The notes: a model not told the origin generated them from the letters alone. A DNA stretch of 64,000 nt from an uncultured Burkholderiales bacterium (GCA_964438505.1 CAYTKN010000014.1:5041-69040), one strand, 5' to 3'. Positions 1 through 64,000 are shown, counted from the stretch's first letter. Translations and numbers: made by a program.

Positions 1-1500
1 ACCGACGACGTCCTCACCGCCGGCTACGAGCAGGCCCGCGCCCAGTTCGACGCCCATCACGGGGGCTTCGGCGGAGCCCCGAAGTTCCCCCAGGCGATGA
101 CCCTCGACTTCCTCCTCCGCGCGCACGCCCGCAACGGCTCCGACGAGACCCTGCGGATCGTCACCACCTCGCTCGACGCCATGGCCGCGGGAGGGATCTA
201 CGACCACGTGGGCGGCGGGTTCCACCGCTACTCGGTGGACGCCACCTGGCTCGTGCCGCACTTCGAGAAGATGCTCTACGACCAGGCCCTGCTGGTGCGC
301 GCCTACCTCCACGCCTGGCAGGCCACCGGCGACGAGGCGTACCGCCGCGTGGTCGAGGAGACCGTCGGGTACGTCCTGCGCGACCTCCGCCACGGGGACG
401 GCGGCTTCTTCTCCTCCGAGGACGCCGACTCCGAGGGCGTCGAGGGCAAGTTCTACGTGTGGGAGGTGGACGAGCTCCGCGACGTCTGCGGTGACGACGC
501 CGAGGCCGTCATCTCCCACTTCGGGGCCACGCCGCGGGGCAACTTCGAGGGCGCCAACATCCTCCACGTCGCGAGCCGCGACCTGGCGCGTCCCCCCGAG
601 GTCGAGCGGGCGCTGGGGACGCTCTTCGAGGCCCGCCGCGAACGGGTCCGCCCCGGCCTCGACGACAAGGTCCTGACCGGCTGGAACGCGCTGTTCCTCG
701 ACGCCCTCTCCGAGGCGGGCGTCGTGCTCGGGCGCGACGACTGGCTGGAGGCCGCGCGCCGCAACGCCCGTTTCCTGCTCGACCACCTCCGCCGCGACGA
801 CGGGCGCCTGCTGCGCTCCTGGCAGCCCGACGCCGGCGCCCGCCACCTGGCCTACGCGGAGGACCACGCCGCGCTCCTCGAAGCGCTCGTCACCCTCGCC
901 CAGGCCGACGACGTCTCCTGGCTCGACGAGGCCCGACCCGTCGCCGACGCGCTCCTCGAGCTGTTCCACGACGACGACGCCGGCGGGTTCTTCACCACCG
1001 GCGACGACGGCGAGGCGCTCGTCGCCCGGGTCAAGGAGCTCTTCGACAACGCGACGCCGGCGGAGAACTCGCTGGCGGCCCACGGGCTGCTGCGCCTCGC
1101 GGATCTCACCGGCGACGACCGCTACCGCGAGCCCGCCGTCGGTGTGCTGCGGTTGGTGCGCGACCACCTCGCCCGCCACCCCACCGCCTTCTCGTACCTG
1201 CTCGGGGCGCTCGAGCGTCACCTCACCGTCCCGCTCGAGATCGCCGTCGTCGGCGCCGCCGAGACGCCCGGCACCGGCGAGCTGGCGCGCGAGGCGTGGC
1301 GCCGCCATCTGCCGGCCACCCTGCGGGTCACGGCGGCGCCGGGCGAGGGCGACGGGCGGACCCCGCTGCTCGACGAGCGGGGGACCTCGAACGGTCGCGC
1401 CACCGCCTACGTGTGCGAGCGCTTCACCTGCAAGGAGCCGGTCACCGCTCCCGACGCCCTGGCGTCGCAGATCGACGCGGCGCTCGCGGCGCGGCGCTGA
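1..1500 (+). CDS. Thioredoxin-domain/DUF255 protein (YyaL/SSP411-like, N-acylglucosamine 2-epimerase-type C-terminal region); 5' end lies outside the window
   Basis: The frame of track ORF 97..1500 is open back to nt 1 (..HHGGFGGAPKFPQAM..). The GGFGGAPKFPQ and HFEKMLYDQA motifs are typical of this family. Codons are GC3-rich. Confidence 0.8.
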   Translation, partial: TDDVLTAGYEQARAQFDAHHGGFGGAPKFPQAMTLDFLLRAHARNGSDETLRIVTTSLDAMAAGGIYDHVGGGFHRYSVDATWLVPHFEKMLYDQALLVRAYLHAWQATGDEAYRRVVEETVGYVLRDLRHGDGGFFSSEDADSEGVEGKFYVWEVDELRDVCGDDAEAVISHFGATPRGNFEGANILHVASRDLARPPEVERALGTLFEARRERVRPGLDDKVLTGWNALFLDALSEAGVVLGRDDWLEAARRNARFLLDHLRRDDGRLLRSWQPDAGARHLAYAEDHAALLEALVTLAQADDVSWLDEARPVADALLELFHDDDAGGFFTTGDDGEALVARVKELFDNATPAENSLAAHGLLRLADLTGDDRYREPAVGVLRLVRDHLARHPTAFSYLLGALERHLTVPLEIAVVGAAETPGTGELAREAWRRHLPATLRVTAAPGEGDGRTPLLDERGTSNGRATAYVCERFTCKEPVTAPDALASQIDAALAARR

Positions 1501-1588
1501 ACGACCCGACCGACGCCGAAGCGGGCGGGGCGACGAAGACGCGACGCGCCTGAGTCGGGCGACGCCACTGCCGCAGTGACTCCCGTGC

Positions 1589-2083
1589 TCACCGCACCCG
1601 GGTGAGGCGGACGCAGGTCTCTCCCCGGCTCCCCTCGTCGACGTCGGTCACCCGGTAGCGCGCCTCGTCGCGGGGGACGCCCGCGGTGACGGCCTCGTCG
1701 CCGCCGAAGTCTCCCCGGCACCGCACGAAGGGGATGGCGAGCTCCACGTCGTCGCCGTCGAGGAACACGAGCAGGATGCCGGCCTCGTTCTGGATCCTCG
1801 GGCCCCCGTCGGGCGCCCGGGCCCCGTCCCACTCGGCGCCGATCGCGTCCTCGACGGCCTCGGGATCGGCGAACGCCGGGAAGGCGTGGAAGGTGTCCCA
1901 GTCGCCCGAGACCACCTCGCCGAGGTCCACCACCTCGGGGGCGCCCGGCGCCGCAGCGAGCGAGACGGACTCCGCGATCGCCCGGGCGGCCTCGTTCGAG
2001 GAGACCCCACCGCCGCACGCCACCGCGACGAGGAGCACCGCGGCGCCCAGGACGCCGCGGACGGTGGCGGGGGCGGTGCTCAG
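1589..2083 (-). CDS. Putative secreted lipoprotein (start uncertain)
   Basis: C-terminal part of track ORF 1589..2533. It has a signal-peptide-like RGVLGAAVLLVAVAC lipobox followed by a coding-looking domain. No ATG/GTG/TTG gives a usable signal peptide. A CTG overlaps the upstream stop (CTGA). Confidence 0.55.
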   Translation of the reverse strand: MSTAPATVRGVLGAAVLLVAVACGGGVSSNEAARAIAESVSLAAAPGAPEVVDLGEVVSGDWDTFHAFPAFADPEAVEDAIGAEWDGARAPDGGPRIQNEAGILLVFLDGDDVELAIPFVRCRGDFGGDEAVTAGVPRDEARYRVTDVDEGSRGETCVRLTRVR

Positions 2084-2751
2084 TCCTCCAGCCGTGCGGC
2101 GAGGTCCTCGGCGAAGGCCCAACCGAACGCGACCAGCGCCTCCCCGGCGTCGCGGTCGACCGAGTCGAAGAGGCCGCGAGCGATCTTCGGGGTCTTGCCG
2201 TTGATGGGGGTCACGTCGACCACGGGCTCCCGAACCTCCGCGGTGACGTGGAAGCGGTGGTCGTCGTAGCGCTCGCCGCAGCCGAAGCGCCTCGCCAGAC
2301 GGCGCCCCCACGCGCGCTCCTCGCCGGTGGGCTTGTGGTCGGGCCGCGGGACCCGCCCCTCGAGGCCGTCGAGGAGCCCGTAGCCGGAAGGCTGCGAGAA
2401 GCGGCCCCCGACGAGGACGTCCTCGTCGGGGAAGGTGATGGCGGCCCGCCGCAAGAGCTCCTCGGCCATGGAGGCCAGCGCCTTCTTCCCGGGGCGGTTC
2501 GCCTTCACCGAGCCGAGACCCCAGATGATGCACGGCGTGCCGCCGATGCGCTCGAGCGACGCGAACAGGAAGCCCTCGGGCGGCGCGTCCTCGTCGTCGC
2601 GTGCGGTGACCACGATCGGGTACGCCTCGACCTGGCGGTCGATCTCCGCGTCCTCGATGCCGGGGTCGTTGGCCATCACGATCTGCCCGAGCTCGTCGAG
2701 CTCGGGAGGCTTCAGGATGTCGGAGTCACGCGAGTCGATCCTCATGGTCAT
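2080..2751 (-). CDS. Conserved-looking hypothetical protein
   Basis: 223-aa ORF with balanced composition and GC3-rich codons, tightly packed with the downstream lipoprotein gene. I did not recognise a family motif. Confidence 0.6.
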   Translation of the reverse strand: MTMRIDSRDSDILKPPELDELGQIVMANDPGIEDAEIDRQVEAYPIVVTARDDEDAPPEGFLFASLERIGGTPCIIWGLGSVKANRPGKKALASMAEELLRRAAITFPDEDVLVGGRFSQPSGYGLLDGLEGRVPRPDHKPTGEERAWGRRLARRFGCGERYDDHRFHVTAEVREPVVDVTPINGKTPKIARGLFDSVDRDAGEALVAFGWAFAEDLAARLED

Positions 2752-2790
2752 GAGATTGTGGCCGATCTCGGCCCGCGATGAAAAATGCGG

Positions 2791-3585
2791 TCAGGACAAG
2801 GCGGCCTCCAGGCGCTCGACCGACGCCCTCACGAGCTCGGGCGCCTCCTCGAGGGGGCCGCCCAGGCTGGTGAAGACGAAGAGGTCGATGGCCGGGCCGA
2901 CCCGCACCGCGTCGAGGTCGGCCACCAGCACGATCTCGAGGCCGGCCGACTCGGAGGAGACCCGGATCGTCGCCTGCACGCCGGCGACGTCGTCGCCGAG
3001 CTCCACGGGATCCTCGGCCGCCGCGTCGGTGACCGACACCTCGGCGTCGGGCGGGAGGTCCCCGCCGCTCTCCTCGACCACGAGGGGGAAGACGGCGGCG
3101 ACGCAGTCGGCGAGCGCGTCGGCTCCCCCGAGCCTCTCGAACGCTTCGGCAGCGGCGCGCTCGCCGTCGAAGAGCCGGATCTCGTTGGAGGCCTGGTCGG
3201 CGGGCTCGCGGGTGAAGTCGTCCGAGTCGAGCACCAACTCGGCCTCGTCCTCGAGCTCCTCGAAGGCGGTGAAGCCCTCGCACTGCGGGAGCTCCCCGGC
3301 CACCTCCTCGAAGTCGTCGGTCTCCTCGGAGGGCGGCGTGGAGGACCACCCCTCCTCGGCGGGCAGGTCCGCCTCGTCGAGCAGCCCCGCCTCGACGGCG
3401 GAGGCCTCGCCGCCGTCGCCGCCGTCGTCCCCGGAGTCGGCGGAGTCGCCGGAGTCGTCGGCGTCCGCATCCACCTCGGTGGTCTCCGCTGCCTCGCCGG
3501 AGTCGCCCGTGTCGCCGGAATCTCCGGAGTCGCAGGCTGCCAGGGCGAGGAGGCTGACGGCGAGCAACACGAGGAGACGGCGCAT
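2791..3585 (-). CDS. Acidic secreted lipoprotein
   Basis: N-terminus MRRLLVLLAVSLLALAAC (signal peptide plus lipobox), followed by an Asp/Gly/Ser/Glu-rich linker and a globular C-terminal part. Confidence 0.7.
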   Translation of the reverse strand: MRRLLVLLAVSLLALAACDSGDSGDTGDSGEAAETTEVDADADDSGDSADSGDDGGDGGEASAVEAGLLDEADLPAEEGWSSTPPSEETDDFEEVAGELPQCEGFTAFEELEDEAELVLDSDDFTREPADQASNEIRLFDGERAAAEAFERLGGADALADCVAAVFPLVVEESGGDLPPDAEVSVTDAAAEDPVELGDDVAGVQATIRVSSESAGLEIVLVADLDAVRVGPAIDLFVFTSLGGPLEEAPELVRASVERLEAALS

Positions 3586-3626
3586 CGGGCACTCCCGGAA
3601 GGGTCGGTCGGATCCGGCTGCGGAGG

Positions 3627-6600
3627 CTAACCGATGCAGTCGGGACCGAGGAGCACCCGCGCCTCCGCGTAGAGCCCGTTGCGGGGATCCACCGAGTAGT
3701 CATCGCCGAGGCGCAGCCGGGTGGTGTGCCCGTTGTTCTGGAGGTTGACGACCACCGGCGCGTCGCCCGGGTGGCGGACGAGCAGGTCCTTGAGCTCGTC
3801 GATGTTGCTCCCGGTGACCCAACCGACGGGCACCCGCAGCTCGACGGGCCGGACCTCGTCGTCGTGGCTGACCTCGGGCCGCTTGACCTCCATGGCGATG
3901 AGCTTGGGCTCGTCGTCGCGGAGGTCGAGGCGGGCCTTGACCGCGACGATGGCGTCCTCCTCGAGGAGCGACCCGTACTCCTGCATGGCGCGGGGGAACA
4001 CCATCACCTCGGTGGCCGCCTCCAGGTCCTCGAGGACGAAGGTGGCCATGAGGTCGCCCTTCTTCGTGTACCGCCGCTTGAGGGAGGTGACCACGCCGCC
4101 CACGACGCGCATGGCGCCGTCGTCGAGCTCGCGCAGCTCGTTGAGGGTGGCGTCGGTGTGGCGGGAGAGCGACCGCTGCGCCCCCATCAGGGGATGGTCG
4201 CTCACGTAGAGGCCGAGCATCTCCTTCTCGAACGCGAGCCGCTCGCGCTTCTCGAAGTGCTCGTCGGGGATCTCGACGCGCTCGTCGAACCCGCTCGGCT
4301 CGTCGCCCTCGGCGGGCGCGCCCTCGTCGAAGAGGCTCATGACCCCCGCGTCGCGCTCGCGGCGGCGCCGCAGCGTCGTCTCGACGATGTCCTCGTGGAC
4401 CCACACGAGACCCTTGCGGGGGTGGCCGAGGCTGTCGAACGCCCCCGCCTTGATCAGCGACTCGACCGCCCGCTTGTTGAGCACCATGGGGTCGACTCGC
4501 TCGCAGAAGTCGTAGAAGTCGGCGAAGGGGCCGTTGGCCTCCCGCTCCTCGACGATGAGGGCCACGAGGCCCTCGCCGACGTTGCGCACCGCGGAGAGGC
4601 CGAAGGTGATGAGCTTGCGCCCGTCGCGCTCGACCACGGCGAAGTCGCTCTCCGACACGTTGACGTCGGGCACGACCACGTCGATGTCGTGGCTCCGGCA
4701 GTCGTTGAGGTAGACGGCCGTCTTGTCCTTGTCGCCCTTGACCGACGTGAGGAGGGCGGCCAGGTACTCGACCCGGTGGTTCGCCTTGAGCCAGGCGGTC
4801 TGGTAGGCGACGAACCCGTACCCGAACGAGTGCGACTTGTTGAAGGAGTAGTCGGCGAACGGCTCGATGAGGTCGAACATCTCCTCGCCGAACGCGCGCC
4901 CGTAGCCGTTGCGCTCGCAGCCGTCGACGAAGCGCTCGCGGTGCTCGGCGATGAGCTCGCGGATCTTCTTGCCCGTGGCCTTGCGGAGGTTGTCGGCCTC
5001 CTCCAGGGAGTAGCCGGCGAGGCGCTGGGCCACCCGCATGAGCTGCTCCTGGTAGATCATCAGCCCGTAGGTGGGAGCGAGGACCTCTTCGAGGTCGTCG
5101 TGGTAGTAGGTGACGGGCTGACGGCCGTTCTTGCGGTCCGCGTAGTCGGTGTGCATGTCGGCCGCCATCGGCCCGGGCCGGTACAGGGCGACGAGCGCGC
5201 ACACGTCCTCGAAGCTGGTGGGGGCGAGGGCCCGCATCAGGGCCCGCATCGGCCCGCCCTCGAGCTGGAACACGCCGATGGAGTCGGCGCGACGCAGCAT
5301 CTCGAAGGTCGCCTCGTCGTCGAGCGGGATGCTGTCGATGTCGGGGCGCTCGCCGCTCGTCTGCTCCACCAGGTCGAGGGCCCGCTCGATCACCGAGAGG
5401 TTGCGCAGGCCGAGGAAGTCCATCTTGAGCAGACCGAGCTCCTCGACCCCGTGCATCTCGTACTGGGTGACGATCGGGGCGTCCTCGAGGTCGCCGCCGG
5501 GCTCGGGCTTGCGCTGCACCGGCAGGTACTCGGTGAGCGGGTCGCGGGTGATGACCACCGCGGCGGCGTGGATCCCGTCCTGGCGCCGCATCCCCTCGAG
5601 GCCCTTGGCGACGTCGATGACCCGCTTGGCGTCGGGGTCCTGGTCGTACATCTCGCGCAGGTCGGCCGCCATCTTGTAGCCGTCCTCGTGCTTGGGCTGC
5701 GGTTCGAGGCAGGCGTGCAGCGGCGTGTCACGGCCCATGATCAGCGGCGGCATCGCCTTGGCGATCTTGTCGCCCACCATGTACGGGTAGCCGAGGACCC
5801 GCGCCGCGTCGCGCACGGCGGCGCGGGCCTTGATGGTGGAGAAGGTGACGATCTGGGCGACGTGGTCGTCGCCGTAGCGCTCGGCCGCGTACCTGATCAT
5901 CTCGGCGCGGTGGCGCTCGTCGAAGTCCATGTCGATGTCGGGCATCTGGCGGCGCCCGGGGTTCAGGAACCGCTCGAAGAGGAGGTCGTAGCGGATCGGG
6001 TCGATCTCGGTGATCCCGAGGCAGAAGGCGGTGCAGCAACCCGCCGCGCTGCCCCGGCCGGGCCCGACCCGGATGCCCCGCTCCCTCGCGTAGCGGATGA
6101 GGTCCCACACGATGAGGAAGTAGCCGGAGAACCCCATGTCCGAGATGACCCCGAGCTCGTAGTCGAGGCGATCGGTCACCGGGCTCGGCAGCGGCTCGCC
6201 GTAGCGGCGCCGCGCCCCGTCGAGGACGAGCCGGCGCAGGTAGGAGTCCTCGTCGTGGCCCTCGGGCACCGGGAACCTCGGGAGGACCGGGTTGCCGAAC
6301 TCGATCTCGACGTTTGCCCGCTCGGCGACCAGGAGGGTGTTGTCGCACGCGTCGGGGTGGTCGCGGAAGAGCTCCCGCATCTCGGCGGCGCTCTTGAGGA
6401 AGAACTGGTCGCTCTGGAACTTGAAGCGCTTGGGGTCGTCGCGGGTGGAGCCGGTCTGCACGCACAGCAGCGCGTCGTGGGCGTCGAAGTCGTCCCGGTG
6501 CACGTAGTGGAGGTCGTTGGTGGCCAGCAGCGGCGCGTCGATCCGTCGCGCCAGGTCGACGAGCTGCGGGTTGACGGCGTTCTGGTCGGCGATGCCGTGG

Positions 6601-7136
6601 TCCTGGAGCTCGACGAAGAAGTTGTCCTTACCGAAGATCTCCTGGAACCGCCCGGCGGCCTCCCGGGCGGCCCTCGGGTCTCCCCGCAGCAGCTCCTGGC
6701 AGACCAGGCCACCCAGGCACCCCGAGGTGCCGATCAGCCCCTCGTGGTGGGCCTCGAGCAGCTCCCAGTCGATGCGCGGCTTGTAGTGGAACCCCTCGAG
6801 GTAGGCGTGGGAGTTGATCTGGATGAGGTTGCGGTACCCCTGGTCGCTCTCGGCGAGGAGCAACAGGTGGTAGCGCTTGGACTCCTCGTCGCGCGCCCGC
6901 CGCTCGGTCCGGGGCCAGGTGACGAAGTACCCCTCCATCCCGATGATCGGGTTGATCCCGGCGTCCCTGGCGGCCCGGTAGAAGTCGAGGACGCCGTACA
7001 TGTTCCCGTGGTCGGTGATGCCGATCGCGGGTTGCCCGTCGGCGGCCGCCCGCGCGACCACGTCGTCGATCCGCGCCGCCCCGTCGAGCATGCTGTACTC
7101 GGTGTGCACGTGCAGGTGCGCGAACGAGTCGGCCAT
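3627..7136 (-). CDS. dnaE: DNA polymerase III alpha subunit
   Basis: 1169 aa. PHP domain start HLHVHTEYSMLDGA, polymerase core, HhH and OB regions are recognisable along the full length. Confidence 0.97.
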   Translation of the reverse strand: MADSFAHLHVHTEYSMLDGAARIDDVVARAAADGQPAIGITDHGNMYGVLDFYRAARDAGINPIIGMEGYFVTWPRTERRARDEESKRYHLLLLAESDQGYRNLIQINSHAYLEGFHYKPRIDWELLEAHHEGLIGTSGCLGGLVCQELLRGDPRAAREAAGRFQEIFGKDNFFVELQDHGIADQNAVNPQLVDLARRIDAPLLATNDLHYVHRDDFDAHDALLCVQTGSTRDDPKRFKFQSDQFFLKSAAEMRELFRDHPDACDNTLLVAERANVEIEFGNPVLPRFPVPEGHDEDSYLRRLVLDGARRRYGEPLPSPVTDRLDYELGVISDMGFSGYFLIVWDLIRYARERGIRVGPGRGSAAGCCTAFCLGITEIDPIRYDLLFERFLNPGRRQMPDIDMDFDERHRAEMIRYAAERYGDDHVAQIVTFSTIKARAAVRDAARVLGYPYMVGDKIAKAMPPLIMGRDTPLHACLEPQPKHEDGYKMAADLREMYDQDPDAKRVIDVAKGLEGMRRQDGIHAAAVVITRDPLTEYLPVQRKPEPGGDLEDAPIVTQYEMHGVEELGLLKMDFLGLRNLSVIERALDLVEQTSGERPDIDSIPLDDEATFEMLRRADSIGVFQLEGGPMRALMRALAPTSFEDVCALVALYRPGPMAADMHTDYADRKNGRQPVTYYHDDLEEVLAPTYGLMIYQEQLMRVAQRLAGYSLEEADNLRKATGKKIRELIAEHRERFVDGCERNGYGRAFGEEMFDLIEPFADYSFNKSHSFGYGFVAYQTAWLKANHRVEYLAALLTSVKGDKDKTAVYLNDCRSHDIDVVVPDVNVSESDFAVVERDGRKLITFGLSAVRNVGEGLVALIVEEREANGPFADFYDFCERVDPMVLNKRAVESLIKAGAFDSLGHPRKGLVWVHEDIVETTLRRRRERDAGVMSLFDEGAPAEGDEPSGFDERVEIPDEHFEKRERLAFEKEMLGLYVSDHPLMGAQRSLSRHTDATLNELRELDDGAMRVVGGVVTSLKRRYTKKGDLMATFVLEDLEAATEVMVFPRAMQEYGSLLEEDAIVAVKARLDLRDDEPKLIAMEVKRPEVSHDDEVRPVELRVPVGWVTGSNIDELKDLLVRHPGDAPVVVNLQNNGHTTRLRLGDDYSVDPRNGLYAEARVLLGPDCIG

Positions 7137-7167
7137 GGCCCCCGGAACTACCCCTTTCGTCAGGGGC

Positions 7168-7208
7168 CTTCCACAGGCCTGTGGAAGCCGTGTGGAGGAC
7201 CCTGTGGA
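7168..7208. promoter_or_regulatory. 20-bp perfect palindrome plus three phased TGTGGA direct repeats in the dnaE/NUDIX divergent intergenic region
   Basis: CTTCCACAGGCCTGTGGAAG at 7168-7187. TGTGGA occurs at 7180, 7191 and 7203 (11-12 bp spacing). Confidence 0.5.
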
Positions 7209-7870
7209 TGAATGACAAGGATGTAACTCCGACCATATTCCCGGGGACCCGAGCCGTCAACGAAAGCTCCCCGGAGACGTCCAGATCCTGTGTGTGGGGT
7301 CTAGCCTTCGGCGTCGTGACGACTCCCGTGTCCCACTGCTCCGCCTGCGGCGCGGCGCTCCCCGCTCCACCACCCGTCACCTGCACGGCCTGCGGCACCC
7401 CGCACTGGCAGAACGCCAAGCCGTGCGCCGGCACCCTCACCACCCACGAGGGCAGACTCCTCCTGGTGCGGCGCGACGACGAGCCGTGGCTCGACCGCTG
7501 GGACATCCCCGGCGGGTTCTGCGAGCACGACGAGCACCCCCTCCTCGCCGCGGAGCGCGAGACCGCGGAGGAGACGGGGCTCGACGTCGAGGTCACGGGG
7601 TTCCTCGGCATCTGGCTCGACGACTACCCGGACCCCACCCACGGTGCCGACGCGGTCACGCTCAACGCCTACTACCACGCCGTCGTCGTCGGCGGCGAGG
7701 AGCGCCCCGAGCCCGGCGAGGTCCGCGAGCTGGGCTGGTTCGAGGCCGGCGAGCTGCCCGAGGAGGTCGCCTTCCCCCACCACGCCCGACCCGTCCTCGA
7801 CGCGTGGCGCGAGCAGTGGCGGTCCGGGCGCACCACCACGCCACTCCCCGATCACCCGACCAGGCCCTGA
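7208..7870 (+). CDS. NUDIX hydrolase with N-terminal zinc-ribbon-like CxxC..CxxC segment (start uncertain: 7181, 7208, 7292 or 7316)
   Basis: Canonical Nudix box GGFCEHDEHPLLAAERETAEETGL, preceded by HCSACG..CTACG. Confidence 0.75.
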   Translation: MNDKDVTPTIFPGTRAVNESSPETSRSCVWGLAFGVVTTPVSHCSACGAALPAPPPVTCTACGTPHWQNAKPCAGTLTTHEGRLLLVRRDDEPWLDRWDIPGGFCEHDEHPLLAAERETAEETGLDVEVTGFLGIWLDDYPDPTHGADAVTLNAYYHAVVVGGEERPEPGEVRELGWFEAGELPEEVAFPHHARPVLDAWREQWRSGRTTTPLPDHPTRP

Positions 7871-7930
7871 ACAGGCCCCGGCAGGGCCCGGCAGCCGGCA
7901 GGCACTGCCAGGGCCTGACCGGACCGCCGG

Positions 7931-9034
7931 TCAGGAGCGCCGGCCCCGCCCGCGCCCGGCGAGCAGCGGCACGTACATCTCGTCCGGCGTCAGGCTCCCG
8001 TGGCCGGCGAGCATCTCGGTCTCGTAGCCGTGGGTCGGGTCCTCGAACGCCACCGGCTCGCGGGCGGCGAGCACCACGTCGCCCAGCCGGCGCCGCACCC
8101 GCGACGACGGCGGGGTCGGTCCCAGCCAGCCCTCGTCGCAGAGCTGTGCCCGGCTGAAGACCCACGCCACGTCGTCGAACTCCTCCCGGGCCGCCGCGAG
8201 GAGCTCGTCGGAAGCGCCCGACACGGCGTGCAGGGACCGGAAGCGGCCGTCGCCGCTGTACTCCTCGACCATTCCGGAGAGCACGTCCAGCGAGGTCCAG
8301 CCCTCGTGGCCGAAGTGCACCTGCCCGTGGTCGGAGGTCACCACGAGCGCCGTGTCGCCGGGCAGCTCGTGCAGGAGCTGGGTCACGATCCGGTCCGTGG
8401 CGACGAGCTCGGTCTCGAAGTACCGGTCGACGATCCCCTGGGTGTGGGCGACCTGGTCGACCCCGTCGTAGTACGCGTACACGAACGGCTCCCCCGCTTC
8501 GACCAGGACCCGGCAGTGCTCCACCAGGGTCGAGGCCGTCTTCCAGCCGTGGACGCCGAGGCCCCGCATGTGGGCTCCGGTGAAGCCGCCGTGGCTGAAC
8601 TCGCGCCGGGTCACCACCGGCACGGAGCGACCACCGAACGCCTGGTGCGGTTGCACGTCGACCGGCTCGGGCGACGGCGCACGCCGGTCGACCCGCCACT
8701 GCAACACGTTGAGGATCCCGGTGTCGATCCTCATCCGGTACCCGACGATGCCGTGCTGGGCGGGCGCGAGGCCGGTGGTGATCGACGTGAGCGCCGCGGC
8801 GGTCGTCGAGGGCGCCACGGTCGTGATCGCCTGCCCCGACATCATCGAGACCATCGGCATCTGGTCGCGGTGCGATTCGATCGCGCTCCAGCCCAGACCG
8901 TCGAGCACCAACAGCACGACCGCGCGAGCGCCGCGGACCTCCTCGGGGAGCCACGGCGTGTCGGCCCGACGCTCGAGCGCGCGCACGACCTCCGCGATCG
9001 AGGCGCCTCCGTAGTCCGGTCGGATCGGATCCAC
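7931..9034 (-). CDS. Alkaline phosphatase superfamily protein (nucleotide pyrophosphatase/phosphodiesterase-like)
   Basis: VVLLVLDGLGW..TTVAPSTTAAALTSITTGLAPAQHG metal-ligand/nucleophile region and TSDHGQ motif. Confidence 0.8.
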   Translation of the reverse strand: MDPIRPDYGGASIAEVVRALERRADTPWLPEEVRGARAVVLLVLDGLGWSAIESHRDQMPMVSMMSGQAITTVAPSTTAAALTSITTGLAPAQHGIVGYRMRIDTGILNVLQWRVDRRAPSPEPVDVQPHQAFGGRSVPVVTRREFSHGGFTGAHMRGLGVHGWKTASTLVEHCRVLVEAGEPFVYAYYDGVDQVAHTQGIVDRYFETELVATDRIVTQLLHELPGDTALVVTSDHGQVHFGHEGWTSLDVLSGMVEEYSGDGRFRSLHAVSGASDELLAAAREEFDDVAWVFSRAQLCDEGWLGPTPPSSRVRRRLGDVVLAAREPVAFEDPTHGYETEMLAGHGSLTPDEMYVPLLAGRGRGRRS

Positions 9035-9197
9035 GATTCGAGGCTACTGCCCACGGGGTGTGCTCCCCGCGCCACCCCCGACGCCCCACTCCCCGACCCC
9101 CCGGAGGGAAACAGCGACGAGTCGGAGACCGGGTGTCGAGCCCGGAATCGGCGCCGAGTTCGGGACCACCCCCTCCTGCGCGTGCGAACATGGAGGC

Positions 9198-9662
9198 GTG
9201 AAGGTATCGACGCGGGGTGACTACGCGACCCGGGCGCTGCTCTCGATGGTGCTCCACGACGAGGAGACCCGGTCCCCGACGTCGGTGAAGGAGATCGCCG
9301 AGCGCACGGGCCTGCCCCAGCCCTACCTCGAGCAGATCCTCCTCGCGGTCAAGGGTGCCGGCCTGGTGAAGTCGAAGCGCGGCGTCGGCGGCGGGTACGT
9401 GCTCGCCCGCCCACCCGAGGAGATCACCCTCGCCGACGTCATCGTCGCCGTGGACGGCCCCATCGCCACACGGCTCGACTCCTACGACCACCACGAGGGC
9501 CATTGCGTCGTCCAGGACGTGTGGGTGGAGGTGTCGGAGAAGATGCGCGCCCTCCTCGACGGCATCACCCTCGCCGAGCTCGCCCGCAAGACCAGCCTGG
9601 GCGTCCACCCCCACCAGACCGCCTCAGACGACGGGAGTGACGGGGGCGCCGACCCGGCCTAG
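9198..9662 (+). CDS. Rrf2 family transcriptional regulator
   Basis: In-frame GTG start giving VKVSTRGDYATRALL...GLPQPYLEQILLAVKGAGLVKSKRGVGGGYVLA (Rrf2 wHTH signature). The upstream part of track ORF 9060..9662 is Pro/Arg-rich noise. Confidence 0.85.
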   Translation: MKVSTRGDYATRALLSMVLHDEETRSPTSVKEIAERTGLPQPYLEQILLAVKGAGLVKSKRGVGGGYVLARPPEEITLADVIVAVDGPIATRLDSYDHHEGHCVVQDVWVEVSEKMRALLDGITLAELARKTSLGVHPHQTASDDGSDGGADPA

Positions 9663-10444
9663 GGCCGCCGAGGCGGGCGACCCGCCACCGCGGTCTCCTC
9701 GGGCCGGACACCCCGCGCCTGCCCGGAGGCCCCCTCCGGCACCGGATCGACCAACCGAGCCCCGTCGGCGCCGGCCAGGGCGCGCAGGTCGGCCGCCTCG
9801 GCGCGGACGACCACACCGAACACGACCGGAACTCCCTCCTCGAGCCCCTCGACGGTGGCGCGCGCCGCGGCGAGGTCCACCTCGTACTGGCGCAGGAACT
9901 CCTCGCCGATCCCTTCGGGCTCCTCCAGGTACCTCGAGAGCTCCACGACCTCGCGGCGCGCCTGCGCGAGGGTGTCCTCCCTCCATGCCCGGACGTCGGC
10001 GGTCACCTCCGGCTCCGCGCCCGGCGCCGCGACCAGGTACAGACCCGGCGCCGTCCCGGCCAGCGTCCCGGTGCCGTCGACCCCGGTGCCGTCGACCCCG
10101 GTGCCGTCGACCCCGGTGCCGTCGAGGTCAGCGCCGCCGACCTCTTCCGCGGAGCGGTACTCCGTGAACGACACCACCGCGTCGCGGACGCCGCGCGCCT
10201 CCTCGAGCGCGGCGAGTCGCTCGGCCCGGTACCGGTCGAGGTCGGTGCCGGGAGCGGGACCGGGGCGGACCACCCGCTCGGGCTCCCCGCCGCCGTCCCC
10301 CGTCCCGGCCAACACGACCCCGCCGGCGACGAAGACGACGATCGCCACCAGGAGGTTGCGCACCAGCCGGTGCGGGACACCCGACCCGTCGGGAGCGTCA
10401 GGAGCGTCGGGCTCTGGCGCGGATCCCGAGCCCGGAGCGCTCAC
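9659..10444 (-). CDS. Membrane-anchored hypothetical protein with DGTGV tandem repeat
   Basis: One N-terminal TM helix (LLVAIVVFVAGGVVLAG), a coding-like acidic ectodomain and 4-nt overlaps with neighbours. No family recognised. Confidence 0.6.
   Translation of the reverse strand: MSAPGSGSAPEPDAPDAPDGSGVPHRLVRNLLVAIVVFVAGGVVLAGTGDGGGEPERVVRPGPAPGTDLDRYRAERLAALEEARGVRDAVVSFTEYRSAEEVGGADLDGTGVDGTGVDGTGVDGTGTLAGTAPGLYLVAAPGAEPEVTADVRAWREDTLAQARREVVELSRYLEEPEGIGEEFLRQYEVDLAAARATVEGLEEGVPVVFGVVVRAEAADLRALAGADGARLVDPVPEGASGQARGVRPEETAVAGRPPRRP
10070..10129. repeat. 15-bp tandem repeat x4 (GGTGCCGTCGACCCC), in frame inside CDS 9659..10444
   Basis: Read directly. It encodes (DGTGV)n on the minus strand. 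Confidence 0.9.
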
Positions 10445-11421
10445 CGGGGCTCGCTCCCGCCCCGGAGACCGACGAGCACCGACTCCAGCTCCTCGGGCAG
10501 TGGCTCCTCGACGGCGACGGCCCCACCCGTGAACGGGTGCTCGAACGAGATCCGGTGGGCGTGGAGGAACGGCCGGTCGAGTCGCAGCGAGCGACGGTCC
10601 CGCCCGTAGGCGGCGTCGCCGACCACGGGGTGGCCGATGGCCGCGAGGTGGACCCTGATCTGGTGGGTCCGTCCCGTGTCGAGGCCGACGTCGAGGAGGG
10701 CGACCGGCACCTCAGCGAACGCCTCCACGACCTCGTACACGGTGCGCGCCTCGCGCCCGCGGGGGGTGACGGCCATGCGGGTGCGCCGCCGGGTCGAGCG
10801 CCCCACCGGCGCCTCGACCGCCCCCGCCGGCGGCTCGGGCCGCCCCCACACGAGCGCCCGGTACCGCCGCTCCACCCGGCGCTGCGCCATCAGCCCCACG
10901 AGGCGCTCGTGGGCCTCGGGGGCGCCGGCGACGACGAGGAGCCCGCTGGTGCCCTTGTCGAGCCGGTGGACGATCCCCGGGCGCATGGGGTCGCCCGCCT
11001 CGGCGAGCTCCGGATACCGGGCGAGGAGCCCGTTGACGAGCGTGCCGCCCTCGTTGCCCGCCCCCGGGTGCACGACCAGACCCGCGGGCTTGTCGACCAC
11101 GAGGAGCCAGCGGTCCTCGTGGCGCACCTCGAACTCGAGGGGCTCGGGGCCCGGCGGCCGCTGGGGCTCGGGAGCGGCGGTCACCGTGACGGTCTCCCCG
11201 GCAGCGAGCCGGTGGCTCTTGGCGGCGGTGCTGCCGTCGACGAGGACCGCGCCGGCGCGCACCAGCGCCTGGACCTCGGCCCTCGACCACCCCGTGAGGA
11301 GCGCCACGGCCCGATCCAGGCGCTCACCGGCCAGCGAGTCGGTGACCGGGAACGCAGCGGGCACCGACTCGCCGGTGGCGGCGCCGTCGGAGCCACCGGT
11401 CCCGGGGTCAGCTCCGGCCAC
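10441..11421 (-). CDS. rluD: RluA-family 23S rRNA pseudouridine synthase (RluD-like, S4 domain plus catalytic domain); start uncertain (GTG at 11421, 11445 or 11460)
   Basis: HRLDKGTSGLLV catalytic motif, THQIRVH motif and an N-terminal S4-like region. The upstream part of track ORF 10441..11784 overlaps lspA out of frame. Confidence 0.85.
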   Translation of the reverse strand: MAGADPGTGGSDGAATGESVPAAFPVTDSLAGERLDRAVALLTGWSRAEVQALVRAGAVLVDGSTAAKSHRLAAGETVTVTAAPEPQRPPGPEPLEFEVRHEDRWLLVVDKPAGLVVHPGAGNEGGTLVNGLLARYPELAEAGDPMRPGIVHRLDKGTSGLLVVAGAPEAHERLVGLMAQRRVERRYRALVWGRPEPPAGAVEAPVGRSTRRRTRMAVTPRGREARTVYEVVEAFAEVPVALLDVGLDTGRTHQIRVHLAAIGHPVVGDAAYGRDRRSLRLDRPFLHAHRISFEHPFTGGAVAVEEPLPEELESVLVGLRGGSEPR

Positions 11422-12109
11422 CGGGACCTCCGCCCTCAGCGTCACCCCGCTCGGTGCCACCTGGAGCGGTGCCTCCCTCAGCGGTGCCACCGTCAGCGGT
11501 GCCGTCGGTGCCAGCCTGCGACGTGCCGTCGGTGCCACCCTGCGACGTGCCGTCGGTGCCACCCTGCGAGGTGCCGTCGTCGGGCTCGGTGGTGTCCTGC
11601 CCGCGCGCTGCGGGCCGGCCGAGCCGCCAACCCGTGAGCACCAGGATCGCGGCGCCGATCGTGATCGCCGAGTCGGCGACGTTGAAGGTCGGCCACCGGC
11701 CCACGTCGACGAAGTCGACCACGGCCCCCTCGAGGAAGCCCGGCGCCCGGAAGATCCGGTCGCCGAGGTTGCCGAGCGCGCCACCGAGGACCAGCGCCAA
11801 CGCCGTGGAGGCCAGCGGGTCCGTCTCGCGGCGCCCCATCCGGAAGATGACCACGACGAGCACCGCGGCGACGACGGCGAGGACGGGCGCGTAGCCGGTG
11901 AACAGGCTGAAGGCGCTGCCGGAGTTGCGCAGGAGCCGGAAGCGGACGGTGTCCCCGACGATCTCGACCGTCGTCCCGTCGGCGAGGGCGCTCGCCGCCC
12001 AGGCCTTGGAGAGCTGGTCGGCGACGAGGACCGCCCCGGCCACGAGGCCGAGACGGCCGAGCGACCGCGCCGGGGCGCCTACCGGCGTCGTTCCTGAAGG
12101 GACTTGCAC
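11408..12109 (-). CDS. lspA: Lipoprotein signal peptidase II with C-terminal Asp/Gly/Thr repeat tail (start uncertain)
   Basis: NSGSAFS and FNVADSAI motifs and 4 TM segments. Candidate GTG start at 12109 overlaps the end of the upstream dksA-like gene. Confidence 0.85.
   Translation of the reverse strand: MQVPSGTTPVGAPARSLGRLGLVAGAVLVADQLSKAWAASALADGTTVEIVGDTVRFRLLRNSGSAFSLFTGYAPVLAVVAAVLVVVIFRMGRRETDPLASTALALVLGGALGNLGDRIFRAPGFLEGAVVDFVDVGRWPTFNVADSAITIGAAILVLTGWRLGRPAARGQDTTEPDDGTSQGGTDGTSQGGTDGTSQAGTDGTADGGTAEGGTAPGGTERGDAEGGGPGGRS
11499..11570. repeat. 24-bp tandem repeat x3 in the lspA 3' tail
   Basis: GTGCCGTCGGTGCCACCCTGCGAC units. They encode (DGTSQGGT)3 on the minus strand. Confidence 0.9.
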
Positions 12110-12870
12110 TCGATGCAGAGCAGCGCCTGCGGCACCGCCTCGAGGCGCGCCACCGGGATGCTCTTCCCGCACCGGTCGCAGACGCCGTACGTGCCGGCGT
12201 CGATCCGTGCGAGCGCGGCGTCGATCTCCTCGACGGCGGCCCGGGCCGCCGTCGAGAGCGCGATGTCTCGCTCACGCTCGACGTTGATGGTGTCGCCCTC
12301 CCCCGACTCCTCGTCGAACTGGGTGTCGCCCGGCTCGCGGTCCGCCATGAGGGCCTCGGCCTCGGCGGCGAGCTCCTCGGCCTGGCGGACGTAGGTCTCG
12401 CGCTCCTCCTCGAGCCGCCCCCTCAGCTTGTCGAGCGTGCGCGCCGCGATCGGGCTCTTCCGCTTGCCCTGCTTCGCGGCCGGGGCGGCGCTCTTCTTCT
12501 TCTTCTTCTTGGCGGTGGTCTTGCTCACGGTCCGTCGCTTCGACTGGTCCTTCGATCGCTTCTGCTTCGACGTGCTCTGCTTCGACTTGCTCTGCTTCGT
12601 CTGCTTCGTCTGCTTCGAGGACTTCCGGGAGCTCGTGCGTCCGGTCGACCCCGCCCCCTTCGAGTCGGCAGTGCCCCCCTTCGAGGGACCCCCCTTCGAG
12701 GGACCCCCCTTCGACTTGCCCTGCTTCGCGTCCTTGGCCTGCTTCGCGTCCTTGGCCTGCTTGCCCTGTTTGCCCTGCTTCTTTTGGCTCTTCTGCCCGG
12801 AGGCCGCCCGCCCGGACGCCTCCGACGCGCCCGAGGACTTCCGCTTCGAGTTGGAACGCGATCTCGGCAT
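12079..12870 (-). CDS. TraR/DksA-family C4 zinc-finger protein with ~150-aa Lys/Ser/Gln-rich N-terminal extension
   Basis: C-terminus CDRCGKSIPVARLEAVPQALLCIECK preceded by a coiled-coil region. ATG at 12870 is preceded by GAGGGAAG. The N-terminal half is KQGKQGKQAKDAKQ / KGGPSKGGPS / SKQTKQTKQ repeats. Confidence 0.8.
   Translation of the reverse strand: MPRSRSNSKRKSSGASEASGRAASGQKSQKKQGKQGKQAKDAKQAKDAKQGKSKGGPSKGGPSKGGTADSKGAGSTGRTSSRKSSKQTKQTKQSKSKQSTSKQKRSKDQSKRRTVSKTTAKKKKKKSAAPAAKQGKRKSPIAARTLDKLRGRLEEERETYVRQAEELAAEAEALMADREPGDTQFDEESGEGDTINVERERDIALSTAARAAVEEIDAALARIDAGTYGVCDRCGKSIPVARLEAVPQALLCIECKSLQERRR
12674..12783. repeat. Nested tandem repeats (15-, 18- and 9-bp units) encoding the Lys-rich tail
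   Basis: CCCCCCTTCGAGGGA x2.5, CTGCTTCGCGTCCTTGGC x2 and CTGYTTGCC x3, read on the plus strand. Confidence 0.85.
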
Positions 12871-12937
12871 GGAATCTTCCCTCGCTCCGAAGGCCGCGGA
12901 TGGTATCACCGGCCGCGGAGGCGCTCGACGACCACGA

Positions 12938-13270
12938 TCACGTGGGCCGGGGACGATCCTCCGGTGTCACCAACAGGTGGAGGCGCCGCTGGAAGTCCTC
13001 GGTGTCCACCGCTCCCAGCCGGAAGCGCTTCGACCGCGACCCCTCCCCCGCCTCGACGCTCACCTGCCGGTCCTTCAGCCCGAACGTCTCCGCCAGCAGG
13101 CCGCGTGCCGCGTCGTTGGCGCGTCCGCCGACGGGCGGAGCGGCCACGCGCAGCTTGAGCGAGTCCCCGTGACGGCCGACCACGGTGCTGCGTCCGGCCC
13201 CGGGGGACACCTGGACCCGCAGCACCACGTCGTCCCCGTCGATCTCGTAGAGGGAGCCGAGCTCGACCAT
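12938..13270 (-). CDS. DUF167 (YggU-like) family protein
   Basis: 110-aa ORF MVELGSLYEIDGDDVVLRVQVSPGAGRS..LKLRVAAPPVGGRANDA..., the typical DUF167 pattern. It is the 3' end of a long spurious track ORF. Confidence 0.8.
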   Translation of the reverse strand: MVELGSLYEIDGDDVVLRVQVSPGAGRSTVVGRHGDSLKLRVAAPPVGGRANDAARGLLAETFGLKDRQVSVEAGEGSRSKRFRLGAVDTEDFQRRLHLLVTPEDRPRPT

Positions 13271-13275
13271 CCCGG

Positions 13276-13281
13276 TAGTGT
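13276..13281 (+). promoter_or_regulatory. Candidate -10 hexamer (TAGTGT) for a leaderless ileS transcript
   Basis: TANNNT hexamer ends 7 nt before the ileS ATG. Only 18 bp separate ileS from the divergent DUF167 gene. Confidence 0.4.
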
Positions 13282-13288
13282 ACGAGCC

Positions 13289-16200
13289 ATGCCCCTCGAA
13301 CCGGTGCACAACGAGCTCGACCTCCCCGCGCTCGAGGAGCGGGTCCTCGCCAGGTGGCGGGACGGAGACGTGTTCGCCCGCAGCGTGGAGCGGCGCGAGG
13401 GAGCCGAGCCCTGGGTGTTCTACGAGGGGCCCCCGACCGCGAACGGGCGGCCCGGCATCCACCACGCGTGGGCGCGCTGCTTCAAGGACCTGTTCCCCCG
13501 CTTCCACACCATGCGCGGACGCTACGTGACCCGCAAGGCGGGCTGGGACTGCCACGGCCTGCCGGTCGAGGTGGAGATCGAGAAGGAGCTCGGCCTCTCC
13601 TCCAAGGCGGAGATCGAGGAGTACGGGATCGGCGAGTTCAACCGCCGCTGCCGCGAGTCGGTCCAGCGCTACGTCGAGGACTGGGGCGCGTTGACCACGC
13701 GCATCGGCATGTGGCTCGACATGGACGACGCCTACTGGACGCTCACCAACGACTTCATCGAGAGCGTCTGGTGGCACCTCCGGCAGATGTGGGACCAGGA
13801 CCTCCTCTACGAGGGCTTCAAGGTCGTCCCGTACTGCGCCCGGTGCGGCACGGCTCTCTCCAGCCACGAGCTCGGCCAGCCCGGCGCCTACCGCGAGGTG
13901 ATCGACGAGTCGGTCTACGTGCGCTTCCCGGCGCTGGGCGCCGACTTCGACCTGCTCGTCTGGACGACCACCCCGTGGACGCTGATCTCCAACGTCGCCG
14001 CCGCGGTCGGTCCCCACGTCCGCTACGTGCGGGTCGCCGTGGAGGGGCGCCGCGACGTGGTCATGGCCGCCGACCGGGTCGCGTCGGTCGACGGCGACGA
14101 CGCGGCCGTGGTCGGCGACGTCGGGGCCGCGGAGCTCGTCGGGCTGCGCTACGAGCGCCCCTTCGACTTCCTCGACCTCGCGGACGACGCCGCACGGGTC
14201 GTCGAAGCGGGGTTCGTCACCACCGAGGACGGGACCGGCATCGTCCACCTGGCCCCCGCCTTCGGCGAGGTCGACCGGGAGGTCGCCGACGCGGAGGGCC
14301 TCCCCACGCTGAACCCGGTGGGCGCCGACGGCTGCTTCACCGACGCCGTCCCGCCCCACGCCGGGACCTTCGTGAAGGACGCCGACGAGGGCATCACCCG
14401 CCGGCTCGACGAGGCCGGCAAGCTCGAGACGGTCGAGCGCTACGCGCACAGCTACCCGCACTGCTGGCGGTGCGACACCCCCCTCGTCTACTGGTCGAAG
14501 CCGTCCTGGTTCGTGCGGACGACCGCTCGGCGCGACGCCATGCTCGAGCAGAACGAGACGATCGGCTGGCACCCCGGCCACCTCAAACACGGCCGGTTCG
14601 GCGACTGGCTGGAGAACAACGTCGACTGGGCGCTGTCCCGCGACCGCTTCTGGGGCACGCCGCTGCCGGTCTGGCGGTGCGACGACGGCCACGACACCTG
14701 CGTGGGCTCGGTGGCCGAGCTCTCGGAGCTCTCGGGGACCGACCAGTCGGACCTCGACCTCCACCGACCCGCCGTCGACGAGGTCCTCCTCGCCTGCCCC
14801 CACGAGGGATGCGGCACGCGCGCTCGTCGCCTCGAGCCCGTCCTCGACGCCTGGTTCGACTCCGGCGCGATGCCGGCGTCGCAGTTCCACCACCCCTTCG
14901 AGCAGGCGGACCTCTTCGAGCGGCGGTTCCCCGCCGACTTCATCTGCGAGGCCATCGACCAGACGCGGGGTTGGTTCTACTCCCTCCTCGCGGTGAACAC
15001 CCTCGTGTTCGGCTCCACGCCCTACCGCGACGTGGTCTGCCTCGCCCACGTGGTCGACAAGGACGGCCAGAAGATGTCGAAGTCGCGGGGCAACGTGATC
15101 GACCCCTGGGACGTCCTCCGCTCGCGCGGCGCCGACGCCCTCCGCTGGTACTTCTTCTCGTCGGGGTCTCCGTGGACCAACCGCCGCGTCTACGAGGAGG
15201 GCATCGACGAGTCGGTGCGCAAGTTCCTCCTGACGCTGTGGAACACCTACGCCTTCGCGGTGACCTACGCGAACCTCGACGGCTGGTCTCCCGGCGACAG
15301 CCGACCGGGAGACCACGTCCTCGACCGCTGGGCGATCTCGCGGCTCCACTCCACGATCGCGGACGCCACCGAGGCGCTCGAGGGCTTCGACGCGCTCCGC
15401 GGCGCCCAGGCGCTCGAGCGCCTCGTCGACGACCTCTCGAACTGGTACGTGCGCCGCTCCCGGCCGCGGTTCTGGAACACGAGTGGGTCGGACGACCACA
15501 GCGCGCACGCCACCCTCCACACGTGCCTGGTCACCCTGACCAAGCTCCTGGCACCCTTCTGCCCGTTCGTCGCCGACGACATCCACGCCAACCTGGCTCC
15601 GGAGGGCTCCGACTCGGTCCACCTCGAGGACTGGCCCGAGGCCGATCCCTCCGCGATCGACGCAGCGCTCGAGGCCGAGATGGCCCTGGCCCGCCGCCTC
15701 GTGCAGCTCGGGCGTGCCGCCCGCACCGACGCCCGGATCAAGACCCGCCAGCCGCTCCCCCGGGCGCTGCTGCTCGCGGACGGCGCGCTGTCACCGGAGA
15801 CCCGCGAGGAGGTCGCCCGCGAGCTCAACGTCAAGTCCGTCGAGATCGTCGACTCCCTCGAGGGCCTCATCCACGAGTCGGTCGTCCCCAACTTCCGAGC
15901 GCTCGGGCCGCGCCTCGGAGCGCGGATGCCCCGGGTCAAGGAAGCGCTGGACGCCACCGACGGACGGGACGTCCGAGACACCCTCGAGGCCGACGGCGTC
16001 TACCGCCTCGAGCTCGACGGCGAGACCGTGGAGCTCGGCCCCGACGACGTCGAGATCCGCGCCGAGGAGCACGAGGAGCTCGCGCTGGCCCAGGAGGGCT
16101 CCTGCGCGGTGGCGCTCGACCTCGAGGTCGACGAGGAGCTCCGCCTCGAGGGACTCGCCCGCGAGGTGGTCCGGGCGCTCAACGACCACCGCAAGGCGAT

Positions 16201-16399
16201 CGGTCTCGACATCTCCGACCGGATCCGCGTCACCCTCGCCCCGCGGGGGCCGGTGGGCGACGCGCTGGAGCGCCACGGAGACTGGGTGGCCGGCGAGGTC
16301 CTCGCCGAGGAGTGGCGGGTCTCCGCGGGCGCCGACGACGGCTTCACCGAGCTCGAGGTCGAGGGATCGCCGCTCGGCGTGCACGTCGAGCGGCTCTGA
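13289..16399 (+). CDS. ileS: Isoleucine--tRNA ligase (type 2)
   Basis: HIGH region PPTANGRPGIHHA, KMSKS region GQKMSKSRGN, editing domain; 1036 aa from ATG 13289. Confidence 0.97.
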   Translation: MPLEPVHNELDLPALEERVLARWRDGDVFARSVERREGAEPWVFYEGPPTANGRPGIHHAWARCFKDLFPRFHTMRGRYVTRKAGWDCHGLPVEVEIEKELGLSSKAEIEEYGIGEFNRRCRESVQRYVEDWGALTTRIGMWLDMDDAYWTLTNDFIESVWWHLRQMWDQDLLYEGFKVVPYCARCGTALSSHELGQPGAYREVIDESVYVRFPALGADFDLLVWTTTPWTLISNVAAAVGPHVRYVRVAVEGRRDVVMAADRVASVDGDDAAVVGDVGAAELVGLRYERPFDFLDLADDAARVVEAGFVTTEDGTGIVHLAPAFGEVDREVADAEGLPTLNPVGADGCFTDAVPPHAGTFVKDADEGITRRLDEAGKLETVERYAHSYPHCWRCDTPLVYWSKPSWFVRTTARRDAMLEQNETIGWHPGHLKHGRFGDWLENNVDWALSRDRFWGTPLPVWRCDDGHDTCVGSVAELSELSGTDQSDLDLHRPAVDEVLLACPHEGCGTRARRLEPVLDAWFDSGAMPASQFHHPFEQADLFERRFPADFICEAIDQTRGWFYSLLAVNTLVFGSTPYRDVVCLAHVVDKDGQKMSKSRGNVIDPWDVLRSRGADALRWYFFSSGSPWTNRRVYEEGIDESVRKFLLTLWNTYAFAVTYANLDGWSPGDSRPGDHVLDRWAISRLHSTIADATEALEGFDALRGAQALERLVDDLSNWYVRRSRPRFWNTSGSDDHSAHATLHTCLVTLTKLLAPFCPFVADDIHANLAPEGSDSVHLEDWPEADPSAIDAALEAEMALARRLVQLGRAARTDARIKTRQPLPRALLLADGALSPETREEVARELNVKSVEIVDSLEGLIHESVVPNFRALGPRLGARMPRVKEALDATDGRDVRDTLEADGVYRLELDGETVELGPDDVEIRAEEHEELALAQEGSCAVALDLEVDEELRLEGLAREVVRALNDHRKAIGLDISDRIRVTLAPRGPVGDALERHGDWVAGEVLAEEWRVSAGADDGFTELEVEGSPLGVHVERL

Positions 16400-16445
16400 G
16401 CCCGACACCACCCGAGCGCCCACTTCCTGTGTGTGCACAGGGTCG

Positions 16446-17411
16446 CTAGCGGCTCGCCAGCTCCGACTCGATCTTGTTCAGCACGCCCTTGCGGTTCTTC
16501 TTGCGCTTCTCGTACGTGCGCACCTGCTTGAGCTCGGCCGCGCCCAGCTTCTCCAGCCGCTTGCTCACGTCGGGGACGGTGAGGTCGTCGTAGCCCGCGA
16601 TCGGGAACTCGGCGCTCTTCTTCGCGGACCCGGACCGCTTCGACGAGCCGGACTTCTTGGTGGACCCGGACCTCTTGGATCCCGCGGAGCTCTTCTTCGC
16701 GGACCCGGACCTCTTGGCCGCGGTCGACTTGGCCGGCGCCGCCGCCACGGGCTCCCGACCGAGCAGCTCGTCGACGCGGCCGAGGACGGTGGCGCGCGCC
16801 TTGCCGGCCTCCTCGCGCTCGCGGACCATCTCCAGCTCGTCGTCGTCGAGCTCGGGCAGCAACGGCACGATCTCGCTCACCCGCAGGTCGTCGTAGTCCG
16901 CGATCGGGAAGTACTCCTCGTCCTCGAGCGGCTCCTCCTCGAGGGGCTCCTCGAGCAGCTCGTCGACGCGGCCGAGGACGGTGGCGCGCGCCTTGCCGGC
17001 CTCCTCGCGCTCGCGGACCATCTCCAGCTCGTCGTCGTCGAGCTCGGGCAGCAACGGCACGATCTCGCTCACCCGCAGGTCGTCGTAGTCCGCGATCGGG
17101 AAGTACTCCTCGTCCTCGAGGGACTCCTCCTCGGTGGCGTCCCGGTCGCCCGTGGCCACCGCCGCGGCCGGAGCCGCCGCGGCTGTCGACCCGGCCGGCT
17201 CGGGGGCCGCCTCACCTGCCGTCGCCGCTCCCGCACCGGCCATCGCCTCGGCCTGCGGACGATCGCGGAGCACGGTGAGGATCAAGAAGACACCCGCCAA
17301 GAAGCTCGCGACGATCGACACGATCACGAGCGGGAGGCCCGAGCTCAGGAGACCGATCACGAGCGTGACCGCCGCGATGATCACCAGGACGAGGCTCACG
17401 TAGAAGAACAC
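16446..17411 (-). CDS. Membrane protein with three copies of a ~50-aa FPIA(D/G)YDDL...helical motif (two copies identical)
   Basis: GTG start preceded by GAAGGAGG. There are 2 N-terminal TM helices. Repeats EEYFPIADYDDLRVSEIVPLLPELDDDELEMVREREEAGKARATVLGRVDELL x2, plus a diverged third copy after a Lys/Ser-rich linker. Confidence 0.75.
   Translation of the reverse strand: MFFYVSLVLVIIAAVTLVIGLLSSGLPLVIVSIVASFLAGVFLILTVLRDRPQAEAMAGAGAATAGEAAPEPAGSTAAAAPAAAVATGDRDATEEESLEDEEYFPIADYDDLRVSEIVPLLPELDDDELEMVREREEAGKARATVLGRVDELLEEPLEEEPLEDEEYFPIADYDDLRVSEIVPLLPELDDDELEMVREREEAGKARATVLGRVDELLGREPVAAAPAKSTAAKRSGSAKKSSAGSKRSGSTKKSGSSKRSGSAKKSAEFPIAGYDDLTVPDVSKRLEKLGAAELKQVRTYEKRKKNRKGVLNKIESELASR
16760..17120. 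repeat. Apparently identical 169-bp direct repeat (16760-16928 and 16952-17120) with 23-bp spacer
   Basis: Identical translations appear in two different frames of the ORF track (minus and plus). The DNA read is the same in both copies. Confidence 0.9.
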
Positions 17412-17493
17412 AACAGCGCCCTCCTTCAGGGTGTCGAGACGCGGTGCATCCTAGTCACAGCGCACGCGCCCACCGGAGTCCGGGCCCCGCCGC

Positions 17494-19056
17494 TCAGCGC
17501 CTGAACACCGAGCGCCGACCCCTGGCCGCGCCCGCTCGCGGGCTCTCCTCGTCGAGGTCGACCTCGGGGTCGTCGGCGCCCTCGCCGCCGGGATCACGAC
17601 CGGGATCGGCGACGGCGTACCCGTGGAGGTCCTGGTCGTAGGGCACCCCGGAGCCGACGTGATCGCCGAGGTGGTCCCCGCCGTGGGCCACCTCGCCACC
17701 GGCGCTGTCGTCGGTGTCGTCGGTGTCGTCGGTGTCGTCGGTGTCGTCGGTGTCGTCGGTGCGGTCGCCGGTCTCGACGCTGCCGGCGGTGTCCGCGACG
17801 TCACGCGGGTCGGCCGCGTCGGCCGTGCCGTCCTCGTACGCGGGGGCGTCTGCGGGGCCGTCCGCCGGGTCGTCCGCCGGCCCGAGTGGCGAGCCCTCCT
17901 CGACCGCGCGGCGCAGATCGGCGAAGAAGTCGTCGTCGGGGCCCGGCTCGGACCCGCGCGCCGTCCGACGCCGGAGCCGCCGCTTGGGCAACAGGTCGGC
18001 GAGGTGCTGGTCGTCCTCGGCGTCGAGCTCCGCCCGGGTCGCAGGGTCGTCGGCAGGGTCGTCGGCTGGGCCCTCCGCGTGGCCCTCCACAGGGTGCTCG
18101 ACGGGCCTGCCGGCGCCGGCACCGGTGTCCGCGGCCTGCACGGCGCCCAAGGCCTCCAGGGCGTCCAGGGCGTCCCCGCTGTCGGTCGTCCCGCTCTCCG
18201 CTGTCCCGCTGTCGGCCTCGCCGCCGGCCACCTGCCGATGCTCGTGGTCGACCTCGACCTCCGCGTCCTCCACGGGCACCTCCCGATCCCGGGACCCGGC
18301 GGCGTCGCCGGTCTCGGCGGGCTCGCCATGCTCGCCGGTCTCGCCGGTCTCGGCGGGCTCACTCCGCTCGCCGGACTCGCCCGGCCACCCCGGGGGCTCG
18401 CCCGGATCCGCGACGTCGCCGTCGGCGGACCCGGCAGACTCGTGGGGCTCGTGGGACTCGGCAGGTTCGACAGGAGCGGACGGGTCGTCGGCGCGCACGT
18501 CGTCGAGGTGGACCTCGCTGAGCTGCACCGGCGTCGAGGGCGTGGGCAGCGTGCGGTGCTCGAGGCGGGCGATCTCGTCCTCCAGCACCTCCCGCATGCG
18601 ACGCCGGTAGCCCGAGGCGGCGCCCTCGAGCGCCTCGAGGTCCTCCAGCAACAGCTCCCGGCGGGCAGCGAGGTCGCGCACCTCGTCCTCGAGCCGCTGG
18701 CGCTCGGCGATCGTCAACCGCCGGGCCTCCTCCTCGGCGCCCGAGACGATCGAGTGGGCGTGGGCCTCGGACTCGGACAGCACGCGCCGGGCGCGCTCCT
18801 GGGCCTCGGAGACGGCGGCGTCGGCGGTCCGCTGGGCCAGCAGCAACGTGCGGCGCAGCATCTCGTCGGCCTCGCGACCGAGGCCGACCTCCTCCTCCGC
18901 CTTGCCGAGGCGATCCCCCAGACGCTGCACCTGCCCCTGGAGTCGTTCGATGGTGGTGGCGACACGGTCGAGGAGCTCGTCGACGTCGTCCTGGCGGTAG
19001 CCGCGCCACGCCTCCCGCAGCTCGATCGTCCGCAGCTCGTGCGGGGTCACGTCCAT
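17494..19056 (-). CDS. divIVA: DivIVA-domain cell-pole/division protein with ~345-aa acidic low-complexity C-terminal extension
   Basis: N-terminus MDVTPHELRTIELREAWRGYRQDDVDELLDRV and coiled coil. Position after sepF-yggT. Confidence 0.9.
   Translation of the reverse strand: MDVTPHELRTIELREAWRGYRQDDVDELLDRVATTIERLQGQVQRLGDRLGKAEEEVGLGREADEMLRRTLLLAQRTADAAVSEAQERARRVLSESEAHAHSIVSGAEEEARRLTIAERQRLEDEVRDLAARRELLLEDLEALEGAASGYRRRMREVLEDEIARLEHRTLPTPSTPVQLSEVHLDDVRADDPSAPVEPAESHEPHESAGSADGDVADPGEPPGWPGESGERSEPAETGETGEHGEPAETGDAAGSRDREVPVEDAEVEVDHEHRQVAGGEADSGTAESGTTDSGDALDALEALGAVQAADTGAGAGRPVEHPVEGHAEGPADDPADDPATRAELDAEDDQHLADLLPKRRLRRRTARGSEPGPDDDFFADLRRAVEEGSPLGPADDPADGPADAPAYEDGTADAADPRDVADTAGSVETGDRTDDTDDTDDTDDTDDTDDSAGGEVAHGGDHLGDHVGSGVPYDQDLHGYAVADPGRDPGGEGADDPEVDLDEESPRAGAARGRRSVFRR
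17707..17760. repeat. 9-bp tandem repeat x6 (GTCGTCGGT) in the divIVA tail
   Basis: Encodes TDDTDDTDDTDDTDD on the minus strand. Confidence 0.9.
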
Positions 19057-19161
19057 GCACCGGATCGTACCGACACCCGGATCGCGGCCGGTGGATGCCG
19101 CCGAGGGACCGCCGAGGGACCGACACAGCGACGCCGCCGCCGGGAACCCGCGCTCGGGTGC

Positions 19162-19416
19162 TCAGCAGATCGCGCCCCGCAGGATGGTGAGGGCGACGAA
19201 GACGATGATCGGCGAGAGGTCGAAGGCCATCCCCGACCCGCCCAGCGGCGGGATCAGGCCCCGCACCGGCGCCAGCACCGGCTCGGTGAGGTCGTAGAGC
19301 ACCCGGTGCACGCTCGCGAGACCGGACCCGGGCTCCATCGGGAACCACGAGAGGATGATCCGAGCGAAGAGCACGAAGAAGTAGACGAGGAGGAACGAGC
19401 AGAGGAGATCTAGCAT
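19162..19416 (-). CDS. YggT family membrane protein
   Basis: 84 aa, two TM helices, ARIILSWFP motif, conserved position between sepF and divIVA. Confidence 0.85.
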   Translation of the reverse strand: MLDLLCSFLLVYFFVLFARIILSWFPMEPGSGLASVHRVLYDLTEPVLAPVRGLIPPLGGSGMAFDLSPIIVFVALTILRGAIC

Positions 19417-19497
19417 CGGGCGGCCTGATGGGTGGGGTCGGTGGGGTCGGTGGGCACGGTCGGTCGATCGCTCGTGGTGGGCTCGGGTCGGCTCGTC

Positions 19498-20001
19498 TCA
19501 GGCGCTGTAGAGGCCCCGCGCCTGGAGCCTCTCCTTCTCCTCGGCCGACACCTCCACGTTCGCCGGGGTGAGCAGGAACACCTCGTCGTGGACGCGCGCC
19601 ATCGCCCCGCCGAGCGCGTAGGTGAGCCCGCTCGAGAAGTCGATGAGCCGGCGCTGGAGGTCGCGGTCGAGGCCCTGGAGGTTGAGGATCACCGGCTGGG
19701 TGACCTTGAGGCGGTCGCCCACCTCCTGCGCGTCGTTGAAGCCCGCGGGCTCGACCACGTGGACCTTGGTGGAGGCCTGGTTCATGGTGCGCACCACCGA
19801 CGGGCGCTGGGGCGCCGGCAGACCGGACTCCGAGGGGGCGACGGTCCGCACCGCGGAGCCCTCGTCGGGAGGCGGTGGGACCTCGGGCTCCACGGGAGCG
19901 CGCGGCGCAGCGGGCTCCTCGTAGTACCCGTACCCGTACTCGTACTCCTCGTCGTCGACGAGCCCCAGGTAGATCATGGCCCGTCGCCACAAAGAAGCCA
20001 T
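19498..20001 (-). CDS. sepF: Cell division protein SepF
   Basis: N-terminal MASLWRRAMIYLGL amphipathic helix and C-terminal FtsZ-binding domain (VILNLQGLDRDLQRRLIDFSSG). Confidence 0.9.
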   Translation of the reverse strand: MASLWRRAMIYLGLVDDEEYEYGYGYYEEPAAPRAPVEPEVPPPPDEGSAVRTVAPSESGLPAPQRPSVVRTMNQASTKVHVVEPAGFNDAQEVGDRLKVTQPVILNLQGLDRDLQRRLIDFSSGLTYALGGAMARVHDEVFLLTPANVEVSAEEKERLQARGLYSA

Positions 20002-20029
20002 CCGGTGCCCTCCTCGTGCGGTCGTCAGA

Positions 20030-20707
20030 TTAGTGGCTGTCGGGGCGCGGCCCGAACAGGGTCGTCCCGAGGCGGACGACCGTCGCCCCCTCCTCGACCG
20101 CGACCTCGAAGTCGGCGGACATCCCCATCGACAGCCCCGCCACCTCCGCGTCGGCCGCCAGCTCCGCCAAGCGGGCGAAGTGGGGCCGCGGATCCTCGTC
20201 GAGGGGCGGGACCGTCATGAGCCCCTCGACCCGCAGTCCGAGGTCGGCCAACGCGCCCACGAGGTCGCGCGCCTCGGAGGGCGCGCACCCCGCCTTGGTG
20301 GCCTCCCCCGCCACGTCGACCTGCACGTGGACGCGCGCCCCCGGCGCGCGCCGCGCGACCTCCTCGCCTGCGGCCAGGCGATCGACGCCGTGCCACACCG
20401 TCACGAGCGGGGCCAGCTTCTTGACCTTGTTGCGCTGGATCCTGCCGACGAAGTGCCATTCGGGGGCGACGTCGTCGGGGAGCTGCGGGGCCTTCCCCAG
20501 CAGCTCCTGCGCCCGGTTCTCGCCGACGGCGGGGATCCCGGCCCGGATCGCCGCCGCCACGACCTCGGCCGGGAAGCCCTTGGTCACCGCGACGACCCGA
20601 CCGCCCGCCGGGTCGCGACCGGCGCGGCGGGCCGCCTCGTCGATGCGGCGGGACGCGTCCTCGAAGCGTCCGCGGATCTCGTCGACGCCCGGTGTCGCCG
20701 GGCTCAC
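20030..20707 (-). CDS. yggS: YggS-family pyridoxal-phosphate homeostasis protein
   Basis: AVTKGFP (PLP lysine), GENRAQEL, WHFVGRIQRNK and SMGMSADFE motifs. The GTG start overlaps the pgeF stop (GTGA). Confidence 0.9.
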   Translation of the reverse strand: MSPATPGVDEIRGRFEDASRRIDEAARRAGRDPAGGRVVAVTKGFPAEVVAAAIRAGIPAVGENRAQELLGKAPQLPDDVAPEWHFVGRIQRNKVKKLAPLVTVWHGVDRLAAGEEVARRAPGARVHVQVDVAGEATKAGCAPSEARDLVGALADLGLRVEGLMTVPPLDEDPRPHFARLAELAADAEVAGLSMGMSADFEVAVEEGATVVRLGTTLFGPRPDSH

Positions 20708-21450
20708 GGCCGCGCTCGCGACGCCAGGCGCGCGACCAGCAGCCCCTGGCGGCCCGTCTCGCCGTCCCGTCGGTGCGAGAAGGAGTCGGCGTCGCACGCG
20801 GTGCAGACGCGCAGCTCGCGCACCGCCACCCCGATGCCGGCGCGGGCGACCGCGGCGCGGACCGCGGCGGGCAGGTCCAGCGCCGGACGCCCCGCGGTGG
20901 TCGTGGAGCGGACTCCCTCGCCGAAGCGCTCCACCAGCACGTCGAGGTCGTCGGGACCGAACTCGTAGCAGCACGGGTGGATGCACGGACCGAGGAGGGC
21001 GTGGCGGACGGCGCCGCCGCGCGCGGCCAGGGCGCGGGCGGCGGCCTCGACCACACCGTCGAGCAGGCCGCGCCATCCCCCGTGCACCGCCGCGACGGCC
21101 TCCTCGGAGATCAGCGCCAGCGGGGCACAGTCCGCGGTGAGCACGACGCCGGTCCGGCCGGGCCGCGTCACCACGACGGCGTCGGCCTCGTGGGTGCCGC
21201 CATGGTCCGCGGGGTCGTCGGTGAGCACCCGGGTGCCGTGCACCTGGCGCATCGGCACCCAATCCGAGGGATCGCCGAGGCCGAGGAACCGGGCGGCGCG
21301 CCGGCGGTTCTCGGCCACCGCCGCGGCGTCGCCTCCCGCGCCGTGCGTCAGGGCGAGGTCGAGGGAGTCGCGCGGTGGCGGCGAGACGCCGCCTCGCCGG
21401 TCGGTGAAGGCGACACGAGCTCCGCAGAGGTCGACCCGGTAGCGGCCCAG
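20704..21450 (-). CDS. pgeF: PgeF/YfiH (DUF152, laccase-domain) peptidoglycan editing factor; start codon non-canonical or uncertain
   Basis: FTDRRGGVS, QVHG, TADCAP, HGGWRG and CCYE motifs. No in-frame ATG/GTG/TTG precedes the conserved N-terminal region. A CTG lies 2 nt after the ftsZ stop. Confidence 0.8.
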   Translation of the reverse strand: MGRYRVDLCGARVAFTDRRGGVSPPPRDSLDLALTHGAGGDAAAVAENRRRAARFLGLGDPSDWVPMRQVHGTRVLTDDPADHGGTHEADAVVVTRPGRTGVVLTADCAPLALISEEAVAAVHGGWRGLLDGVVEAAARALAARGGAVRHALLGPCIHPCCYEFGPDDLDVLVERFGEGVRSTTTAGRPALDLPAAVRAAVARAGIGVAVRELRVCTACDADSFSHRRDGETGRQGLLVARLASRARP

Positions 21451-21452
21451 GG

Positions 21453-22505
21453 CTACTTGAGGAACGACGGGACGTCGAAGTCCTCGTCGAGCTCGAGGCC
21501 CTCGTCGTCGAGCTCGCTCTCGAGCCCGATGCCCCGCTCGGGGCGCCGGCCGTTGTCGAAGCGGTCGAAGCCGGCGGCGATGACGGTGACCCGGACCTCC
21601 TCGCCCAGGGCGTCGTCGATGACCGCGCCGAAGATGATGTTGGCGTCCGCGTGCGCCGCCTGGGCGATGATGTCGGCGGCCTCGTTGACCTCGAACAGGC
21701 CGAGGTCGGAGGGCCCCGACATGTTGAGGAGGATCCCCCGCGCCCCTTCGATGCTCGCCTCGAGGAGCGCGCTGGAGATGGCGGCCCGGGCCGCGTTCAC
21801 GGCCCGCCCCTCGCCGGACGCGTAGCCGATCCCCATCAGCGCGGAGCCGGCATTGGTCATGATCATCTTCACGTCGGCGAAGTCCGTGTTGATCAGCCCC
21901 GGCGTGGTGATGAGGTCGGTGATCCCCTGCACGCCCTGGAGCAGGATCTCGTCGCACATCTTGAAGGCGTTGAGCATCGACGTCTTCTCGTCGGAGACCT
22001 GCACCAGCCGGTCGTTGGGGATGACGATCAGCGTGTCGAGCTTGTCCTTGAGTCCGGAGACGCCCTGCTCCGCCTGCACGGCGCGGCGGCGCCCCTCGAA
22101 ACCGAAGGGCCGGGTGACCACACCGATGGTGAGGGCACCGAGGCTCTTGGCGACCTCGGCGATGATCGGCGCGCCGCCGGTGCCGGTGCCCCCGCCCTCC
22201 CCGGCGGTCACGAACACCATGTCGGCGCCCTTGAGGACCTCCTCGATCTCCTCGCGGTGCTCCTCGGCGGCCGCGCGGCCGACCTCGGGATCGGAGCCCG
22301 CGCCGAGCCCCCGGGTGAGCTGGCGACCGATGTCCAGCTTCACGTCGGCGTCGCTCATCAACAGGGCCTGGGCGTCGGTGTTGACCGCGATGAACTCGAC
22401 CCCCTTGAGACCGGCGTCGATCATGCGGTTGACGGCGTTGCACCCGCCACCACCGATGCCCACGACCTTGATCACTGCCAGATAGTTCTGGGGCGCTCCC
22501 ACCAT
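21453..22505 (-). CDS. ftsZ: Cell division GTPase FtsZ
   Basis: [11 protein letters not shown] and [14 protein letters not shown] tubulin signatures, C-terminal DFDVPSFLK peptide. ATG 22505 is preceded by GGGAGGGAG. Confidence 0.97.
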
Positions 22506-22604
22506 GACCGGCTCCCTCCCCCCGGACACGACGGAGCCGACCCGCGGCGCATGCTCGTGTGCTCGTCGCACGTCGCGCACGGATCGGCGTTCGCTCCGAA
22601 GAGG

Positions 22605-22623
22605 CCTCAACCTGTGGTTGAGG
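22605..22623 (-). promoter_or_regulatory. Perfect 8-bp-stem hairpin (CCTCAACC-nnn-GGTTGAGG) in the ftsZ leader
   Basis: Read directly. A degenerate second copy (TCAACCTGT..TTGAGG) follows at 22632-22646. Confidence 0.5.
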
Positions 22624-22648
22624 GTTATGTCAACCTGTACTTGAGGTC

Positions 22649-22677
22649 AGAGTACTGCAAGTGGCGGGCGTGGTCAA
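22649..22677 (-). promoter_or_regulatory. Candidate ftsZ promoter: -35 TTGACC, 17 nt, -10 TACTCT
   Basis: Hexamers on the minus strand at 22677-22672 and 22654-22649, in the lower-GC ftsQ-ftsZ spacer. Confidence 0.5.
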
Positions 22678-23648
22678 TGATGGGTTCCGCGCTCCCACGA
22701 TCCAGCCGCCGCGCCCACGGCCGCGCCGTGGAGACCGCCGGCACTGTCGGCACTGTCGGCAGCTTGACCCCCGGTCTCGCCTTCGGCGCCGTCGCCGTTG
22801 GTCTCGCTGCCGGTCTCGCTGCCGGAGTCGCCGTCGGCCTCGCCGTCGGCCTCGCCGTCGGGCTCGTCGTGCTCGCGGATCGCCGGCACGCTCGGGACGC
22901 GCACGTCCACGAGGCGGACCTCCCGCTCACCGAGCTCGGCGAGCACCGCGCCCAGCGCCGCCCACTTCTCCTGGATCTCCTCGGCCGGACCGAAGCGCAC
23001 CACCTCGGCGCCCTCCACCTCGAGCTCGAAGCCACCGGGGACGCGCTCGAGCGCGACGACGCGCCCCCGCAGCGACGGCGGGACGGCCGCGGCGATCGCG
23101 ACCGCACCCGCCCCCTCGCCGAGGCGATCCCCGGGAGCAGGCACCGCCACGTCCATCCGCAGCTCCACCAGCCGCTCCGGTGGTGTTCCCCGCAGCTCCA
23201 GCACGCGTGCGTCGCCGTCGACGAGCGCCACCGGCGCCCGCTCCCCCTCGGGCGACTCGAGGGCCACCCACGCCACGGGGCTCCGCTCCTCGATCTCGAT
23301 CACGAGCCGGCTCGGGAGGGAGAGCGACACGTCGGCCGCCAGCACCCACGGCAACTCCTCGACCCGGTCCGCCACGGCACCGCGGTCGACGAGCAACAGC
23401 GCCTCCCCCGACGTGACTCCGGAGACCTCGCGCACCTCCGCGGGATCGGCGTGGTGCGCGCCCCGCACCTCCACCGAGTCGACGTCGAGGAAGCTCGACT
23501 GGATCAGCAACCAACCGGCGCCGCCCAGCGAGAAGAGCCCGAGCAACGCCACCGCGGCGCGCACCCGCCGGCGTCCCCGCCGCCGTCGCACCTCCTCACG
23601 GCGAGCCTGGACCCGCGGGTGCGGGCGCGCCGCCGTCCGTGTGCTCAC
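22674..23648 (-). CDS. ftsQ: Cell division protein FtsQ (POTRA domain) with acidic C-terminal tail
   Basis: Basic N-terminus, one TM helix (AAVALLGLFSLGGAGWLLI), POTRA-like VDSVEVRGAHH..., conserved position. The GTG start overlaps the murB stop. Confidence 0.85.
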   Translation of the reverse strand: MSTRTAARPHPRVQARREEVRRRRGRRRVRAAVALLGLFSLGGAGWLLIQSSFLDVDSVEVRGAHHADPAEVREVSGVTSGEALLLVDRGAVADRVEELPWVLAADVSLSLPSRLVIEIEERSPVAWVALESPEGERAPVALVDGDARVLELRGTPPERLVELRMDVAVPAPGDRLGEGAGAVAIAAAVPPSLRGRVVALERVPGGFELEVEGAEVVRFGPAEEIQEKWAALGAVLAELGEREVRLVDVRVPSVPAIREHDEPDGEADGEADGDSGSETGSETNGDGAEGETGGQAADSADSAGGLHGAAVGAAAGSWERGTHH

Positions 23649-24595
23649 GGCGTCCTCCCCCGAGCACCGTCGTGCCCCGCGAACCCCACGAAGGTGATCT
23701 CCGGGAGCAAGCGGATCCCGGTCCGCTCCTCCACGCGGGTCTGGACCTCCCGGACGAGGCGGTGCACGTCGTCGGCCGTGGCCGAGGGCCCGGCCCGGAA
23801 GAAGTTCGCGTGCTTCGGCGACACCTCGGCCCCTCCGACGCGGAACCCCTTGAGGCCGCAGGAGTCGATGATCCTCCCGGCCGAGTCGCCCGGCGGGTTG
23901 GTGAACACCGAGCCGGCGTTCGAGCCGCCGGGTTGGTGCTCGCGGCGCCAGCGCACCACCTCCTCGATCCGCGCCCGGCACGCACCGGGCTCCTCCGGGA
24001 TCGCCGAGAGCTCGGCGCGGGTCACCACCTGGCGCGGACCCAGCGCGGAGCGGCGGTAGCCGAGGTCCAGCTCCGCGAGGCTCCACTCCCGCTCCGCCGG
24101 ACCGGCCGCCAGGTCCACCACCCACGCCCGGATCAGCACCTCCGCGGTCTCGCGCCCGTGGCCGCCCGCGTTCATCCGCACCGCACCGCCCACCGAGCCC
24201 GGGATGCCGACGTAGAACTCGAGCCCGCCGCGACCGGCCGCCGCGCAGCGGCGGGCCAGCACCGGCAACGCGAGGCCGCCGCCGGCGAGCACCCGTCGCT
24301 CCCCGACCTCCAGCTCGGAGAGCTCTCCGCCCAGGTGCAGCGCCAGGCCCTCGAAGCCGGCGTCGGCGACCAGCACGTTCGACCCCCGCCCCACCACCAG
24401 CACCGGGACGGGATGGCGCGCCAGGGCATCGGCGACGGCGCCGAGCGCCGCCCGGTCCTCGACCTCCACGAGGAGCGCCGCCGGCCCACCGAGGCCGTAC
24501 GTGGTGCGCTCCGAGAGGGGCACGTCGCGGCTCACGGCCGGGCCGAGCCGGTCGACCAGCACCTCGTGCAAGCGCTCCAGCGCAACCGCCGTCAC
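23645..24595 (-). CDS. murB: UDP-N-acetylenolpyruvoylglucosamine reductase
   Basis: FAD-binding GRGSNVLV, GIPGSVGGAVRMNAGG and GSVFTNP motifs. The GTG start overlaps the murC stop. Confidence 0.93.
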   Translation of the reverse strand: MTAVALERLHEVLVDRLGPAVSRDVPLSERTTYGLGGPAALLVEVEDRAALGAVADALARHPVPVLVVGRGSNVLVADAGFEGLALHLGGELSELEVGERRVLAGGGLALPVLARRCAAAGRGGLEFYVGIPGSVGGAVRMNAGGHGRETAEVLIRAWVVDLAAGPAEREWSLAELDLGYRRSALGPRQVVTRAELSAIPEEPGACRARIEEVVRWRREHQPGGSNAGSVFTNPPGDSAGRIIDSCGLKGFRVGGAEVSPKHANFFRAGPSATADDVHRLVREVQTRVEERTGIRLLPEITFVGFAGHDGARGRTP

Positions 24596-25959
24596 GGGCC
24601 CACCCAGACGTCCGCCACCGAGGTGATGTCCCCGGCTCCGAGGGTGAGCACCACGTCCCCGGCACGGGTGAGCCGCGGCACCACGCGCTCGACGTCGGCG
24701 CGGTGGGGCAGGTAGACGACCCGCGCGCTCGGGTCGGAGTCGAGGACGGCTCGGAGGATCAACCTCCCCGAGACCCCCGGCCGCGGCGCTTCGCCCGCGG
24801 CGTACACGTCGGTGAGCACGACCACGTCGGCCTCCGAGAAGGCGTCGCCGAAGTCGCGCCACAGGGTGGCCGTCCGGCTGTAGCGGTGGGGTTGGAAGAC
24901 GGCGACCACCCGCTCCCACCCGCCCTCCCGAGCGGCCGACACGGCGGCACGGATCTCGGAGGGGAGGTGGGCGTAGTCGTCGACGACGGTGACCCCGTCG
25001 TAGCGCCCGCGGAACTGGAACCGTCGCGCGACCCCGGTGAACCGGCCCAGCGCCGCCGCGACCTCGTCGAAGCCGACGCCGAGCTCCAGTGCCGTGGCGG
25101 CGGCCGCCGCGGCGTCCAGGACGTGGTGCCGTCCGGGCACCGCCAGCTCGATCGGTCCTCCCCGACCGCCGGGGCCTCGCAGCTCGAAGCGCACCCCGCC
25201 GTCGCGGGGCACGGAATCCGTGACCCGGTAGGTGGCGTCGTCGGCGAAGCCGAACGACACGGCTCCGGGGTGGCCCTCGACGAGCGAGCGCGCGAGCCGA
25301 TCGTCGGCGGCGACCACCGGGCGCGGGGCCTCCGACACGAAGCGGCCGAAGGCCTCGACCAACGCGTCGAAGCTGCCGTAGTGCTCGAGGTGGTCCGGCT
25401 CCAGGTTGGTGACCACCGCCACCTCGGCGTCGAGCTCGAGGAAGGTCCCGTCGCTCTCGTCGGCCTCGACCACCAGCCACTCTCCGTCCTCGAAGCCCGC
25501 GTTGCCGCCCACCTCGTTGACGTCGCCGCCGATGAGGAAGGTGGGCCGCCATCCCGCCTGCCGGAGCACCAGCGTCAGCATCGAGGTGGTGGTGGTCTTG
25601 CCGTGGGTCCCCGAGACGGCGACGGTGCGGTGGACGGCGGCGAGCAGCGCCAGCGCCTCGGCCCTCCGCAGCACCGGCACGCCGCGCTCGCGCGCCTCGA
25701 CCACCTCGGGGTTCCGCTCCGGGATCGCGGTCGAGACCACCACGGCCTCGACGCCGGCCGGCAGGTTCCCGGCCGCGTGACCGACGCTCACCGCCATCCC
25801 CTGGGCCCGGAGCCGCTCCAGGACGGCCGAGTCCTTGAGGTCGGAGCCGCTGACCCGGTGGCCCATGCGGGCGAGGACCGACGCGATCCCGCTCATGCCC
25901 GCGCCCCCGATCCCGACCACGTGGACCGAGCGCGAGCCCTCGAGGTCGAAGCGCGTCAC
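24592..25959 (-). CDS. murC: UDP-N-acetylmuramate--L-alanine ligase
   Basis: VHVVGIGGAGMSGIA and GTHGKTTTTSM motifs. The GTG start overlaps the murG stop. Confidence 0.95.
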   Translation of the reverse strand: MTRFDLEGSRSVHVVGIGGAGMSGIASVLARMGHRVSGSDLKDSAVLERLRAQGMAVSVGHAAGNLPAGVEAVVVSTAIPERNPEVVEARERGVPVLRRAEALALLAAVHRTVAVSGTHGKTTTTSMLTLVLRQAGWRPTFLIGGDVNEVGGNAGFEDGEWLVVEADESDGTFLELDAEVAVVTNLEPDHLEHYGSFDALVEAFGRFVSEAPRPVVAADDRLARSLVEGHPGAVSFGFADDATYRVTDSVPRDGGVRFELRGPGGRGGPIELAVPGRHHVLDAAAAAATALELGVGFDEVAAALGRFTGVARRFQFRGRYDGVTVVDDYAHLPSEIRAAVSAAREGGWERVVAVFQPHRYSRTATLWRDFGDAFSEADVVVLTDVYAAGEAPRPGVSGRLILRAVLDSDPSARVVYLPHRADVERVVPRLTRAGDVVLTLGAGDITSVADVWVGP

Positions 25960-27053
25960 GTCTCCACCTCCTCCGCGGACCGCTCCACGAGGTCGGCCAG
26001 CTCCGAGGCCGCACCCGGACGCCCGAGGCGTCGCGCGGCCTCCGCCATGCGGTCGAGGCGCTCGGGGGCGCCCAACAGCGCGTCCAGCTCGCGATCGAGG
26101 CGCGCCGCGGTGCACTCCTCGTCGGGGACCACGACCGCGGCGCCGGCCTCCGCGAGCGCCTCGGCGTTGCGGGTCTGGTGGTCGCCGGGAGCACCGGGCA
26201 GCGGCACCAGGACGGCGGGGACACCCGCGACGGCCAGCTCGGCCACCGTCACCGCGCCCGCCCGACAGACCGCGACCGAGGCCTCCTCGTACGAGCGCTC
26301 CATGTGGTCCTCGTACGCGAGCAGCTCGTAGTCGAGCGCCGCGTCCTGCCCGGCCGGACCGGCCGGACCGCCCGCCCACCGCGCCTCGCACTCGGCGTGG
26401 TCGCGGCGTCCGGTCACGTGACGGAGCCGGACGTCGCCGCGGTGCCGCCAGCGCTCGGCCAGCTCCACCACCGCCAGGTTGATCCGGCGCGCGCCCAGGC
26501 TGCCGCCGAAGACCAGCACGAGGGGTCGGGCCGGGTCGGGCCGGCGCGCGAGGCGGGTGATGGCGGAGCGCACCGGGTTGCCGACCAGCACGGCGCCGCG
26601 CAGGGGGGTGTCGGGCAGCGACACCGCAGCCCGAGCGCCGAGGCGGACGGCGACGCGGTTGGCGAGGCCGGGCGCGGCGTTCTGCTCGTGGACGACGGTC
26701 GGCACCCGCCGCAAGCGGGCGGCGACCACGCACGGCAGCGACGCGTAGCCGCCGACGCCCACGACCACGCGGGGCCGGTCGCGGCCGACGAGGCGCCACG
26801 CGGCGAGCAGCGCGCGGACCGCCCCGACGAGGGCGGCGACGTTGGCGAGCGCCAGACGGCGCTGGAGCCCGCGTCCGGGCAACAACGCGATCTCGTAGCC
26901 GGCGGCCGGCACGGCGTCGGCCTCCAGGCCCCGTGCGGCGCCGACGAAGCGGAGCTGTCCGCGCGGGACGCCCCGGGCGACCAACTCGTCGGCGAGCGCG
27001 AGGGCCGGGTAGACGTGGCCGCCGGTGCCGCCGCCCGTGATCAGCGCGAACAC
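25956..27053 (-). CDS. murG: Lipid II-forming UDP-GlcNAc transferase
   Basis: ITGGGTGGHVYPALA N-terminal motif, GT28 architecture. Confidence 0.95.
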   Translation of the reverse strand: MFALITGGGTGGHVYPALALADELVARGVPRGQLRFVGAARGLEADAVPAAGYEIALLPGRGLQRRLALANVAALVGAVRALLAAWRLVGRDRPRVVVGVGGYASLPCVVAARLRRVPTVVHEQNAAPGLANRVAVRLGARAAVSLPDTPLRGAVLVGNPVRSAITRLARRPDPARPLVLVFGGSLGARRINLAVVELAERWRHRGDVRLRHVTGRRDHAECEARWAGGPAGPAGQDAALDYELLAYEDHMERSYEEASVAVCRAGAVTVAELAVAGVPAVLVPLPGAPGDHQTRNAEALAEAGAAVVVPDEECTAARLDRELDALLGAPERLDRMAEAARRLGRPGAASELADLVERSAEEVET

Positions 27054-27056
27054 GCC

Positions 27057-28238
27057 TCAGGCAGCCCGGGCGACCCGGGCGCGCGCCCCGCGACGGTCGG
27101 GCGCGCCCACCCGTCGGGCGACGTTGAAGAGCAGGCCCGCTGCGACCATCGTGAAGAGGAGCGACGAGCCCCCGAAGGAGACGAACGGGAGGGGCACCCC
27201 GGTGATGGGGAGCAACCCGATCGCCGCGCCGATGTTCACCAGCGCCTGGCCCACGATCCACGTCGTGATCCCGGCCGCGAGGAGCGCGCCGAAGCGGTCG
27301 GGAGCCCGCATCGCCGTGCGGTAGCCGAGCACCCCCACCACGCCGAACAGCGCCAGCACCAGGAGCGCCCCGACCAGACCCAGCTCCTCGCCGACGACGG
27401 CGAAGATGAAGTCGGTGTGGGCGTTGGGGAGGAACAGCCACTTCTGGCGACCCGCGCCCAGCCCCACCCCGAAGAGGCCCCCGCTGCCCAGCGCGATCAG
27501 CGACTGGACGGCTTGGTAGCCGGTGTTGCCCGCGTCCGCGAACGGATCGAGGAAGGAGAGCACCCGGGCCCGGCGGTACGGCGCGGCCACCGCCAGGGCC
27601 CCCGAGAGCACCACCCCGGCGCCGGCGAGGGGGAGGAGCTGGCGGAGCCGCACCCCACCGACGAAGAACACGGTCACGGTGACGAGCGCGAGGATCATCG
27701 TCGTGCCCATGTCGGGCTGACGGATCACCAGCAACGCCACGGCGGCGAACACCAGCAACGCCGGGCGCAGCACCCGGCGCCAGTCCCCCACCGAATCGGC
27801 GCGGCGGGCGAACAGGTCGGCGAGGAACAGGACCAGCGTCAGCTTGACCAGCTCGGAGGGCTGGAGCGTGATCGGGCCGAGGCCGATCCAGCGGGTGGCA
27901 CCGCTGGCGCTCACCCCGACGCCCGGCACGAAGACGACGCCGAGCAGGACGACGCTGACGAGCAGGGCGGGGACGCTGAAACGCCGGAGCCGCCGGAGGT
28001 CGACCCGGGCGGCCAGCACGAACGCGACCGCCCCGACGGCCGTCCAGAGGAGCTGGCGCTGGAAGAACACCCACGAGGACCCGTGCTGCTCGAGCGCCAC
28101 CACCGACGACGCCGACATCACCATCACCAGGCCGACGACGTTGAGGGCGATCACCACCGCCAGGAGCATCACCGCCGACCCGTTGCGCGACCGCGAGCGC
28201 GGCCGGGACGTCCGGTGCTCAGCCACCGGCACCACCAC
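27057..28238 (-). CDS. ftsW: SEDS-family peptidoglycan glycosyltransferase FtsW
   Basis: Multi-TM protein with PITGVPLPFVSFGGSS motif. The start is one of three consecutive GTG codons. Confidence 0.93.
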   Translation of the reverse strand: MVVPVAEHRTSRPRSRSRNGSAVMLLAVVIALNVVGLVMVMSASSVVALEQHGSSWVFFQRQLLWTAVGAVAFVLAARVDLRRLRRFSVPALLVSVVLLGVVFVPGVGVSASGATRWIGLGPITLQPSELVKLTLVLFLADLFARRADSVGDWRRVLRPALLVFAAVALLVIRQPDMGTTMILALVTVTVFFVGGVRLRQLLPLAGAGVVLSGALAVAAPYRRARVLSFLDPFADAGNTGYQAVQSLIALGSGGLFGVGLGAGRQKWLFLPNAHTDFIFAVVGEELGLVGALLVLALFGVVGVLGYRTAMRAPDRFGALLAAGITTWIVGQALVNIGAAIGLLPITGVPLPFVSFGGSSLLFTMVAAGLLFNVARRVGAPDRRGARARVARAA

Positions 28239-29589
28239 CGGCCCCCGGGACGGCGGAGCCGGTGGCCCCGACGAGCCGACTGACCTCGGCCCTGAAGTCG
28301 TCGCCGCGGGCCGCGTAGTCGGAGTAGGCGTCGAAGGAGGCGCACGCCGGCGAGAGCAGCACCGCGTCGCCCGGCTCGGCGAGGCGGTGGGCGGCCTCGA
28401 CCGCCTCGCGCATGGAGGCGGCGTGCGTCACCGGGCGGCGTCCGGCGAACACCGCCTCGACGTCGGGGGCGGCCTCGCCGAAGGCGACGACGGCGCGGAT
28501 CCGGTCGGCGACCTCCGCGAGCGGGTCCAGCGCCGTCCCCTTGCTCCGACCGCCGGCGAGGAGGACGACCGAGGGGAAGTCGGACACCGCGGCGACCGCG
28601 GCGTGCGGGTTCGTCGCCTTCGAGTCGTCGTAGTAGGCCACACCCCCAGCTTCGCCGACGAGCGCGAGCCTGTGGGGGAGGCCCCGGAAGGAGCGCAGCG
28701 TCGCGGCGACCGGCCCGCTCCCCGCCCCCGCAGCCCGGGCCGCCGCCGCTGCCGCCAGGGCGTTGGACACCTCGTGGGGGAGGGAGCGCCCCAACTCCCC
28801 GATCGGGACCACGGACTCCCCGTCCGGGTCGACGATGGAGCCACCCGACACGTGCCAGGCGCCGGCCTCGCACCCGGTCGTGCAGCGCACCACCCGGGCC
28901 GGCGCAGCCGCGGCCATGCCGGCCACGACGGGGTCGTCGGCGTTCACGACGAGCACGTCGTCGTCGTCCTGGTTGGCGAAGATCCGCGCCTTCGACTCCG
29001 CGTAGTGCTCGAAGCTCGGGTGCCAGTCCAGGTGATCGTGGGCCACGTTGAGGAGCACGGCCACGCGTGGGTGGAACCGGCGGGTGAAGCGGAGCTGGAA
29101 CGAGGACACCTCCGCGACGATCACCTCCGCCCCGTCGTCGATCGCCTCGATCAAGGGCCGGCCGATGTTGCCGGCCGTGCTCACCCGCCTGCCCTCCGCC
29201 TCCAGCATCGACGCGACGAGACTGGTCACGGTGGTCTTCCCGTTGGTGCCGGTCACGGCCACCACGGGCACGTCGGTGGCGGAGCTCGCCAGCTCGATCT
29301 CGGAGACCACCGGCACGCCCGCCCCCTCCGCGGCAGCGAACACGGGATGGGCGGCGGGCACGCCCGGGCTGACCACCACGAGCTCGGCCTCGGCGAGGGC
29401 GTCGACGACGGCTCGCTCGCCGCCCCCGACGACCACCTCGGCGCCGAGGCGCTCGGCCTCGGCGCGGCGCGCCGCCAGGGCCTCCCCGCCGTCGAAGTCC
29501 TCGAGCACGGTCGTGGCCCACCCGCGGGCGGCCGCGTGGGCCACGACCGCTCCGCCGGTCACACCGAGACCGACGACCACCACCTGCAT
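28219..29589 (-). CDS. murD: UDP-N-acetylmuramoylalanine--D-glutamate ligase
   Basis: VVVGLGVTGGA Rossmann start and TGTNGKTTV P-loop. The ATG shares 1 nt with the mraY stop (TGATG). Confidence 0.95.
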   Translation of the reverse strand: MQVVVVGLGVTGGAVVAHAAARGWATTVLEDFDGGEALAARRAEAERLGAEVVVGGGERAVVDALAEAELVVVSPGVPAAHPVFAAAEGAGVPVVSEIELASSATDVPVVAVTGTNGKTTVTSLVASMLEAEGRRVSTAGNIGRPLIEAIDDGAEVIVAEVSSFQLRFTRRFHPRVAVLLNVAHDHLDWHPSFEHYAESKARIFANQDDDDVLVVNADDPVVAGMAAAAPARVVRCTTGCEAGAWHVSGGSIVDPDGESVVPIGELGRSLPHEVSNALAAAAAARAAGAGSGPVAATLRSFRGLPHRLALVGEAGGVAYYDDSKATNPHAAVAAVSDFPSVVLLAGGRSKGTALDPLAEVADRIRAVVAFGEAAPDVEAVFAGRRPVTHAASMREAVEAAHRLAEPGDAVLLSPACASFDAYSDYAARGDDFRAEVSRLVGATGSAVPGAGGGAGG

Positions 29590-30623
29590 CAGTCGAGCGC
29601 TCCGGGGATCGTGATGAAGTCCGCGTAGAAGACGCCGAGGCCGAACGCCACGAGGAGGCCGGCGACCAGCCAGAACCTGACGATCACCGTGAACTCCGGC
29701 CAGCCGCCCAGCTCGAAGTGGTGGTGGATCGGGGCCATCCGGAACCACCGCCGCCCGAAGCCCCGGAAGGTGACGATCTGGATCATCACCGAGAGCGTCT
29801 CGATCACGAAGAGGCCGGCGAGGATCGGCAACAGCAGGTGGGTGCGGGTGAGCAGCGCCAGGCCCGCCACCGCCGCGCCGATCGCCAGCGACCCGGTGTC
29901 GCCCATGAAGATCTGCGCCGGCGCGGCGTTCCACCACAGGAAGCCGGCGCAGGCCCCCATCATGGCGGCGGCGACGATCGCGAGGTCGAGGGCCTGGTCC
30001 GGCGGCACGCCGTAGACCTCCGGGTTCCGCACCTGCCAGAAGGCGATGATCACGAACGCCGCGAACACCATCGCACCCGTCCCGCTGGCGAGGCCGTCGA
30101 GTCCGTCGGTGAGGTTCACGGCGTTGGACGTCCCCATCATCACCAGCACCGCCCAGATCCCCCAGGCCAGGAACCCGAGGTCGAAGTCGAGGTCGCGGGT
30201 GAACGAGAGGTGGGTCGACGCGTCGACCCAGAACAGCGCGAGGAGCGCGAATCCGCCGCCCACGATGAGCTGACCGGCGGTCTTCTGCCGCTTCTTCAGG
30301 CCGAGGTTCCGCCGATGGCGGACGCCGAGGTAGTCGTCGACGAACCCGACCAGCGCGAGGCCGACGATGGCGAGCATGAGCACCAACCCGGCCCGGCCGA
30401 AGCCCCCCGACCGGATGTGGGCGACGGCATAGCCGAAGACCGCGCCGCCGACGATGGCGATCCCTCCCATCGTCGGGGTCCCCGCCTTGGTGTGGTGGCC
30501 GGCCGGCCCGTCCTCGCGGATGAGCTGCCCGATCCCCCGCGACCGCAGGAACCCGATCAGCACCGGGGTGCCGACGAGCGCCAGCACCAGCGCGCTTCCG
30601 GCGGCCAGGAGCAGCGCGATCAC
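29589..30623 (-). CDS. mraY: Phospho-N-acetylmuramoyl-pentapeptide transferase
   Basis: 10-TM protein with NAVNLTDGLDGLA and MGDTGSLA motifs. Confidence 0.97.
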   Translation of the reverse strand: MIALLLAAGSALVLALVGTPVLIGFLRSRGIGQLIREDGPAGHHTKAGTPTMGGIAIVGGAVFGYAVAHIRSGGFGRAGLVLMLAIVGLALVGFVDDYLGVRHRRNLGLKKRQKTAGQLIVGGGFALLALFWVDASTHLSFTRDLDFDLGFLAWGIWAVLVMMGTSNAVNLTDGLDGLASGTGAMVFAAFVIIAFWQVRNPEVYGVPPDQALDLAIVAAAMMGACAGFLWWNAAPAQIFMGDTGSLAIGAAVAGLALLTRTHLLLPILAGLFVIETLSVMIQIVTFRGFGRRWFRMAPIHHHFELGGWPEFTVIVRFWLVAGLLVAFGLGVFYADFITIPGALD

Positions 30624-31999
30624 CGGGGCGCGCCTCCCGAGAGCACCCGGGCGACCTCCTCGAGGCCGACCACCCTGCTCGCCTTGACCAGCACCACGTC
30701 ACCGGAGCGGACCTCGCGGGCGAGCAGCGAGGCCGCCTCGCCGGCGTCGCCGACCACGGCCACGTCGGGCCCGTCGCCCGCGCCCGCCACGATCGGCTCG
30801 GTCCCCTCGCCCACCACGACGAGGCGGTCGACACCCAGGGCGGCGGCCTGCTCGCCGACGCGGCGGTGCGCCTCCTCGGACCCGTCGCCGAGCTCGGCCA
30901 TGTGCCCGAGGACGGCGATCCGGCGTCCCGGCCGCTCGAGCGCGGCGAGCGCCTCGAGCGCGGCGGCCGTGGAGGACGGGTTGGCGTTGTAGGCGTCGTT
31001 GATCACGGTGACCCCGTCGGGGCTGGTCTGGACCTGCATCCTCCAGCGGGAGCCGCGAGCGCACGAGAGCCCGGCGGCCACGTCGTCGAGCGGCACCCCG
31101 AGCGAGAGCGCCGCGGCGGCCGCCACCGCCGCGTTGGTGGCCTGGTGGGCCCCGCGCATCGCCAGGCGCACCGGCGTCGAGCCCCACGGAGTGCGCAGAT
31201 CGAACCCCGGTCGGAGGTCGTCGTCCAATCGGAGCCCCTCGTGGGCGACATCCGCGCCCGGTCCCGTCCCGGCGAGGAGGACGCGACCCGAGGCCCGCCG
31301 CGCCAGGTGCTCGACCCAGTCGTGACCGGTTCCCACGACCGCGGTCTCGACGCCCTCGAGGAGCGCGCCCTTCTCCTCGGCGACCGCGCCGAGATCGCCG
31401 AAGAACTCCATGTGCGCGGCGCCCACGTTGGTGACCACGCCGACGCGGGGCCCCGCGACGTCTCGCAGCTCGGCGATCTGGCCGGAGCCCCGCGCGCCCA
31501 TCTCGACGACGAGCACGTCGGTGCCCGCCGGGGCGCGCAGGACGGTGAGCGGCACCCCGAGCTCGTTGTTGAAGGAGCCCTCGCTGGCGTGCACCGTCCG
31601 GCGGGTCCGGAGCGCCGCCGCGGCGAGGTCCTTGGTGGAGGTCTTCCCGGTCGAGCCGGTGATGCCCACCACGTCCGCGTCGGACCGGCGCCTCACGTCC
31701 GCGGCGAGCCGGCCGAGCGCGCGCACCGTGTCGTCGACCCGGACCACGGGGAGTCCGCCGGAGCGGCGCCCGGGCTCCTCGGGGACGTGCCGGGCTCGGT
31801 CGACCAGCGCCGCCGCCGCGCCCCGCTCGGCGGCGTGGCCGACGAACTCGTGGCCGTCGCGCTCGGCCCGCACCGCGACGAAGAGCTCGCCGGGCGCGAT
31901 CCGCCGGGAGTCGATGTCGACGCCCACGACCTCGAGCGCGGGATCGCCGAGGACCTCCCCCGCGGTCGCGTCCGCGATCGCGCGCAGCGTCAGCCGCAT
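30620..31999 (-). CDS. murF: UDP-MurNAc-tripeptide--D-alanyl-D-alanine ligase
   Basis: GITGSTGKTSTKD P-loop, Mur ligase middle and C-terminal domains. Confidence 0.93.
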   Translation of the reverse strand: MRLTLRAIADATAGEVLGDPALEVVGVDIDSRRIAPGELFVAVRAERDGHEFVGHAAERGAAAALVDRARHVPEEPGRRSGGLPVVRVDDTVRALGRLAADVRRRSDADVVGITGSTGKTSTKDLAAAALRTRRTVHASEGSFNNELGVPLTVLRAPAGTDVLVVEMGARGSGQIAELRDVAGPRVGVVTNVGAAHMEFFGDLGAVAEEKGALLEGVETAVVGTGHDWVEHLARRASGRVLLAGTGPGADVAHEGLRLDDDLRPGFDLRTPWGSTPVRLAMRGAHQATNAAVAAAAALSLGVPLDDVAAGLSCARGSRWRMQVQTSPDGVTVINDAYNANPSSTAAALEALAALERPGRRIAVLGHMAELGDGSEEAHRRVGEQAAALGVDRLVVVGEGTEPIVAGAGDGPDVAVVGDAGEAASLLAREVRSGDVVLVKASRVVGLEEVARVLSGGAPR

Positions 32000-33738
32000 C
32001 GATCCCCCAGGCCGTCCCGCCCGGACAGCCGCTCCGACCCAGTCGGTCCCTCCGACTCAGGCAGCCCGGTCAGCCCAGACAGCCCAGACAGCTCGTCTGC
32101 GACGACCAGGCGGTCGTCGAAGGGGTGGGTCTCGCCTGCGATCAACTGTCCGGTCTCGTGGCCCTTGCCGGCCACGACGAGGACGTCGCCGCGGCGCGCC
32201 TCACGGACGGCCCGGGCGATCGCGGCGCGCCGGTCGAGCTCGACCACGCCGCGACCCGAGTCTGCTCCCTCCAGTCCCTCCAGTCCCTCCAGGATCTCGT
32301 CGGCGATCGCGACCGGATCCTCCCCTCGGGGATTGTCGGAGGTGACCACGACGACGTCGGCCAGCTCCGCCGCGACGCGCCCCATCTCGGGCCGCTTGGC
32401 GCGGTCGCGCTCGCCCCCGCAGCCGAACACCACGAGCACGCGGTGCTCGCCGGCGATCTCCCGTGCGGCGCCCAACGCCTGCACGAGCGCGTCGGGCGTG
32501 TGGGCGTAGTCGACGACGGCGGTGAAGTCCTGGCCCCGTTCGATCCGCTCGAACCGGCCGGGCACGCTCAGGGGCGATTCCAGGCCGGCGACGACCGCCT
32601 CCGCGTCGAACCCGGCGGCCAGGGCCGCCCCGGCGGCCGCGAGGAGGTTCTCCACGTTGAACCGCCCCACGAGCGGGCTCCGGACCCGGAGGTCACGACC
32701 GACCGCCGGCCCGGTGAGGGTCGCCACGGTGTCCTCTCGTCCCGCCACGACGTCGGTGGCGGTGAGATCCGGGGCCGGACCCTCCGAGCGACGCGCGCCG
32801 GGCACCGCCCCGCCAGGACCGGAAGCGGACGACGGCCCGGACGCGGACGACGGCCCGGAAGCGGACGACGCTGCCGACGGCCCGGAAGCGGACGTCGGCC
32901 CGGACGCTGCCGACGACGCTGCCGACGACGCTGCCGGTGGGGCGGGCGCGGCGAAGCGCATCACCGGAACACCGGCCGTGGCGCAGCGCCGCGCGAGCTC
33001 GGCGCCGCGGGGGTCGGCCACGTTGACGACGGCGTGCCCGGTGCGGCGCGGGTCGAACAGCGACGCCTTCGCCTCGAAGTAGTCGTCCAGCGAGGCGTGG
33101 AAGTCGAGGTGGTCGTGCGAGAGGTTCGTGAACACCGAGACCGCGAACCAGGTGCCCTCCACTCGGCCGGTCGCCAGCGCGTGCGACGACACCTCGACGG
33201 CCACGAGGCCGACCCCGGAGTCCCGCATCCGGGCGAGGAGCTCCTGGAGATCGGTCGCCTCCGGAGTGGTGAGACCGACCCCGGCGGCCTCGCCGTCGAC
33301 GCGGACCCCGACCGTCCCGACGACGCCGGGACGGGTCCCCGCGGCGCGCGCGATCGCCTCGAGGAGGTGGGTGACGGTCGTCTTGCCGTTGGTCCCGGTG
33401 ACCCCCACCACGGCGAGCTCGCGGGAGGGATCGCCGTGCACGCGGGCCGCCAGCGGCCCCATCGCGTCGCGCACCTTCGGCACACGGAGCTGCGGGACGT
33501 CCAGATCGAGCCAGCGCTCCACGACCAGCGCGGAGGCGCCCGCGTCGAGCGCGGCCGGAGCGAAGTCGTGGCCATCGTGGTGGCTGCCCGGCACGCAGCA
33601 GAAGAGGGTTCCCGGCTCGACGCGCCGGGAGTCGTGTGTGACCGACCTCACCACCACGCCCGAGTCACCGCGCACCTCCACGCTTGCGACGCCTGCTGCG
33701 CGCCTGTCGACGCCCTCTGCGAGCTCTCGAAGATCCAC
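31990..33738 (-). CDS. murE: UDP-MurNAc-L-Ala-D-Glu--2,6-diaminopimelate ligase with internal Ser/Ala/Gly/Pro low-complexity insertion
   Basis: GVTGTNGKTTV, SHDHLDFH and SDNPRGEDP (DNPR: meso-DAP type) motifs. At 582 aa it is longer than I expect for MurE (from memory). Confidence 0.93.
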   Translation of the reverse strand: MDLRELAEGVDRRAAGVASVEVRGDSGVVVRSVTHDSRRVEPGTLFCCVPGSHHDGHDFAPAALDAGASALVVERWLDLDVPQLRVPKVRDAMGPLAARVHGDPSRELAVVGVTGTNGKTTVTHLLEAIARAAGTRPGVVGTVGVRVDGEAAGVGLTTPEATDLQELLARMRDSGVGLVAVEVSSHALATGRVEGTWFAVSVFTNLSHDHLDFHASLDDYFEAKASLFDPRRTGHAVVNVADPRGAELARRCATAGVPVMRFAAPAPPAASSAASSAASGPTSASGPSAASSASGPSSASGPSSASGPGGAVPGARRSEGPAPDLTATDVVAGREDTVATLTGPAVGRDLRVRSPLVGRFNVENLLAAAGAALAAGFDAEAVVAGLESPLSVPGRFERIERGQDFTAVVDYAHTPDALVQALGAAREIAGEHRVLVVFGCGGERDRAKRPEMGRVAAELADVVVVTSDNPRGEDPVAIADEILEGLEGLEGADSGRGVVELDRRAAIARAVREARRGDVLVVAGKGHETGQLIAGETHPFDDRLVVADELSGLSGLTGLPESEGPTGSERLSGRDGLGDRCG

Positions 33739-33751
33739 GGGACCGTCCCCG

Positions 33752-35500
33752 TCACGGCTGGTCCAGGGTACCCACGGGCGCCACCGGCGCCACGCCTTCC
33801 AGCCTCAGGGCGTGGCGCATGATCCGGGCGAACGTGGGAGCGGCGACGACACCGCCGAAGATGGGCGTCGGCTCGTCGAGCACCACGATGGCGGCGAGGC
33901 GCGGCTCCGCGGCGGGGGCGAACCCCACGAAGGACGCCACGTGCTCGTCACCATAGCCCCGCCTGCCGTCGAGGGGCTTGCGCGCCGTCCCGGTCTTGCC
34001 CGCGACCCCGTAGCCGGGGATCGAGGCGTTCGCCCCGGTGCCCTCGGCGACGACGTCGGTGAGCATGGAGCGCACCTGCTCGGCGGTGGCCTCGGAGACC
34101 ACCCGCCGGGTGGGCCCGAAGGGCAGGTCGCGGCGGCGGCCCTCGTCGTCGACCGCCTCCCGCACCAGTCTGGGCTCGCGCCAGACGCCGTCGTTGGCGA
34201 CGGTGACGAACACCTCGAGCATCTGGAGCGCGGTGACCGCGAGGCCGTTGCCGATCGGCACCGTGCCCATGCTCGTCGGGTACCACTCGTCGGGCTCGAG
34301 CAGTAGCCCCGGCGACTCGCCCGGGAACCCGAGCCCGGTCTCCTGCCCGAACCCGAAGTCGCGCAGGTACCGGTCGAGGCGCGCCTTGCCGAGCATCTGG
34401 CCGATCTTGATGGCGCCGACGTTGGAGGACTCCACGAGGATGCGCCGCACCGACCACTCCTCGGTGGGGTGCGGCTCGTGGTCAGTGAAGACGTGGTCGG
34501 CGACCCGGAGCCGGTCGGGGACGGTGAGACGGGTGCCGGGCGCGACGAGGCCCTCCTCGACGGCCGCCGAGACGGTGATGACCTTGTTGGTCGAGCCCGG
34601 CTCGTAGACGTCGGTGACGGCGCGGTTGCGCCCGCTGCGACCGTCGGGAGCGGCGCGCTCCCCGTCGGTCCCGGCGGTGACGTTGGCCATGGCGAGGACG
34701 TCGCCGGTGGCGACGTCCATCACGACGGCCCGCCCGGCCGCCGCGCCGTACTCCTCGACGGCGTCGACGAGGGCGCGCTCGGCCTCGAACTGGAGGCCCT
34801 GGTCGACGGTCAGCAGCAGGTCGGAGCCGGGGACGGGCGGCTCGTACCGCCGGAGCCCTTGGGGGATGTCGCGACCCTGGGGATCGCGCTCGACGACGAG
34901 CTCTCCCGGCTCCCCCGAGAGCACGTCCTCGTAGCGCAGCTCGAGCCCGCTCAGGCCCTGGTTGTCGACACCCACCATCCCGAGGATCGACGCGGCCAGG
35001 TCCGAGGGGTAGTGCCGCTCCGACTCGGGGACGAAGCGCACCCCCGGGAGCCCGAGCGCCTCCACCTTGCCCGCCGTCGTGTCGTCGACCTTGCGCTCGA
35101 GGTAAACGAACGCCGCGTCCTCGCTCGCCAGGCGCGAGCGGAGCTGCTCCTCCTCGTCGGCGACGTCCTCGTCCTCCCCGGCGAGCAGCGGAGCGAGCTG
35201 GCGCGCGTAGCCGGCGGGGTCGGCGACGACGCGGGGATCGGCCCACACGGTGTGCTGGGGGACCGAGAGCGCGAGCTCGTCGCCGTCGCGGTCGAAGATC
35301 GTGCCCCGCTCGGCGGCGAGGGTCACCCGGCGGACCCGCTGCTCGCGCCCGAGGGCCTCGAAGCGCTCGGACGAGAGGGCCTGGACCTCGACGAGGCGCC
35401 AGCCCACCGCGGAGAAGGCGAGCGCGAGGACCACGAGCAACCACGGGATCCTCCGGCGAACCAGGAGCCGGCTCCCCGTCTCGGATCGCCGCGGCGCCAC
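33752..35500 (-). CDS. ftsI: Division-specific class B penicillin-binding protein (FtsI/PBP3-like transpeptidase)
   Basis: N-terminal TM helix, dimerisation domain, STNK, SSN and KTGT motifs. Confidence 0.93.
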   Translation of the reverse strand: MAPRRSETGSRLLVRRRIPWLLVVLALAFSAVGWRLVEVQALSSERFEALGREQRVRRVTLAAERGTIFDRDGDELALSVPQHTVWADPRVVADPAGYARQLAPLLAGEDEDVADEEEQLRSRLASEDAAFVYLERKVDDTTAGKVEALGLPGVRFVPESERHYPSDLAASILGMVGVDNQGLSGLELRYEDVLSGEPGELVVERDPQGRDIPQGLRRYEPPVPGSDLLLTVDQGLQFEAERALVDAVEEYGAAAGRAVVMDVATGDVLAMANVTAGTDGERAAPDGRSGRNRAVTDVYEPGSTNKVITVSAAVEEGLVAPGTRLTVPDRLRVADHVFTDHEPHPTEEWSVRRILVESSNVGAIKIGQMLGKARLDRYLRDFGFGQETGLGFPGESPGLLLEPDEWYPTSMGTVPIGNGLAVTALQMLEVFVTVANDGVWREPRLVREAVDDEGRRRDLPFGPTRRVVSEATAEQVRSMLTDVVAEGTGANASIPGYGVAGKTGTARKPLDGRRGYGDEHVASFVGFAPAAEPRLAAIVVLDEPTPIFGGVVAAPTFARIMRHALRLEGVAPVAPVGTLDQP

Positions 35501-35509
35501 GCCGGCCCC

Positions 35510-35968
35510 TTACGGCTCCGCGGCCAGGAAGGGCTTGACCTCGGCCCAGGATCGGGCACCGCCCGGCGGCGCTCCCTCCTGCGATCCGGAGGCCGGGGCG
35601 GTGAGGTGCGTGACGCCCTGGGGATCGACCATCCCGAGCTCGCGGCGCGCGAGGTCGAGGATCCGCTCCGGGGAGGAGAGGCGCGCGGCCTCGAGCCTCA
35701 GGCGCTCGTACTCCTGGCGCTCGGCGTCGACCTGCTGCTCGATGCGCTCCAGCTCGAACTGCGACTGGACCAGGAACACGTTGAAGGTGACCAGGCCGAA
35801 GATCGCCACGAGCGTGAGGACCACGGCTCCGACGACCAGGGCGCGCGTCGCGCGCCGCCGGGAGGAGCGCGGGACGACGCGCAGGTGGCGGGGCGCGTCG
35901 CGGCGTGTGTCGCGGCGGGTGTCGGGCCGGCGCAGCGGGGCGGGAGCGAGGGCGCGGGCGGTGGTCAC
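35510..35968 (-). CDS. ftsL: FtsL-like septum formation initiator (bitopic coiled-coil protein)
   Basis: Basic N-terminus, single TM helix (LVVGAVVLTLVAIFGLVTFNVFLV), coiled coil, position between rsmH and ftsI. The GTG start overlaps the rsmH stop. Confidence 0.7.
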   Translation of the reverse strand: MTTARALAPAPLRRPDTRRDTRRDAPRHLRVVPRSSRRRATRALVVGAVVLTLVAIFGLVTFNVFLVQSQFELERIEQQVDAERQEYERLRLEAARLSSPERILDLARRELGMVDPQGVTHLTAPASGSQEGAPPGGARSWAEVKPFLAAEP

Positions 35969-37029
35969 GGTGCCTCCTCCGGTAGCTCGTGCTGCTCGTG
36001 CTGCTCGTGCTGCTCCTCGGCCTCGTCGTCGAGGCGCTCGACGGCCCGGAGCCGGGCGCTGGCGGCTCGGCGGTTGCGCGCCACCTCCTCGGTGGTGGGT
36101 CGCAGCGGCCGCCGGGTGAGGAGCCGGACCGTGCCTCCCCGTTCGGTCCGTCGCACGGGGAGGCCGGCGGGGTGCGTGCCTCCGGTGGACCAAGAGCGGA
36201 AGCGCTCCTTGACGATCCGGTCCTCCAGCGAGTGGTACGAGAGCACGGCGAGGCGCCCCCGCGGGGCCAGCAGCGCTTCCGCCGCGTCGAGGCCGCGCTC
36301 GAGGTTGGCGAGCTCGTCGTTGACGGCGATCCGCAGCGCCTGGAACGCGCGTCGGGCCGGGTGGCGCCCGGTGCGCCGGGCGGCGGCGGGCACGGCGCTG
36401 CGGATCACGTCGACCAGCTCGCCGGTGCGGTGCAGTGGACGCCGGGCGACGAGAGCCGCCGCGACGGCCCGGGCGTGGCGCTCCTCGCCGTAGCGCCGCA
36501 GCACGCGGGCGAGCTCGCGCTCGGGCAGGGAGTTGACGAGCTCCGCCGCGCTCGGCCCCCGCGTCGGGTCCATCCGCATGTCGAGGGGAGCGTCGTGACG
36601 GTAGGAGAAGCCCCGCTCGGCGCGGTCGACCTGCGGGCTGCTGACGCCGAGATCGAGGAGCACCGCGACCACACGCGTGGGCTCCCGGTCGCCCTCGGCG
36701 GACGCCGCGCCGGGTGCTCCGGCGCCCGTCCTCGCTGCGTCTCCTGCTGCATCCTGGTGCTCCCTCACGACCTCGGCGAGGTCCTCGAACCCCGCGTGCA
36801 CCACGGTCACCCGGTCACCGAAGGCGGCCAGCGCCTCGGAGGCCGCCGCGACGGCCTGCGGGTCGCGGTCGAGCGCGAGGAGGCGGAGGTCGGGGCGGGC
36901 CTCGAGGAGACGCCGTGCGTGTCCTCCCGCACCGACGGTTCCGTCGACGGCGAGGCCGCTCGGGACCTCCGAGAGGGCAGCCGCCACCTCGTCCGCCATC
37001 ACCGGCTCGTGCTCGAACTCCTCGGTCAC
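35965..37029 (-). CDS. rsmH: 16S rRNA (cytosine1402-N4)-methyltransferase
   Basis: DGTVGAGGHA SAM motif, DLGVSSPQVD and SYHSLEDRIVK motifs. GTG 37029 is the first canonical start, but the frame stays open far upstream (see findings). Confidence 0.95.
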   Translation of the reverse strand: MTEEFEHEPVMADEVAAALSEVPSGLAVDGTVGAGGHARRLLEARPDLRLLALDRDPQAVAAASEALAAFGDRVTVVHAGFEDLAEVVREHQDAAGDAARTGAGAPGAASAEGDREPTRVVAVLLDLGVSSPQVDRAERGFSYRHDAPLDMRMDPTRGPSAAELVNSLPERELARVLRRYGEERHARAVAAALVARRPLHRTGELVDVIRSAVPAAARRTGRHPARRAFQALRIAVNDELANLERGLDAAEALLAPRGRLAVLSYHSLEDRIVKERFRSWSTGGTHPAGLPVRRTERGGTVRLLTRRPLRPTTEEVARNRRAASARLRAVERLDDEAEEQHEQHEQHELPEEAP

Positions 37030-37306
37030 CGGTCCCCCGAACGGCCTCCGGGTCCCCGCGATGCCCGTCCAGCCCTCCGGTCGGCATGGCGCCGTCCGGT
37101 TGTCTCTCCGGATCGACTCGGATGGAAGCGGGCGGAGTAGGGGCCTCCCACCGTGCCGACCAGAGGGCTGGACCGACGTCGCGGTGTCCGTCGTGCCGGT
37201 CTCGTCCGTGGTGCTCTTGGTGCTCTTGGTGCTCGTGGTGCCCGTCTCGTTCCTCTCGTGGTCGCTCGCGTGGTTCCCGTCGTCGCTGCTCTCGTGGCTC
37301 CTGTCG

Positions 37307-37744
37307 TCACATGCCGAGCTCGGGCAGGTCGTCGGCGCTCTTCAGGTCGGTGTCGCCACCGGTGCTCTCGTCCGACCAACGCTGCGCGTTCCAGATCTCG
37401 AAGTGCGTGAAGCTGCCGGCGACGACCACGTCGCGGTCGATCCCCGCGTACTCCCGGAGGTTGGCGGGGATGGCGACCCGGCCCTGCCGGTCGGGAACCA
37501 CCTCGGTGGCCCCGGCGAAGAGCGCTCGCGCCATGCGCCGCTCCCGCTCGCCCTGTCGCATCAGCTCCCTGGTGCTCATCGCCACCTTCTCCCACTCCTC
37601 GGGCGGGTAGACGGCCAGGCAGGGATCGCGTCCCTTGACCACGACCGCCCCGTCCTCGAGGAGCTCGCGGAACTTGGCCGGGAGGATGAGCCGCCCCTTG
37701 GCGTCCACCGTGTGCTGGAACTCGCCGAGGAACTGCATCCCCAC
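37307..37744 (-). CDS. mraZ: Transcriptional regulator MraZ
   Basis: Two SpoVT/AbrB-like repeats with VDAKGRLILPAKFR and PDRQGRVAIPANLR. First gene of the dcw cluster. Confidence 0.95.
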   Translation of the reverse strand: MGMQFLGEFQHTVDAKGRLILPAKFRELLEDGAVVVKGRDPCLAVYPPEEWEKVAMSTRELMRQGERERRMARALFAGATEVVPDRQGRVAIPANLREYAGIDRDVVVAGSFTHFEIWNAQRWSDESTGGDTDLKSADDLPELGM

Positions 37745-37820
37745 CTCGTCACCGGGTCTCGCACGGGGCGATCACTCCCACGTCGGGGGGACTCGGACGA
37801 CCCTCGGCTCGTTCCATCGT

Positions 37821-37890
37821 CCCCACTGCTCTCCACTGCGCACCACCATACGCCACCATTCACCACCCGTCAACACCCCGATCCACCACT
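37821..37890 (-). promoter_or_regulatory. Putative MraZ operator: GTGG core repeated five times at exact 10-bp phasing, plus a sixth copy 20 bp upstream
   Basis: Plus-strand 10-mers CCCCACTGCT CTCCACTGCG CACCACCATA CGCCACCATT CACCACCCGT each carry CCAC at positions 3-6, and ATCCACCACT occurs at 37881. The array lies 80-145 nt upstream of mraZ. Confidence 0.6.
37845..37873 (-). promoter_or_regulatory. Candidate dcw (Pmra) promoter: -35 TTGACG, 17 nt, -10 TATGGT
   Basis: Minus-strand hexamers at 37873-37868 and 37850-37845, embedded in the GTGG repeat array. Confidence 0.55.
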
Positions 37891-38158
37891 TCGCGCCACG
37901 GGCCGCGAACGAACGCACGCGAATCCGACATATCGACACGCGCGTGTGGGCACTCAGGGGGACCGCGCGCGTGGGCGCCGGGGGCACGGTGAGCGCTCGG
38001 AGCGCGCGACGAGCACCCGCCGGGATGCAGGGGAGCCGGCAGGACGGAGCGCGCTCGGTTGCGCCGGCCACTCGACGGGACGCCTCGCCGGTACGGCTCG
38101 GCAGGACTCCCCTCGGCTGCGCAGGCCTGCTCAGCGCTGCCCGGGGCAGCGGGTCAGA

Positions 38159-38674
38159 TCAGGCCGAGGCGATCGCGAGGCCGTCGAGATCGAGGTAGGG
38201 CTCCCAGGTGGGCTCGATCCGCCCCACCGCCACCACCACCCACATCGTCTGCTTCGGCGCCACGGGGAAGCGACCCAGCCTCAGGCCGGTCTCGTGGAGC
38301 AGACGGTCCTCCTTCGCCGAGTTGCACCGGCGACAGGACGCCACGACGTTCTCCCACACGTGCTCGCCCCCTCGGGAGGTGGGGACGACGTGGTCGATGC
38401 TCTCGGCCGAGGCCCCGCAGTACTGGCAGCGGTGGCCGTCGCGGACGAACACCGCCCGGCGCGTCAGCGGGATGCGGGCCCGGTAGGGGACGCGCACGTA
38501 GCGCCGGAGCCGGATGACCGACGGGGTGCGCAGCGTCAGGCGCTCCGAGTGGAGGATGCCCTCGCCGTCGTGGACGACGTCGGCCTTCTCCTTGAGGACG
38601 AGGACGACCGCGCGCCGGATCGGCACCACGCTGAGCGGCTCGTAGCTGGCGTTCAACACGAGCGTGCGTCCCAC
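38159..38674 (-). CDS. HNH endonuclease (small stand-alone type)
   Basis: HRCQYCG...DHVVPTSRGGEHVWENVVASCRRCNSAK HNH/zinc motif. GTG start at 38674. The rest of track ORF 38159..40138 is antisense noise. Confidence 0.85.
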   Translation of the reverse strand: MGRTLVLNASYEPLSVVPIRRAVVLVLKEKADVVHDGEGILHSERLTLRTPSVIRLRRYVRVPYRARIPLTRRAVFVRDGHRCQYCGASAESIDHVVPTSRGGEHVWENVVASCRRCNSAKEDRLLHETGLRLGRFPVAPKQTMWVVVAVGRIEPTWEPYLDLDGLAIASA

Positions 38675-38769
38675 GCCCGATCCTCCCGGGGCGGCCGATC
38701 GGTTGGGGGCAGTGTAGTTCCGCCCCGGCGTGTCGTCGTGGCCTCTACCGCGCGAGGTCGCGGCGCGGC

Positions 38770-39033
38770 TCAGCGGGGCAGGGTCCGGCACCAGCGCAGG
38801 TACGTCACCACGTCGCCGGCCTCGGGCGGGTGGTGCGGATCCCCGTACATCGTCTCGAGGCGGAAGCGCAGGTAGTCGCGGTCGGGCACCGGGAGGAAGG
38901 GTGGTCGGCGCCACCAGCCGCGGCCCGCCAGGCGGAGCACCTGGACGACCGCCGTCGGCCACAGCGGGGGACGCCGGAGGACGGCGAGGGCGGCGGCCAG
39001 CCAGGGCATGGCGCCACGTTCCAGCCAGGGCAT
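38770..39033 (-). CDS. Small hypothetical protein (87 aa, or 79 aa from the second Met)
   Basis: Trp/Arg/Pro-rich but with a coding-like C-terminal half (DYLRFRLETMYGDPHHPPEAGDVVTYLRWC). The start codon lies in a 24-bp tandem duplication. Confidence 0.45.
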   Translation of the reverse strand: MPWLERGAMPWLAAALAVLRRPPLWPTAVVQVLRLAGRGWWRRPPFLPVPDRDYLRFRLETMYGDPHHPPEAGDVVTYLRWCRTLPR

Positions 39034-39048
39034 GGCGCCACGTTACTG
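39001..39048. repeat. 24-bp tandem duplication covering the start codon of ORF 38770..39033
   Basis: CCAGGGCATGGCGCCACGTT at 39001 and 39025. It yields MPWLERGA-MPWLAAAL. Confidence 0.9.
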
Positions 39049-39066
39049 CGTCCTCCCGAGGTGGCG

Positions 39067-39132
39067 CTGGGCGTGCTGCGGGCGTGCTGCGGGCGTGCGG
39101 CGGGCGTGTGGCGCGCGTGCGGCGGGCGTGCG
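39067..39132. repeat. 11-bp tandem repeat x6 (GCGGGCGTGCK) in the divergent intergenic region
   Basis: Read directly. Followed at 39191-39235 by a CCAGCCGGYCCA-type repeat. Confidence 0.85.
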
Positions 39133-39271
39133 CGGACCCGGACGCGAAGGCCACGATCGAGTCCGAACGTAGACTCGCCGGGATCCGGCCGGCCCAGCCG
39201 GCCCACCAGCCGGTCCACCAGCCGGCCCGGCCGGCCGACCCGAACAGCCACCCAGACCAGACGGAGATCCC

Positions 39272-40246
39272 GTGGCCAGACGCGCGACCGACCGGAGCGC
39301 GGCGTTCCGACGCCGCTTCGAAGCGCTCGTCGACAACGTCGACCGCGTCCTCAAGGGCAAGCGGGACGCGATCGAGCTGGTGCTCACGTCGCTGCTCGCC
39401 GAGGGCCACCTCCTCATCGACGACGTGCCGGGGGTCGGCAAGACGACCCTGGCCAAGGCGCTCGCCCGCTCGATCGACGGGACCTCCCAGCGGATCCAGT
39501 TCACCCCCGACCTCCTCCCCTCGGACGTGACCGGCGTGTCGGTCTGGCACCAGGCGCGCAAGACCTTCGAGTTCCGCCCCGGACCGATCTTCGCCAACTT
39601 CACGCTCGCCGACGAGATCAACCGCGCGTCGCCCCGTACCCAGTCGTCGCTCCTCGAAGCGATGCAGGAGCGCCAGGTGACCGTCGACGGGCAGACCTAC
39701 GAGCTCGGCGACCCGTTCATGGTGATCGCCACCCAGAACCCGGTCGAGCACGAGGGCACCTACTCGCTGCCCGAGGCGCAGCTCGACCGCTTCCTGATGC
39801 GGATCCAGATCGGCTACCCGAGCCGGGAGACGGCGCTCGAGATCCTGGGCGCTCAGGCCGACGCCGTGGAGGTCGACGAGCTCGAGCCCGTCGTCACCCT
39901 CGGCGAGGTCGTGACGATGAGCCGGGTGGTCCGCGGCGTGCACGTCGCACGCTCCCTCCAGGGCTACATCATGGACGTCGTGGAGCAGACCCGCGAGCAC
40001 CCCGACCTGACGCTCGGGATCAGCCCCCGGGGGGCGATCGCGCTCCAGCGCGCGGCCCGGGCGCTGGCTGCGGGGCGCGGCCGGGAGTTCGTCGTCGCCG
40101 ACGACCTCAAGGCCCTGACGGGCCCCGTGCTCGCGCACCGGCTGCTCGTGGCGCCCGAGGCGCAGCTCCGGGGCGTCACCGCCTCCGAGGTGCTCGACGA
40201 GATCCTCGCCGCCATCCCCGTGCCCCGGGTGAGGAACCGCCCGTGA
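39272..40246 (+). CDS. moxR: MoxR-like AAA+ ATPase
   Basis: Walker A DDVPGVGKTTLAKA, Walker B FTLADEINRA, ATQNPVEHEGTYSLPEAQLDRF. Confidence 0.93.
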   Translation: MARRATDRSAAFRRRFEALVDNVDRVLKGKRDAIELVLTSLLAEGHLLIDDVPGVGKTTLAKALARSIDGTSQRIQFTPDLLPSDVTGVSVWHQARKTFEFRPGPIFANFTLADEINRASPRTQSSLLEAMQERQVTVDGQTYELGDPFMVIATQNPVEHEGTYSLPEAQLDRFLMRIQIGYPSRETALEILGAQADAVEVDELEPVVTLGEVVTMSRVVRGVHVARSLQGYIMDVVEQTREHPDLTLGISPRGAIALQRAARALAAGRGREFVVADDLKALTGPVLAHRLLVAPEAQLRGVTASEVLDEILAAIPVPRVRNRP

Positions 40247-41442
40247 AGCCCACGACCCGCGGTGGAGCGCTCGCCGGGGTCAGCGTCGTGCTCTACGCCG
40301 GTGGGCGGGTCCTCGGCGCCGTCGAGCTCTCGATGCTCGCCGCGGCGGGGATCACCGTCCTGGTGCTGGCGTTCGCGGTGGCGCTGGCCGGCCGACCGGA
40401 GCTGCGCCTCGAGCGGCGGCTGCATCCGCCGCGGGTCCACGCCGGGACGCCCGCCCACGCCGAGATCGTGGTCGAGAACGTGGGCCCGAGACGCACCCCG
40501 GTGCTCTCCGTGGTCGACGGGTTCACCGACCGCCACGACGTGCGCTTCGCCGTGCCGCCGGTGCCGCCGGGCGGCCGTGCGGCCGGTGCCTACCGGCTGC
40601 CCACCGACCGTCGCGGCGTCTACGAGGTGGGTCCGCTCTCGGTCGCGGTGACCGACCCGCTCGGCCTGGTGGTCCGGACCGTCAGCGCTCAGCCGGCCCG
40701 CCACGTGACCGTCTACCCCCGCGTCGAGGCGGTGCGGTCGCTGCCCGTCACGGTCGGCCGCGACCTCGTGGGAGGGGCGGTGACCGACTTCTCCCGCTCG
40801 AACTCCGGCGACGAGTTCCACAGCCTGCGCGAGTACACGGTGGGCGACGACCTCCGCAGGGTGCACTGGCGCTCGACGGCCCGCACCGGCCAGCTCATGA
40901 TCCGGGAGCACGACGTGCCGTGGCAGACACGCGCCACGATCGTCGTCGACCAGGGCTCCTCGAAGGTCGCTCCCGCGACCTTCGAGCACCTCGTCGCCGC
41001 GGCGGCCGCCGTGGCGACCGCCCTGCACCGGCGGCGGTCGCTCACCCGCCTGGTCACCACCGAGGGCCTCGACACGGGCTGGGGGTCGGGGCGCGAGCAC
41101 TTCGAGGCGCTGCTCGAGCGCCTCGCGGCGATCCAGCCCGCCCCCGCGGACGGGCTCGACCGGGTCGCCGCGCGCTTCCACCGCGGGGCCGGGAGCGGCG
41201 CGCTGGTCGTCGTCACCGGCGCGGCGGGCGACGACGAGCTGCGATCGCTGGCGACGCTCGGACGGCGCTTCGAGCTCGTCGTCGTCGTGCGCGCCGTGCG
41301 GCGCGACGAGGGCGGGACCCACCGCGCACCCGGATGCGTGGTGGTCGACACGGTCGCCGGCGAGGACCTCGGCACGGCCTGGGACGCGGCCGTCGTCGGG
41401 CACCTCGGCCGCGGCGCGGGTGCGAAGCGAGCGCGCCGATGA
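40243..41442 (+). CDS. DUF58 domain protein (vWA-like partner of MoxR)
   Basis: GDEFHSLREYTVGDDLRRVHWRSTARTGQLMIRE signature and 2 N-terminal TM helices. The GTG start overlaps the moxR stop. Confidence 0.9.
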   Translation: MKPTTRGGALAGVSVVLYAGGRVLGAVELSMLAAAGITVLVLAFAVALAGRPELRLERRLHPPRVHAGTPAHAEIVVENVGPRRTPVLSVVDGFTDRHDVRFAVPPVPPGGRAAGAYRLPTDRRGVYEVGPLSVAVTDPLGLVVRTVSAQPARHVTVYPRVEAVRSLPVTVGRDLVGGAVTDFSRSNSGDEFHSLREYTVGDDLRRVHWRSTARTGQLMIREHDVPWQTRATIVVDQGSSKVAPATFEHLVAAAAAVATALHRRRSLTRLVTTEGLDTGWGSGREHFEALLERLAAIQPAPADGLDRVAARFHRGAGSGALVVVTGAAGDDELRSLATLGRRFELVVVVRAVRRDEGGTHRAPGCVVVDTVAGEDLGTAWDAAVVGHLGRGAGAKRARR

Positions 41443-43730
41443 CCGCCCCGGTCCTCGCGCTCACCTCCGTCACCCTCGTCGCCTCGCTCGGGTTCACGCG
41501 CGTCTTCGCCGAGACCTCGTCGGTCGTGCCGGCGCTGGTCGCGGCGACCCTCGTGCACCTGCTCCTGTGGGCCGGGCGTCGAGCGGCCCGGGCTCCCGCG
41601 GCGAGCTGGATCGCGTGCGCCGCGGCCCTCGCGCTCGTCGGGGCGTGGATGCTCGTCCCCTCCACCACCGCGTACGGGATCCCCACCGGGGAGACGGCGG
41701 CCGAGCTGTGGTCGCGCCTCGTCGAGGGCTTCGAGGGCATGCGCTCCGCCCGGGTCCCCGTCGGGCCCCACCACGGCGTCGTCACCGTCACCACCGCCGG
41801 TGTCTGGCTCGCGGCGCTGGCCGCCGACTGGGTGGCGTTCCGCGCCCGCGCCACGCTCTCCGCCCTGATCCCCGGGGTGACGCTGCTGACGGTCGCCGCC
41901 GGCGTCGGCCTCGACCGCCACGCGGTGGCGCTCACCGTCGGCTTCGTCGTCGCCTCGCTGGCGTTCCTGCTCACCCACGCGCCGGCGCAGGCCGCGGATC
42001 CGGCGGCGTGGTTCACCGGTAGCCGGACGCGTGGCTCCGGTGCGGTCGTGCGGGCGGGGCTCCCGCTCGTGCTGGCGGCGGCAGTCGCCGCCCCGCTCGT
42101 CGGCCCCCGCCTCCCCGACGCCCGCTCCTCGGGCGTCCTCGACCTCGGCGAGGGAGGCGGTCCGAGCACGAGGGTGACGGTGAGCCCCCTCGTCGACATC
42201 CGCGACCGGCTCACCCGCGAGCCTCCCGTCGAGGTGCTCCGCGTCCGGGCCGACAGGCCCGCCTACTGGCGGATGGCCGCGCTCGAGGACTACGACGGGC
42301 AGATCTGGTCGTCGCTCGCCGACTACGAGTCGGCGGACGGCGAGCTCCCCGCCGACACCGAGGAGGCTCCCACGACCCGGCTGGTCCAGGAGTTCGAGAT
42401 CACCGGACTGAACCAGTTCTGGCTCCCGGCAGCCTACCGACCCGTCTCCATCGACCACCCCGACGCACGGGTGAACCCCGACTCGCTGACGCTGCTCACG
42501 GAGCGACCCACCGCGGCGGGTCTGCGCTACCGCGTCGAGTCGGCCGTCCCCTCCTACACCGCCGAGGACCTCGCCGCCCAGACCGGGCGCGTCCCCGACT
42601 CGGTGCGCCCCCAGCTCGAGCTGCCCGGCGACGTCCCCGACTCGGTGCGGCGCCTCGCCCGGGAGGTGACCGCCGGGGCCACCGACCCCTACCGGCAGGC
42701 GCTCGCCCTCCAGGACTTCTTCCGCCGGGAGTTCACCTACACCGAGGAGATCCCGGCCGGCCACGGCAACCTCCGCATGGAGGACTTCCTCCTCGAGCAG
42801 CGGGCCGGCTACTGCGAGCAGTTCTCGTCGTCGTTCGCGGTGATGGCGCGCTCGCTCGGGATCCCCGCGCGGGTCGCGGTCGGCTTCCGACCCGGCGAGC
42901 GCGGCGCCGACGGCGCCTACCGGGTCAGCTCCGCCGACGCGCACGCGTGGCCGGAGGTGCACATCGACCCGTTCGGGTGGGTGGCATTCGAACCGACCCC
43001 CACCCGCTTCGATCCCGCACCCGGCAACCACACGGGCACCTTCGACCCCTCGGCGGTGCCCGACGCGCCCGCGCCGGGAGCGGGCGGCGAGACCACCGAG
43101 AGCTCACGGCCCTCCGGGGAGCCCAGCGCCTCGACCGTGCAAGAAGCACCGGAGGCCGGAACGGACGGCGCGAGCGAGGAGGGCGCGGAGACCGCCCCGA
43201 ACCCCTGGCCCCGCCGGGTCGGCCTGCTCGTGGCGACGGCGGCGCTGATCGCCGCGGGTTGGGCCGCCTCCCGCCTGGCGCGCCGTCGCGCCGCCCGGCG
43301 ACGGCGGCGGTCCGTGCCCGACCCCGACGGGTCCGTGCTCGCCGCGTGGGAGGAGGTGGTGGAGCACCTCCGCCTCGACGGCGTCGAGGTGCCGGACTCG
43401 CTCACCACCGCCGAGGTCGTGGAGCGCGCACGGGCGCACCGCGCCGCGGTGGCCGGGCCGCTCGACGGCCTGGGGTCGCTCGTCGACGTCGCCGCCTACT
43501 CCCCCGCCGCGCTCGAGCGGAACGAGGCGGGCCGCGCGTGGGCCGGCGCCGGCGAGGTCGTCGCGATCCTCGGCCGCGAGCACCCGCCGGCGGTTCGCGT
43601 CCGCCACGCCCTCGGCATCGCCGGCCACGGGAGCAGCCACGGGAGCAGCCACGGGAGTACTGGCGCCGAAGAACCCGGTGACAGCGGCGACCGCGCGCCC
43701 GACGACGGGCGACCCGGCGGGGCACCCTGA
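41439..43730 (+). CDS. Transglutaminase-domain membrane protein (DUF3488 plus TGase core)
   Basis: Multi-TM N-terminal region. TGase core GYCEQFSSSFAVMARSLGIPARV (Cys), DAHAWPEV (His), WVAFEPTP (Asp). The ATG overlaps the DUF58 stop (ATGA). Confidence 0.9.
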   Translation: MTAPVLALTSVTLVASLGFTRVFAETSSVVPALVAATLVHLLLWAGRRAARAPAASWIACAAALALVGAWMLVPSTTAYGIPTGETAAELWSRLVEGFEGMRSARVPVGPHHGVVTVTTAGVWLAALAADWVAFRARATLSALIPGVTLLTVAAGVGLDRHAVALTVGFVVASLAFLLTHAPAQAADPAAWFTGSRTRGSGAVVRAGLPLVLAAAVAAPLVGPRLPDARSSGVLDLGEGGGPSTRVTVSPLVDIRDRLTREPPVEVLRVRADRPAYWRMAALEDYDGQIWSSLADYESADGELPADTEEAPTTRLVQEFEITGLNQFWLPAAYRPVSIDHPDARVNPDSLTLLTERPTAAGLRYRVESAVPSYTAEDLAAQTGRVPDSVRPQLELPGDVPDSVRRLAREVTAGATDPYRQALALQDFFRREFTYTEEIPAGHGNLRMEDFLLEQRAGYCEQFSSSFAVMARSLGIPARVAVGFRPGERGADGAYRVSSADAHAWPEVHIDPFGWVAFEPTPTRFDPAPGNHTGTFDPSAVPDAPAPGAGGETTESSRPSGEPSASTVQEAPEAGTDGASEEGAETAPNPWPRRVGLLVATAALIAAGWAASRLARRRAARRRRRSVPDPDGSVLAAWEEVVEHLRLDGVEVPDSLTTAEVVERARAHRAAVAGPLDGLGSLVDVAAYSPAALERNEAGRAWAGAGEVVAILGREHPPAVRVRHALGIAGHGSSHGSSHGSTGAEEPGDSGDRAPDDGRPGGAP

Positions 43731-43748
43731 GGCGGTGAGCTCCGCGGG

Positions 43749-44195
43749 CTACTCGTCGACGGCGCGCAGGCTCTCGACGAACGCCTCCCGCTCGGCGGTG
43801 TAGTCGCGGACCTCGGCTTCCACGTCCGCGGCGACGGCGTCGACCGAGACGAAGAGCGCGAGCTGCCCGTGGCCGAGCGCGTCGAGCACCTCGCCGTCGT
43901 CGCGGCAGGCGAACACCGTCGACCCGTCGGCGACGAGCCGGAGGCCGGCGAGGTCGTCCTCACCCACCGCCCGGAGCTGCTCCACCGCCCGCCGGATCCG
44001 CCGGAGCGGCAGCCCGGCGTCCAGCAGGGAGCGCACCATCCGGAGCGCCACGAGGTCGGGGAACGTGTACCGCCGGGAACGTCCGCTGCCGAGCGAGGGG
44101 GTGACGAGGCCCACCCGGTCCCAGTACCGGATCTGCGAGACGGAGCAACCGGTCAGGCGGGTGGCCTGGATCGCCGTGAACTCGAGCTCGGCCAC
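43749..44195 (-). CDS. MerR-family transcriptional regulator
   Basis: N-terminal HTH FTAIQATRLTGCSVSQIRYWDRVGLV..RRYTFPDLVALRMV. Confidence 0.85.
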   Translation of the reverse strand: MAELEFTAIQATRLTGCSVSQIRYWDRVGLVTPSLGSGRSRRYTFPDLVALRMVRSLLDAGLPLRRIRRAVEQLRAVGEDDLAGLRLVADGSTVFACRDDGEVLDALGHGQLALFVSVDAVAADVEAEVRDYTAEREAFVESLRAVDE

Positions 44196-44207
44196 ACGCG
44201 TGGGACC

Positions 44208-44570
44208 TCAGTCGTCGCCCGACTGCCCGCGGCGCCGACGCTCGATCGCGTCGCGCAGGCCCCCCACCTTGAACGAGGAGGTGAGGCTGTCGAGGCCCGC
44301 CTTGCCGACCCGGCGGACGTTGCGCTCGACGAGGAAGGCCGACCCCAGCATGATGAGGAACCCGACGATCCCGACGACGAGGTTGACCGCGAAGAACCCG
44401 ACCAGCACGGCCAGACCGACGACGAACCCGAGGACACCCCACTTGATCATCCGTGCGGCGTGCCGGTAGACGGTCGTCTCCTCGACCTGCTGCACGAGCT
44501 GCGGGTCGCTCTCGTAGAGCTTGGCCTCGATCTCCTGCAGGATTCGCTGTTCGTCTTCGGAGAGCGGCAT
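44208..44570 (-). CDS. DUF3040-type small membrane protein
   Basis: MPLSEDEQRILQEIEAKLYESDP start followed by two TM helices. It is the 3' part of a long spurious track ORF. Confidence 0.8.
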   Translation of the reverse strand: MPLSEDEQRILQEIEAKLYESDPQLVQQVEETTVYRHAARMIKWGVLGFVVGLAVLVGFFAVNLVVGIVGFLIMLGSAFLVERNVRRVGKAGLDSLTSSFKVGGLRDAIERRRRGQSGDD

Positions 44571-44766
44571 ACAGGCGCCATTGTCGCGCAGGGGCGCCAC
44601 CCCGACAACGCGCCTGGTCGGGGTGCCCGGGTTTGGGACCGCTCCGCCCCGTTCGCGCCCAGGCGGAACCGGGGGTCGGCGCGACGCGGCGAGCACGCGG
44701 CGGGGACGCCCTCGCGGCGGGGACGCGGCCCGGACGCGCACGCGGCGACAGCCGACGAGGGCGCGC

Positions 44767-45912
44767 TCAGCGCAGGGCACCCGGTCCGAACCGCTCGCGC
44801 ACGGCGTCGACCGCCGCGTCGACGGAGCGTCGATCCGTGGCGGGCCCGAAGGGCAGGCGCTGCTGCTGGAAGCCGTCCGTCCGGAGGTTGGAGACCCCCA
44901 CCCCCACGAGGCGCAGGCCCGCGGCGGCGTCCACCGACGCGAGCAGGTCGAGTGCGGCGCGAGCGAGCGCCTCGTCGTGGTCGGTCGGCTCCTCGAGGGT
45001 CGCGGACCGCGTCGAGGTTCGGAAGTCGCCCGAGCGCACCTTGAGCGTGACGGTGCGGCCGTGCAGGCGGCCCTCGCGCAGCCGGGCACCGACGCGGCGG
45101 GCGAGGCGCCGCACCTCGCCGCGGAGCACCCCGACGTCCGCGACGTCGTCGGGGAACGTCTCCTCGGCGCTGATCGACTTGGCGGCCCGGTCCGAGGCCA
45201 CCGTCCGCTCGTCGTCGTTCCAAGCCAGCGCGTGGAGGTGCGCTCCGTGGGCGGCGCCGAGCGAGCGGACGAGGCTGTCGAGCGGCACGCGGGCCAGGTC
45301 GCCGACCGTGCGCACGCCGAGGCGCTCGAGGCGCTCGCGGGTCGCCGGGCCGACCCCCCACAGGTCGCCGACCGGCCGGGGGTGCAGGAAGGAGAGCTCC
45401 TCCCCCGGCGCCACCACCGTCGACCCGTCGGGCTTGGCGTCCCCGCTGGCGAGCTTCGCCACCAGCTTGGTGGTCGCCACACCCACCGAGCAGGTGAGGC
45501 CCGTCTCGCCGTGGACCCGCTCCCGGATGCGGCGGGCGATCTCCGGGCCGGACCCGAAGAGCCGCCGGACACCCGCGACGTCGAGGAACGCCTCGTCGAT
45601 CGAGATCGGCTCCACCAGCGGGGTGAACGACTCGAGGATCGCGAGCACCTCGGCGCTCAGCTCCCGGTACGTGTCCATCCTCGGCGCCAGGAACACCCCG
45701 TCCGGGCACAGACGGCGGGCCCGCTCGGTCGGCATGGCCGAGCGCACGCCGAACCGCCGTGCCTCGTAGCTGGCCGCCGAGACGACGCCCCGCCGCCCGG
45801 TGCCGCCGACGACGACGGGCCGGCCCCGCAGGCGCGGATCGAGGAGCTGCTCGACCGACGCGTAGAACGCGTCGAGGTCGACGTGGAGCATCGACGGCTG
45901 GGCCACGCTCAC
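44767..45912 (-). CDS. dinB: DNA polymerase IV (Y-family)
   Basis: HVDLDAFYASVE and SIDEAFLDV motifs, little-finger domain. GTG 45912 overlaps the upstream NUDIX stop (GTGA). Alternative ATG at 45891. Confidence 0.93.
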   Translation of the reverse strand: MSVAQPSMLHVDLDAFYASVEQLLDPRLRGRPVVVGGTGRRGVVSAASYEARRFGVRSAMPTERARRLCPDGVFLAPRMDTYRELSAEVLAILESFTPLVEPISIDEAFLDVAGVRRLFGSGPEIARRIRERVHGETGLTCSVGVATTKLVAKLASGDAKPDGSTVVAPGEELSFLHPRPVGDLWGVGPATRERLERLGVRTVGDLARVPLDSLVRSLGAAHGAHLHALAWNDDERTVASDRAAKSISAEETFPDDVADVGVLRGEVRRLARRVGARLREGRLHGRTVTLKVRSGDFRTSTRSATLEEPTDHDEALARAALDLLASVDAAAGLRLVGVGVSNLRTDGFQQQRLPFGPATDRRSVDAAVDAVRERFGPGALR

Positions 45913-46412
45913 GCGCCGTCGAGCCGCTCGACCCGCAGCGACCGGAGGTCGCGCCCGCGCACCGAGTAGCGGTAGCGCCGGTGCCCGGCGGCGTCCCAGC
46001 GTGCGCCGATCCACTCGTCCAGCGGCTCGCGCACCCACCGGTGGCAGCCGGCGAGCAGCGACGAGCACTCGTCCTCGGTCACGAACGCGGCGTCGACCAC
46101 GATCCCGTCGGGGTCCTCCACCGCGAGCTCGCCCTCGTAGCGCCGGGCGACGAACACCTGGGCGAGCAGCTTCCAGCCCATCTCGGGCGCCGCGGCCGAC
46201 ACCTCGTAGACCGGGCCGTGCCAGTCGGTGACCGTGATGCCGGTCTCCTCCCGCACCTCCCGGGTGAGACCCGCGACGACACCCGCGTCGGAGTCGTCGA
46301 TCACACCGCCGGGCGGGCTCCAGTCGTCGCCGCCCCACCGGCGCCGGTTGCGTACCAGGAGGATGCCGTCAGGGCCCTCGACGAGCCCGCCGGCCACGAC
46401 CCACTCGTGCAC
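45909..46412 (-). CDS. NUDIX hydrolase
   Basis: Nudix-box-like GGVIDDSDAGVVAGLTREVREETGI. Confidence 0.85.
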   Translation of the reverse strand: MHEWVVAGGLVEGPDGILLVRNRRRWGGDDWSPPGGVIDDSDAGVVAGLTREVREETGITVTDWHGPVYEVSAAAPEMGWKLLAQVFVARRYEGELAVEDPDGIVVDAAFVTEDECSSLLAGCHRWVREPLDEWIGARWDAAGHRRYRYSVRGRDLRSLRVERLDGA

Positions 46413-47139
46413 GCGACCAGTGTGCCAGCCTCGTCAGCCGCTCGCGCGCCCCCCACCACGTGACCAGCACGAGCGCCTCGACGACGATGAGACCCGACAT
46501 CTTGGAGTGCCCTCGGGTGCGGTCGCGGAAGACGATCGGGACCTCCGTGACCACGGCGCCCGCACGCTCGAACCGGTAGAGCATCTCGATGAGGAACCCG
46601 TACCCGTCGGCCCTGACGCCGCGATGGTCGATCCGCTCGAGCAGGTCGGTGCGCACCGCCCGGAACCCGGTCGTCGCGTCGTGGCCGCGGAGGCCCAGGA
46701 GCGCACGGGCGTAGCGGTTGCCCCAGCGCGACAGTGCGCGGCGGTACCAGGGCCAGTCGGGGATCGCTCCCCCCGGCACGTACCGGGAGCCCACCGCCAC
46801 GTCCGCGCCGCCCGCGAGCGCGCCCACCAACTCGGGCAGCACGGCCGGGTCGTGCGAGAGGTCCGCGTCCATCTGCACGATCGCGTCGTAGCCCCGCTCG
46901 ATCGCCCACGACATCCCCGCCTTGTAGGCGGGACCGAGACCCTCCTTGGCGGCGCGGCGCAGCACGTGGACACCGCCGGTCTCCCTCCCGACCTGCTCGG
47001 CGAGGTCCGCGGTGCCGTCCGGGCTGGCGTCGTCGACGACGAGCACCTCGGCGTCGGGCAGGACGGAGCGGATGCGACGCAGCAGCACGGGGACGTTGTC
47101 CGCCTCGTCGTAGGTGGGGGTGATCACCAGCGTGCGCAC
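46369..47139 (-). CDS. GT2 polyprenol/dolichol-phosphate mannosyltransferase (Ppm1-like)
   Basis: ITPTYDEADN, VVDDASPDGT and MDADLSHDP motifs. Confidence 0.88.
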   Translation of the reverse strand: MRTLVITPTYDEADNVPVLLRRIRSVLPDAEVLVVDDASPDGTADLAEQVGRETGGVHVLRRAAKEGLGPAYKAGMSWAIERGYDAIVQMDADLSHDPAVLPELVGALAGGADVAVGSRYVPGGAIPDWPWYRRALSRWGNRYARALLGLRGHDATTGFRAVRTDLLERIDHRGVRADGYGFLIEMLYRFERAGAVVTEVPIVFRDRTRGHSKMSGLIVVEALVLVTWWGARERLTRLAHWSRARVGRGRRARRGP

Positions 47140-47196
47140 GGCGGGAGCCTACCCACCCGGTGCGGGGACCGGTCGCGCCGCCGGTAGCATCGGGGC

Positions 47197-47535
47197 ATGA
47201 CCTCGGGTCTGCGGCCGTCCCGCAGGGCGTTCGCCCTCGCGTACCTCTCGGTGGTCGCCGCGGGGGTCCTCGGCGGCTCGATCGGAGCAGGCCTCGTCGA
47301 CGTCATGTGCACGGGCTCGTGCGGGCCGAACGTGGCGCTCGGCGCGGTCGCCGGCGCCGTCGTCGCGGCCGGCGGGGTGGCCGTCGTCGCGGTGCTGGTG
47401 CTGCGCGCCATGGCCGAGTGGAACACCCACCAGGCCCGCGAGCTCGCCGACACCGCCGAGCGCGAGGCGTCCACGGCCGCGGGTCCCGAGGACCGGGAGC
47501 CGCCCGAGCCCCCGGCCGCTGAGCCCGGCCGCTGA
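47197..47535 (+). CDS. Small hypothetical membrane protein
   Basis: Two Gly/Ala/Val-rich hydrophobic segments and a polar tail. No family recognised. The stop lies inside a tandem-repeat array. Confidence 0.45.
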   Translation: MTSGLRPSRRAFALAYLSVVAAGVLGGSIGAGLVDVMCTGSCGPNVALGAVAGAVVAAGGVAVVAVLVLRAMAEWNTHQARELADTAEREASTAAGPEDREPPEPPAAEPGR

Positions 47536-47599
47536 GCCCGGCCGCCGAGCCCGGCCGCTGAGCTCAGCCTCCGAGCTCAGCCTCCGAGCGAGAGCCTCC
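47506..47599. repeat. 13-bp tandem repeat array (about 7 units: GAGCCCGGCCGCT then GAGCTCAGCCTCC) at a convergent gene junction
   Basis: Read directly. It contains the stop codons of both flanking genes (47533-47535 plus strand, 47577-47579 minus strand). Confidence 0.9.
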
Positions 47600-48293
47600 G
47601 GAACGCCTCCGCGTAGCGCACGCCCGCCCGCCGACCGCCGTCCTCGGCCCGCTCGCGGAGGAACTCGCGGAACCAGTCGCCGGTCTCGACGAGCTGGCTG
47701 GCGTGCCGGAACAGGGCGTCGATCTTGGTCTCGATCGTGTCGCCGATGTCGACCCAGCAGTTGGGCTCGAAGGTCGCCGACAGGAAGACCTCGGAGACCT
47801 CGTGGGTCTCCAGGCCGGCGGCGAGCTGCTCCCGGAAGTAGTGGGGGTTTCCGGCCGCCGGTGCCACGGCGTCGAGGGCCGCCCACCCGGTGACGCGGTG
47901 GTCCCGGTGGTTGAAGTACCGGTCGCCGAAGAACACCGCCGTGGGGTCGGGACAGACGACGGCCGCGGGGCGGAGGCGGCGGATGTGCTCGACGATCTCG
48001 CCGCGCAGCTCGACGTCGTTCTCGACCTCGCCGTCGGGGTGGTCGAGGTGGAAGTGGTCGGCGAATCCCATCAGCTCGGTGGAGGCGGCGCTCTCCTCCA
48101 CCCGCAGCCGGATCAGCTCCTCGGGGTCCTGGTCCGGGTCCTGGGAGCCCTTCTCGCCGGTGGTGCACACCAGCAGCCAGACCGTCGCCCCCGCGCGGGC
48201 CCACCGGGCGAGGGTCCCGCCCGCCGCGATCTCGGCGTCGTCGGGATGGCCGTAGACGGCGAGGACGCTGTCGGGAACCTCGGTGTGGAGCAC
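47577..48293 (-). CDS. PIG-L/LmbE-family N-acetylglucosaminyl deacetylase
   Basis: VYGHPDDAEIAAGGTLA zinc-binding motif and HRDH motif. Confidence 0.85.
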   Translation of the reverse strand: MLHTEVPDSVLAVYGHPDDAEIAAGGTLARWARAGATVWLLVCTTGEKGSQDPDQDPEELIRLRVEESAASTELMGFADHFHLDHPDGEVENDVELRGEIVEHIRRLRPAAVVCPDPTAVFFGDRYFNHRDHRVTGWAALDAVAPAAGNPHYFREQLAAGLETHEVSEVFLSATFEPNCWVDIGDTIETKIDALFRHASQLVETGDWFREFLRERAEDGGRRAGVRYAEAFRRLSLGG

Positions 48294-49328
48294 TCAGACC
48301 TCCACGCCGTTGACGACGTTGCGGGGCGGCTCGCCCCGCATCACGCGGCGGACGTTCTCCGCGGTCATCTTGATGATGCGCACCTGCGCCTCGGCGGGCG
48401 TCCCCGCGGTGTGCGGGGTGAGGATCACGTTGTCGAGCTCGGTGAGCGGGTCGCCGGATCGCAGGGGCTCCTCCTCGAACACGTCGAGGGCGGCCGCCTT
48501 GATGGTGCCGTCGCGCAACGCCTCGACCAGGGCGGCCTGGTCGACGATCTCGCCGCGGGCGACGTTGATCAGGTACGCCGACTCCCGCATGCGCGCCAGG
48601 GCGTCGGCGTCGACGAGGTGCCTGGTGCCCTCGGTGAGCGGGGTGTGGAGCGAGACGACGTCGGCCTCCCCCAGCAGCTCGTCGAGGTCCCGGCGGACCG
48701 CCCCCAGCTCCTCCTCGACCTCGGGGGGTGCGGCCACCGGATCGAAGTAGCGGACGTCGACGTCCCAGCCCTGCAGGCGCGTGGCCAGCTCGCGGCCGAT
48801 GCGACCGAACCCGACGATGCCCCACACCTTCCCCGCCAGCTCGAAGTGGCCTCTCGCGCCGACCTCGAGCTGGGGCCACCCGCCCTTGCGGACCTCGGCG
48901 TCGAGCCACAGCGGGTGCTTCATGAGGGCGAGGGCCATCATGATCGTGTGCTCGGCCACGGCCACGTTGTTGCCGCCCGCGGCGTTGCAGACGGGGATCC
49001 CGCGCTCGGCGGCCGCGTCGACGTCGATCTGCTGGTAGCCGACCGACGGCTGCTGGATCAGCCGGCACCGGTCCATCCGCTCGACCACGCGGCGGCTGAT
49101 CGGCACCTCGAAGAGGTAGTCGCCGATCACGACGTCCGCGCCGGCGACCGCGTCGACGGCGGCGTCCTCGGTGCGCGGGTCGACCACCACCACGTCGAAG
49201 TCGCCCGCCTCGTCGCCGACGAGTCGCGCCACCGAGTCGGCGTCGAGCGCGGCGGTCGACACGACGGTCCAACGTTCGGGCAACGCTGCGGTCATCGCTC
49301 CTCCGGTTCGCTCATCCGGTTCGCTCAT
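48294..49328 (-). CDS. D-isomer-specific 2-hydroxyacid dehydrogenase family protein (start may be Met12)
   Basis: NAD-binding GIVGFGRIGRELA and catalytic-domain pattern ...LTPHTAG. Confidence 0.88.
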   Translation of the reverse strand: MSEPDERTGGAMTAALPERWTVVSTAALDADSVARLVGDEAGDFDVVVVDPRTEDAAVDAVAGADVVIGDYLFEVPISRRVVERMDRCRLIQQPSVGYQQIDVDAAAERGIPVCNAAGGNNVAVAEHTIMMALALMKHPLWLDAEVRKGGWPQLEVGARGHFELAGKVWGIVGFGRIGRELATRLQGWDVDVRYFDPVAAPPEVEEELGAVRRDLDELLGEADVVSLHTPLTEGTRHLVDADALARMRESAYLINVARGEIVDQAALVEALRDGTIKAAALDVFEEEPLRSGDPLTELDNVILTPHTAGTPAEAQVRIIKMTAENVRRVMRGEPPRNVVNGVEV

Positions 49329-49466
49329 CCGGGTCGCTCCTCCGGAGCGCTGCTCCGGGTGCCCGGCTCTCGGCGGGTCGCCGCCGACAAGCTAGTGGAG
49401 TGCCCCCGAGCTCTCCCCGGTCCGGCAGAGCTCCCGGAGCCCGCGGACCCCTCAGAGCAGGCCGGG

Positions 49467-50351
49467 TCAGGCCGGTCGGACCGGCCGGATCAGGCCCTCC
49501 TGGATCACGGTCACGGCGTGGCGGCCGTCGCGGGTGAAGATCAGTCCCTCGGCGAGGCCGCGGGCGCCGGCGTCGCTCAGGGGACGCTGGTGGTAGAGGA
49601 GCCACTCGTCGGCGCGGAAGGGCCGGTGGAACCACATGGCGTGGTCGAGGCTGGCCATCATCACCCCGTCGTCGGCCCTGCCGTGGGGCAGCAGGGTGCT
49701 GTCGAGGAGGGTGAAGTCGGAGGCGTAGGTGACCACGCACGCGTGGAGCGTCGGGTCGTCGGGGAGCTCACCGTCGGCGCGGATCCACACGAGCTGCTCG
49801 TGGCGCGGCTCGAAGTCGCGCGCGAGCCAGATCGGCTCGTCGACGTGACGGATGTCGATCGGCCGGGGCCGGTCGATCCACTCGGCGAGACGCTCGCCGT
49901 GAGCCTGGAGCCGCTCGTTCAGGGTCGGCACCGACTCCGGAGCGGGAGCGGGCGGCATAGCCGACTCGTGGTCGAAGCCCTCCTCGTGGCGGTGGAACGA
50001 CGCCTGGAGGTTGAAGATCGCCCGGCCGTGCTGGACGGCGACGACCCGCCGGGTGGTGAACGAGCGGCCGTCGCGGATGCGGTCGACCTCGTAGACGATC
50101 GGGGCCCGCGGGTCGCCCGGTCGGAGGAAGTAGGCGTGGAGCGAGTGGACCGTGCGGTCGCCCCCCACGTCTCCTCCGGCGCGCTCGGTGGTCATCTCGA
50201 CCGTCCGCATGGCGGCCACGAGCGCCTGGCCGGCCACCTGGCCCCCGAACACGCGCTGGCGCTCCTCGTCGGGGCTGACGCCCCGGAACAGGTTCACCTC
50301 GAGTCGCTCGAGATCGAGCAGCTCGATCAGTCCGTCGAGTGCGGTTCCCAC
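49467..50351 (-). CDS. tesB: Acyl-CoA thioesterase II
   Basis: Double hot-dog layout with N-terminus LLDLERLEVNLFRG...RVFGGQVAGQALVAA. GTG start preceded by GAGAGGAG. Confidence 0.88.
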   Translation of the reverse strand: MGTALDGLIELLDLERLEVNLFRGVSPDEERQRVFGGQVAGQALVAAMRTVEMTTERAGGDVGGDRTVHSLHAYFLRPGDPRAPIVYEVDRIRDGRSFTTRRVVAVQHGRAIFNLQASFHRHEEGFDHESAMPPAPAPESVPTLNERLQAHGERLAEWIDRPRPIDIRHVDEPIWLARDFEPRHEQLVWIRADGELPDDPTLHACVVTYASDFTLLDSTLLPHGRADDGVMMASLDHAMWFHRPFRADEWLLYHQRPLSDAGARGLAEGLIFTRDGRHAVTVIQEGLIRPVRPA

Positions 50352-50370
50352 GGACCTGACTCCTCTCTAC

Positions 50371-50426
50371 CGGTGTTGCTGCCGGTCTGCCGGTGTTGCT
50401 GCCGGTGTTGCTGCCGGTGTCGCTGC
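50371..50426. repeat. 12-bp tandem repeat (CGGTGTTGCTGC x4, interrupted by one 8-nt unit) upstream of tesB
   Basis: Read directly in the pfkA-tesB spacer. Confidence 0.85.
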
Positions 50427-50506
50427 CGACCTCTGCTGGTCTGTTGGCGTTCACCGGCCTGCCGGCGTTCGCTGGTCTGCCCGAGTGTCGCGAGCCGTCG
50501 CGACCG

Positions 50507-51538
50507 TCAGCCGAAGAAGACGCTGGCGACCTCGTAGACGCGCATGTCGACGGTCTTGAGCTCGGCGACGGCGTCGGCGAGCGGCACGCGCTCGATGTGC
50601 TCGCCGCGCAGCGCCATCATCTTCCCGAAGTCCCCCTCGTGGACCGCGTCGACGGCCTCGACCCCGAAGCGGCTGGCCAGCACCCGGTCGTAGGCCGTGG
50701 GGGTGCCGCCCCGCTGGATGTGACCGAGGATCGTGACCCGGGTCTCGAAGCGGGTGCGCTCCTCGATCGCCTCCTGGATGGCGTTGCCGATCCCGCCGAG
50801 GCGCACGTGGCCGAACTCGTCGGTCCCGGCCTCCTGCACGCTCATCGTGCCCTCCTTGGGGACGGCGCCCTCGGCCACCGCCACGATCGAGAAGCTCGCC
50901 CCCCGCCGGTGGCGGCGCCTGATGTGGTCGCAGACCTCCTCGATGTCGAAGGGCACCTCGGGAATGAGGATCACGTCCGCGCCCCCGGCCAGACCCGAGT
51001 GGGTCGCGATCCAGCCGGCGTGACGGCCCATCACCTCTACCACCATCACCCGGTCGTGGGACTCGGCGGTGGTGTGGAGGCGGTCGATGGCGTCGGTGGC
51101 GGTCTGCACCGCGGTCTGGAACCCGAACGTGAAGTCGGTGGACGACAGGTCGTTGTCGATGGTCTTGGGCACGCCGACCACGGGGAAGCCCTCCTCCGCG
51201 TGGAGCCGGTGGGCGACGCCGAGGGTGTCCTCGCCGCCGACCGCCACGAGCGCGTCGACGTGCTCTCCCCGGATCGTCTCGAGGACCCGCGCCACGCCGT
51301 CGTCGCTCTTGTAGGGGTTCGTCCGGGAGGTCCCGATGATCGTGCCGCCCCGGTGGAGGATCCCCCGGGTGTTGGTGATCGTCAGGTCGTCGAACTCGCC
51401 GTCCATGACGCCCCGCCAGCCGCTGCGGAAGCCGACGACGTTGTGCCCGTAGCGGCCCTCTCCCTTGCGCACCACCGCACGGATCACCGCGTTGAGGCCG
51501 GGGCAGTCGCCGCCGCCGGTCAGCAGTCCGATTCGCAT
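50507..51538 (-). CDS. pfkA: 6-phosphofructokinase (ATP- or PPi-dependent, PfkA family)
   Basis: GGGDCPGLNAVIR, PKTIDND and GHIQRGG motifs. Confidence 0.93.
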   Translation of the reverse strand: MRIGLLTGGGDCPGLNAVIRAVVRKGEGRYGHNVVGFRSGWRGVMDGEFDDLTITNTRGILHRGGTIIGTSRTNPYKSDDGVARVLETIRGEHVDALVAVGGEDTLGVAHRLHAEEGFPVVGVPKTIDNDLSSTDFTFGFQTAVQTATDAIDRLHTTAESHDRVMVVEVMGRHAGWIATHSGLAGGADVILIPEVPFDIEEVCDHIRRRHRRGASFSIVAVAEGAVPKEGTMSVQEAGTDEFGHVRLGGIGNAIQEAIEERTRFETRVTILGHIQRGGTPTAYDRVLASRFGVEAVDAVHEGDFGKMMALRGEHIERVPLADAVAELKTVDMRVYEVASVFFG

Positions 51539-51719
51539 CCGCGCTCCTTCGACGTCCGGTGCTGCTCAGGCCCGTCCTGCTCGGGACCGTGCCGCTCGGC
51601 CCGTGCTGCTCGCCGGGTGCCGCGGGAGCGAGCGCGCGCCGCATGTGAATCTACAGCGGCGCAGCCGCCGGCGAACCTGCCCTGTCTCCGACAACCCGGT
51701 GACCCTGCGTCCGGCTCCC

Positions 51720-51725
51720 TAGGAT
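51720..51725 (+). promoter_or_regulatory. Candidate -10 hexamer (TAGGAT) for a leaderless glpK transcript starting at GTG 51733
   Basis: TANNNT ends 7 nt before the in-frame GTG, which would give MGVVIAIDAGTTG. Confidence 0.4.
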
Positions 51726-53211
51726 GCACGCCGTGGGAGTCGTCATCGCCATCGACGCGGGCACCACCGGCGTGCGCGCCATCGCCTTCGACGAGCGCGG
51801 GCGGCCCGGATCATCCTCGTACCGGGAGTTCCCCCAGCACTTCCCCGGCCCCGGGTGGGTCGAGCACGACCCCGAGGAGATCTGGCAGGCCACCGCGACG
51901 GTCCTCGACGAGGTCGTGCGCTCCCTGGAGGGCGAGCCGGTCGCCTGCATCGGCATCACCAACCAGCGCGAGACCACCGTGGTGTGGAGCGCGGCGACGG
52001 GCAGGCCGCTGCACCGGGCCCTCGTGTGGCAGGACCGCCGCACCGCGGCGCGCTGCGAGGAGCTGAAGGAGGCCGGAGCGGAACCCGACGTCCGCAGTCG
52101 CACGGGGCTCGTGCTCGACCCCTACTTCTCGGGCACCAAGCTCGAGTGGCTCCTCACCGAGGGCGGTGTGCCCGCGGACGCCGATCTGGCCTTCGGCACC
52201 GTCGACTCCTGGATCCTCCACCGCCTCACCGGCGGCGCGGAGGGTGGCGTGCACGCGACCGACCCCTCGAACGCGTCCCGCACGCTCCTCTACGACATCG
52301 GTCGCCTCGACTGGAGCGACGAGCTGCTCGAGCGCTTCGGCGTCCCGCGCTCGTGCCTGCCCGAGGTGCTGCCCTCGAGCGGGCACTTCGGGACGACCCG
52401 CCCCGAGTGCGCCGCCGGCCTGGAGGTGCCCGTCACCGGCATCGCCGGCGACCAGCAGGCGGCGCTCTTCGGCCAGGCGTGCTTCGACCCGGGGCTCACC
52501 AAGAACACCTACGGCACCGGCTCGTTCGTGCTGATGAACGTGGGCGCCGCGCCCCCGCGACCGGCGGAGGGCCTCCTCACGACCGTCGCGTGGGACCTGG
52601 GCGGCGAGACGACCTACGCGCTCGAAGGCGCCGTGTTCGTCACCGGAGCCGCCGTCCAGTGGCTGCGCGACGGCCTCGGGATGATCGGCGACGCCTCGGA
52701 GACGGCGCCGCTGGCCGAGAGCGTGGAGACCACCGAGGACGTCTACTTCGTACCGGCGTTCACCGGCCTCGGCTCCCCCCACTGGGACCCGTACGCCAGG
52801 GGCACGATCGTCGGCCTCACGCGGGGCACGACCCGAGCCCACCTCGCCCGCGCCGCGGTCGAGGCGATGGCGTACCAGACCCGCGACGTGGTCGACGCCA
52901 TGGGCGCGGCCTCCACCACCGAGGTGGCCGAGCTGCGCGCCGACGGGGGCGCCAGCGTCATGGACGTGCTGTGCCGCTTCCAGGCCGACCTGCTCGGCGT
53001 CCCGGTGCTCCGTCCCCGCGTGGCCGAGACCACCGCGCTCGGCGCCGCCTACCTGGCCGGCCTCGCCCGGGAGGTGTGGGGATCCACCGACGAGCTCGCC
53101 GAGCACTGGCTCCTCGACCGCGAGTTCGAGCCGAGGCCCGACGACACGATCGAGGGCCGCTACGCCGACTGGGCCCGGGCGGTCGACCGGGCGCGGGGCT
53201 GGGCGAGGTGA
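51724..53211 (+). CDS. glpK: Glycerol kinase (start ATG 51724 or GTG 51733)
   Basis: AIDAGTTGVRA, GWVEHDPEEIW and ITNQRETTVVW motifs, full-length FGGY kinase. Confidence 0.95.
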   Translation: MHAVGVVIAIDAGTTGVRAIAFDERGRPGSSSYREFPQHFPGPGWVEHDPEEIWQATATVLDEVVRSLEGEPVACIGITNQRETTVVWSAATGRPLHRALVWQDRRTAARCEELKEAGAEPDVRSRTGLVLDPYFSGTKLEWLLTEGGVPADADLAFGTVDSWILHRLTGGAEGGVHATDPSNASRTLLYDIGRLDWSDELLERFGVPRSCLPEVLPSSGHFGTTRPECAAGLEVPVTGIAGDQQAALFGQACFDPGLTKNTYGTGSFVLMNVGAAPPRPAEGLLTTVAWDLGGETTYALEGAVFVTGAAVQWLRDGLGMIGDASETAPLAESVETTEDVYFVPAFTGLGSPHWDPYARGTIVGLTRGTTRAHLARAAVEAMAYQTRDVVDAMGAASTTEVAELRADGGASVMDVLCRFQADLLGVPVLRPRVAETTALGAAYLAGLAREVWGSTDELAEHWLLDREFEPRPDDTIEGRYADWARAVDRARGWAR

Positions 53212-53223
53212 TCCCTGCCGCGC

Positions 53224-53934
53224 CTACGCGGCGACCTCGGGGGTGAGGCGCGCGACCTCGACGGGCTCGCTCGGCACGTCGCGGGCCCGCTTGGTCGCGT
53301 AGGTGTCGACGTACTCCTGACCGGAGAGCTCGCGGATCTCGAACATCACCTCGTCGGTGATCTGGCGGAGCACCATCCGGTCGGACTCGCGGCCCGCGTG
53401 GCGGGTGAAGTCGAGCGGCCTGCCGAACCGGATCGTGACCGGACGGAAGAAGCGGGGCAGCGTGGCGTCGGGCGGCTGGACCTCGCGGGTGCCGACCAGG
53501 CCGACCGGCACCACCGGAGCCCCGGAGCGCAGCGCCAGCCTCGCCACCCCGGTGTGCCCGCGGTGCAGGAGGCCGTCGCGCGAGCGGGTGCCCTCCGGGT
53601 AGATGCCGAACACACCGCCGTCGCGGAGCACGTCGAGCGCGGAGGCCAGCGCCCGCTCGCTCGCGCTGCCGCCGCCGCGGCGGATCGGGATCTGCCCGAC
53701 GCCCCGGAAGAACCAACGGGTCTTCCGGGACTCGAAGTACTCGGCCTTCGCCACGAAGGTGACCCGACGGCGGACGACCAGCGGGACGAGCAGCGAGTCG
53801 AGGAACGACAGGTGGTTCGCCGCGACGATCACCGGGCCCTCGGCGGGCACGCCGTCGCCGCCCTCGACCCGGATGCGCAGCAGGAGGCGCAGCACGGGTG
53901 TGAGGATCGCCTTGAGGATCCAGTACAGCACCAC
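53224..53934 (-). CDS. plsC: 1-acyl-sn-glycerol-3-phosphate acyltransferase family protein
   Basis: NHLSFLD (HX4D) and YPEGTRS motifs. GTG start at 53934 or 53931. Confidence 0.85.
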   Translation of the reverse strand: MVLYWILKAILTPVLRLLLRIRVEGGDGVPAEGPVIVAANHLSFLDSLLVPLVVRRRVTFVAKAEYFESRKTRWFFRGVGQIPIRRGGGSASERALASALDVLRDGGVFGIYPEGTRSRDGLLHRGHTGVARLALRSGAPVVPVGLVGTREVQPPDATLPRFFRPVTIRFGRPLDFTRHAGRESDRMVLRQITDEVMFEIRELSGQEYVDTYATKRARDVPSEPVEVARLTPEVAA

Positions 53935-54012
53935 GCCATGATTACCACGCCACGCGGCTTCGGGCACCTGCCACCCGGGGCCGCAGCGCCACACCCGGGC
54001 TCGGATCCCATG

Positions 54013-54032
54013 TCTTGACCGCCCAGTCAAGA
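54013..54032. promoter_or_regulatory. Candidate TetR operator: TCTTGAC-N6-GTCAAGA perfect inverted repeat
   Basis: Located 21 nt upstream of the TetR-family gene ATG (54053), in the divergent plsC/tetR spacer. Confidence 0.55.
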
Positions 54033-54052
54033 GACTCGTACGCTCGTCGCCG

Positions 54053-54649
54053 ATGAACGCGTCCGCACCGCGGCGGCTCACCCAACGGGGTCAGAAGCGG
54101 CGCGCCCAGCTCATGGACCAGGGTGCACGTCTCTTCGCCGACAAGGGCTACCACCCGACGTCCGTGCAGGAGATCGTCACCACCCTCGGTGTCGGCAAGG
54201 GCGTCTTCTACTGGTACTTCTCCTCCAAGGAGCAGTTCTTCGTCGAGATCCTCCGCGGCGCCCAGACCGACCTCCGCCGCGCCCAGCAGGCGGCGATCGC
54301 GGAGATGGACGACCCCGTGGCGCGCATCGAACTGGGCATCGAGGCGTCGCTGCGCTGGTTCCGGGACCACCGCGAGATGTTCAACCTGTTCCAGTTCGCG
54401 GCCACCCAGGAGCAGTTCTCGCCGATGCTCCGCCAGGGCGAGAACGTCGCCGTCTCCGACGTCACCCGCCACGTCAAGGACGCCATCGTCGCCGGCCGGA
54501 TCCGCGACCGGGACCCCGAGATGCTCGCCCAGGCGATCGTGGGGGTCATGTCGCACTTCACCCGCACCTACCTCTACGAGCGCGACGAGCCCCTCGACCA
54601 GGTCACCGACGCCGCCAAGGGGTTCTGCCTCCACGGCCTGCTGGGCTGA
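54053..54649 (+). CDS. TetR/AcrR family transcriptional regulator
   Basis: N-terminal HTH RAQLMDQGARLFADKGYHPTSVQEIVTTLGVGKGVFYWYFSSKEQ. Confidence 0.88.
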   Translation: MNASAPRRLTQRGQKRRAQLMDQGARLFADKGYHPTSVQEIVTTLGVGKGVFYWYFSSKEQFFVEILRGAQTDLRRAQQAAIAEMDDPVARIELGIEASLRWFRDHREMFNLFQFAATQEQFSPMLRQGENVAVSDVTRHVKDAIVAGRIRDRDPEMLAQAIVGVMSHFTRTYLYERDEPLDQVTDAAKGFCLHGLLG

Positions 54650-54694
54650 CCAGCCGGGCTGACCAGCCGGGCTGACCACCCCCTGGGGGGTGGG

Positions 54695-55885
54695 CTACGC
54701 GAGCTTGGTCAACGCCTTGCGGAGGCCCCGGATCGCCTGGTTGGTCCGCTGCTCGTTCTCCACCAGCGCGAAGCGCACGTGGTCGTCGCTGTCGGGCCCG
54801 AACCCGACCCCGGGCGACACCGCGACCTTCGCCTCCTTCACGAGCATCACGGAGAAGTCGAGGCTGCCCATCTCGCGGTAGGCGTCGGGGATGCGTGCCC
54901 ACACGAACATCGTCCCCTTCGGCTTCTCGACCTCCCACCCGATGCGGCCGAGGCCCTCGCAGAGCGTGTCGCGCCGCCGGAGGTAGATGTCGTTGACCTC
55001 CTTGGGGTACTCGGGCGCCTCGTTCATCGCCACGATCGAGGCGATCTGGATCGGCTGGAAGGTCCCGTAGTCGAGGTACGACTTGAGCTTGGCGAGCGCG
55101 GCGACGACCTCGGGGTTGCCCACCAGGAAGCCCACCCGCCACCCGGGCATCGAGAAGCTCTTGGTGAGCGTGTAGAGCTCGACGGCGACGTCCTTGGCCC
55201 CCTCGACCTGGAGGATGGACGGCGGCACGTGGCCGTCGAACGCCGTCTCCGCGTAGGCGAAGTCGTGGACGACGAGGACCTCGCGCTCGCGGGCGAACGC
55301 GACCAGCTCCTCCATGAACGACAGGTCGACGCACGTGGTGGTCGGGTTGTGCGGGAACGACACGAGGATCACCCGCGGCCGGGGCCACTGGCGCTCCCAC
55401 GACGCCTTGACGTTGTCGAGGAACTCCTCCCCGGTGCCGTCGGAGCCGAGGTCGACCTGCTGCACCTCGGCGCCGGCGAGGAACGGCGCGTAGATGTGGA
55501 TCGGGTACGACGGGGAGGGCACCATCGCCGAGTCGCCGGGCTGGACGAGCACCCACATCAGGTGCGACAGGCCCTCCTTGGCGCCGATCGTGGTGATGGC
55601 CTCGGTCTCGGGGTCGAGCTCCACGCCGAAGCGCCGGATGTAGAGGTCGGTGATCGCCTTGCGCAGGTTCGGGATCCCGCGGCTGGCCGAGTAGCGGTGG
55701 TTCCGCGCGTTGTGGGCCGCCTCGCAGAGCTTCTCGACCGCCACGTCGGGCGAGGGGATGTCGGGGTTGCCGAACCCGAGGTCGATGACGTCCTCTCCGG
55801 CCCGTCTCGCCTCGAGCTTGAGCTGGTTGATGGTGGAGAAGACGTAGGGAGGGAGGCCCTGGATGCGACGGAACTCGTAGGGCAT
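54695..55885 (-). CDS. PLP-dependent class I aminotransferase (alanine/aspartate aminotransferase-like)
   Basis: GFGNPD, Y..S.G and PLP-lysine region [15 protein letters not shown]. Confidence 0.9.
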
Positions 55886-55944
55886 GCGCGCACGGTACCA
55901 GAGGCCGGATCGGCGCCGAGGCGCGCTCCGGTACCCTCGTTCCG

Positions 55945-56730
55945 GTGTCAGTCTCGTCAGTCTCGTCAGTCTCGTCAGTCTCGTCAGTCTCCTCGTCGTT
56001 CGACGCCGTCTTCATCGACGTGGGAGGGGTGCTGCTGCTCCCCCGCCACGAGCTGGTCTCCGCGGCCCTCGAGCGGGCAGGCCACGACGTCGGAGACGAC
56101 CTCGACGCGGACCTGCTCGACCGCGCCCACTACCACGGCGCCGCCGCCCTCGCGCAGTGGCCGGTGGCCCGGCGGGGCACCCACCGCGACGCGGCGATCT
56201 ACGAGGTCTTCAACGCCGCGTACACGAGGGCGGTGGGCGTGCACGACCACCTGCTCGACGACGCCAGAGCCGCGCTCGGCACCGCCTTCGGCCACCCCGA
56301 CATGTGGACGCGGCCCGCGCTCGGCGCGGCCGAGGGCCTCGCCCGCCTCGGCGCGACCGGCGCGAGGCTCGCCATCGTCTCCAACGCTGACGGCCAGATC
56401 GAGAGGATCCTCTCCGAGCTCGGGATCTGCCAGGTCGGCGAGGGCCCCGGCACCCCCGTCGACGCGATCCTCGACTCGCACGTCGTCGGCGTCGCCAAGC
56501 CCGACCCGCGCATCTTCGAGATCGCCCTCGAGGAGCTCGGCGTGGAGCCCGAGCGCGCCGCCCACGTCGGGGACATCGTGGGCGCCGACGTGGAGGGCGC
56601 GCGGGCGGCGGGCGTCCACCCGCTCCACTACGACCCCTACCGGCTCTGCGACCTCGACGACCACGACCACGTGGCCTCGCTCGACGAGGTGGCCGAGCTC
56701 GTCACAGCAGCGGCCGGATCACCTCGCTGA
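55945..56730 (+). CDS. HAD-superfamily hydrolase with (SVS)n N-terminal repeat
   Basis: Motif I FIDVGGVL, motif II IVSNA, motif [22 protein letters not shown] start at 55945. Confidence 0.8.
55947..55991. repeat. 9-bp tandem repeat x5 (GTCAGTCTC) directly after the HAD start codon
   Basis: Read directly. It also lies 60-105 nt upstream of the divergent aminotransferase gene. Confidence 0.9.
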
Positions 56731-57520
56731 CGATCGCCGCGTTCTCCTCGCGGCCGGGAGCGACCGGCGCCAGCACCAGCCAGCGAGCCCCGGCGTCGAC
56801 GATGCGCCGCAGCGTCGCGGCCATCGACTCGAACGGCCCCGCCAGCACGTCGGGACGCCGGCGCGCCTCGTCCCAGCGGTCCTCGCGCAGCTCCACGAGG
56901 CCGGCCCAGGTGGGCACCACCTCGCCCTCGCGCCGATCCGCCGCCGCGCACGCCGCCCGGAGGCGCTGCACCTCGCGGGCGAACGCGTCGGGCGAGAGCC
57001 CCCACCCGTTCCACCCGTCGGCCAACCCGGCGACCGTGGCGAGGATCGGCTCGGAGCGGCCCCCGACCCACACCGGGTACCCCCGACCGTGGAGCGTCTC
57101 GATCGTCCGCTCGAGCGCGCCGACCCGCAGCGCCATGCCGCCGGTGGGCAACCCGAACATCTCCTGCTCGGGGTCCGAGAGCCGGTCCCCGCTGCCGACG
57201 CCGGCGATCACCCGGCCGGGCGCGAGGCGCTCGAGGGAGTCGAAGCTCGCCGCGAGCGTCGCGGCGTGGCGGACACCCGCGCGGGCGACCAGCGACCCGA
57301 GGGCGATCCGCTCCGTCTCCACCGCCAGCGCGCCGAGCACCGGCTCGAGCGCCAGCGACGGCCCGCCGGCGTCGGAGCCGATGCGGTAGAGGTGGTCGAA
57401 GGTGAACACGCCGTCGACACCGGAGCGCTCCGCGGCCCGCGCCACGGCCACGAGCACCTCGGGGTCCTCGACGAAGGTCGGCAGCGTCAACCCGAGACGA
57501 ACCGGTGCGCGCTCGGTCAC
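56702..57520 (-). CDS. Luciferase-like monooxygenase (LLM) class oxidoreductase, possibly F420-dependent
   Basis: TIM-barrel LLM pattern (RLGLTLPTF...FDHLY...GVGSGD). The GTG start overlaps the ROK kinase stop. Confidence 0.75.
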   Translation of the reverse strand: MTERAPVRLGLTLPTFVEDPEVLVAVARAAERSGVDGVFTFDHLYRIGSDAGGPSLALEPVLGALAVETERIALGSLVARAGVRHAATLAASFDSLERLAPGRVIAGVGSGDRLSDPEQEMFGLPTGGMALRVGALERTIETLHGRGYPVWVGGRSEPILATVAGLADGWNGWGLSPDAFAREVQRLRAACAAADRREGEVVPTWAGLVELREDRWDEARRRPDVLAGPFESMAATLRRIVDAGARWLVLAPVAPGREENAAIVSEVIRPLL

Positions 57521-58461
57521 GGCTGCCCGCCCCCGGCCAGCTCGCGCGCCAGGGCCGCCGCGCCGATCGCGCCCGCCCGCTCGCCGAGCGCGGCGGCGAC
57601 GATCGGCACCTCCGGGCGGTCGCCCGGCGCCTCGATGCGGCCCCGGAACTCGTCGCGCACCGGGTCGAGCAGCACGTCGCCGAGCCGCACCAGGCCCCCG
57701 CCCACGACGACCAGCTCCGGGTCGAGGACGTTGACGAGTCCGGCGAGGCCGACGGCGACCCACCGGGCCAGCTCCGCGACGATCCGGGCCGCCTCGGGGT
57801 CGCCGGCCCGGGCGGCGTCACCGACGAGCACGCCGGTGACCGCGCCGGCGTCGCCACCCGCGCGCTCCACGACCTCGCGTGCCCGACCCGCGGCCGCCGC
57901 CTCGCGCCCGAGGCGCCCCAGCGCCTGCCCCGAGGCCATCGCCTCCCAGTGGCCGCGCTCGCCGCACGGGCACCGCGGCCCGTCGTCCGCGACCTGGAAG
58001 TGGCCGATCTCCGCGGCGAAGCCGTGGGCGCCGCGCAGCAGCCGGCCACCGCTGACGATCCCCCCGCCGACACCGGTCCCGAGGGTCACGACGAGCACGT
58101 GCTCGTGGCCGCGGGCCGCGCCGTGGCGCACCTCCCCCCAGGCCGCGGCGTTCGCGTCGTTGTCGACGAGCGCCGGGGCTCCGAGCGCGCGCCCGAGGCG
58201 CTCGGCGAGCGGGAGGCCCTGGAGCGCGGCGACGTTGGGGGCCCCCAACGTGACGCCTCCCGGACCGACCATGGCGGCAGCGCCGACACCGACCGGGAGG
58301 CCCTCACCGAGGCGCCTCGCGAGGCCCGCGAGCGCGTCGACGAGCCCGTCGGCCGTCGTCGGAGTCTCGACGCGGTGCTCCTCCACGATCGTCCCGCGGT
58401 CGTCGACCCGCGCCCCGAAGATCTTCGTGCCCCCCAGGTCGAGGCCGACGGTGTCCGACAC
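57517..58461 (-). CDS. glk: ROK-family glucokinase
   Basis: LDLGGTK, TLGTGVGGGIV and the ROK zinc motif CPCGERGHWEA. Confidence 0.88.
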   Translation of the reverse strand: MSDTVGLDLGGTKIFGARVDDRGTIVEEHRVETPTTADGLVDALAGLARRLGEGLPVGVGAAAMVGPGGVTLGAPNVAALQGLPLAERLGRALGAPALVDNDANAAAWGEVRHGAARGHEHVLVVTLGTGVGGGIVSGGRLLRGAHGFAAEIGHFQVADDGPRCPCGERGHWEAMASGQALGRLGREAAAAGRAREVVERAGGDAGAVTGVLVGDAARAGDPEAARIVAELARWVAVGLAGLVNVLDPELVVVGGGLVRLGDVLLDPVRDEFRGRIEAPGDRPEVPIVAAALGERAGAIGAAALARELAGGGQP

Positions 58462-58474
58462 GCGCGGTCCGCCC

Positions 58475-59590
58475 TCAGAAGCGCAGCAGGGCGCCGACAC
58501 GGCCGAGGACGTCGAGGTCGGCGTTCTCGCAGATCTCGACGCGGGAGCCGCCGGCGAGGGCGACGTCGATGGCCTCGCCCACGACGTCGTCGACCCGCTC
58601 CATCTCCCCCTGGCACATCGGGCACTCCTTGCCCCGCACAGCGAGGAAGTCGCAGCGGGTGCAGTGCCAGCCCTGCTCCTCGTAGCCGTGCGACACCACC
58701 AGCAGGTCGACGCGGCGCTCGTAGATCGCCCGCAGCGTGTCGTGGAGACCCGCGACCCCACGCTGCTCGGCGCCGACCGCCTCCTTGAGCGCCTCGACCA
58801 CCTCGGCCTCGTGGCGGCGCTCGACCTCGAGCTCGACCTCGAGGGCGGCCTGCTTGATCTCGGACTCGGAGGCCTGGAGCGACACCGACACCCGGTCGAC
58901 GACCCGCTCGCGCACGTAGCTGTGCAGCAGGTCCTCGAACTCGGAGCGCGCCTCGTCGGGCCCGCCGAGGATGACGCGGTCGGCGTGGGAGCGCTCGAGC
59001 TCGTGGAAGGTGACCTCGGCCGCGTGGCGGAGGTGCCGCCGCGCCAGCTCGTCGGTGTGGCGCTGCACGTGGGAGGCCGCCCGTCCACCCTCGTCGGTGG
59101 CGTCGACGCGGGCCGGCACCGGATCGAACACCTCGCTGCGCTCGACCAGCTCGCCCAGCTCGAAGTGGAACAGCCGCGCCCGCTGCCGGTCGACGAGGAC
59201 CACCATGAACCGCTGGAACTCGTCGAGGACGAACTCGAGCTGGCGCAACGCCGGAGCCTGGTTGAGGACGACCTGGTTGCGCACCGGCCTGGGGACCTCC
59301 ACCACCTCGAAGAGGTCGCCGCAGACGAAGAACGCGAGGCCCCGCACCCGGGAGCGGTCGAAGCCCCGGAAGATCCACGAGCGGACCTTCTCGAGGTCCT
59401 CGTCGATCCGGGAGCGCTCGATCCCCCGCTCCTCGGCGAGGCGGACCGCACGGCGCACCAGGTCGTCGAGGTGCGGGTCGACGTCTGCGAGCTTCGGGAA
59501 GCGGCTGCCGTCGACATCGAGGTACAGGCTGATCACCGCCGGGTCGCCTCGGAACGACGCCAGCTCCCGCAGGTGCTCCTCGGTGATCAT
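58475..59590 (-). CDS. eRF1/Pelota-like protein (bacterial archaeo-eukaryotic release-factor-type, baeRF-like)
   Basis: Three-part layout that I read as eRF1-like. The central region has DEGGRAASHVQRH where a GGQ loop would sit. The C-terminal domain (GLHDTLRAIYERRVDLLVV) has an inserted CxxC..CxxC zinc ribbon (WHCTRCD...ECPMCQ). Assignment is by eye only. Confidence 0.65.
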   Translation of the reverse strand: MITEEHLRELASFRGDPAVISLYLDVDGSRFPKLADVDPHLDDLVRRAVRLAEERGIERSRIDEDLEKVRSWIFRGFDRSRVRGLAFFVCGDLFEVVEVPRPVRNQVVLNQAPALRQLEFVLDEFQRFMVVLVDRQRARLFHFELGELVERSEVFDPVPARVDATDEGGRAASHVQRHTDELARRHLRHAAEVTFHELERSHADRVILGGPDEARSEFEDLLHSYVRERVVDRVSVSLQASESEIKQAALEVELEVERRHEAEVVEALKEAVGAEQRGVAGLHDTLRAIYERRVDLLVVSHGYEEQGWHCTRCDFLAVRGKECPMCQGEMERVDDVVGEAIDVALAGGSRVEICENADLDVLGRVGALLRF

Positions 59591-59603
59591 TCGGCGTCGT
59601 CGA

Positions 59604-59858
59604 TCATCGGGGGTCGTCCTCCACTCGGATCCGCTGGACCCGCGACGCTCCGGACCCGGGCCGGGACTCGGGCCGGCGCTGCTGCTCGATCACGTGCTCG
59701 GCGACCTCGATCATCGACTTCGCCGCGGCCACCAGCTCGGCGGCGGCGCCGACGAGGTGGTCGAAGGTCTCCGGGCTCGTGCTCCTGGCGGTCAGGAAGA
59801 ACCCACCGATCGGGCACGCGTAGCACTCGTCGTGGTGTCGGTGATCGTCGTCGCTCAT
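59604..59858 (-). CDS. Small Cys/His-motif protein (possibly DUF5304-type)
   Basis: 84 aa with N-terminus HRHHDECYACPIGGFF followed by a helical region. It sits where actinobacterial ArsA-like loci carry a small conserved protein (from memory). Confidence 0.55.
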   Translation of the reverse strand: MSDDDHRHHDECYACPIGGFFLTARSTSPETFDHLVGAAAELVAAAKSMIEVAEHVIEQQRRPESRPGSGASRVQRIRVEDDPR

Positions 59859-59913
59859 GGCGTCTCCCGAGCAGGCATGTCGGTGCTCGCAGGCATCTCA
59901 TGCCTCGACACGG

Positions 59914-61080
59914 TCATCCTTCGACGAAGGCGACCTCGAGGCGCTCACCGACGATACGAGCACCGTCCACCTCACGTCGACGCAGGCTGTCGGGGAGCAG
60001 CACCGACCGCCGGTAGGGGCCCAGCGCCACGAGCAGCTCGCCGTCGGCGCGGGCGAGGTCGAGGTCGGCGCCCTCCGCGAACGGCAACGGCAACGAGAGC
60101 ACGAGGCACCCGTCGCGCGCCTCGACCCGGAAGCTCTCGCCCTCGTGGAACCGCCCGTCGGCCTCCGCGTCGCCGTACACGCCGGCGGCCAACTCGGCGA
60201 GGCGCTCGGCGCCGACGGGCTCGTCGGGCGCGAGCGGGGCCTGGAGCACGGGCACCGGGGAGAAGGCGTCCTCGATCTCGGCGAGCTGCTCCTTCTGGAT
60301 CCGCCGCCACGACGCGAACCACGGGTCGGTGACCGCGTCGGGCAGCAGCCGGTTCGCGATGACCGCGTCCACGTGGTACCCGAAGAGGGCGAGGTAGGTG
60401 AAGGTGCGCCGCGCCTCGGCCACCACCATCCGCTCCGGGTTGACGACGAGCCGGGCGCTTGTGACCTCGGGGTCGGCGAGCAGGTCGCGGACGCCGTCGA
60501 GGCGCCGGTAGAAGCGCTCGGCGGCGGAGAACACGCCGTCGCCCGCGATCGGGACGTCGGTCATCCGCCGCAGCACCGGCGCCGCAGCCCGGGTGAGCGC
60601 CCGCTGGGCGGGGAACACCCGCTCCATGTACCGGGCCATCACGTCGGGCAGCGAGAGCAGCCGGATGGTCTCGGCGGTCGGCGCGCAGTCGACCACGAGG
60701 AGGTCCCACTCCCCCGAGTCGGCCCACGCCTTGATGTCGGAGAGGGCGAACACCTCGTCGAGGCCGGGCACGACGGCGAGCTCCTCGGCCTCGAGGCTGT
60801 CCGCGCCCGCCCAGTCGAGGACGTGCACGAGGTAGTCGCGGATGCCGCTCCACGCCTCCTCGAGCCGGCCGCGGGCGTCGAGCTGCTGGGCCGCGAGGCG
60901 CGGCGCCAGCTCGACCGGCTCGTCACCGAGGCCGGTGCCGAAGGCGTCCGCGAGGGAGTGCGCCGGGTCGGTCGAGAGCACGAGCGTCCGGCGCCCGGCC
61001 CGGGCCGCCTGCACGGCGGTGGCGGCGGCGACCGTCGTCTTCCCGACGCCGCCTTTCCCGGTGAACAGCAGGATCCGCAC
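59914..61080 (-). CDS. ArsA/Get3-family P-loop ATPase with C-terminal HSP20/CS-like domain
   Basis: Deviant Walker A FTGKGGVGKTT and STDPAHSL signature. The C-terminal ~85 aa is beta-rich (FRVEARDGCLVLSLPLP...LEVAF). GTG start at 61080. Confidence 0.9.
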   Translation of the reverse strand: MRILLFTGKGGVGKTTVAAATAVQAARAGRRTLVLSTDPAHSLADAFGTGLGDEPVELAPRLAAQQLDARGRLEEAWSGIRDYLVHVLDWAGADSLEAEELAVVPGLDEVFALSDIKAWADSGEWDLLVVDCAPTAETIRLLSLPDVMARYMERVFPAQRALTRAAAPVLRRMTDVPIAGDGVFSAAERFYRRLDGVRDLLADPEVTSARLVVNPERMVVAEARRTFTYLALFGYHVDAVIANRLLPDAVTDPWFASWRRIQKEQLAEIEDAFSPVPVLQAPLAPDEPVGAERLAELAAGVYGDAEADGRFHEGESFRVEARDGCLVLSLPLPFAEGADLDLARADGELLVALGPYRRSVLLPDSLRRREVDGARIVGERLEVAFVEG

Positions 61081-61091
61081 GGCGGGGCAGG

Positions 61092-61526
61092 CTATCCCTC
61101 GACGACCTTCTTGAGTTCCTTGAGGGCGTTGTTGACGATCCGCCCCTCGGCCCGGCGCTTCACGAGGCCCGGGAGCGGCAGCGCGAGGTCGACGGCGAGC
61201 TCGTAGGTGACCCGCGTGCCTCCGTCCTCCTCGTCGAACCGGTAGGTGCCGTCCAGGCGCTTGACGAGATCGCCCTCCACCAGCGACCACGACAGGGCAC
61301 CGGGCGCGTCGGCGTAGTCGTACGCGAGGGTGTAGGTGACGCTGCGGCCCATGGCGGCGGCGCGGTAGCGGACCTGGTCGGGGCGTCCCTCGTCGTCGCG
61401 CTCGACGACGGTGACGTCCTTGATGTCCTTGGCCCACTCCGGGTACCGCTCGAAGTCCGCCGCCACCTCGTAGCAGCGCTGCGGGCCGGCGTCGATGTGG
61501 ATGCGTTCGGTCGTCTGCTCGGCCAC
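61092..61526 (-). CDS. SRPBCC (START/polyketide cyclase-dehydrase fold) family protein
   Basis: 144 aa with CYEVAADFERYPEWAKDIKDV..., the typical SRPBCC pattern. GTG start at 61526. Confidence 0.85.
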   Translation of the reverse strand: MAEQTTERIHIDAGPQRCYEVAADFERYPEWAKDIKDVTVVERDDEGRPDQVRYRAAAMGRSVTYTLAYDYADAPGALSWSLVEGDLVKRLDGTYRFDEEDGGTRVTYELAVDLALPLPGLVKRRAEGRIVNNALKELKKVVEG

Positions 61527-61567
61527 GGGCGCGCAGCGTAACCGCTCGATCCGCTCCGTGTGCCGGT

Positions 61568-61801
61568 TCAGCTCTCCCCGAGCGGCGTCCGGCGTTGGAC
61601 GACGTGCCAGAAGTAGCCGATGAGGACGGCGTTGCCGACCAGCAGCCAGGCGGTGGCGACCGCCGCCCACAGCCAGCGGATCCAGGAGCGGCGGTCGTCC
61701 CCGCCGCCGGCGAACTGGTCCGGGCGTCGCTGGTAGCAGTCGAGGAGGGCGACGAGGGCGGGGAACTCGAGCGCCAGGGCGACCAGCACCAGGTCGCTCA
61801 C
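61568..61801 (-). CDS. Small membrane protein, PLD-nuclease N-terminal (PLDc_N)-type
   Basis: 77 aa with ALLDCYQRRPDQF...W..W..LVGNAVLIGYF pattern. The GTG start overlaps the upstream stop. Confidence 0.7.
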   Translation of the reverse strand: MSDLVLVALALEFPALVALLDCYQRRPDQFAGGGDDRRSWIRWLWAAVATAWLLVGNAVLIGYFWHVVQRRTPLGES

Positions 61802-62361
61802 CGCCGCCGCTCCGGGAACTCCCCGTACCGGGCGCCCCACAAGCCGGCGAGCGCCAGGGGCAGCACGGGCTCCAGCACCCCGAAGGGGGCGTCCACGGCG
61901 GTGGCGCCGGCCACGACGAGGGCGACGGCGAACGAGCCGAGGAGATGCACCTGCACCGGCCTCGGCGCGGTGCCCTGAAGGAAGAACAGGCCGACGAGTT
62001 CGATCTCGTCGTAGCGGCTGCGGCCGACCGCCCGGGCGAAGGCCAACGCCCACACGATCACGCCGGCGACGAAGCAGGCGAGGGCGACCGCGGCGGCGGG
62101 GGTCTCGAGCGCGTCCACCCCGGCGCGGTCGGCCACCGCGGTGGCGGCGAAGAGCCCGGTGGTGGCCCACGAGGTCCACAGCACCCGCGCCCCCGGCAGC
62201 TCGCCGGCCCGCTGCGACCGGTGCCCGCTGCCGGACGTGCCGCCGGGCTCGTCGCCGGGCTCGTTGCCGGGGGTGCTCTCAGGCGTGCCGTTGGGTGTGC
62301 TGTGAGGCGCGCCGTTGGGTGTACTGCCGGGCTCGGGAGGAGGCTGGCGGGGGTCGCTCAC
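61798..62361 (-). CDS. Hypothetical integral membrane protein with Pro/Gly/Thr-rich N-terminus
   Basis: 187 aa with 4 predicted hydrophobic helices. No family recognised. Confidence 0.6.
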   Translation of the reverse strand: MSDPRQPPPEPGSTPNGAPHSTPNGTPESTPGNEPGDEPGGTSGSGHRSQRAGELPGARVLWTSWATTGLFAATAVADRAGVDALETPAAAVALACFVAGVIVWALAFARAVGRSRYDEIELVGLFFLQGTAPRPVQVHLLGSFAVALVVAGATAVDAPFGVLEPVLPLALAGLWGARYGEFPERRR

Positions 62362-62437
62362 GCCCGCAGGCTACCCAGCGACGGCCTGCGACCCCGTGCC
62401 ACCGGGCGACTCGACCGGGCAACGCGACCCGGCTTCT

Positions 62438-62471
62438 CGACACTGCTACTCGACACTGCTACTCGACGCTG
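62438..62471. repeat. 13-bp tandem repeat x2.6 (CGACACTGCTACT) spanning the stop codon of CDS 62459..63784
   Basis: Read directly. Confidence 0.85.
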
Positions 62472-63784
62472 GGGTCGTGGCGGAGGCGTCCCGCCGGGAC
62501 CGGGGGCTCGACGGGCACCCAGTCGTGCGGGCCGGGCACCGCCACGAGGGCCCCGTCGTCCCACCGCCACGGGCTCACGCCGGCGCCGCGGGCGAGGAGC
62601 CGGCCGTCGCGGTCGCGCGCGAGCGACACCCCCGGGAGCGGCACCGTCACAGCGCCACCCGCAGTGTCTCCCGCATGGTCTGTCGCACGGTCGCTCGCAC
62701 GGTCCCTGCGAGCGCCAGTGTCGGCGGCAGTACCAGCAGCAGTGCCGGCGGGAGTGTCCGCGGCAGTGTCGGCGGTCGTGTCGAGCGGGCGGGTGATGCC
62801 GAGACCGCCGGCGGCGTGGACGGAGACCACGAGGTCGGCGACCTGCACCCCCTCCGCGGCCAGGCGGCGCAGCAGCCCGCCGTCGGCGCCCACGGCCAGG
62901 GGCGCCGGGCATCGGTCGAGGCCGAGCTCGTGGGCGAGGCGGGCACCCATGGTGGCGCGGAGCAGGCGGGAGTGGGGCCGGCGCCGGTAGGCGGCGAGCA
63001 GCCCGGGCGGCGCGCCGACGTCGGTGACGGCCGACGCGACCTGCGCGACCCGCGCCCAGGCCTCCCGCTCCCCCACCACCACCTCGGGGCGGGTGGCACG
63101 CAGCGATGCCACGACGTCCGAGGCGGTCCTGCCAGCCCCAGCCCTGCCGGAGCCAGCCGTGCCGGAAGCAGCGCTGTCGGGCGTGGCAGCAGCCATCTCG
63201 AGCGAGCCTCCGAGGAGGGGGTGCAACGCCAGCGCGACGAGGAGCCCGGGCCGGGCGCCGAGCGGCACCCCGCACCACACCGCCGACGCGTCTCCGGCGC
63301 CGAGCCACTGGAGCAGGGAGCGGGCGGCGTCGGCGACGTCGCCGTGGCGGATGACGACGGGTAGCTCACCCGGCACGGCGCGGAGGAAGGCGGGATCGGG
63401 GGGCGTCACGGCGGAGGCGAGGACCTCGAAGTGGTCGGGGTGGTCGGCGTCGACCCGGCGCCCGAGCTCCTCGAGGTGCTCCGCGTCGGCGGCGCGCACG
63501 GTCTCCTCTGCGAGTCCAGGGGAATCGCCGGAAGCATCGCGGGGGGAATCGCCGCGGGAATCGCTGGGGGCGTCGACGACGATGCCGCCGGCGGCGAGGA
63601 CGGCGCGGAGGAGGTCGAGGTGCTGCTGCGGGTCCGCGGCGTCGACCTCCACGGGGGTGCCCGGCTCGAGCCCGGTCTCGGCGAGGCCGACGGCGAGGGC
63701 GCGGACGCCGAGGCCGTCGAGACCGGGGACGCGGGTGTGGACGGCCCGCCGGAAGGCCTCGACGACGGTCGCGGGCCCGCTCAC
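62459..63784 (-). CDS. Degenerate adenylate-forming (ANL/acyl-CoA synthetase-like) protein
   Basis: Overall order resembles AMP-binding enzymes (..VVIRHGDV..WCGVPL..HPLLGG..), but the Ser/Thr/Gly P-loop is absent and low-complexity inserts are present. Assignment is tentative. Confidence 0.5.
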   Translation of the reverse strand: MSGPATVVEAFRRAVHTRVPGLDGLGVRALAVGLAETGLEPGTPVEVDAADPQQHLDLLRAVLAAGGIVVDAPSDSRGDSPRDASGDSPGLAEETVRAADAEHLEELGRRVDADHPDHFEVLASAVTPPDPAFLRAVPGELPVVIRHGDVADAARSLLQWLGAGDASAVWCGVPLGARPGLLVALALHPLLGGSLEMAAATPDSAASGTAGSGRAGAGRTASDVVASLRATRPEVVVGEREAWARVAQVASAVTDVGAPPGLLAAYRRRPHSRLLRATMGARLAHELGLDRCPAPLAVGADGGLLRRLAAEGVQVADLVVSVHAAGGLGITRPLDTTADTAADTPAGTAAGTAADTGARRDRASDRATDHAGDTAGGAVTVPLPGVSLARDRDGRLLARGAGVSPWRWDDGALVAVPGPHDWVPVEPPVPAGRLRHDPSVE

Positions 63785-63800
63785 GGGCCTGTCCCGCTCG

Positions 63801-64000
63801 TCACGGGTCGAGGCGCTCGAGCACGTCGAGGTCGCCGGCGGCGAGCGGCGCGAGGCGTGCGGCGAGGTGGTCGTACGCGAACCGTTCGACGGCCCGGCGC
63901 CGCGCGGCCTCGCCCATGGCGCGGCGGAGCCGGTCGTGGGGGAGCCGCACGCCGAGATGGTCGGTGACGGCGGCGACGTGGCGGGGCGAGTCGGCGTAGC
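63801..64000 (-). CDS. C-terminal end of a GT4-like glycosyltransferase; 5' part lies outside the window
   Basis: Minus-strand frame ending TGA at 63803-63801 reads ..RLRRAMGEAARRRAVERFAYDHLAARLAPLAAGDLDVLERLDP, a typical GT4 C-terminus. It is not in the ORF track because no start lies in the window. Confidence 0.55.
   Translation of the reverse strand, partial: YADSPRHVAAVTDHLGVRLPHDRLRRAMGEAARRRAVERFAYDHLAARLAPLAAGDLDVLERLDP

Follow-up and report, generated by a model that had tools for sequence, protein, structure and literature searches.

We examined a string of co-directional minus-strand genes in a window of 64,000 nucleotides, the window being the whole stretch of DNA that was analysed. 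Read from its 5' end, the string encodes an SRPBCC protein, a Get3/ArsA ATPase, a small protein of 84 aa, a protein of 371 aa from baeRF-1 family 10 (baeRF10), a ROK-family kinase and an LLM-class oxidoreductase (Table 1). From the SRPBCC gene to the ROK gene the intergenic gaps are 11, 55, 13 and 13 nt, and the ROK and LLM genes share a GTGA overlap. A preliminary description of this DNA had reported four minus-strand genes separated by 11, 55 and 13 nt and running on into the ROK and LLM genes, and the ORFs and Pfam matches agree with it. The motifs that it quoted (GKGGVGKTT, DPAHS and HHDECYACP) read exactly so in the translations, its family and fold assignments for the four proteins are correct, and the glycerol kinase that it placed 5 kb away is an FGGY gene. 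The called ORFs have a GC3 of 0.84–0.99, a typical coding value for this 72%-GC genome. We found no terminator-like sites inside the string, which together with the tight spacing is compatible with one transcript.

Table 1. Features of the gene string and its surroundings, with positions counted from the first letter of the window.
Feature	Position	Strand	Evidence
SRPBCC/START-fold protein, 144 aa, GTG start	61092-61526	minus	Pfam Polyketide_cyc2 E 5e-17, Polyketide_cyc 8e-14
Get3/ArsA ATPase with C-terminal HSP20-like domain, 388 aa	59914-61080	minus	ArsA_ATPase 1e-82
ATPase core	about 60166-61080	minus	
HSP20/alpha-crystallin-like domain, ATPase aa 326-385	59926-60105	minus	Pfam ArsA_HSP20 E 2e-16
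ECYACP protein, 84 aa	59604-59858	minus	DUF5304 22.4 bits, below cut-off; own conserved family
baeRF-1 family 10 protein, 371 aa	58475-59590	minus	PF18854 E 2.5e-31
G168-G169-R170, GGQ-aligned loop position	59081-59089	minus	HMMER alignment to aRF1 4af1
Zinc ribbon C310/C313/C323/C326, C-terminal domain insert	58613-58663	minus	Conserved Cys
ROK-family sugar kinase, 314 aa, no HTH	57517-58461	minus	Pfam ROK 2e-65
LLM-class (F420-type) oxidoreductase	56702-57520	minus	Bac_luciferase 1e-20
Glycerol kinase (FGGY)	51724-53211		

Related loci have an SRPBCC orthologue ahead of the ATPase gene (median gap −4 nt); the two genes overlap in 32 of 53 and are often translationally coupled. The 84-aa protein combines an ECYACPIG motif in its N-terminal part, a helix in the middle (FDHLVGAAAELVAAAKSMIEVAE) and an RVQRIRV tail at the C-terminus. 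Its match to DUF5304 (PF17230) falls under the cut-off of 26.8 bits and covers the helix region only. A phmmer search gave 50 representative clusters (best E 1.6e-20) in which C15 and P16 are invariant and C12 is present in at least 90% of the sequences, all within an ECYACP[VI]G motif, and a homologous small gene comes after the ATPase gene in 54 related loci. By sequence this is a real conserved family, better termed an ECYACP small-protein family of its own. At the other end of the string, the ROK kinase scores just under the cut-off for ROK glucokinases (TIGR00744, 239 against 260 bits) and its gene lies immediately 3' of baeRF10 in 70 of 77 loci, at a median gap of 11 nt. The best NCBIfam matches of the oxidoreductase are F420-dependent LLM subfamilies, all under cut-off, and an LLM gene is found within 1.2 kb after ROK in 25 of 66 loci.

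The start chosen for the ATPase is backed by homologues of 386–410 aa that align with 99–100% coverage. It scores 253.7 bits against TIGR00345 (GET3_arsA_TRC40, cut-off 135) and has a deviant Walker A (GKGGVGKT) and a switch I (DPAHS). In sequence its core is nearer to archaeal TRC40/Get3, which provide the best PDB matches (3zq6 at 2e-51), than to Get3d. The fold says something more: in the AF2 model (pLDDT 84) residues 318–387 are all-beta, and the sole full-length fold matches are Get3d proteins (NosGet3d 8egk at TM 0.67 and AtGet3d 8elf at 0.63; alignments to 8egk, 3igf and 8elf). Sequence and predicted structure thus give the ATPase a Get3d/NosAFP-type architecture, a Get3 domain followed by an alpha-crystallin domain. 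Get3d, known from A. thaliana and from Nostoc as All4481 (NosAFP), carries such a domain, binds tail-anchored clients in vitro and is tied to photosynthetic lineages (Barlow et al. 2023, PMC10248533). Like Get3d, the ATPase is without the CxxC zinc hinge, reading D-P-W-F where archaeal Get3 has C-E-F-C or C-D-F-C in the PDB alignments. Unlike Get3d, it comes from non-photosynthetic Actinomycetota, and it reaches 139 bits against the NosAFP equivalog cut-off of 325 (NF050088). The A-loop, which is missing in At/NosGet3d, may be kept here, as the segment NRLLP aligns with the archaeal Get3 A-loop; the switch regions look intact. We recognised no Get1/2- or Get4/5-type partner genes in the string.

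Two other assignments of the ATPase were rejected. An ArsA arsenite pump does not fit a single half with DCAPTAET in place of DTAPTGHT and a TIGR04291 score of 99.5 against 650, and there is no arsB, arsC or arsR in the string. BagA/BagB (Rv3679/Rv3680) are mycobacterial Get3-fold ATPases (Hu 2019 and Whitaker 2020, as cited in PMC10597346), and the preliminary description had taken the ATPase for a relative of theirs. The kinship is only distant. The scores are far under the NCBIfam cut-offs (BagB 62.7 against 521 bits, BagA 40.6 against 400), 6bs3_B (Rv3680) matches residues 2–154, the P-loop half, alone (E 1e-13; 6bs3_A, Rv3679, at 4e-7), and here a single gene with an extra HSP20 domain stands in place of the paired paralogues of the BagA/BagB heterodimer. 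Because the ATPase is a Get3d/NosAFP-type fusion and not close to Rv3679/Rv3680, the lead towards glycerol and nitric oxide that came with that comparison is not transferable.

The 371-aa protein matches PF18854 (baeRF_family10) over residues 113–252 with 109.3 bits (cut-off 27.1). The family profile (A2), searched against the PDB, covers the Msmeg1130 Balon over its full length (E 5e-18). Foldseek with the AF2 model (pLDDT 89.7) returned Msmeg1130 (8v9l_z, TM 0.80), aRF1, P. urativorans Balon (8rdw_B, 0.69) and Rv2629 (8v9k_z, 0.68). As full-length matches in both sequence and structure, ribosome-bound Balon homologues outrank aRF1/eRF1 and Pelota. On these grounds we class the 371-aa protein with the three-domain proteins of aeRF1 fold, its nearest characterised kin being the Balon hibernation factors. 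The preliminary description had read it as a release factor or Pelota; profile, AF2 and Foldseek agree with the eRF1/Pelota fold, which it shares with aeRF1, Pelota, Vms1 and acVLRF1 down to the RNase-H-like middle domain, but the kinship to release and rescue factors gives way to Balon, which is nearer. The top NCBIfam matches are three ribosome-hibernation-factor models, all far under their cut-offs (NF052287, NF052288 and NF052289 at 77/330, 62/480 and 53/320 bits), so any transfer of Balon function crosses families. The aRF1 equivalog gives 52 bits against a cut-off of 235.

Balon is an experimentally described ribosome hibernation factor. Its homologues bind the A site and inhibit translation, and they are usually encoded in stress operons that also contain chaperone genes, such as those for Hsp20 and DnaK/J (Helena-Bueno et al. 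2024, PMC10901736). As in those operons, the 371-aa gene is close to a chaperone-type gene bearing an HSP20 domain. Like Balon, the protein is a three-domain aeRF1 homologue of about 370 aa without NIKS (absent from residues 1–112) or GGQ. Unlike Balon, whose C-terminal-domain beta-hairpin contacts EF-Tu(GDP) (PMC10901736), it has a zinc ribbon, which in the alignment falls on the beta-hairpin region of Msmeg1130. The four ribbon cysteines are invariant in 71 sequences, and the two CxxC motifs occur in 120/120 Acidimicrobiia-type homologues against 0/120 of the Nitriliruptoria type. The ancestral zinc ribbon and the classical three-domain architecture are both as described for baeRF-1 family 10. 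Balon also has an HP motif and a bL27 trap; here an (H/F)P dipeptide lies within the conserved YLDVDGRRxPR loop and is not invariant. The string contains no gene that we could recognise as a partner GTPase or as ABCE1-type.

Some family members are named by NCBI as Vms1/acVLRF1-like peptidyl-tRNA hydrolases, which would free nascent chains from stalled ribosomes, and family 10 has been singled out for retaining a well-conserved glutamine (Burroughs and Aravind 2019, PMC6514570). We looked at whether the glutamine is there. In the HMMER alignment, GGQSA of aRF1 4af1 falls on a family consensus of GGLSA and on G168-G169-R170-A171-A172 of the 371-aa protein, so that GGQ has become GGR, and the GGQ and GGxSQ positions both lack a Gln. 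This loop is hypervariable across 99 family members and is the lowest pLDDT block of the AF2 model (58). GGxSQ occurs in 0/120 Acidimicrobiia-type sequences (93 are without any GGxS and 27 end in A or E), so contrary to the published account the glutamine is not general in our sample, being missing at those two positions from the 371-aa protein and from the Acidimicrobiia subclade. Nitriliruptoria-type orthologues do keep a Vms1-like GGWSQ in 82/120 and score above the PF18859 acVLRF1 cut-off, but even among them 27% have GGWSA. Another candidate, Q176, is kept by at least 90% of the close clade; however, by eye it is found in about a quarter of the 99 wider members, and it sits within a predicted helix starting at residue 169, off the loop tip. 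We consider active release or rescue by the 371-aa protein quite improbable.

The order SRPBCC, ATPase, small protein, baeRF10 and ROK, with or without a coiled-coil protein before baeRF10, is found in Acidimicrobiia and Nitriliruptoria. In Acidimicrobiia, 37 of the 63 baeRF10-centred loci that are informative have the ATPase gene within 4 kb on the upstream side. Among ATPase-centred loci, baeRF10 comes after the ATPase gene in 24 of the 28 that are informative. The adjacency pointed out earlier is therefore conserved, also in a second class. In the synteny control, however, an unrelated downstream aminotransferase (66–78% identity) is kept in 52 of 53 Acidimicrobiia loci. The parts of the string also separate, with absence scored at the locus; a cassette missing there may still lie at another place in the genome. 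ATPase, small protein, ROK and LLM occur without baeRF10 at L082, L083 and L106; Fer4–GT4–baeRF10–ROK (L013 and L025) and GT4–baeRF10–ROK (L035) occur without the ATPase module; and an SRPBCC gene adjoins baeRF10 without the ATPase at 12 Acidimicrobiia loci and at L135 in Nitriliruptoria. Genes for the coiled-coil protein, for DsbB and a thioredoxin-like protein, or for a Germane-domain protein are inserted between the parts in some loci. The small protein stays beside the ATPase where the coiled-coil gene is interposed and beside baeRF10 where genes interpose after the ATPase (L131 and L133), so it could bridge both. In Nitriliruptoria the core from SRPBCC to ROK is contiguous even though the identity of baeRF10 is down to 29% and the genes immediately flanking the core are not those of Acidimicrobiia: Rhomboid/DZR precede it, and AA_kinase or an ArgZ-like gene follows. 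A longer order (AMP-binding, PIG-L, then further along acyltransferase, FGGY, PFK and aminotransferase) is common to the window, Acidimicrobiia and Nitriliruptoria.

These observations pull in two directions. One possibility is an integrated system, in which the Balon-like factor parks ribosomes, perhaps with nascent chains still on them, and the co-expressed ATPase and SRPBCC protein, with the CxxC protein as adaptor, capture or shield hydrophobic segments or tail-anchor clients. The core that stays contiguous in two actinobacterial classes despite altered flanks goes beyond slow gene-order decay and leaves room for such a functional tie, and the way in which baeRF10 follows the ATPase gene and the small protein adjoins either partner points the same way. 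Outside the locus, Balon is able to bind ribosomes with peptidyl-tRNA still in place (PMC10901736), Get3d binds tail-anchored proteins in vitro (PMC10248533), and M. tuberculosis bagAB transposon mutants are fitter under streptomycin (PMC12216072), a hint of a tie between Get3-like ATPases and translation stress from what are distant relatives only. Against this, conserved adjacency says little about joint function in a region where synteny is general, the aminotransferase is kept more often than the ATPase, and either cassette can occur alone at the same chromosomal site. Related loci show a median of 57 nt between baeRF10 and the ORF before it, a wider gap than the coupled ones among SRPBCC, ATPase and small protein. 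There are no gene fusions joining parts of the string among the related loci; the single case that looks like one, SRPBCC–baeRF10 in P0065, comes from a frameshift artefact. None of the papers that we consulted links the ArsA/Get3 and baeRF10 families, and in PMC6514570 HPF is the only neighbourhood given for the baeRF-1 clade, with ArsA/Get3 unmentioned. The preliminary description, which named no experimentally described bacterial system joining a Get3-type ATPase to an eRF1-like protein, needs correcting in one respect: the eRF1-like clade does have a described function, in Balon, and operons with chaperone neighbours have already been reported for it. On balance we think an integrated system unlikely.

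The opposite possibility is that these are housekeeping genes, functionally and regulatorily unrelated, in a slowly rearranging core region near the dcw cluster. The long-range order common to all three sets, the retained aminotransferase and the independent gain or loss of cassettes all speak for synteny. However, the core remains contiguous and co-directional, with overlaps or gaps of tens of nt, while the flanks differ between the classes, and the chaperone-enriched neighbourhoods published for Balon make a shared stress regulon plausible. We think it unlikely that synteny is the whole explanation.

With moderate confidence, we read the string as an old, vertically inherited Actinomycetota array of separable stress or dormancy modules, probably on one transcript, and not as one machine. 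This modular reading fits the published Balon genes beside chaperone genes. The SRPBCC protein, the Get3d-type ATPase and the ECYACP protein would form a first module, putatively an ATP-driven holdase, or a carrier, whose hydrophobic clients could be protein segments or lipid-like ligands. The baeRF10 protein would be the second. Judged from its homologues Msmeg1130, Rv2629 and Balon, it may occupy the A site of idle or paused ribosomes and touch the decoding and peptidyl-transferase centres, and since NIKS and GGQ are absent it would not release the peptide. The ROK kinase and the LLM oxidoreductase would make up a third module of ordinary sugar and redox metabolism. What the analysis establishes are the folds, families and motifs, and the gene order with its distribution; that the proteins bind ribosomes or act as chaperones, and that the genes share a transcript and a stress/dormancy regulon, is what we infer.

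A bolder version of the integrated system would put the SRPBCC protein, the ATPase, the CxxC small protein and the Balon-like factor in one pathway. The Get3-type holdase would serve parked ribosomes, some of them with nascent chains, and shield or hand on hydrophobic segments, with the small protein acting as a bridge through a C-terminal IxV-type tail docked in the alpha-crystallin domain. We regard this as a long shot. If true, bacteria would have their own link between GET-type client capture and ribosome factors of the eRF1/Pelota/Vms1 type.

The string consists of six tightly packed minus-strand ORFs at 56.7-61.5 kb of the window, within a core chromosomal region whose landmark genes lie nearby (window 29589-53211). 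The called ORFs have a GC3 of 0.84-0.99. The ORFs and spacings of the preliminary description were reproduced exactly: the intergenic gaps from SRPBCC to ROK are 11, 55, 13 and 13 nt, and the ROK and LLM genes share a GTGA overlap. Its family calls were also correct, with Pfam agreeing for SRPBCC, ArsA plus HSP20, baeRF10, ROK and LLM.

Genes of the string, landmarks of the surrounding region and examples of a coiled-coil gene from related loci
Feature	Coordinates	Strand	Length	Remarks
SRPBCC	61092-61526	-	144 aa	Pfam Polyketide_cyc2 5e-17
ArsA-type ATPase	59914-61080	-	388 aa	Pfam ArsA_ATPase 1e-82, ArsA_HSP20 2e-16
Small protein (p84)	59604-59858	-	84 aa	Pfam DUF5304 sub-threshold (22.4 vs 26.8 bits)
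eRF1-like protein (baeRF10)	58475-59590	-	371 aa	Pfam baeRF_family10 2.5e-31
ROK kinase	57517-58461	-	314 aa	Pfam ROK 2e-65
LLM oxidoreductase	56702-57520	-	272 aa	Pfam Bac_luciferase 1e-20
ORF upstream of SRPBCC	61798-62361		187 aa	
ORF upstream of SRPBCC	62459-63784		441 aa	
Aminotransferase	54695-55885			
Glycerol kinase	51724-53211			
PFK	50507-51538			
PIG-L	47577-48293			
DinB	44767-46338			
MoxR AAA ATPase	39272-40246			
MraZ	37307-37744			
MraY, MurF, MurE	29589-33738			
Coiled-coil protein	L060:5416-7947			
Coiled-coil protein	L048:5920-7980			
Coiled-coil protein	L015:2895-5522			

Scanning the entire window gave no Rfam matches. A consensus scan returned no promoter-like sites, which is uninformative for a high-GC actinobacterium, and a terminator scan, powerless here, gave one site that was not above the shuffled control and none within the string. 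The two ORFs upstream of SRPBCC have coding-like GC3 and no match in the Pfam scan.

The 371-aa protein clearly belongs to baeRF-1 family 10, a clade defined computationally by Burroughs and Aravind in 2019, with HPF as its sole reported neighbour (PMC6514570). Among PDB sequences, the best match of a profile of 71 homologues was the M. smegmatis Balon factor Msmeg1130 (E 5e-18, residues 5-371); the same profile reached about 1e-7 against aRF1/eRF1 and 0.014 against Pelota. AF2 gave a confident model of the protein (pLDDT 89.7), and Foldseek ranked ribosome-bound Msmeg1130 first (TM 0.80), followed by aRF1, P. urativorans Balon (0.69) and M. tuberculosis Rv2629 (0.68), with Pelota and Dom34 far lower. 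The eRF1/Pelota fold proposed earlier was thus confirmed. The functional reading, however, has to move: the gene falls in a clade for which both a role in ribosome hibernation and a tendency to neighbour chaperone genes are already described.

Balon homologues occupy the A site, touch the decoding and peptidyl-transferase centres and inhibit translation; they are without NIKS and GGQ, EF-Tu(GDP) is recruited via a beta-hairpin, and their genes typically belong to stress operons that also encode chaperones, for example Hsp20 and DnaK/J (PMC10901736). Where this EF-Tu-contacting hairpin stands in Balon, the family 10 branch of the window has a zinc ribbon instead. The top NCBIfam matches of the protein are three ribosome-hibernation-factor models, all far under their cut-offs (77/330, 62/480 and 53/320), and the aRF1 model gives 52/235. 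Because Msmeg1130 is the best match, yet the hibernation-factor models all fall far below cut-off, on sequence grounds we place the protein in a separate branch within the Balon/baeRF-1 radiation, with a function predicted from homology. An apparent SRPBCC–baeRF10 fusion in the protein database, P0065 (521 aa, L006:7566-9128), is not a real one: in the long-read MAG from which it comes, a frameshift divides the SRPBCC part between two frames (7566-7871 and 7873-7995).

Family 10 falls into two subclades. Proteins of the Acidimicrobiia type have a degenerate loop (GGxSQ in 0/120) and two CxxC motifs forming the zinc ribbon (120/120), whereas the Nitriliruptoria type (L110:9543-10655, P0293-P0412) has GGWSQ in 82/120 (68%), GGWSA in 32/120 (27%) and a zinc ribbon in 0/120; NCBI names some of these proteins 'Vms1/Ankzf1 family peptidyl-tRNA hydrolase'. 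HMMER aligns GGLSA, the consensus of the family, with GGQSA of aRF1, which puts G168-G169-R170-A171-A172 of the window protein at the motif. This GGRAA loop is the lowest-confidence part of the AF2 model (pLDDT 58) and is hypervariable among 99 family members. We looked for a catalytic Gln, canonical or Vms1-like, and found none in the window protein at the aligned motif. Q176 is conserved at 90% or more in the close clade and in about a quarter of the 99 wider members (by eye), and in the model it lies two turns inside a helix that begins at residue 169. Because the motif reads GGRAA, GGxSQ does not occur among the 120 Acidimicrobiia-type homologues and Q176 is within a helix, peptide release by the window protein is unlikely; it may be possible for the Nitriliruptoria type. 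That the window protein is an active hydrolase, with a loop that has no Gln, is in our judgement very improbable. The helix after the loop (residues 174-189) is unusually rich in conserved His/Glu, with H178 and H189 at 90% or more and E181 and H186 invariant in the 71 homologues. Its eRF1 counterpart is Arg/Lys-rich, and the helix of the window protein may bind a metal or touch rRNA.

The ATPase exceeds the TRC40/GET3/ArsA subfamily cut-off (254 vs 135 bits), and its core is nearest among PDB sequences to archaeal TRC40/Get3 (3zq6, 2e-51). An ArsA arsenite pump was rejected on NCBIfam scores. The preliminary description had also named mycobacterial Rv3679/Rv3680 (BagA/BagB) as relatives, with a lead to glycerol and NO. 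Orthology fails: Rv3680 aligns only with residues 2-154 (1e-13), Rv3679 reaches 4e-7, and the NCBIfam equivalogs score 63/521 for BagB and 41/400 for BagA, so the lead is not transferable. Over its full length, the fold of the AF2 model (pLDDT 84) matches only NosGet3d (TM 0.67) and AtGet3d (0.63), which are Get3 proteins bearing a C-terminal alpha-crystallin domain (PMC10248533). The ATPase is Get3d-like, not BagAB-like. As in Get3d there is no CxxC zinc hinge (DPWF at that position). Switch II is DCAPTAET, and the ATPase keeps a segment, NRLLP, that aligns with the archaeal Get3 A-loop region. Transposon mutants of bagA/bagB in M. tuberculosis gain fitness under streptomycin (PMC12216072), a possible link of Get3-like ATPases to translation stress, though in distant paralogues.

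A phmmer search of 1.84 billion representatives gave 50 clusters for the 84-aa protein (best E 1.6e-20), and a literature search for DUF5304 found nothing. Its family alignment has a motif ECYACP[VI]G with C15 and P16 invariant and C12 at 90% or more, a helix of amphipathic character (HLLxAAxEL..AAR) and, at the C-terminus, an RV(R/Q)RIxV tail. In 54 related loci the gene after ArsA is a small homologue of it, and most Acidimicrobiia small proteins have lost the Cys motif and kept the helix and tail. IxI/V motifs dock in alpha-crystallin domains, and judging by its sequence the tail may be akin to them. The CxxC could serve in trans for an ATPase without its own. One Nitriliruptoria lineage has genes for DsbB and a thioredoxin-like protein inserted between ArsA and the CxxC small gene (L133:5318-6561, L134:1301-2544), which hints that the cysteines are perhaps redox-active.

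We sampled the contexts of ArsA-HSP20 and baeRF10 in Acidimicrobiia and Nitriliruptoria, with 80 genome loci in the baeRF10-centred survey. ROK directly follows baeRF10 in 70/77 informative loci (median gap 11 nt), SRPBCC and ArsA have a median gap of -4 nt and overlap in 32/53, and the median gap ahead of baeRF10 is 57 nt. The adjacency of the ATPase and baeRF10 genes recurs: ArsA is within 4 kb upstream in 37/63 informative loci, and baeRF10 follows ArsA in 24/28 informative ArsA-centred ones. Only the small gene lies between them in 13 of the 37; in the other 24 the spacing is up to about 3 kb, filled in the loci examined by a 650-870-aa coiled-coil gene. The cassettes are also separable. 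SRPBCC abuts baeRF10 without ArsA in 12 loci, and neither is upstream in 10, where the upstream gene is a GT4 glycosyltransferase in 4/4 scanned, preceded by a Fer4_16 gene in L013 and L025. The same backbone precedes the ArsA module in L083 (Fer4_16–GT4) and, as a glycosyltransferase only, in L082. SRPBCC–ArsA–small–ROK–LLM occurs without baeRF10 in L082, L083 and L106, and in the latter two LLM is followed by the aminotransferase, TetR and an acyltransferase.

The coiled-coil gene is absent from the window. In about 31/80 baeRF10 loci it separates the small gene from baeRF10, and in several of those inspected it overlaps the stop of the small gene or follows within a few nt. Its protein has a conserved N-terminus (MRLLQL..FHP..TVV.GL) and no family in Pfam or NCBIfam apart from a weak SMC-type coiled-coil match. 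In L101 it follows ArsA–small without baeRF10 or ROK. Two contigs labelled as Burkholderiales MAGs (L001, L011) carry an Acidimicrobiia-type locus in the same gene order, and their baeRF10 proteins are 66% and 53% identical to that of the window; the label probably reflects binning contamination.

As a synteny control, the aminotransferase is on the same strand and downstream in 52/53 loci, at 66-78% identity. It is kept more faithfully than ArsA, and therefore adjacency alone in Acidimicrobiia singles out no ArsA–baeRF10 relationship. The eight Nitriliruptoria loci (Nitriliruptorales and Egibacteraceae names) are more distant, with a baeRF10 homologue at 29% identity in L110. L110 and L132 have SRPBCC–ArsA–small–baeRF10–ROK; L130 has AA_kinase in place of ROK; and L136, whose contig ends upstream, has a cut ORF and then small–baeRF10–ROK. 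Separability is seen here as well: besides the DsbB insertions, a Germane-domain gene and others interrupt the core in L131, and L135 has SRPBCC–baeRF10–ROK and no ArsA. The immediate flanks are unlike those in Acidimicrobiia (Rhomboid/DZR upstream, AA_kinase or ArgZ-like downstream), while several long-range landmarks of the window are found again nearby (acyltransferase, FGGY, PFK, aminotransferase, PIG-L). The core kept despite changed flanks is the strongest evidence for more than drifting synteny.

We judge it most likely, with about an even chance, that the string is a modular and probably co-transcribed stress or dormancy array. An integrated pathway from Get3 to the ribosome would fit the contiguous core in Nitriliruptoria, but in Acidimicrobiia the adjacency is less faithful than the aminotransferase link, and we regard such a pathway as rather unlikely. 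Pure synteny we regard as equally unlikely, as the core persists where the flanks have changed.

The Balon paper's supplements make no mention of ArsA, Get3 or ROK (PMC10901736). Because the literature searched links Balon/baeRF and Get3/ArsA nowhere, we count the conserved combination as a new form of a known theme, the placing of Balon genes near chaperone genes. The locus carries a warning as well: slowly rearranging core regions call for a synteny control before conserved adjacency is read as function. The locus joins two questions, the role of bacterial Get3 homologues and how Balon-type hibernation ties into proteostasis, and the five-gene core common to two actinobacterial classes offers a defined group of proteins to reconstitute. 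If the modules are independent, the locus still adds a Balon-family branch with a zinc ribbon replacing the EF-Tu-contacting hairpin, a Get3d-type architecture beyond photosynthetic lineages and a conserved ECYACP small protein.
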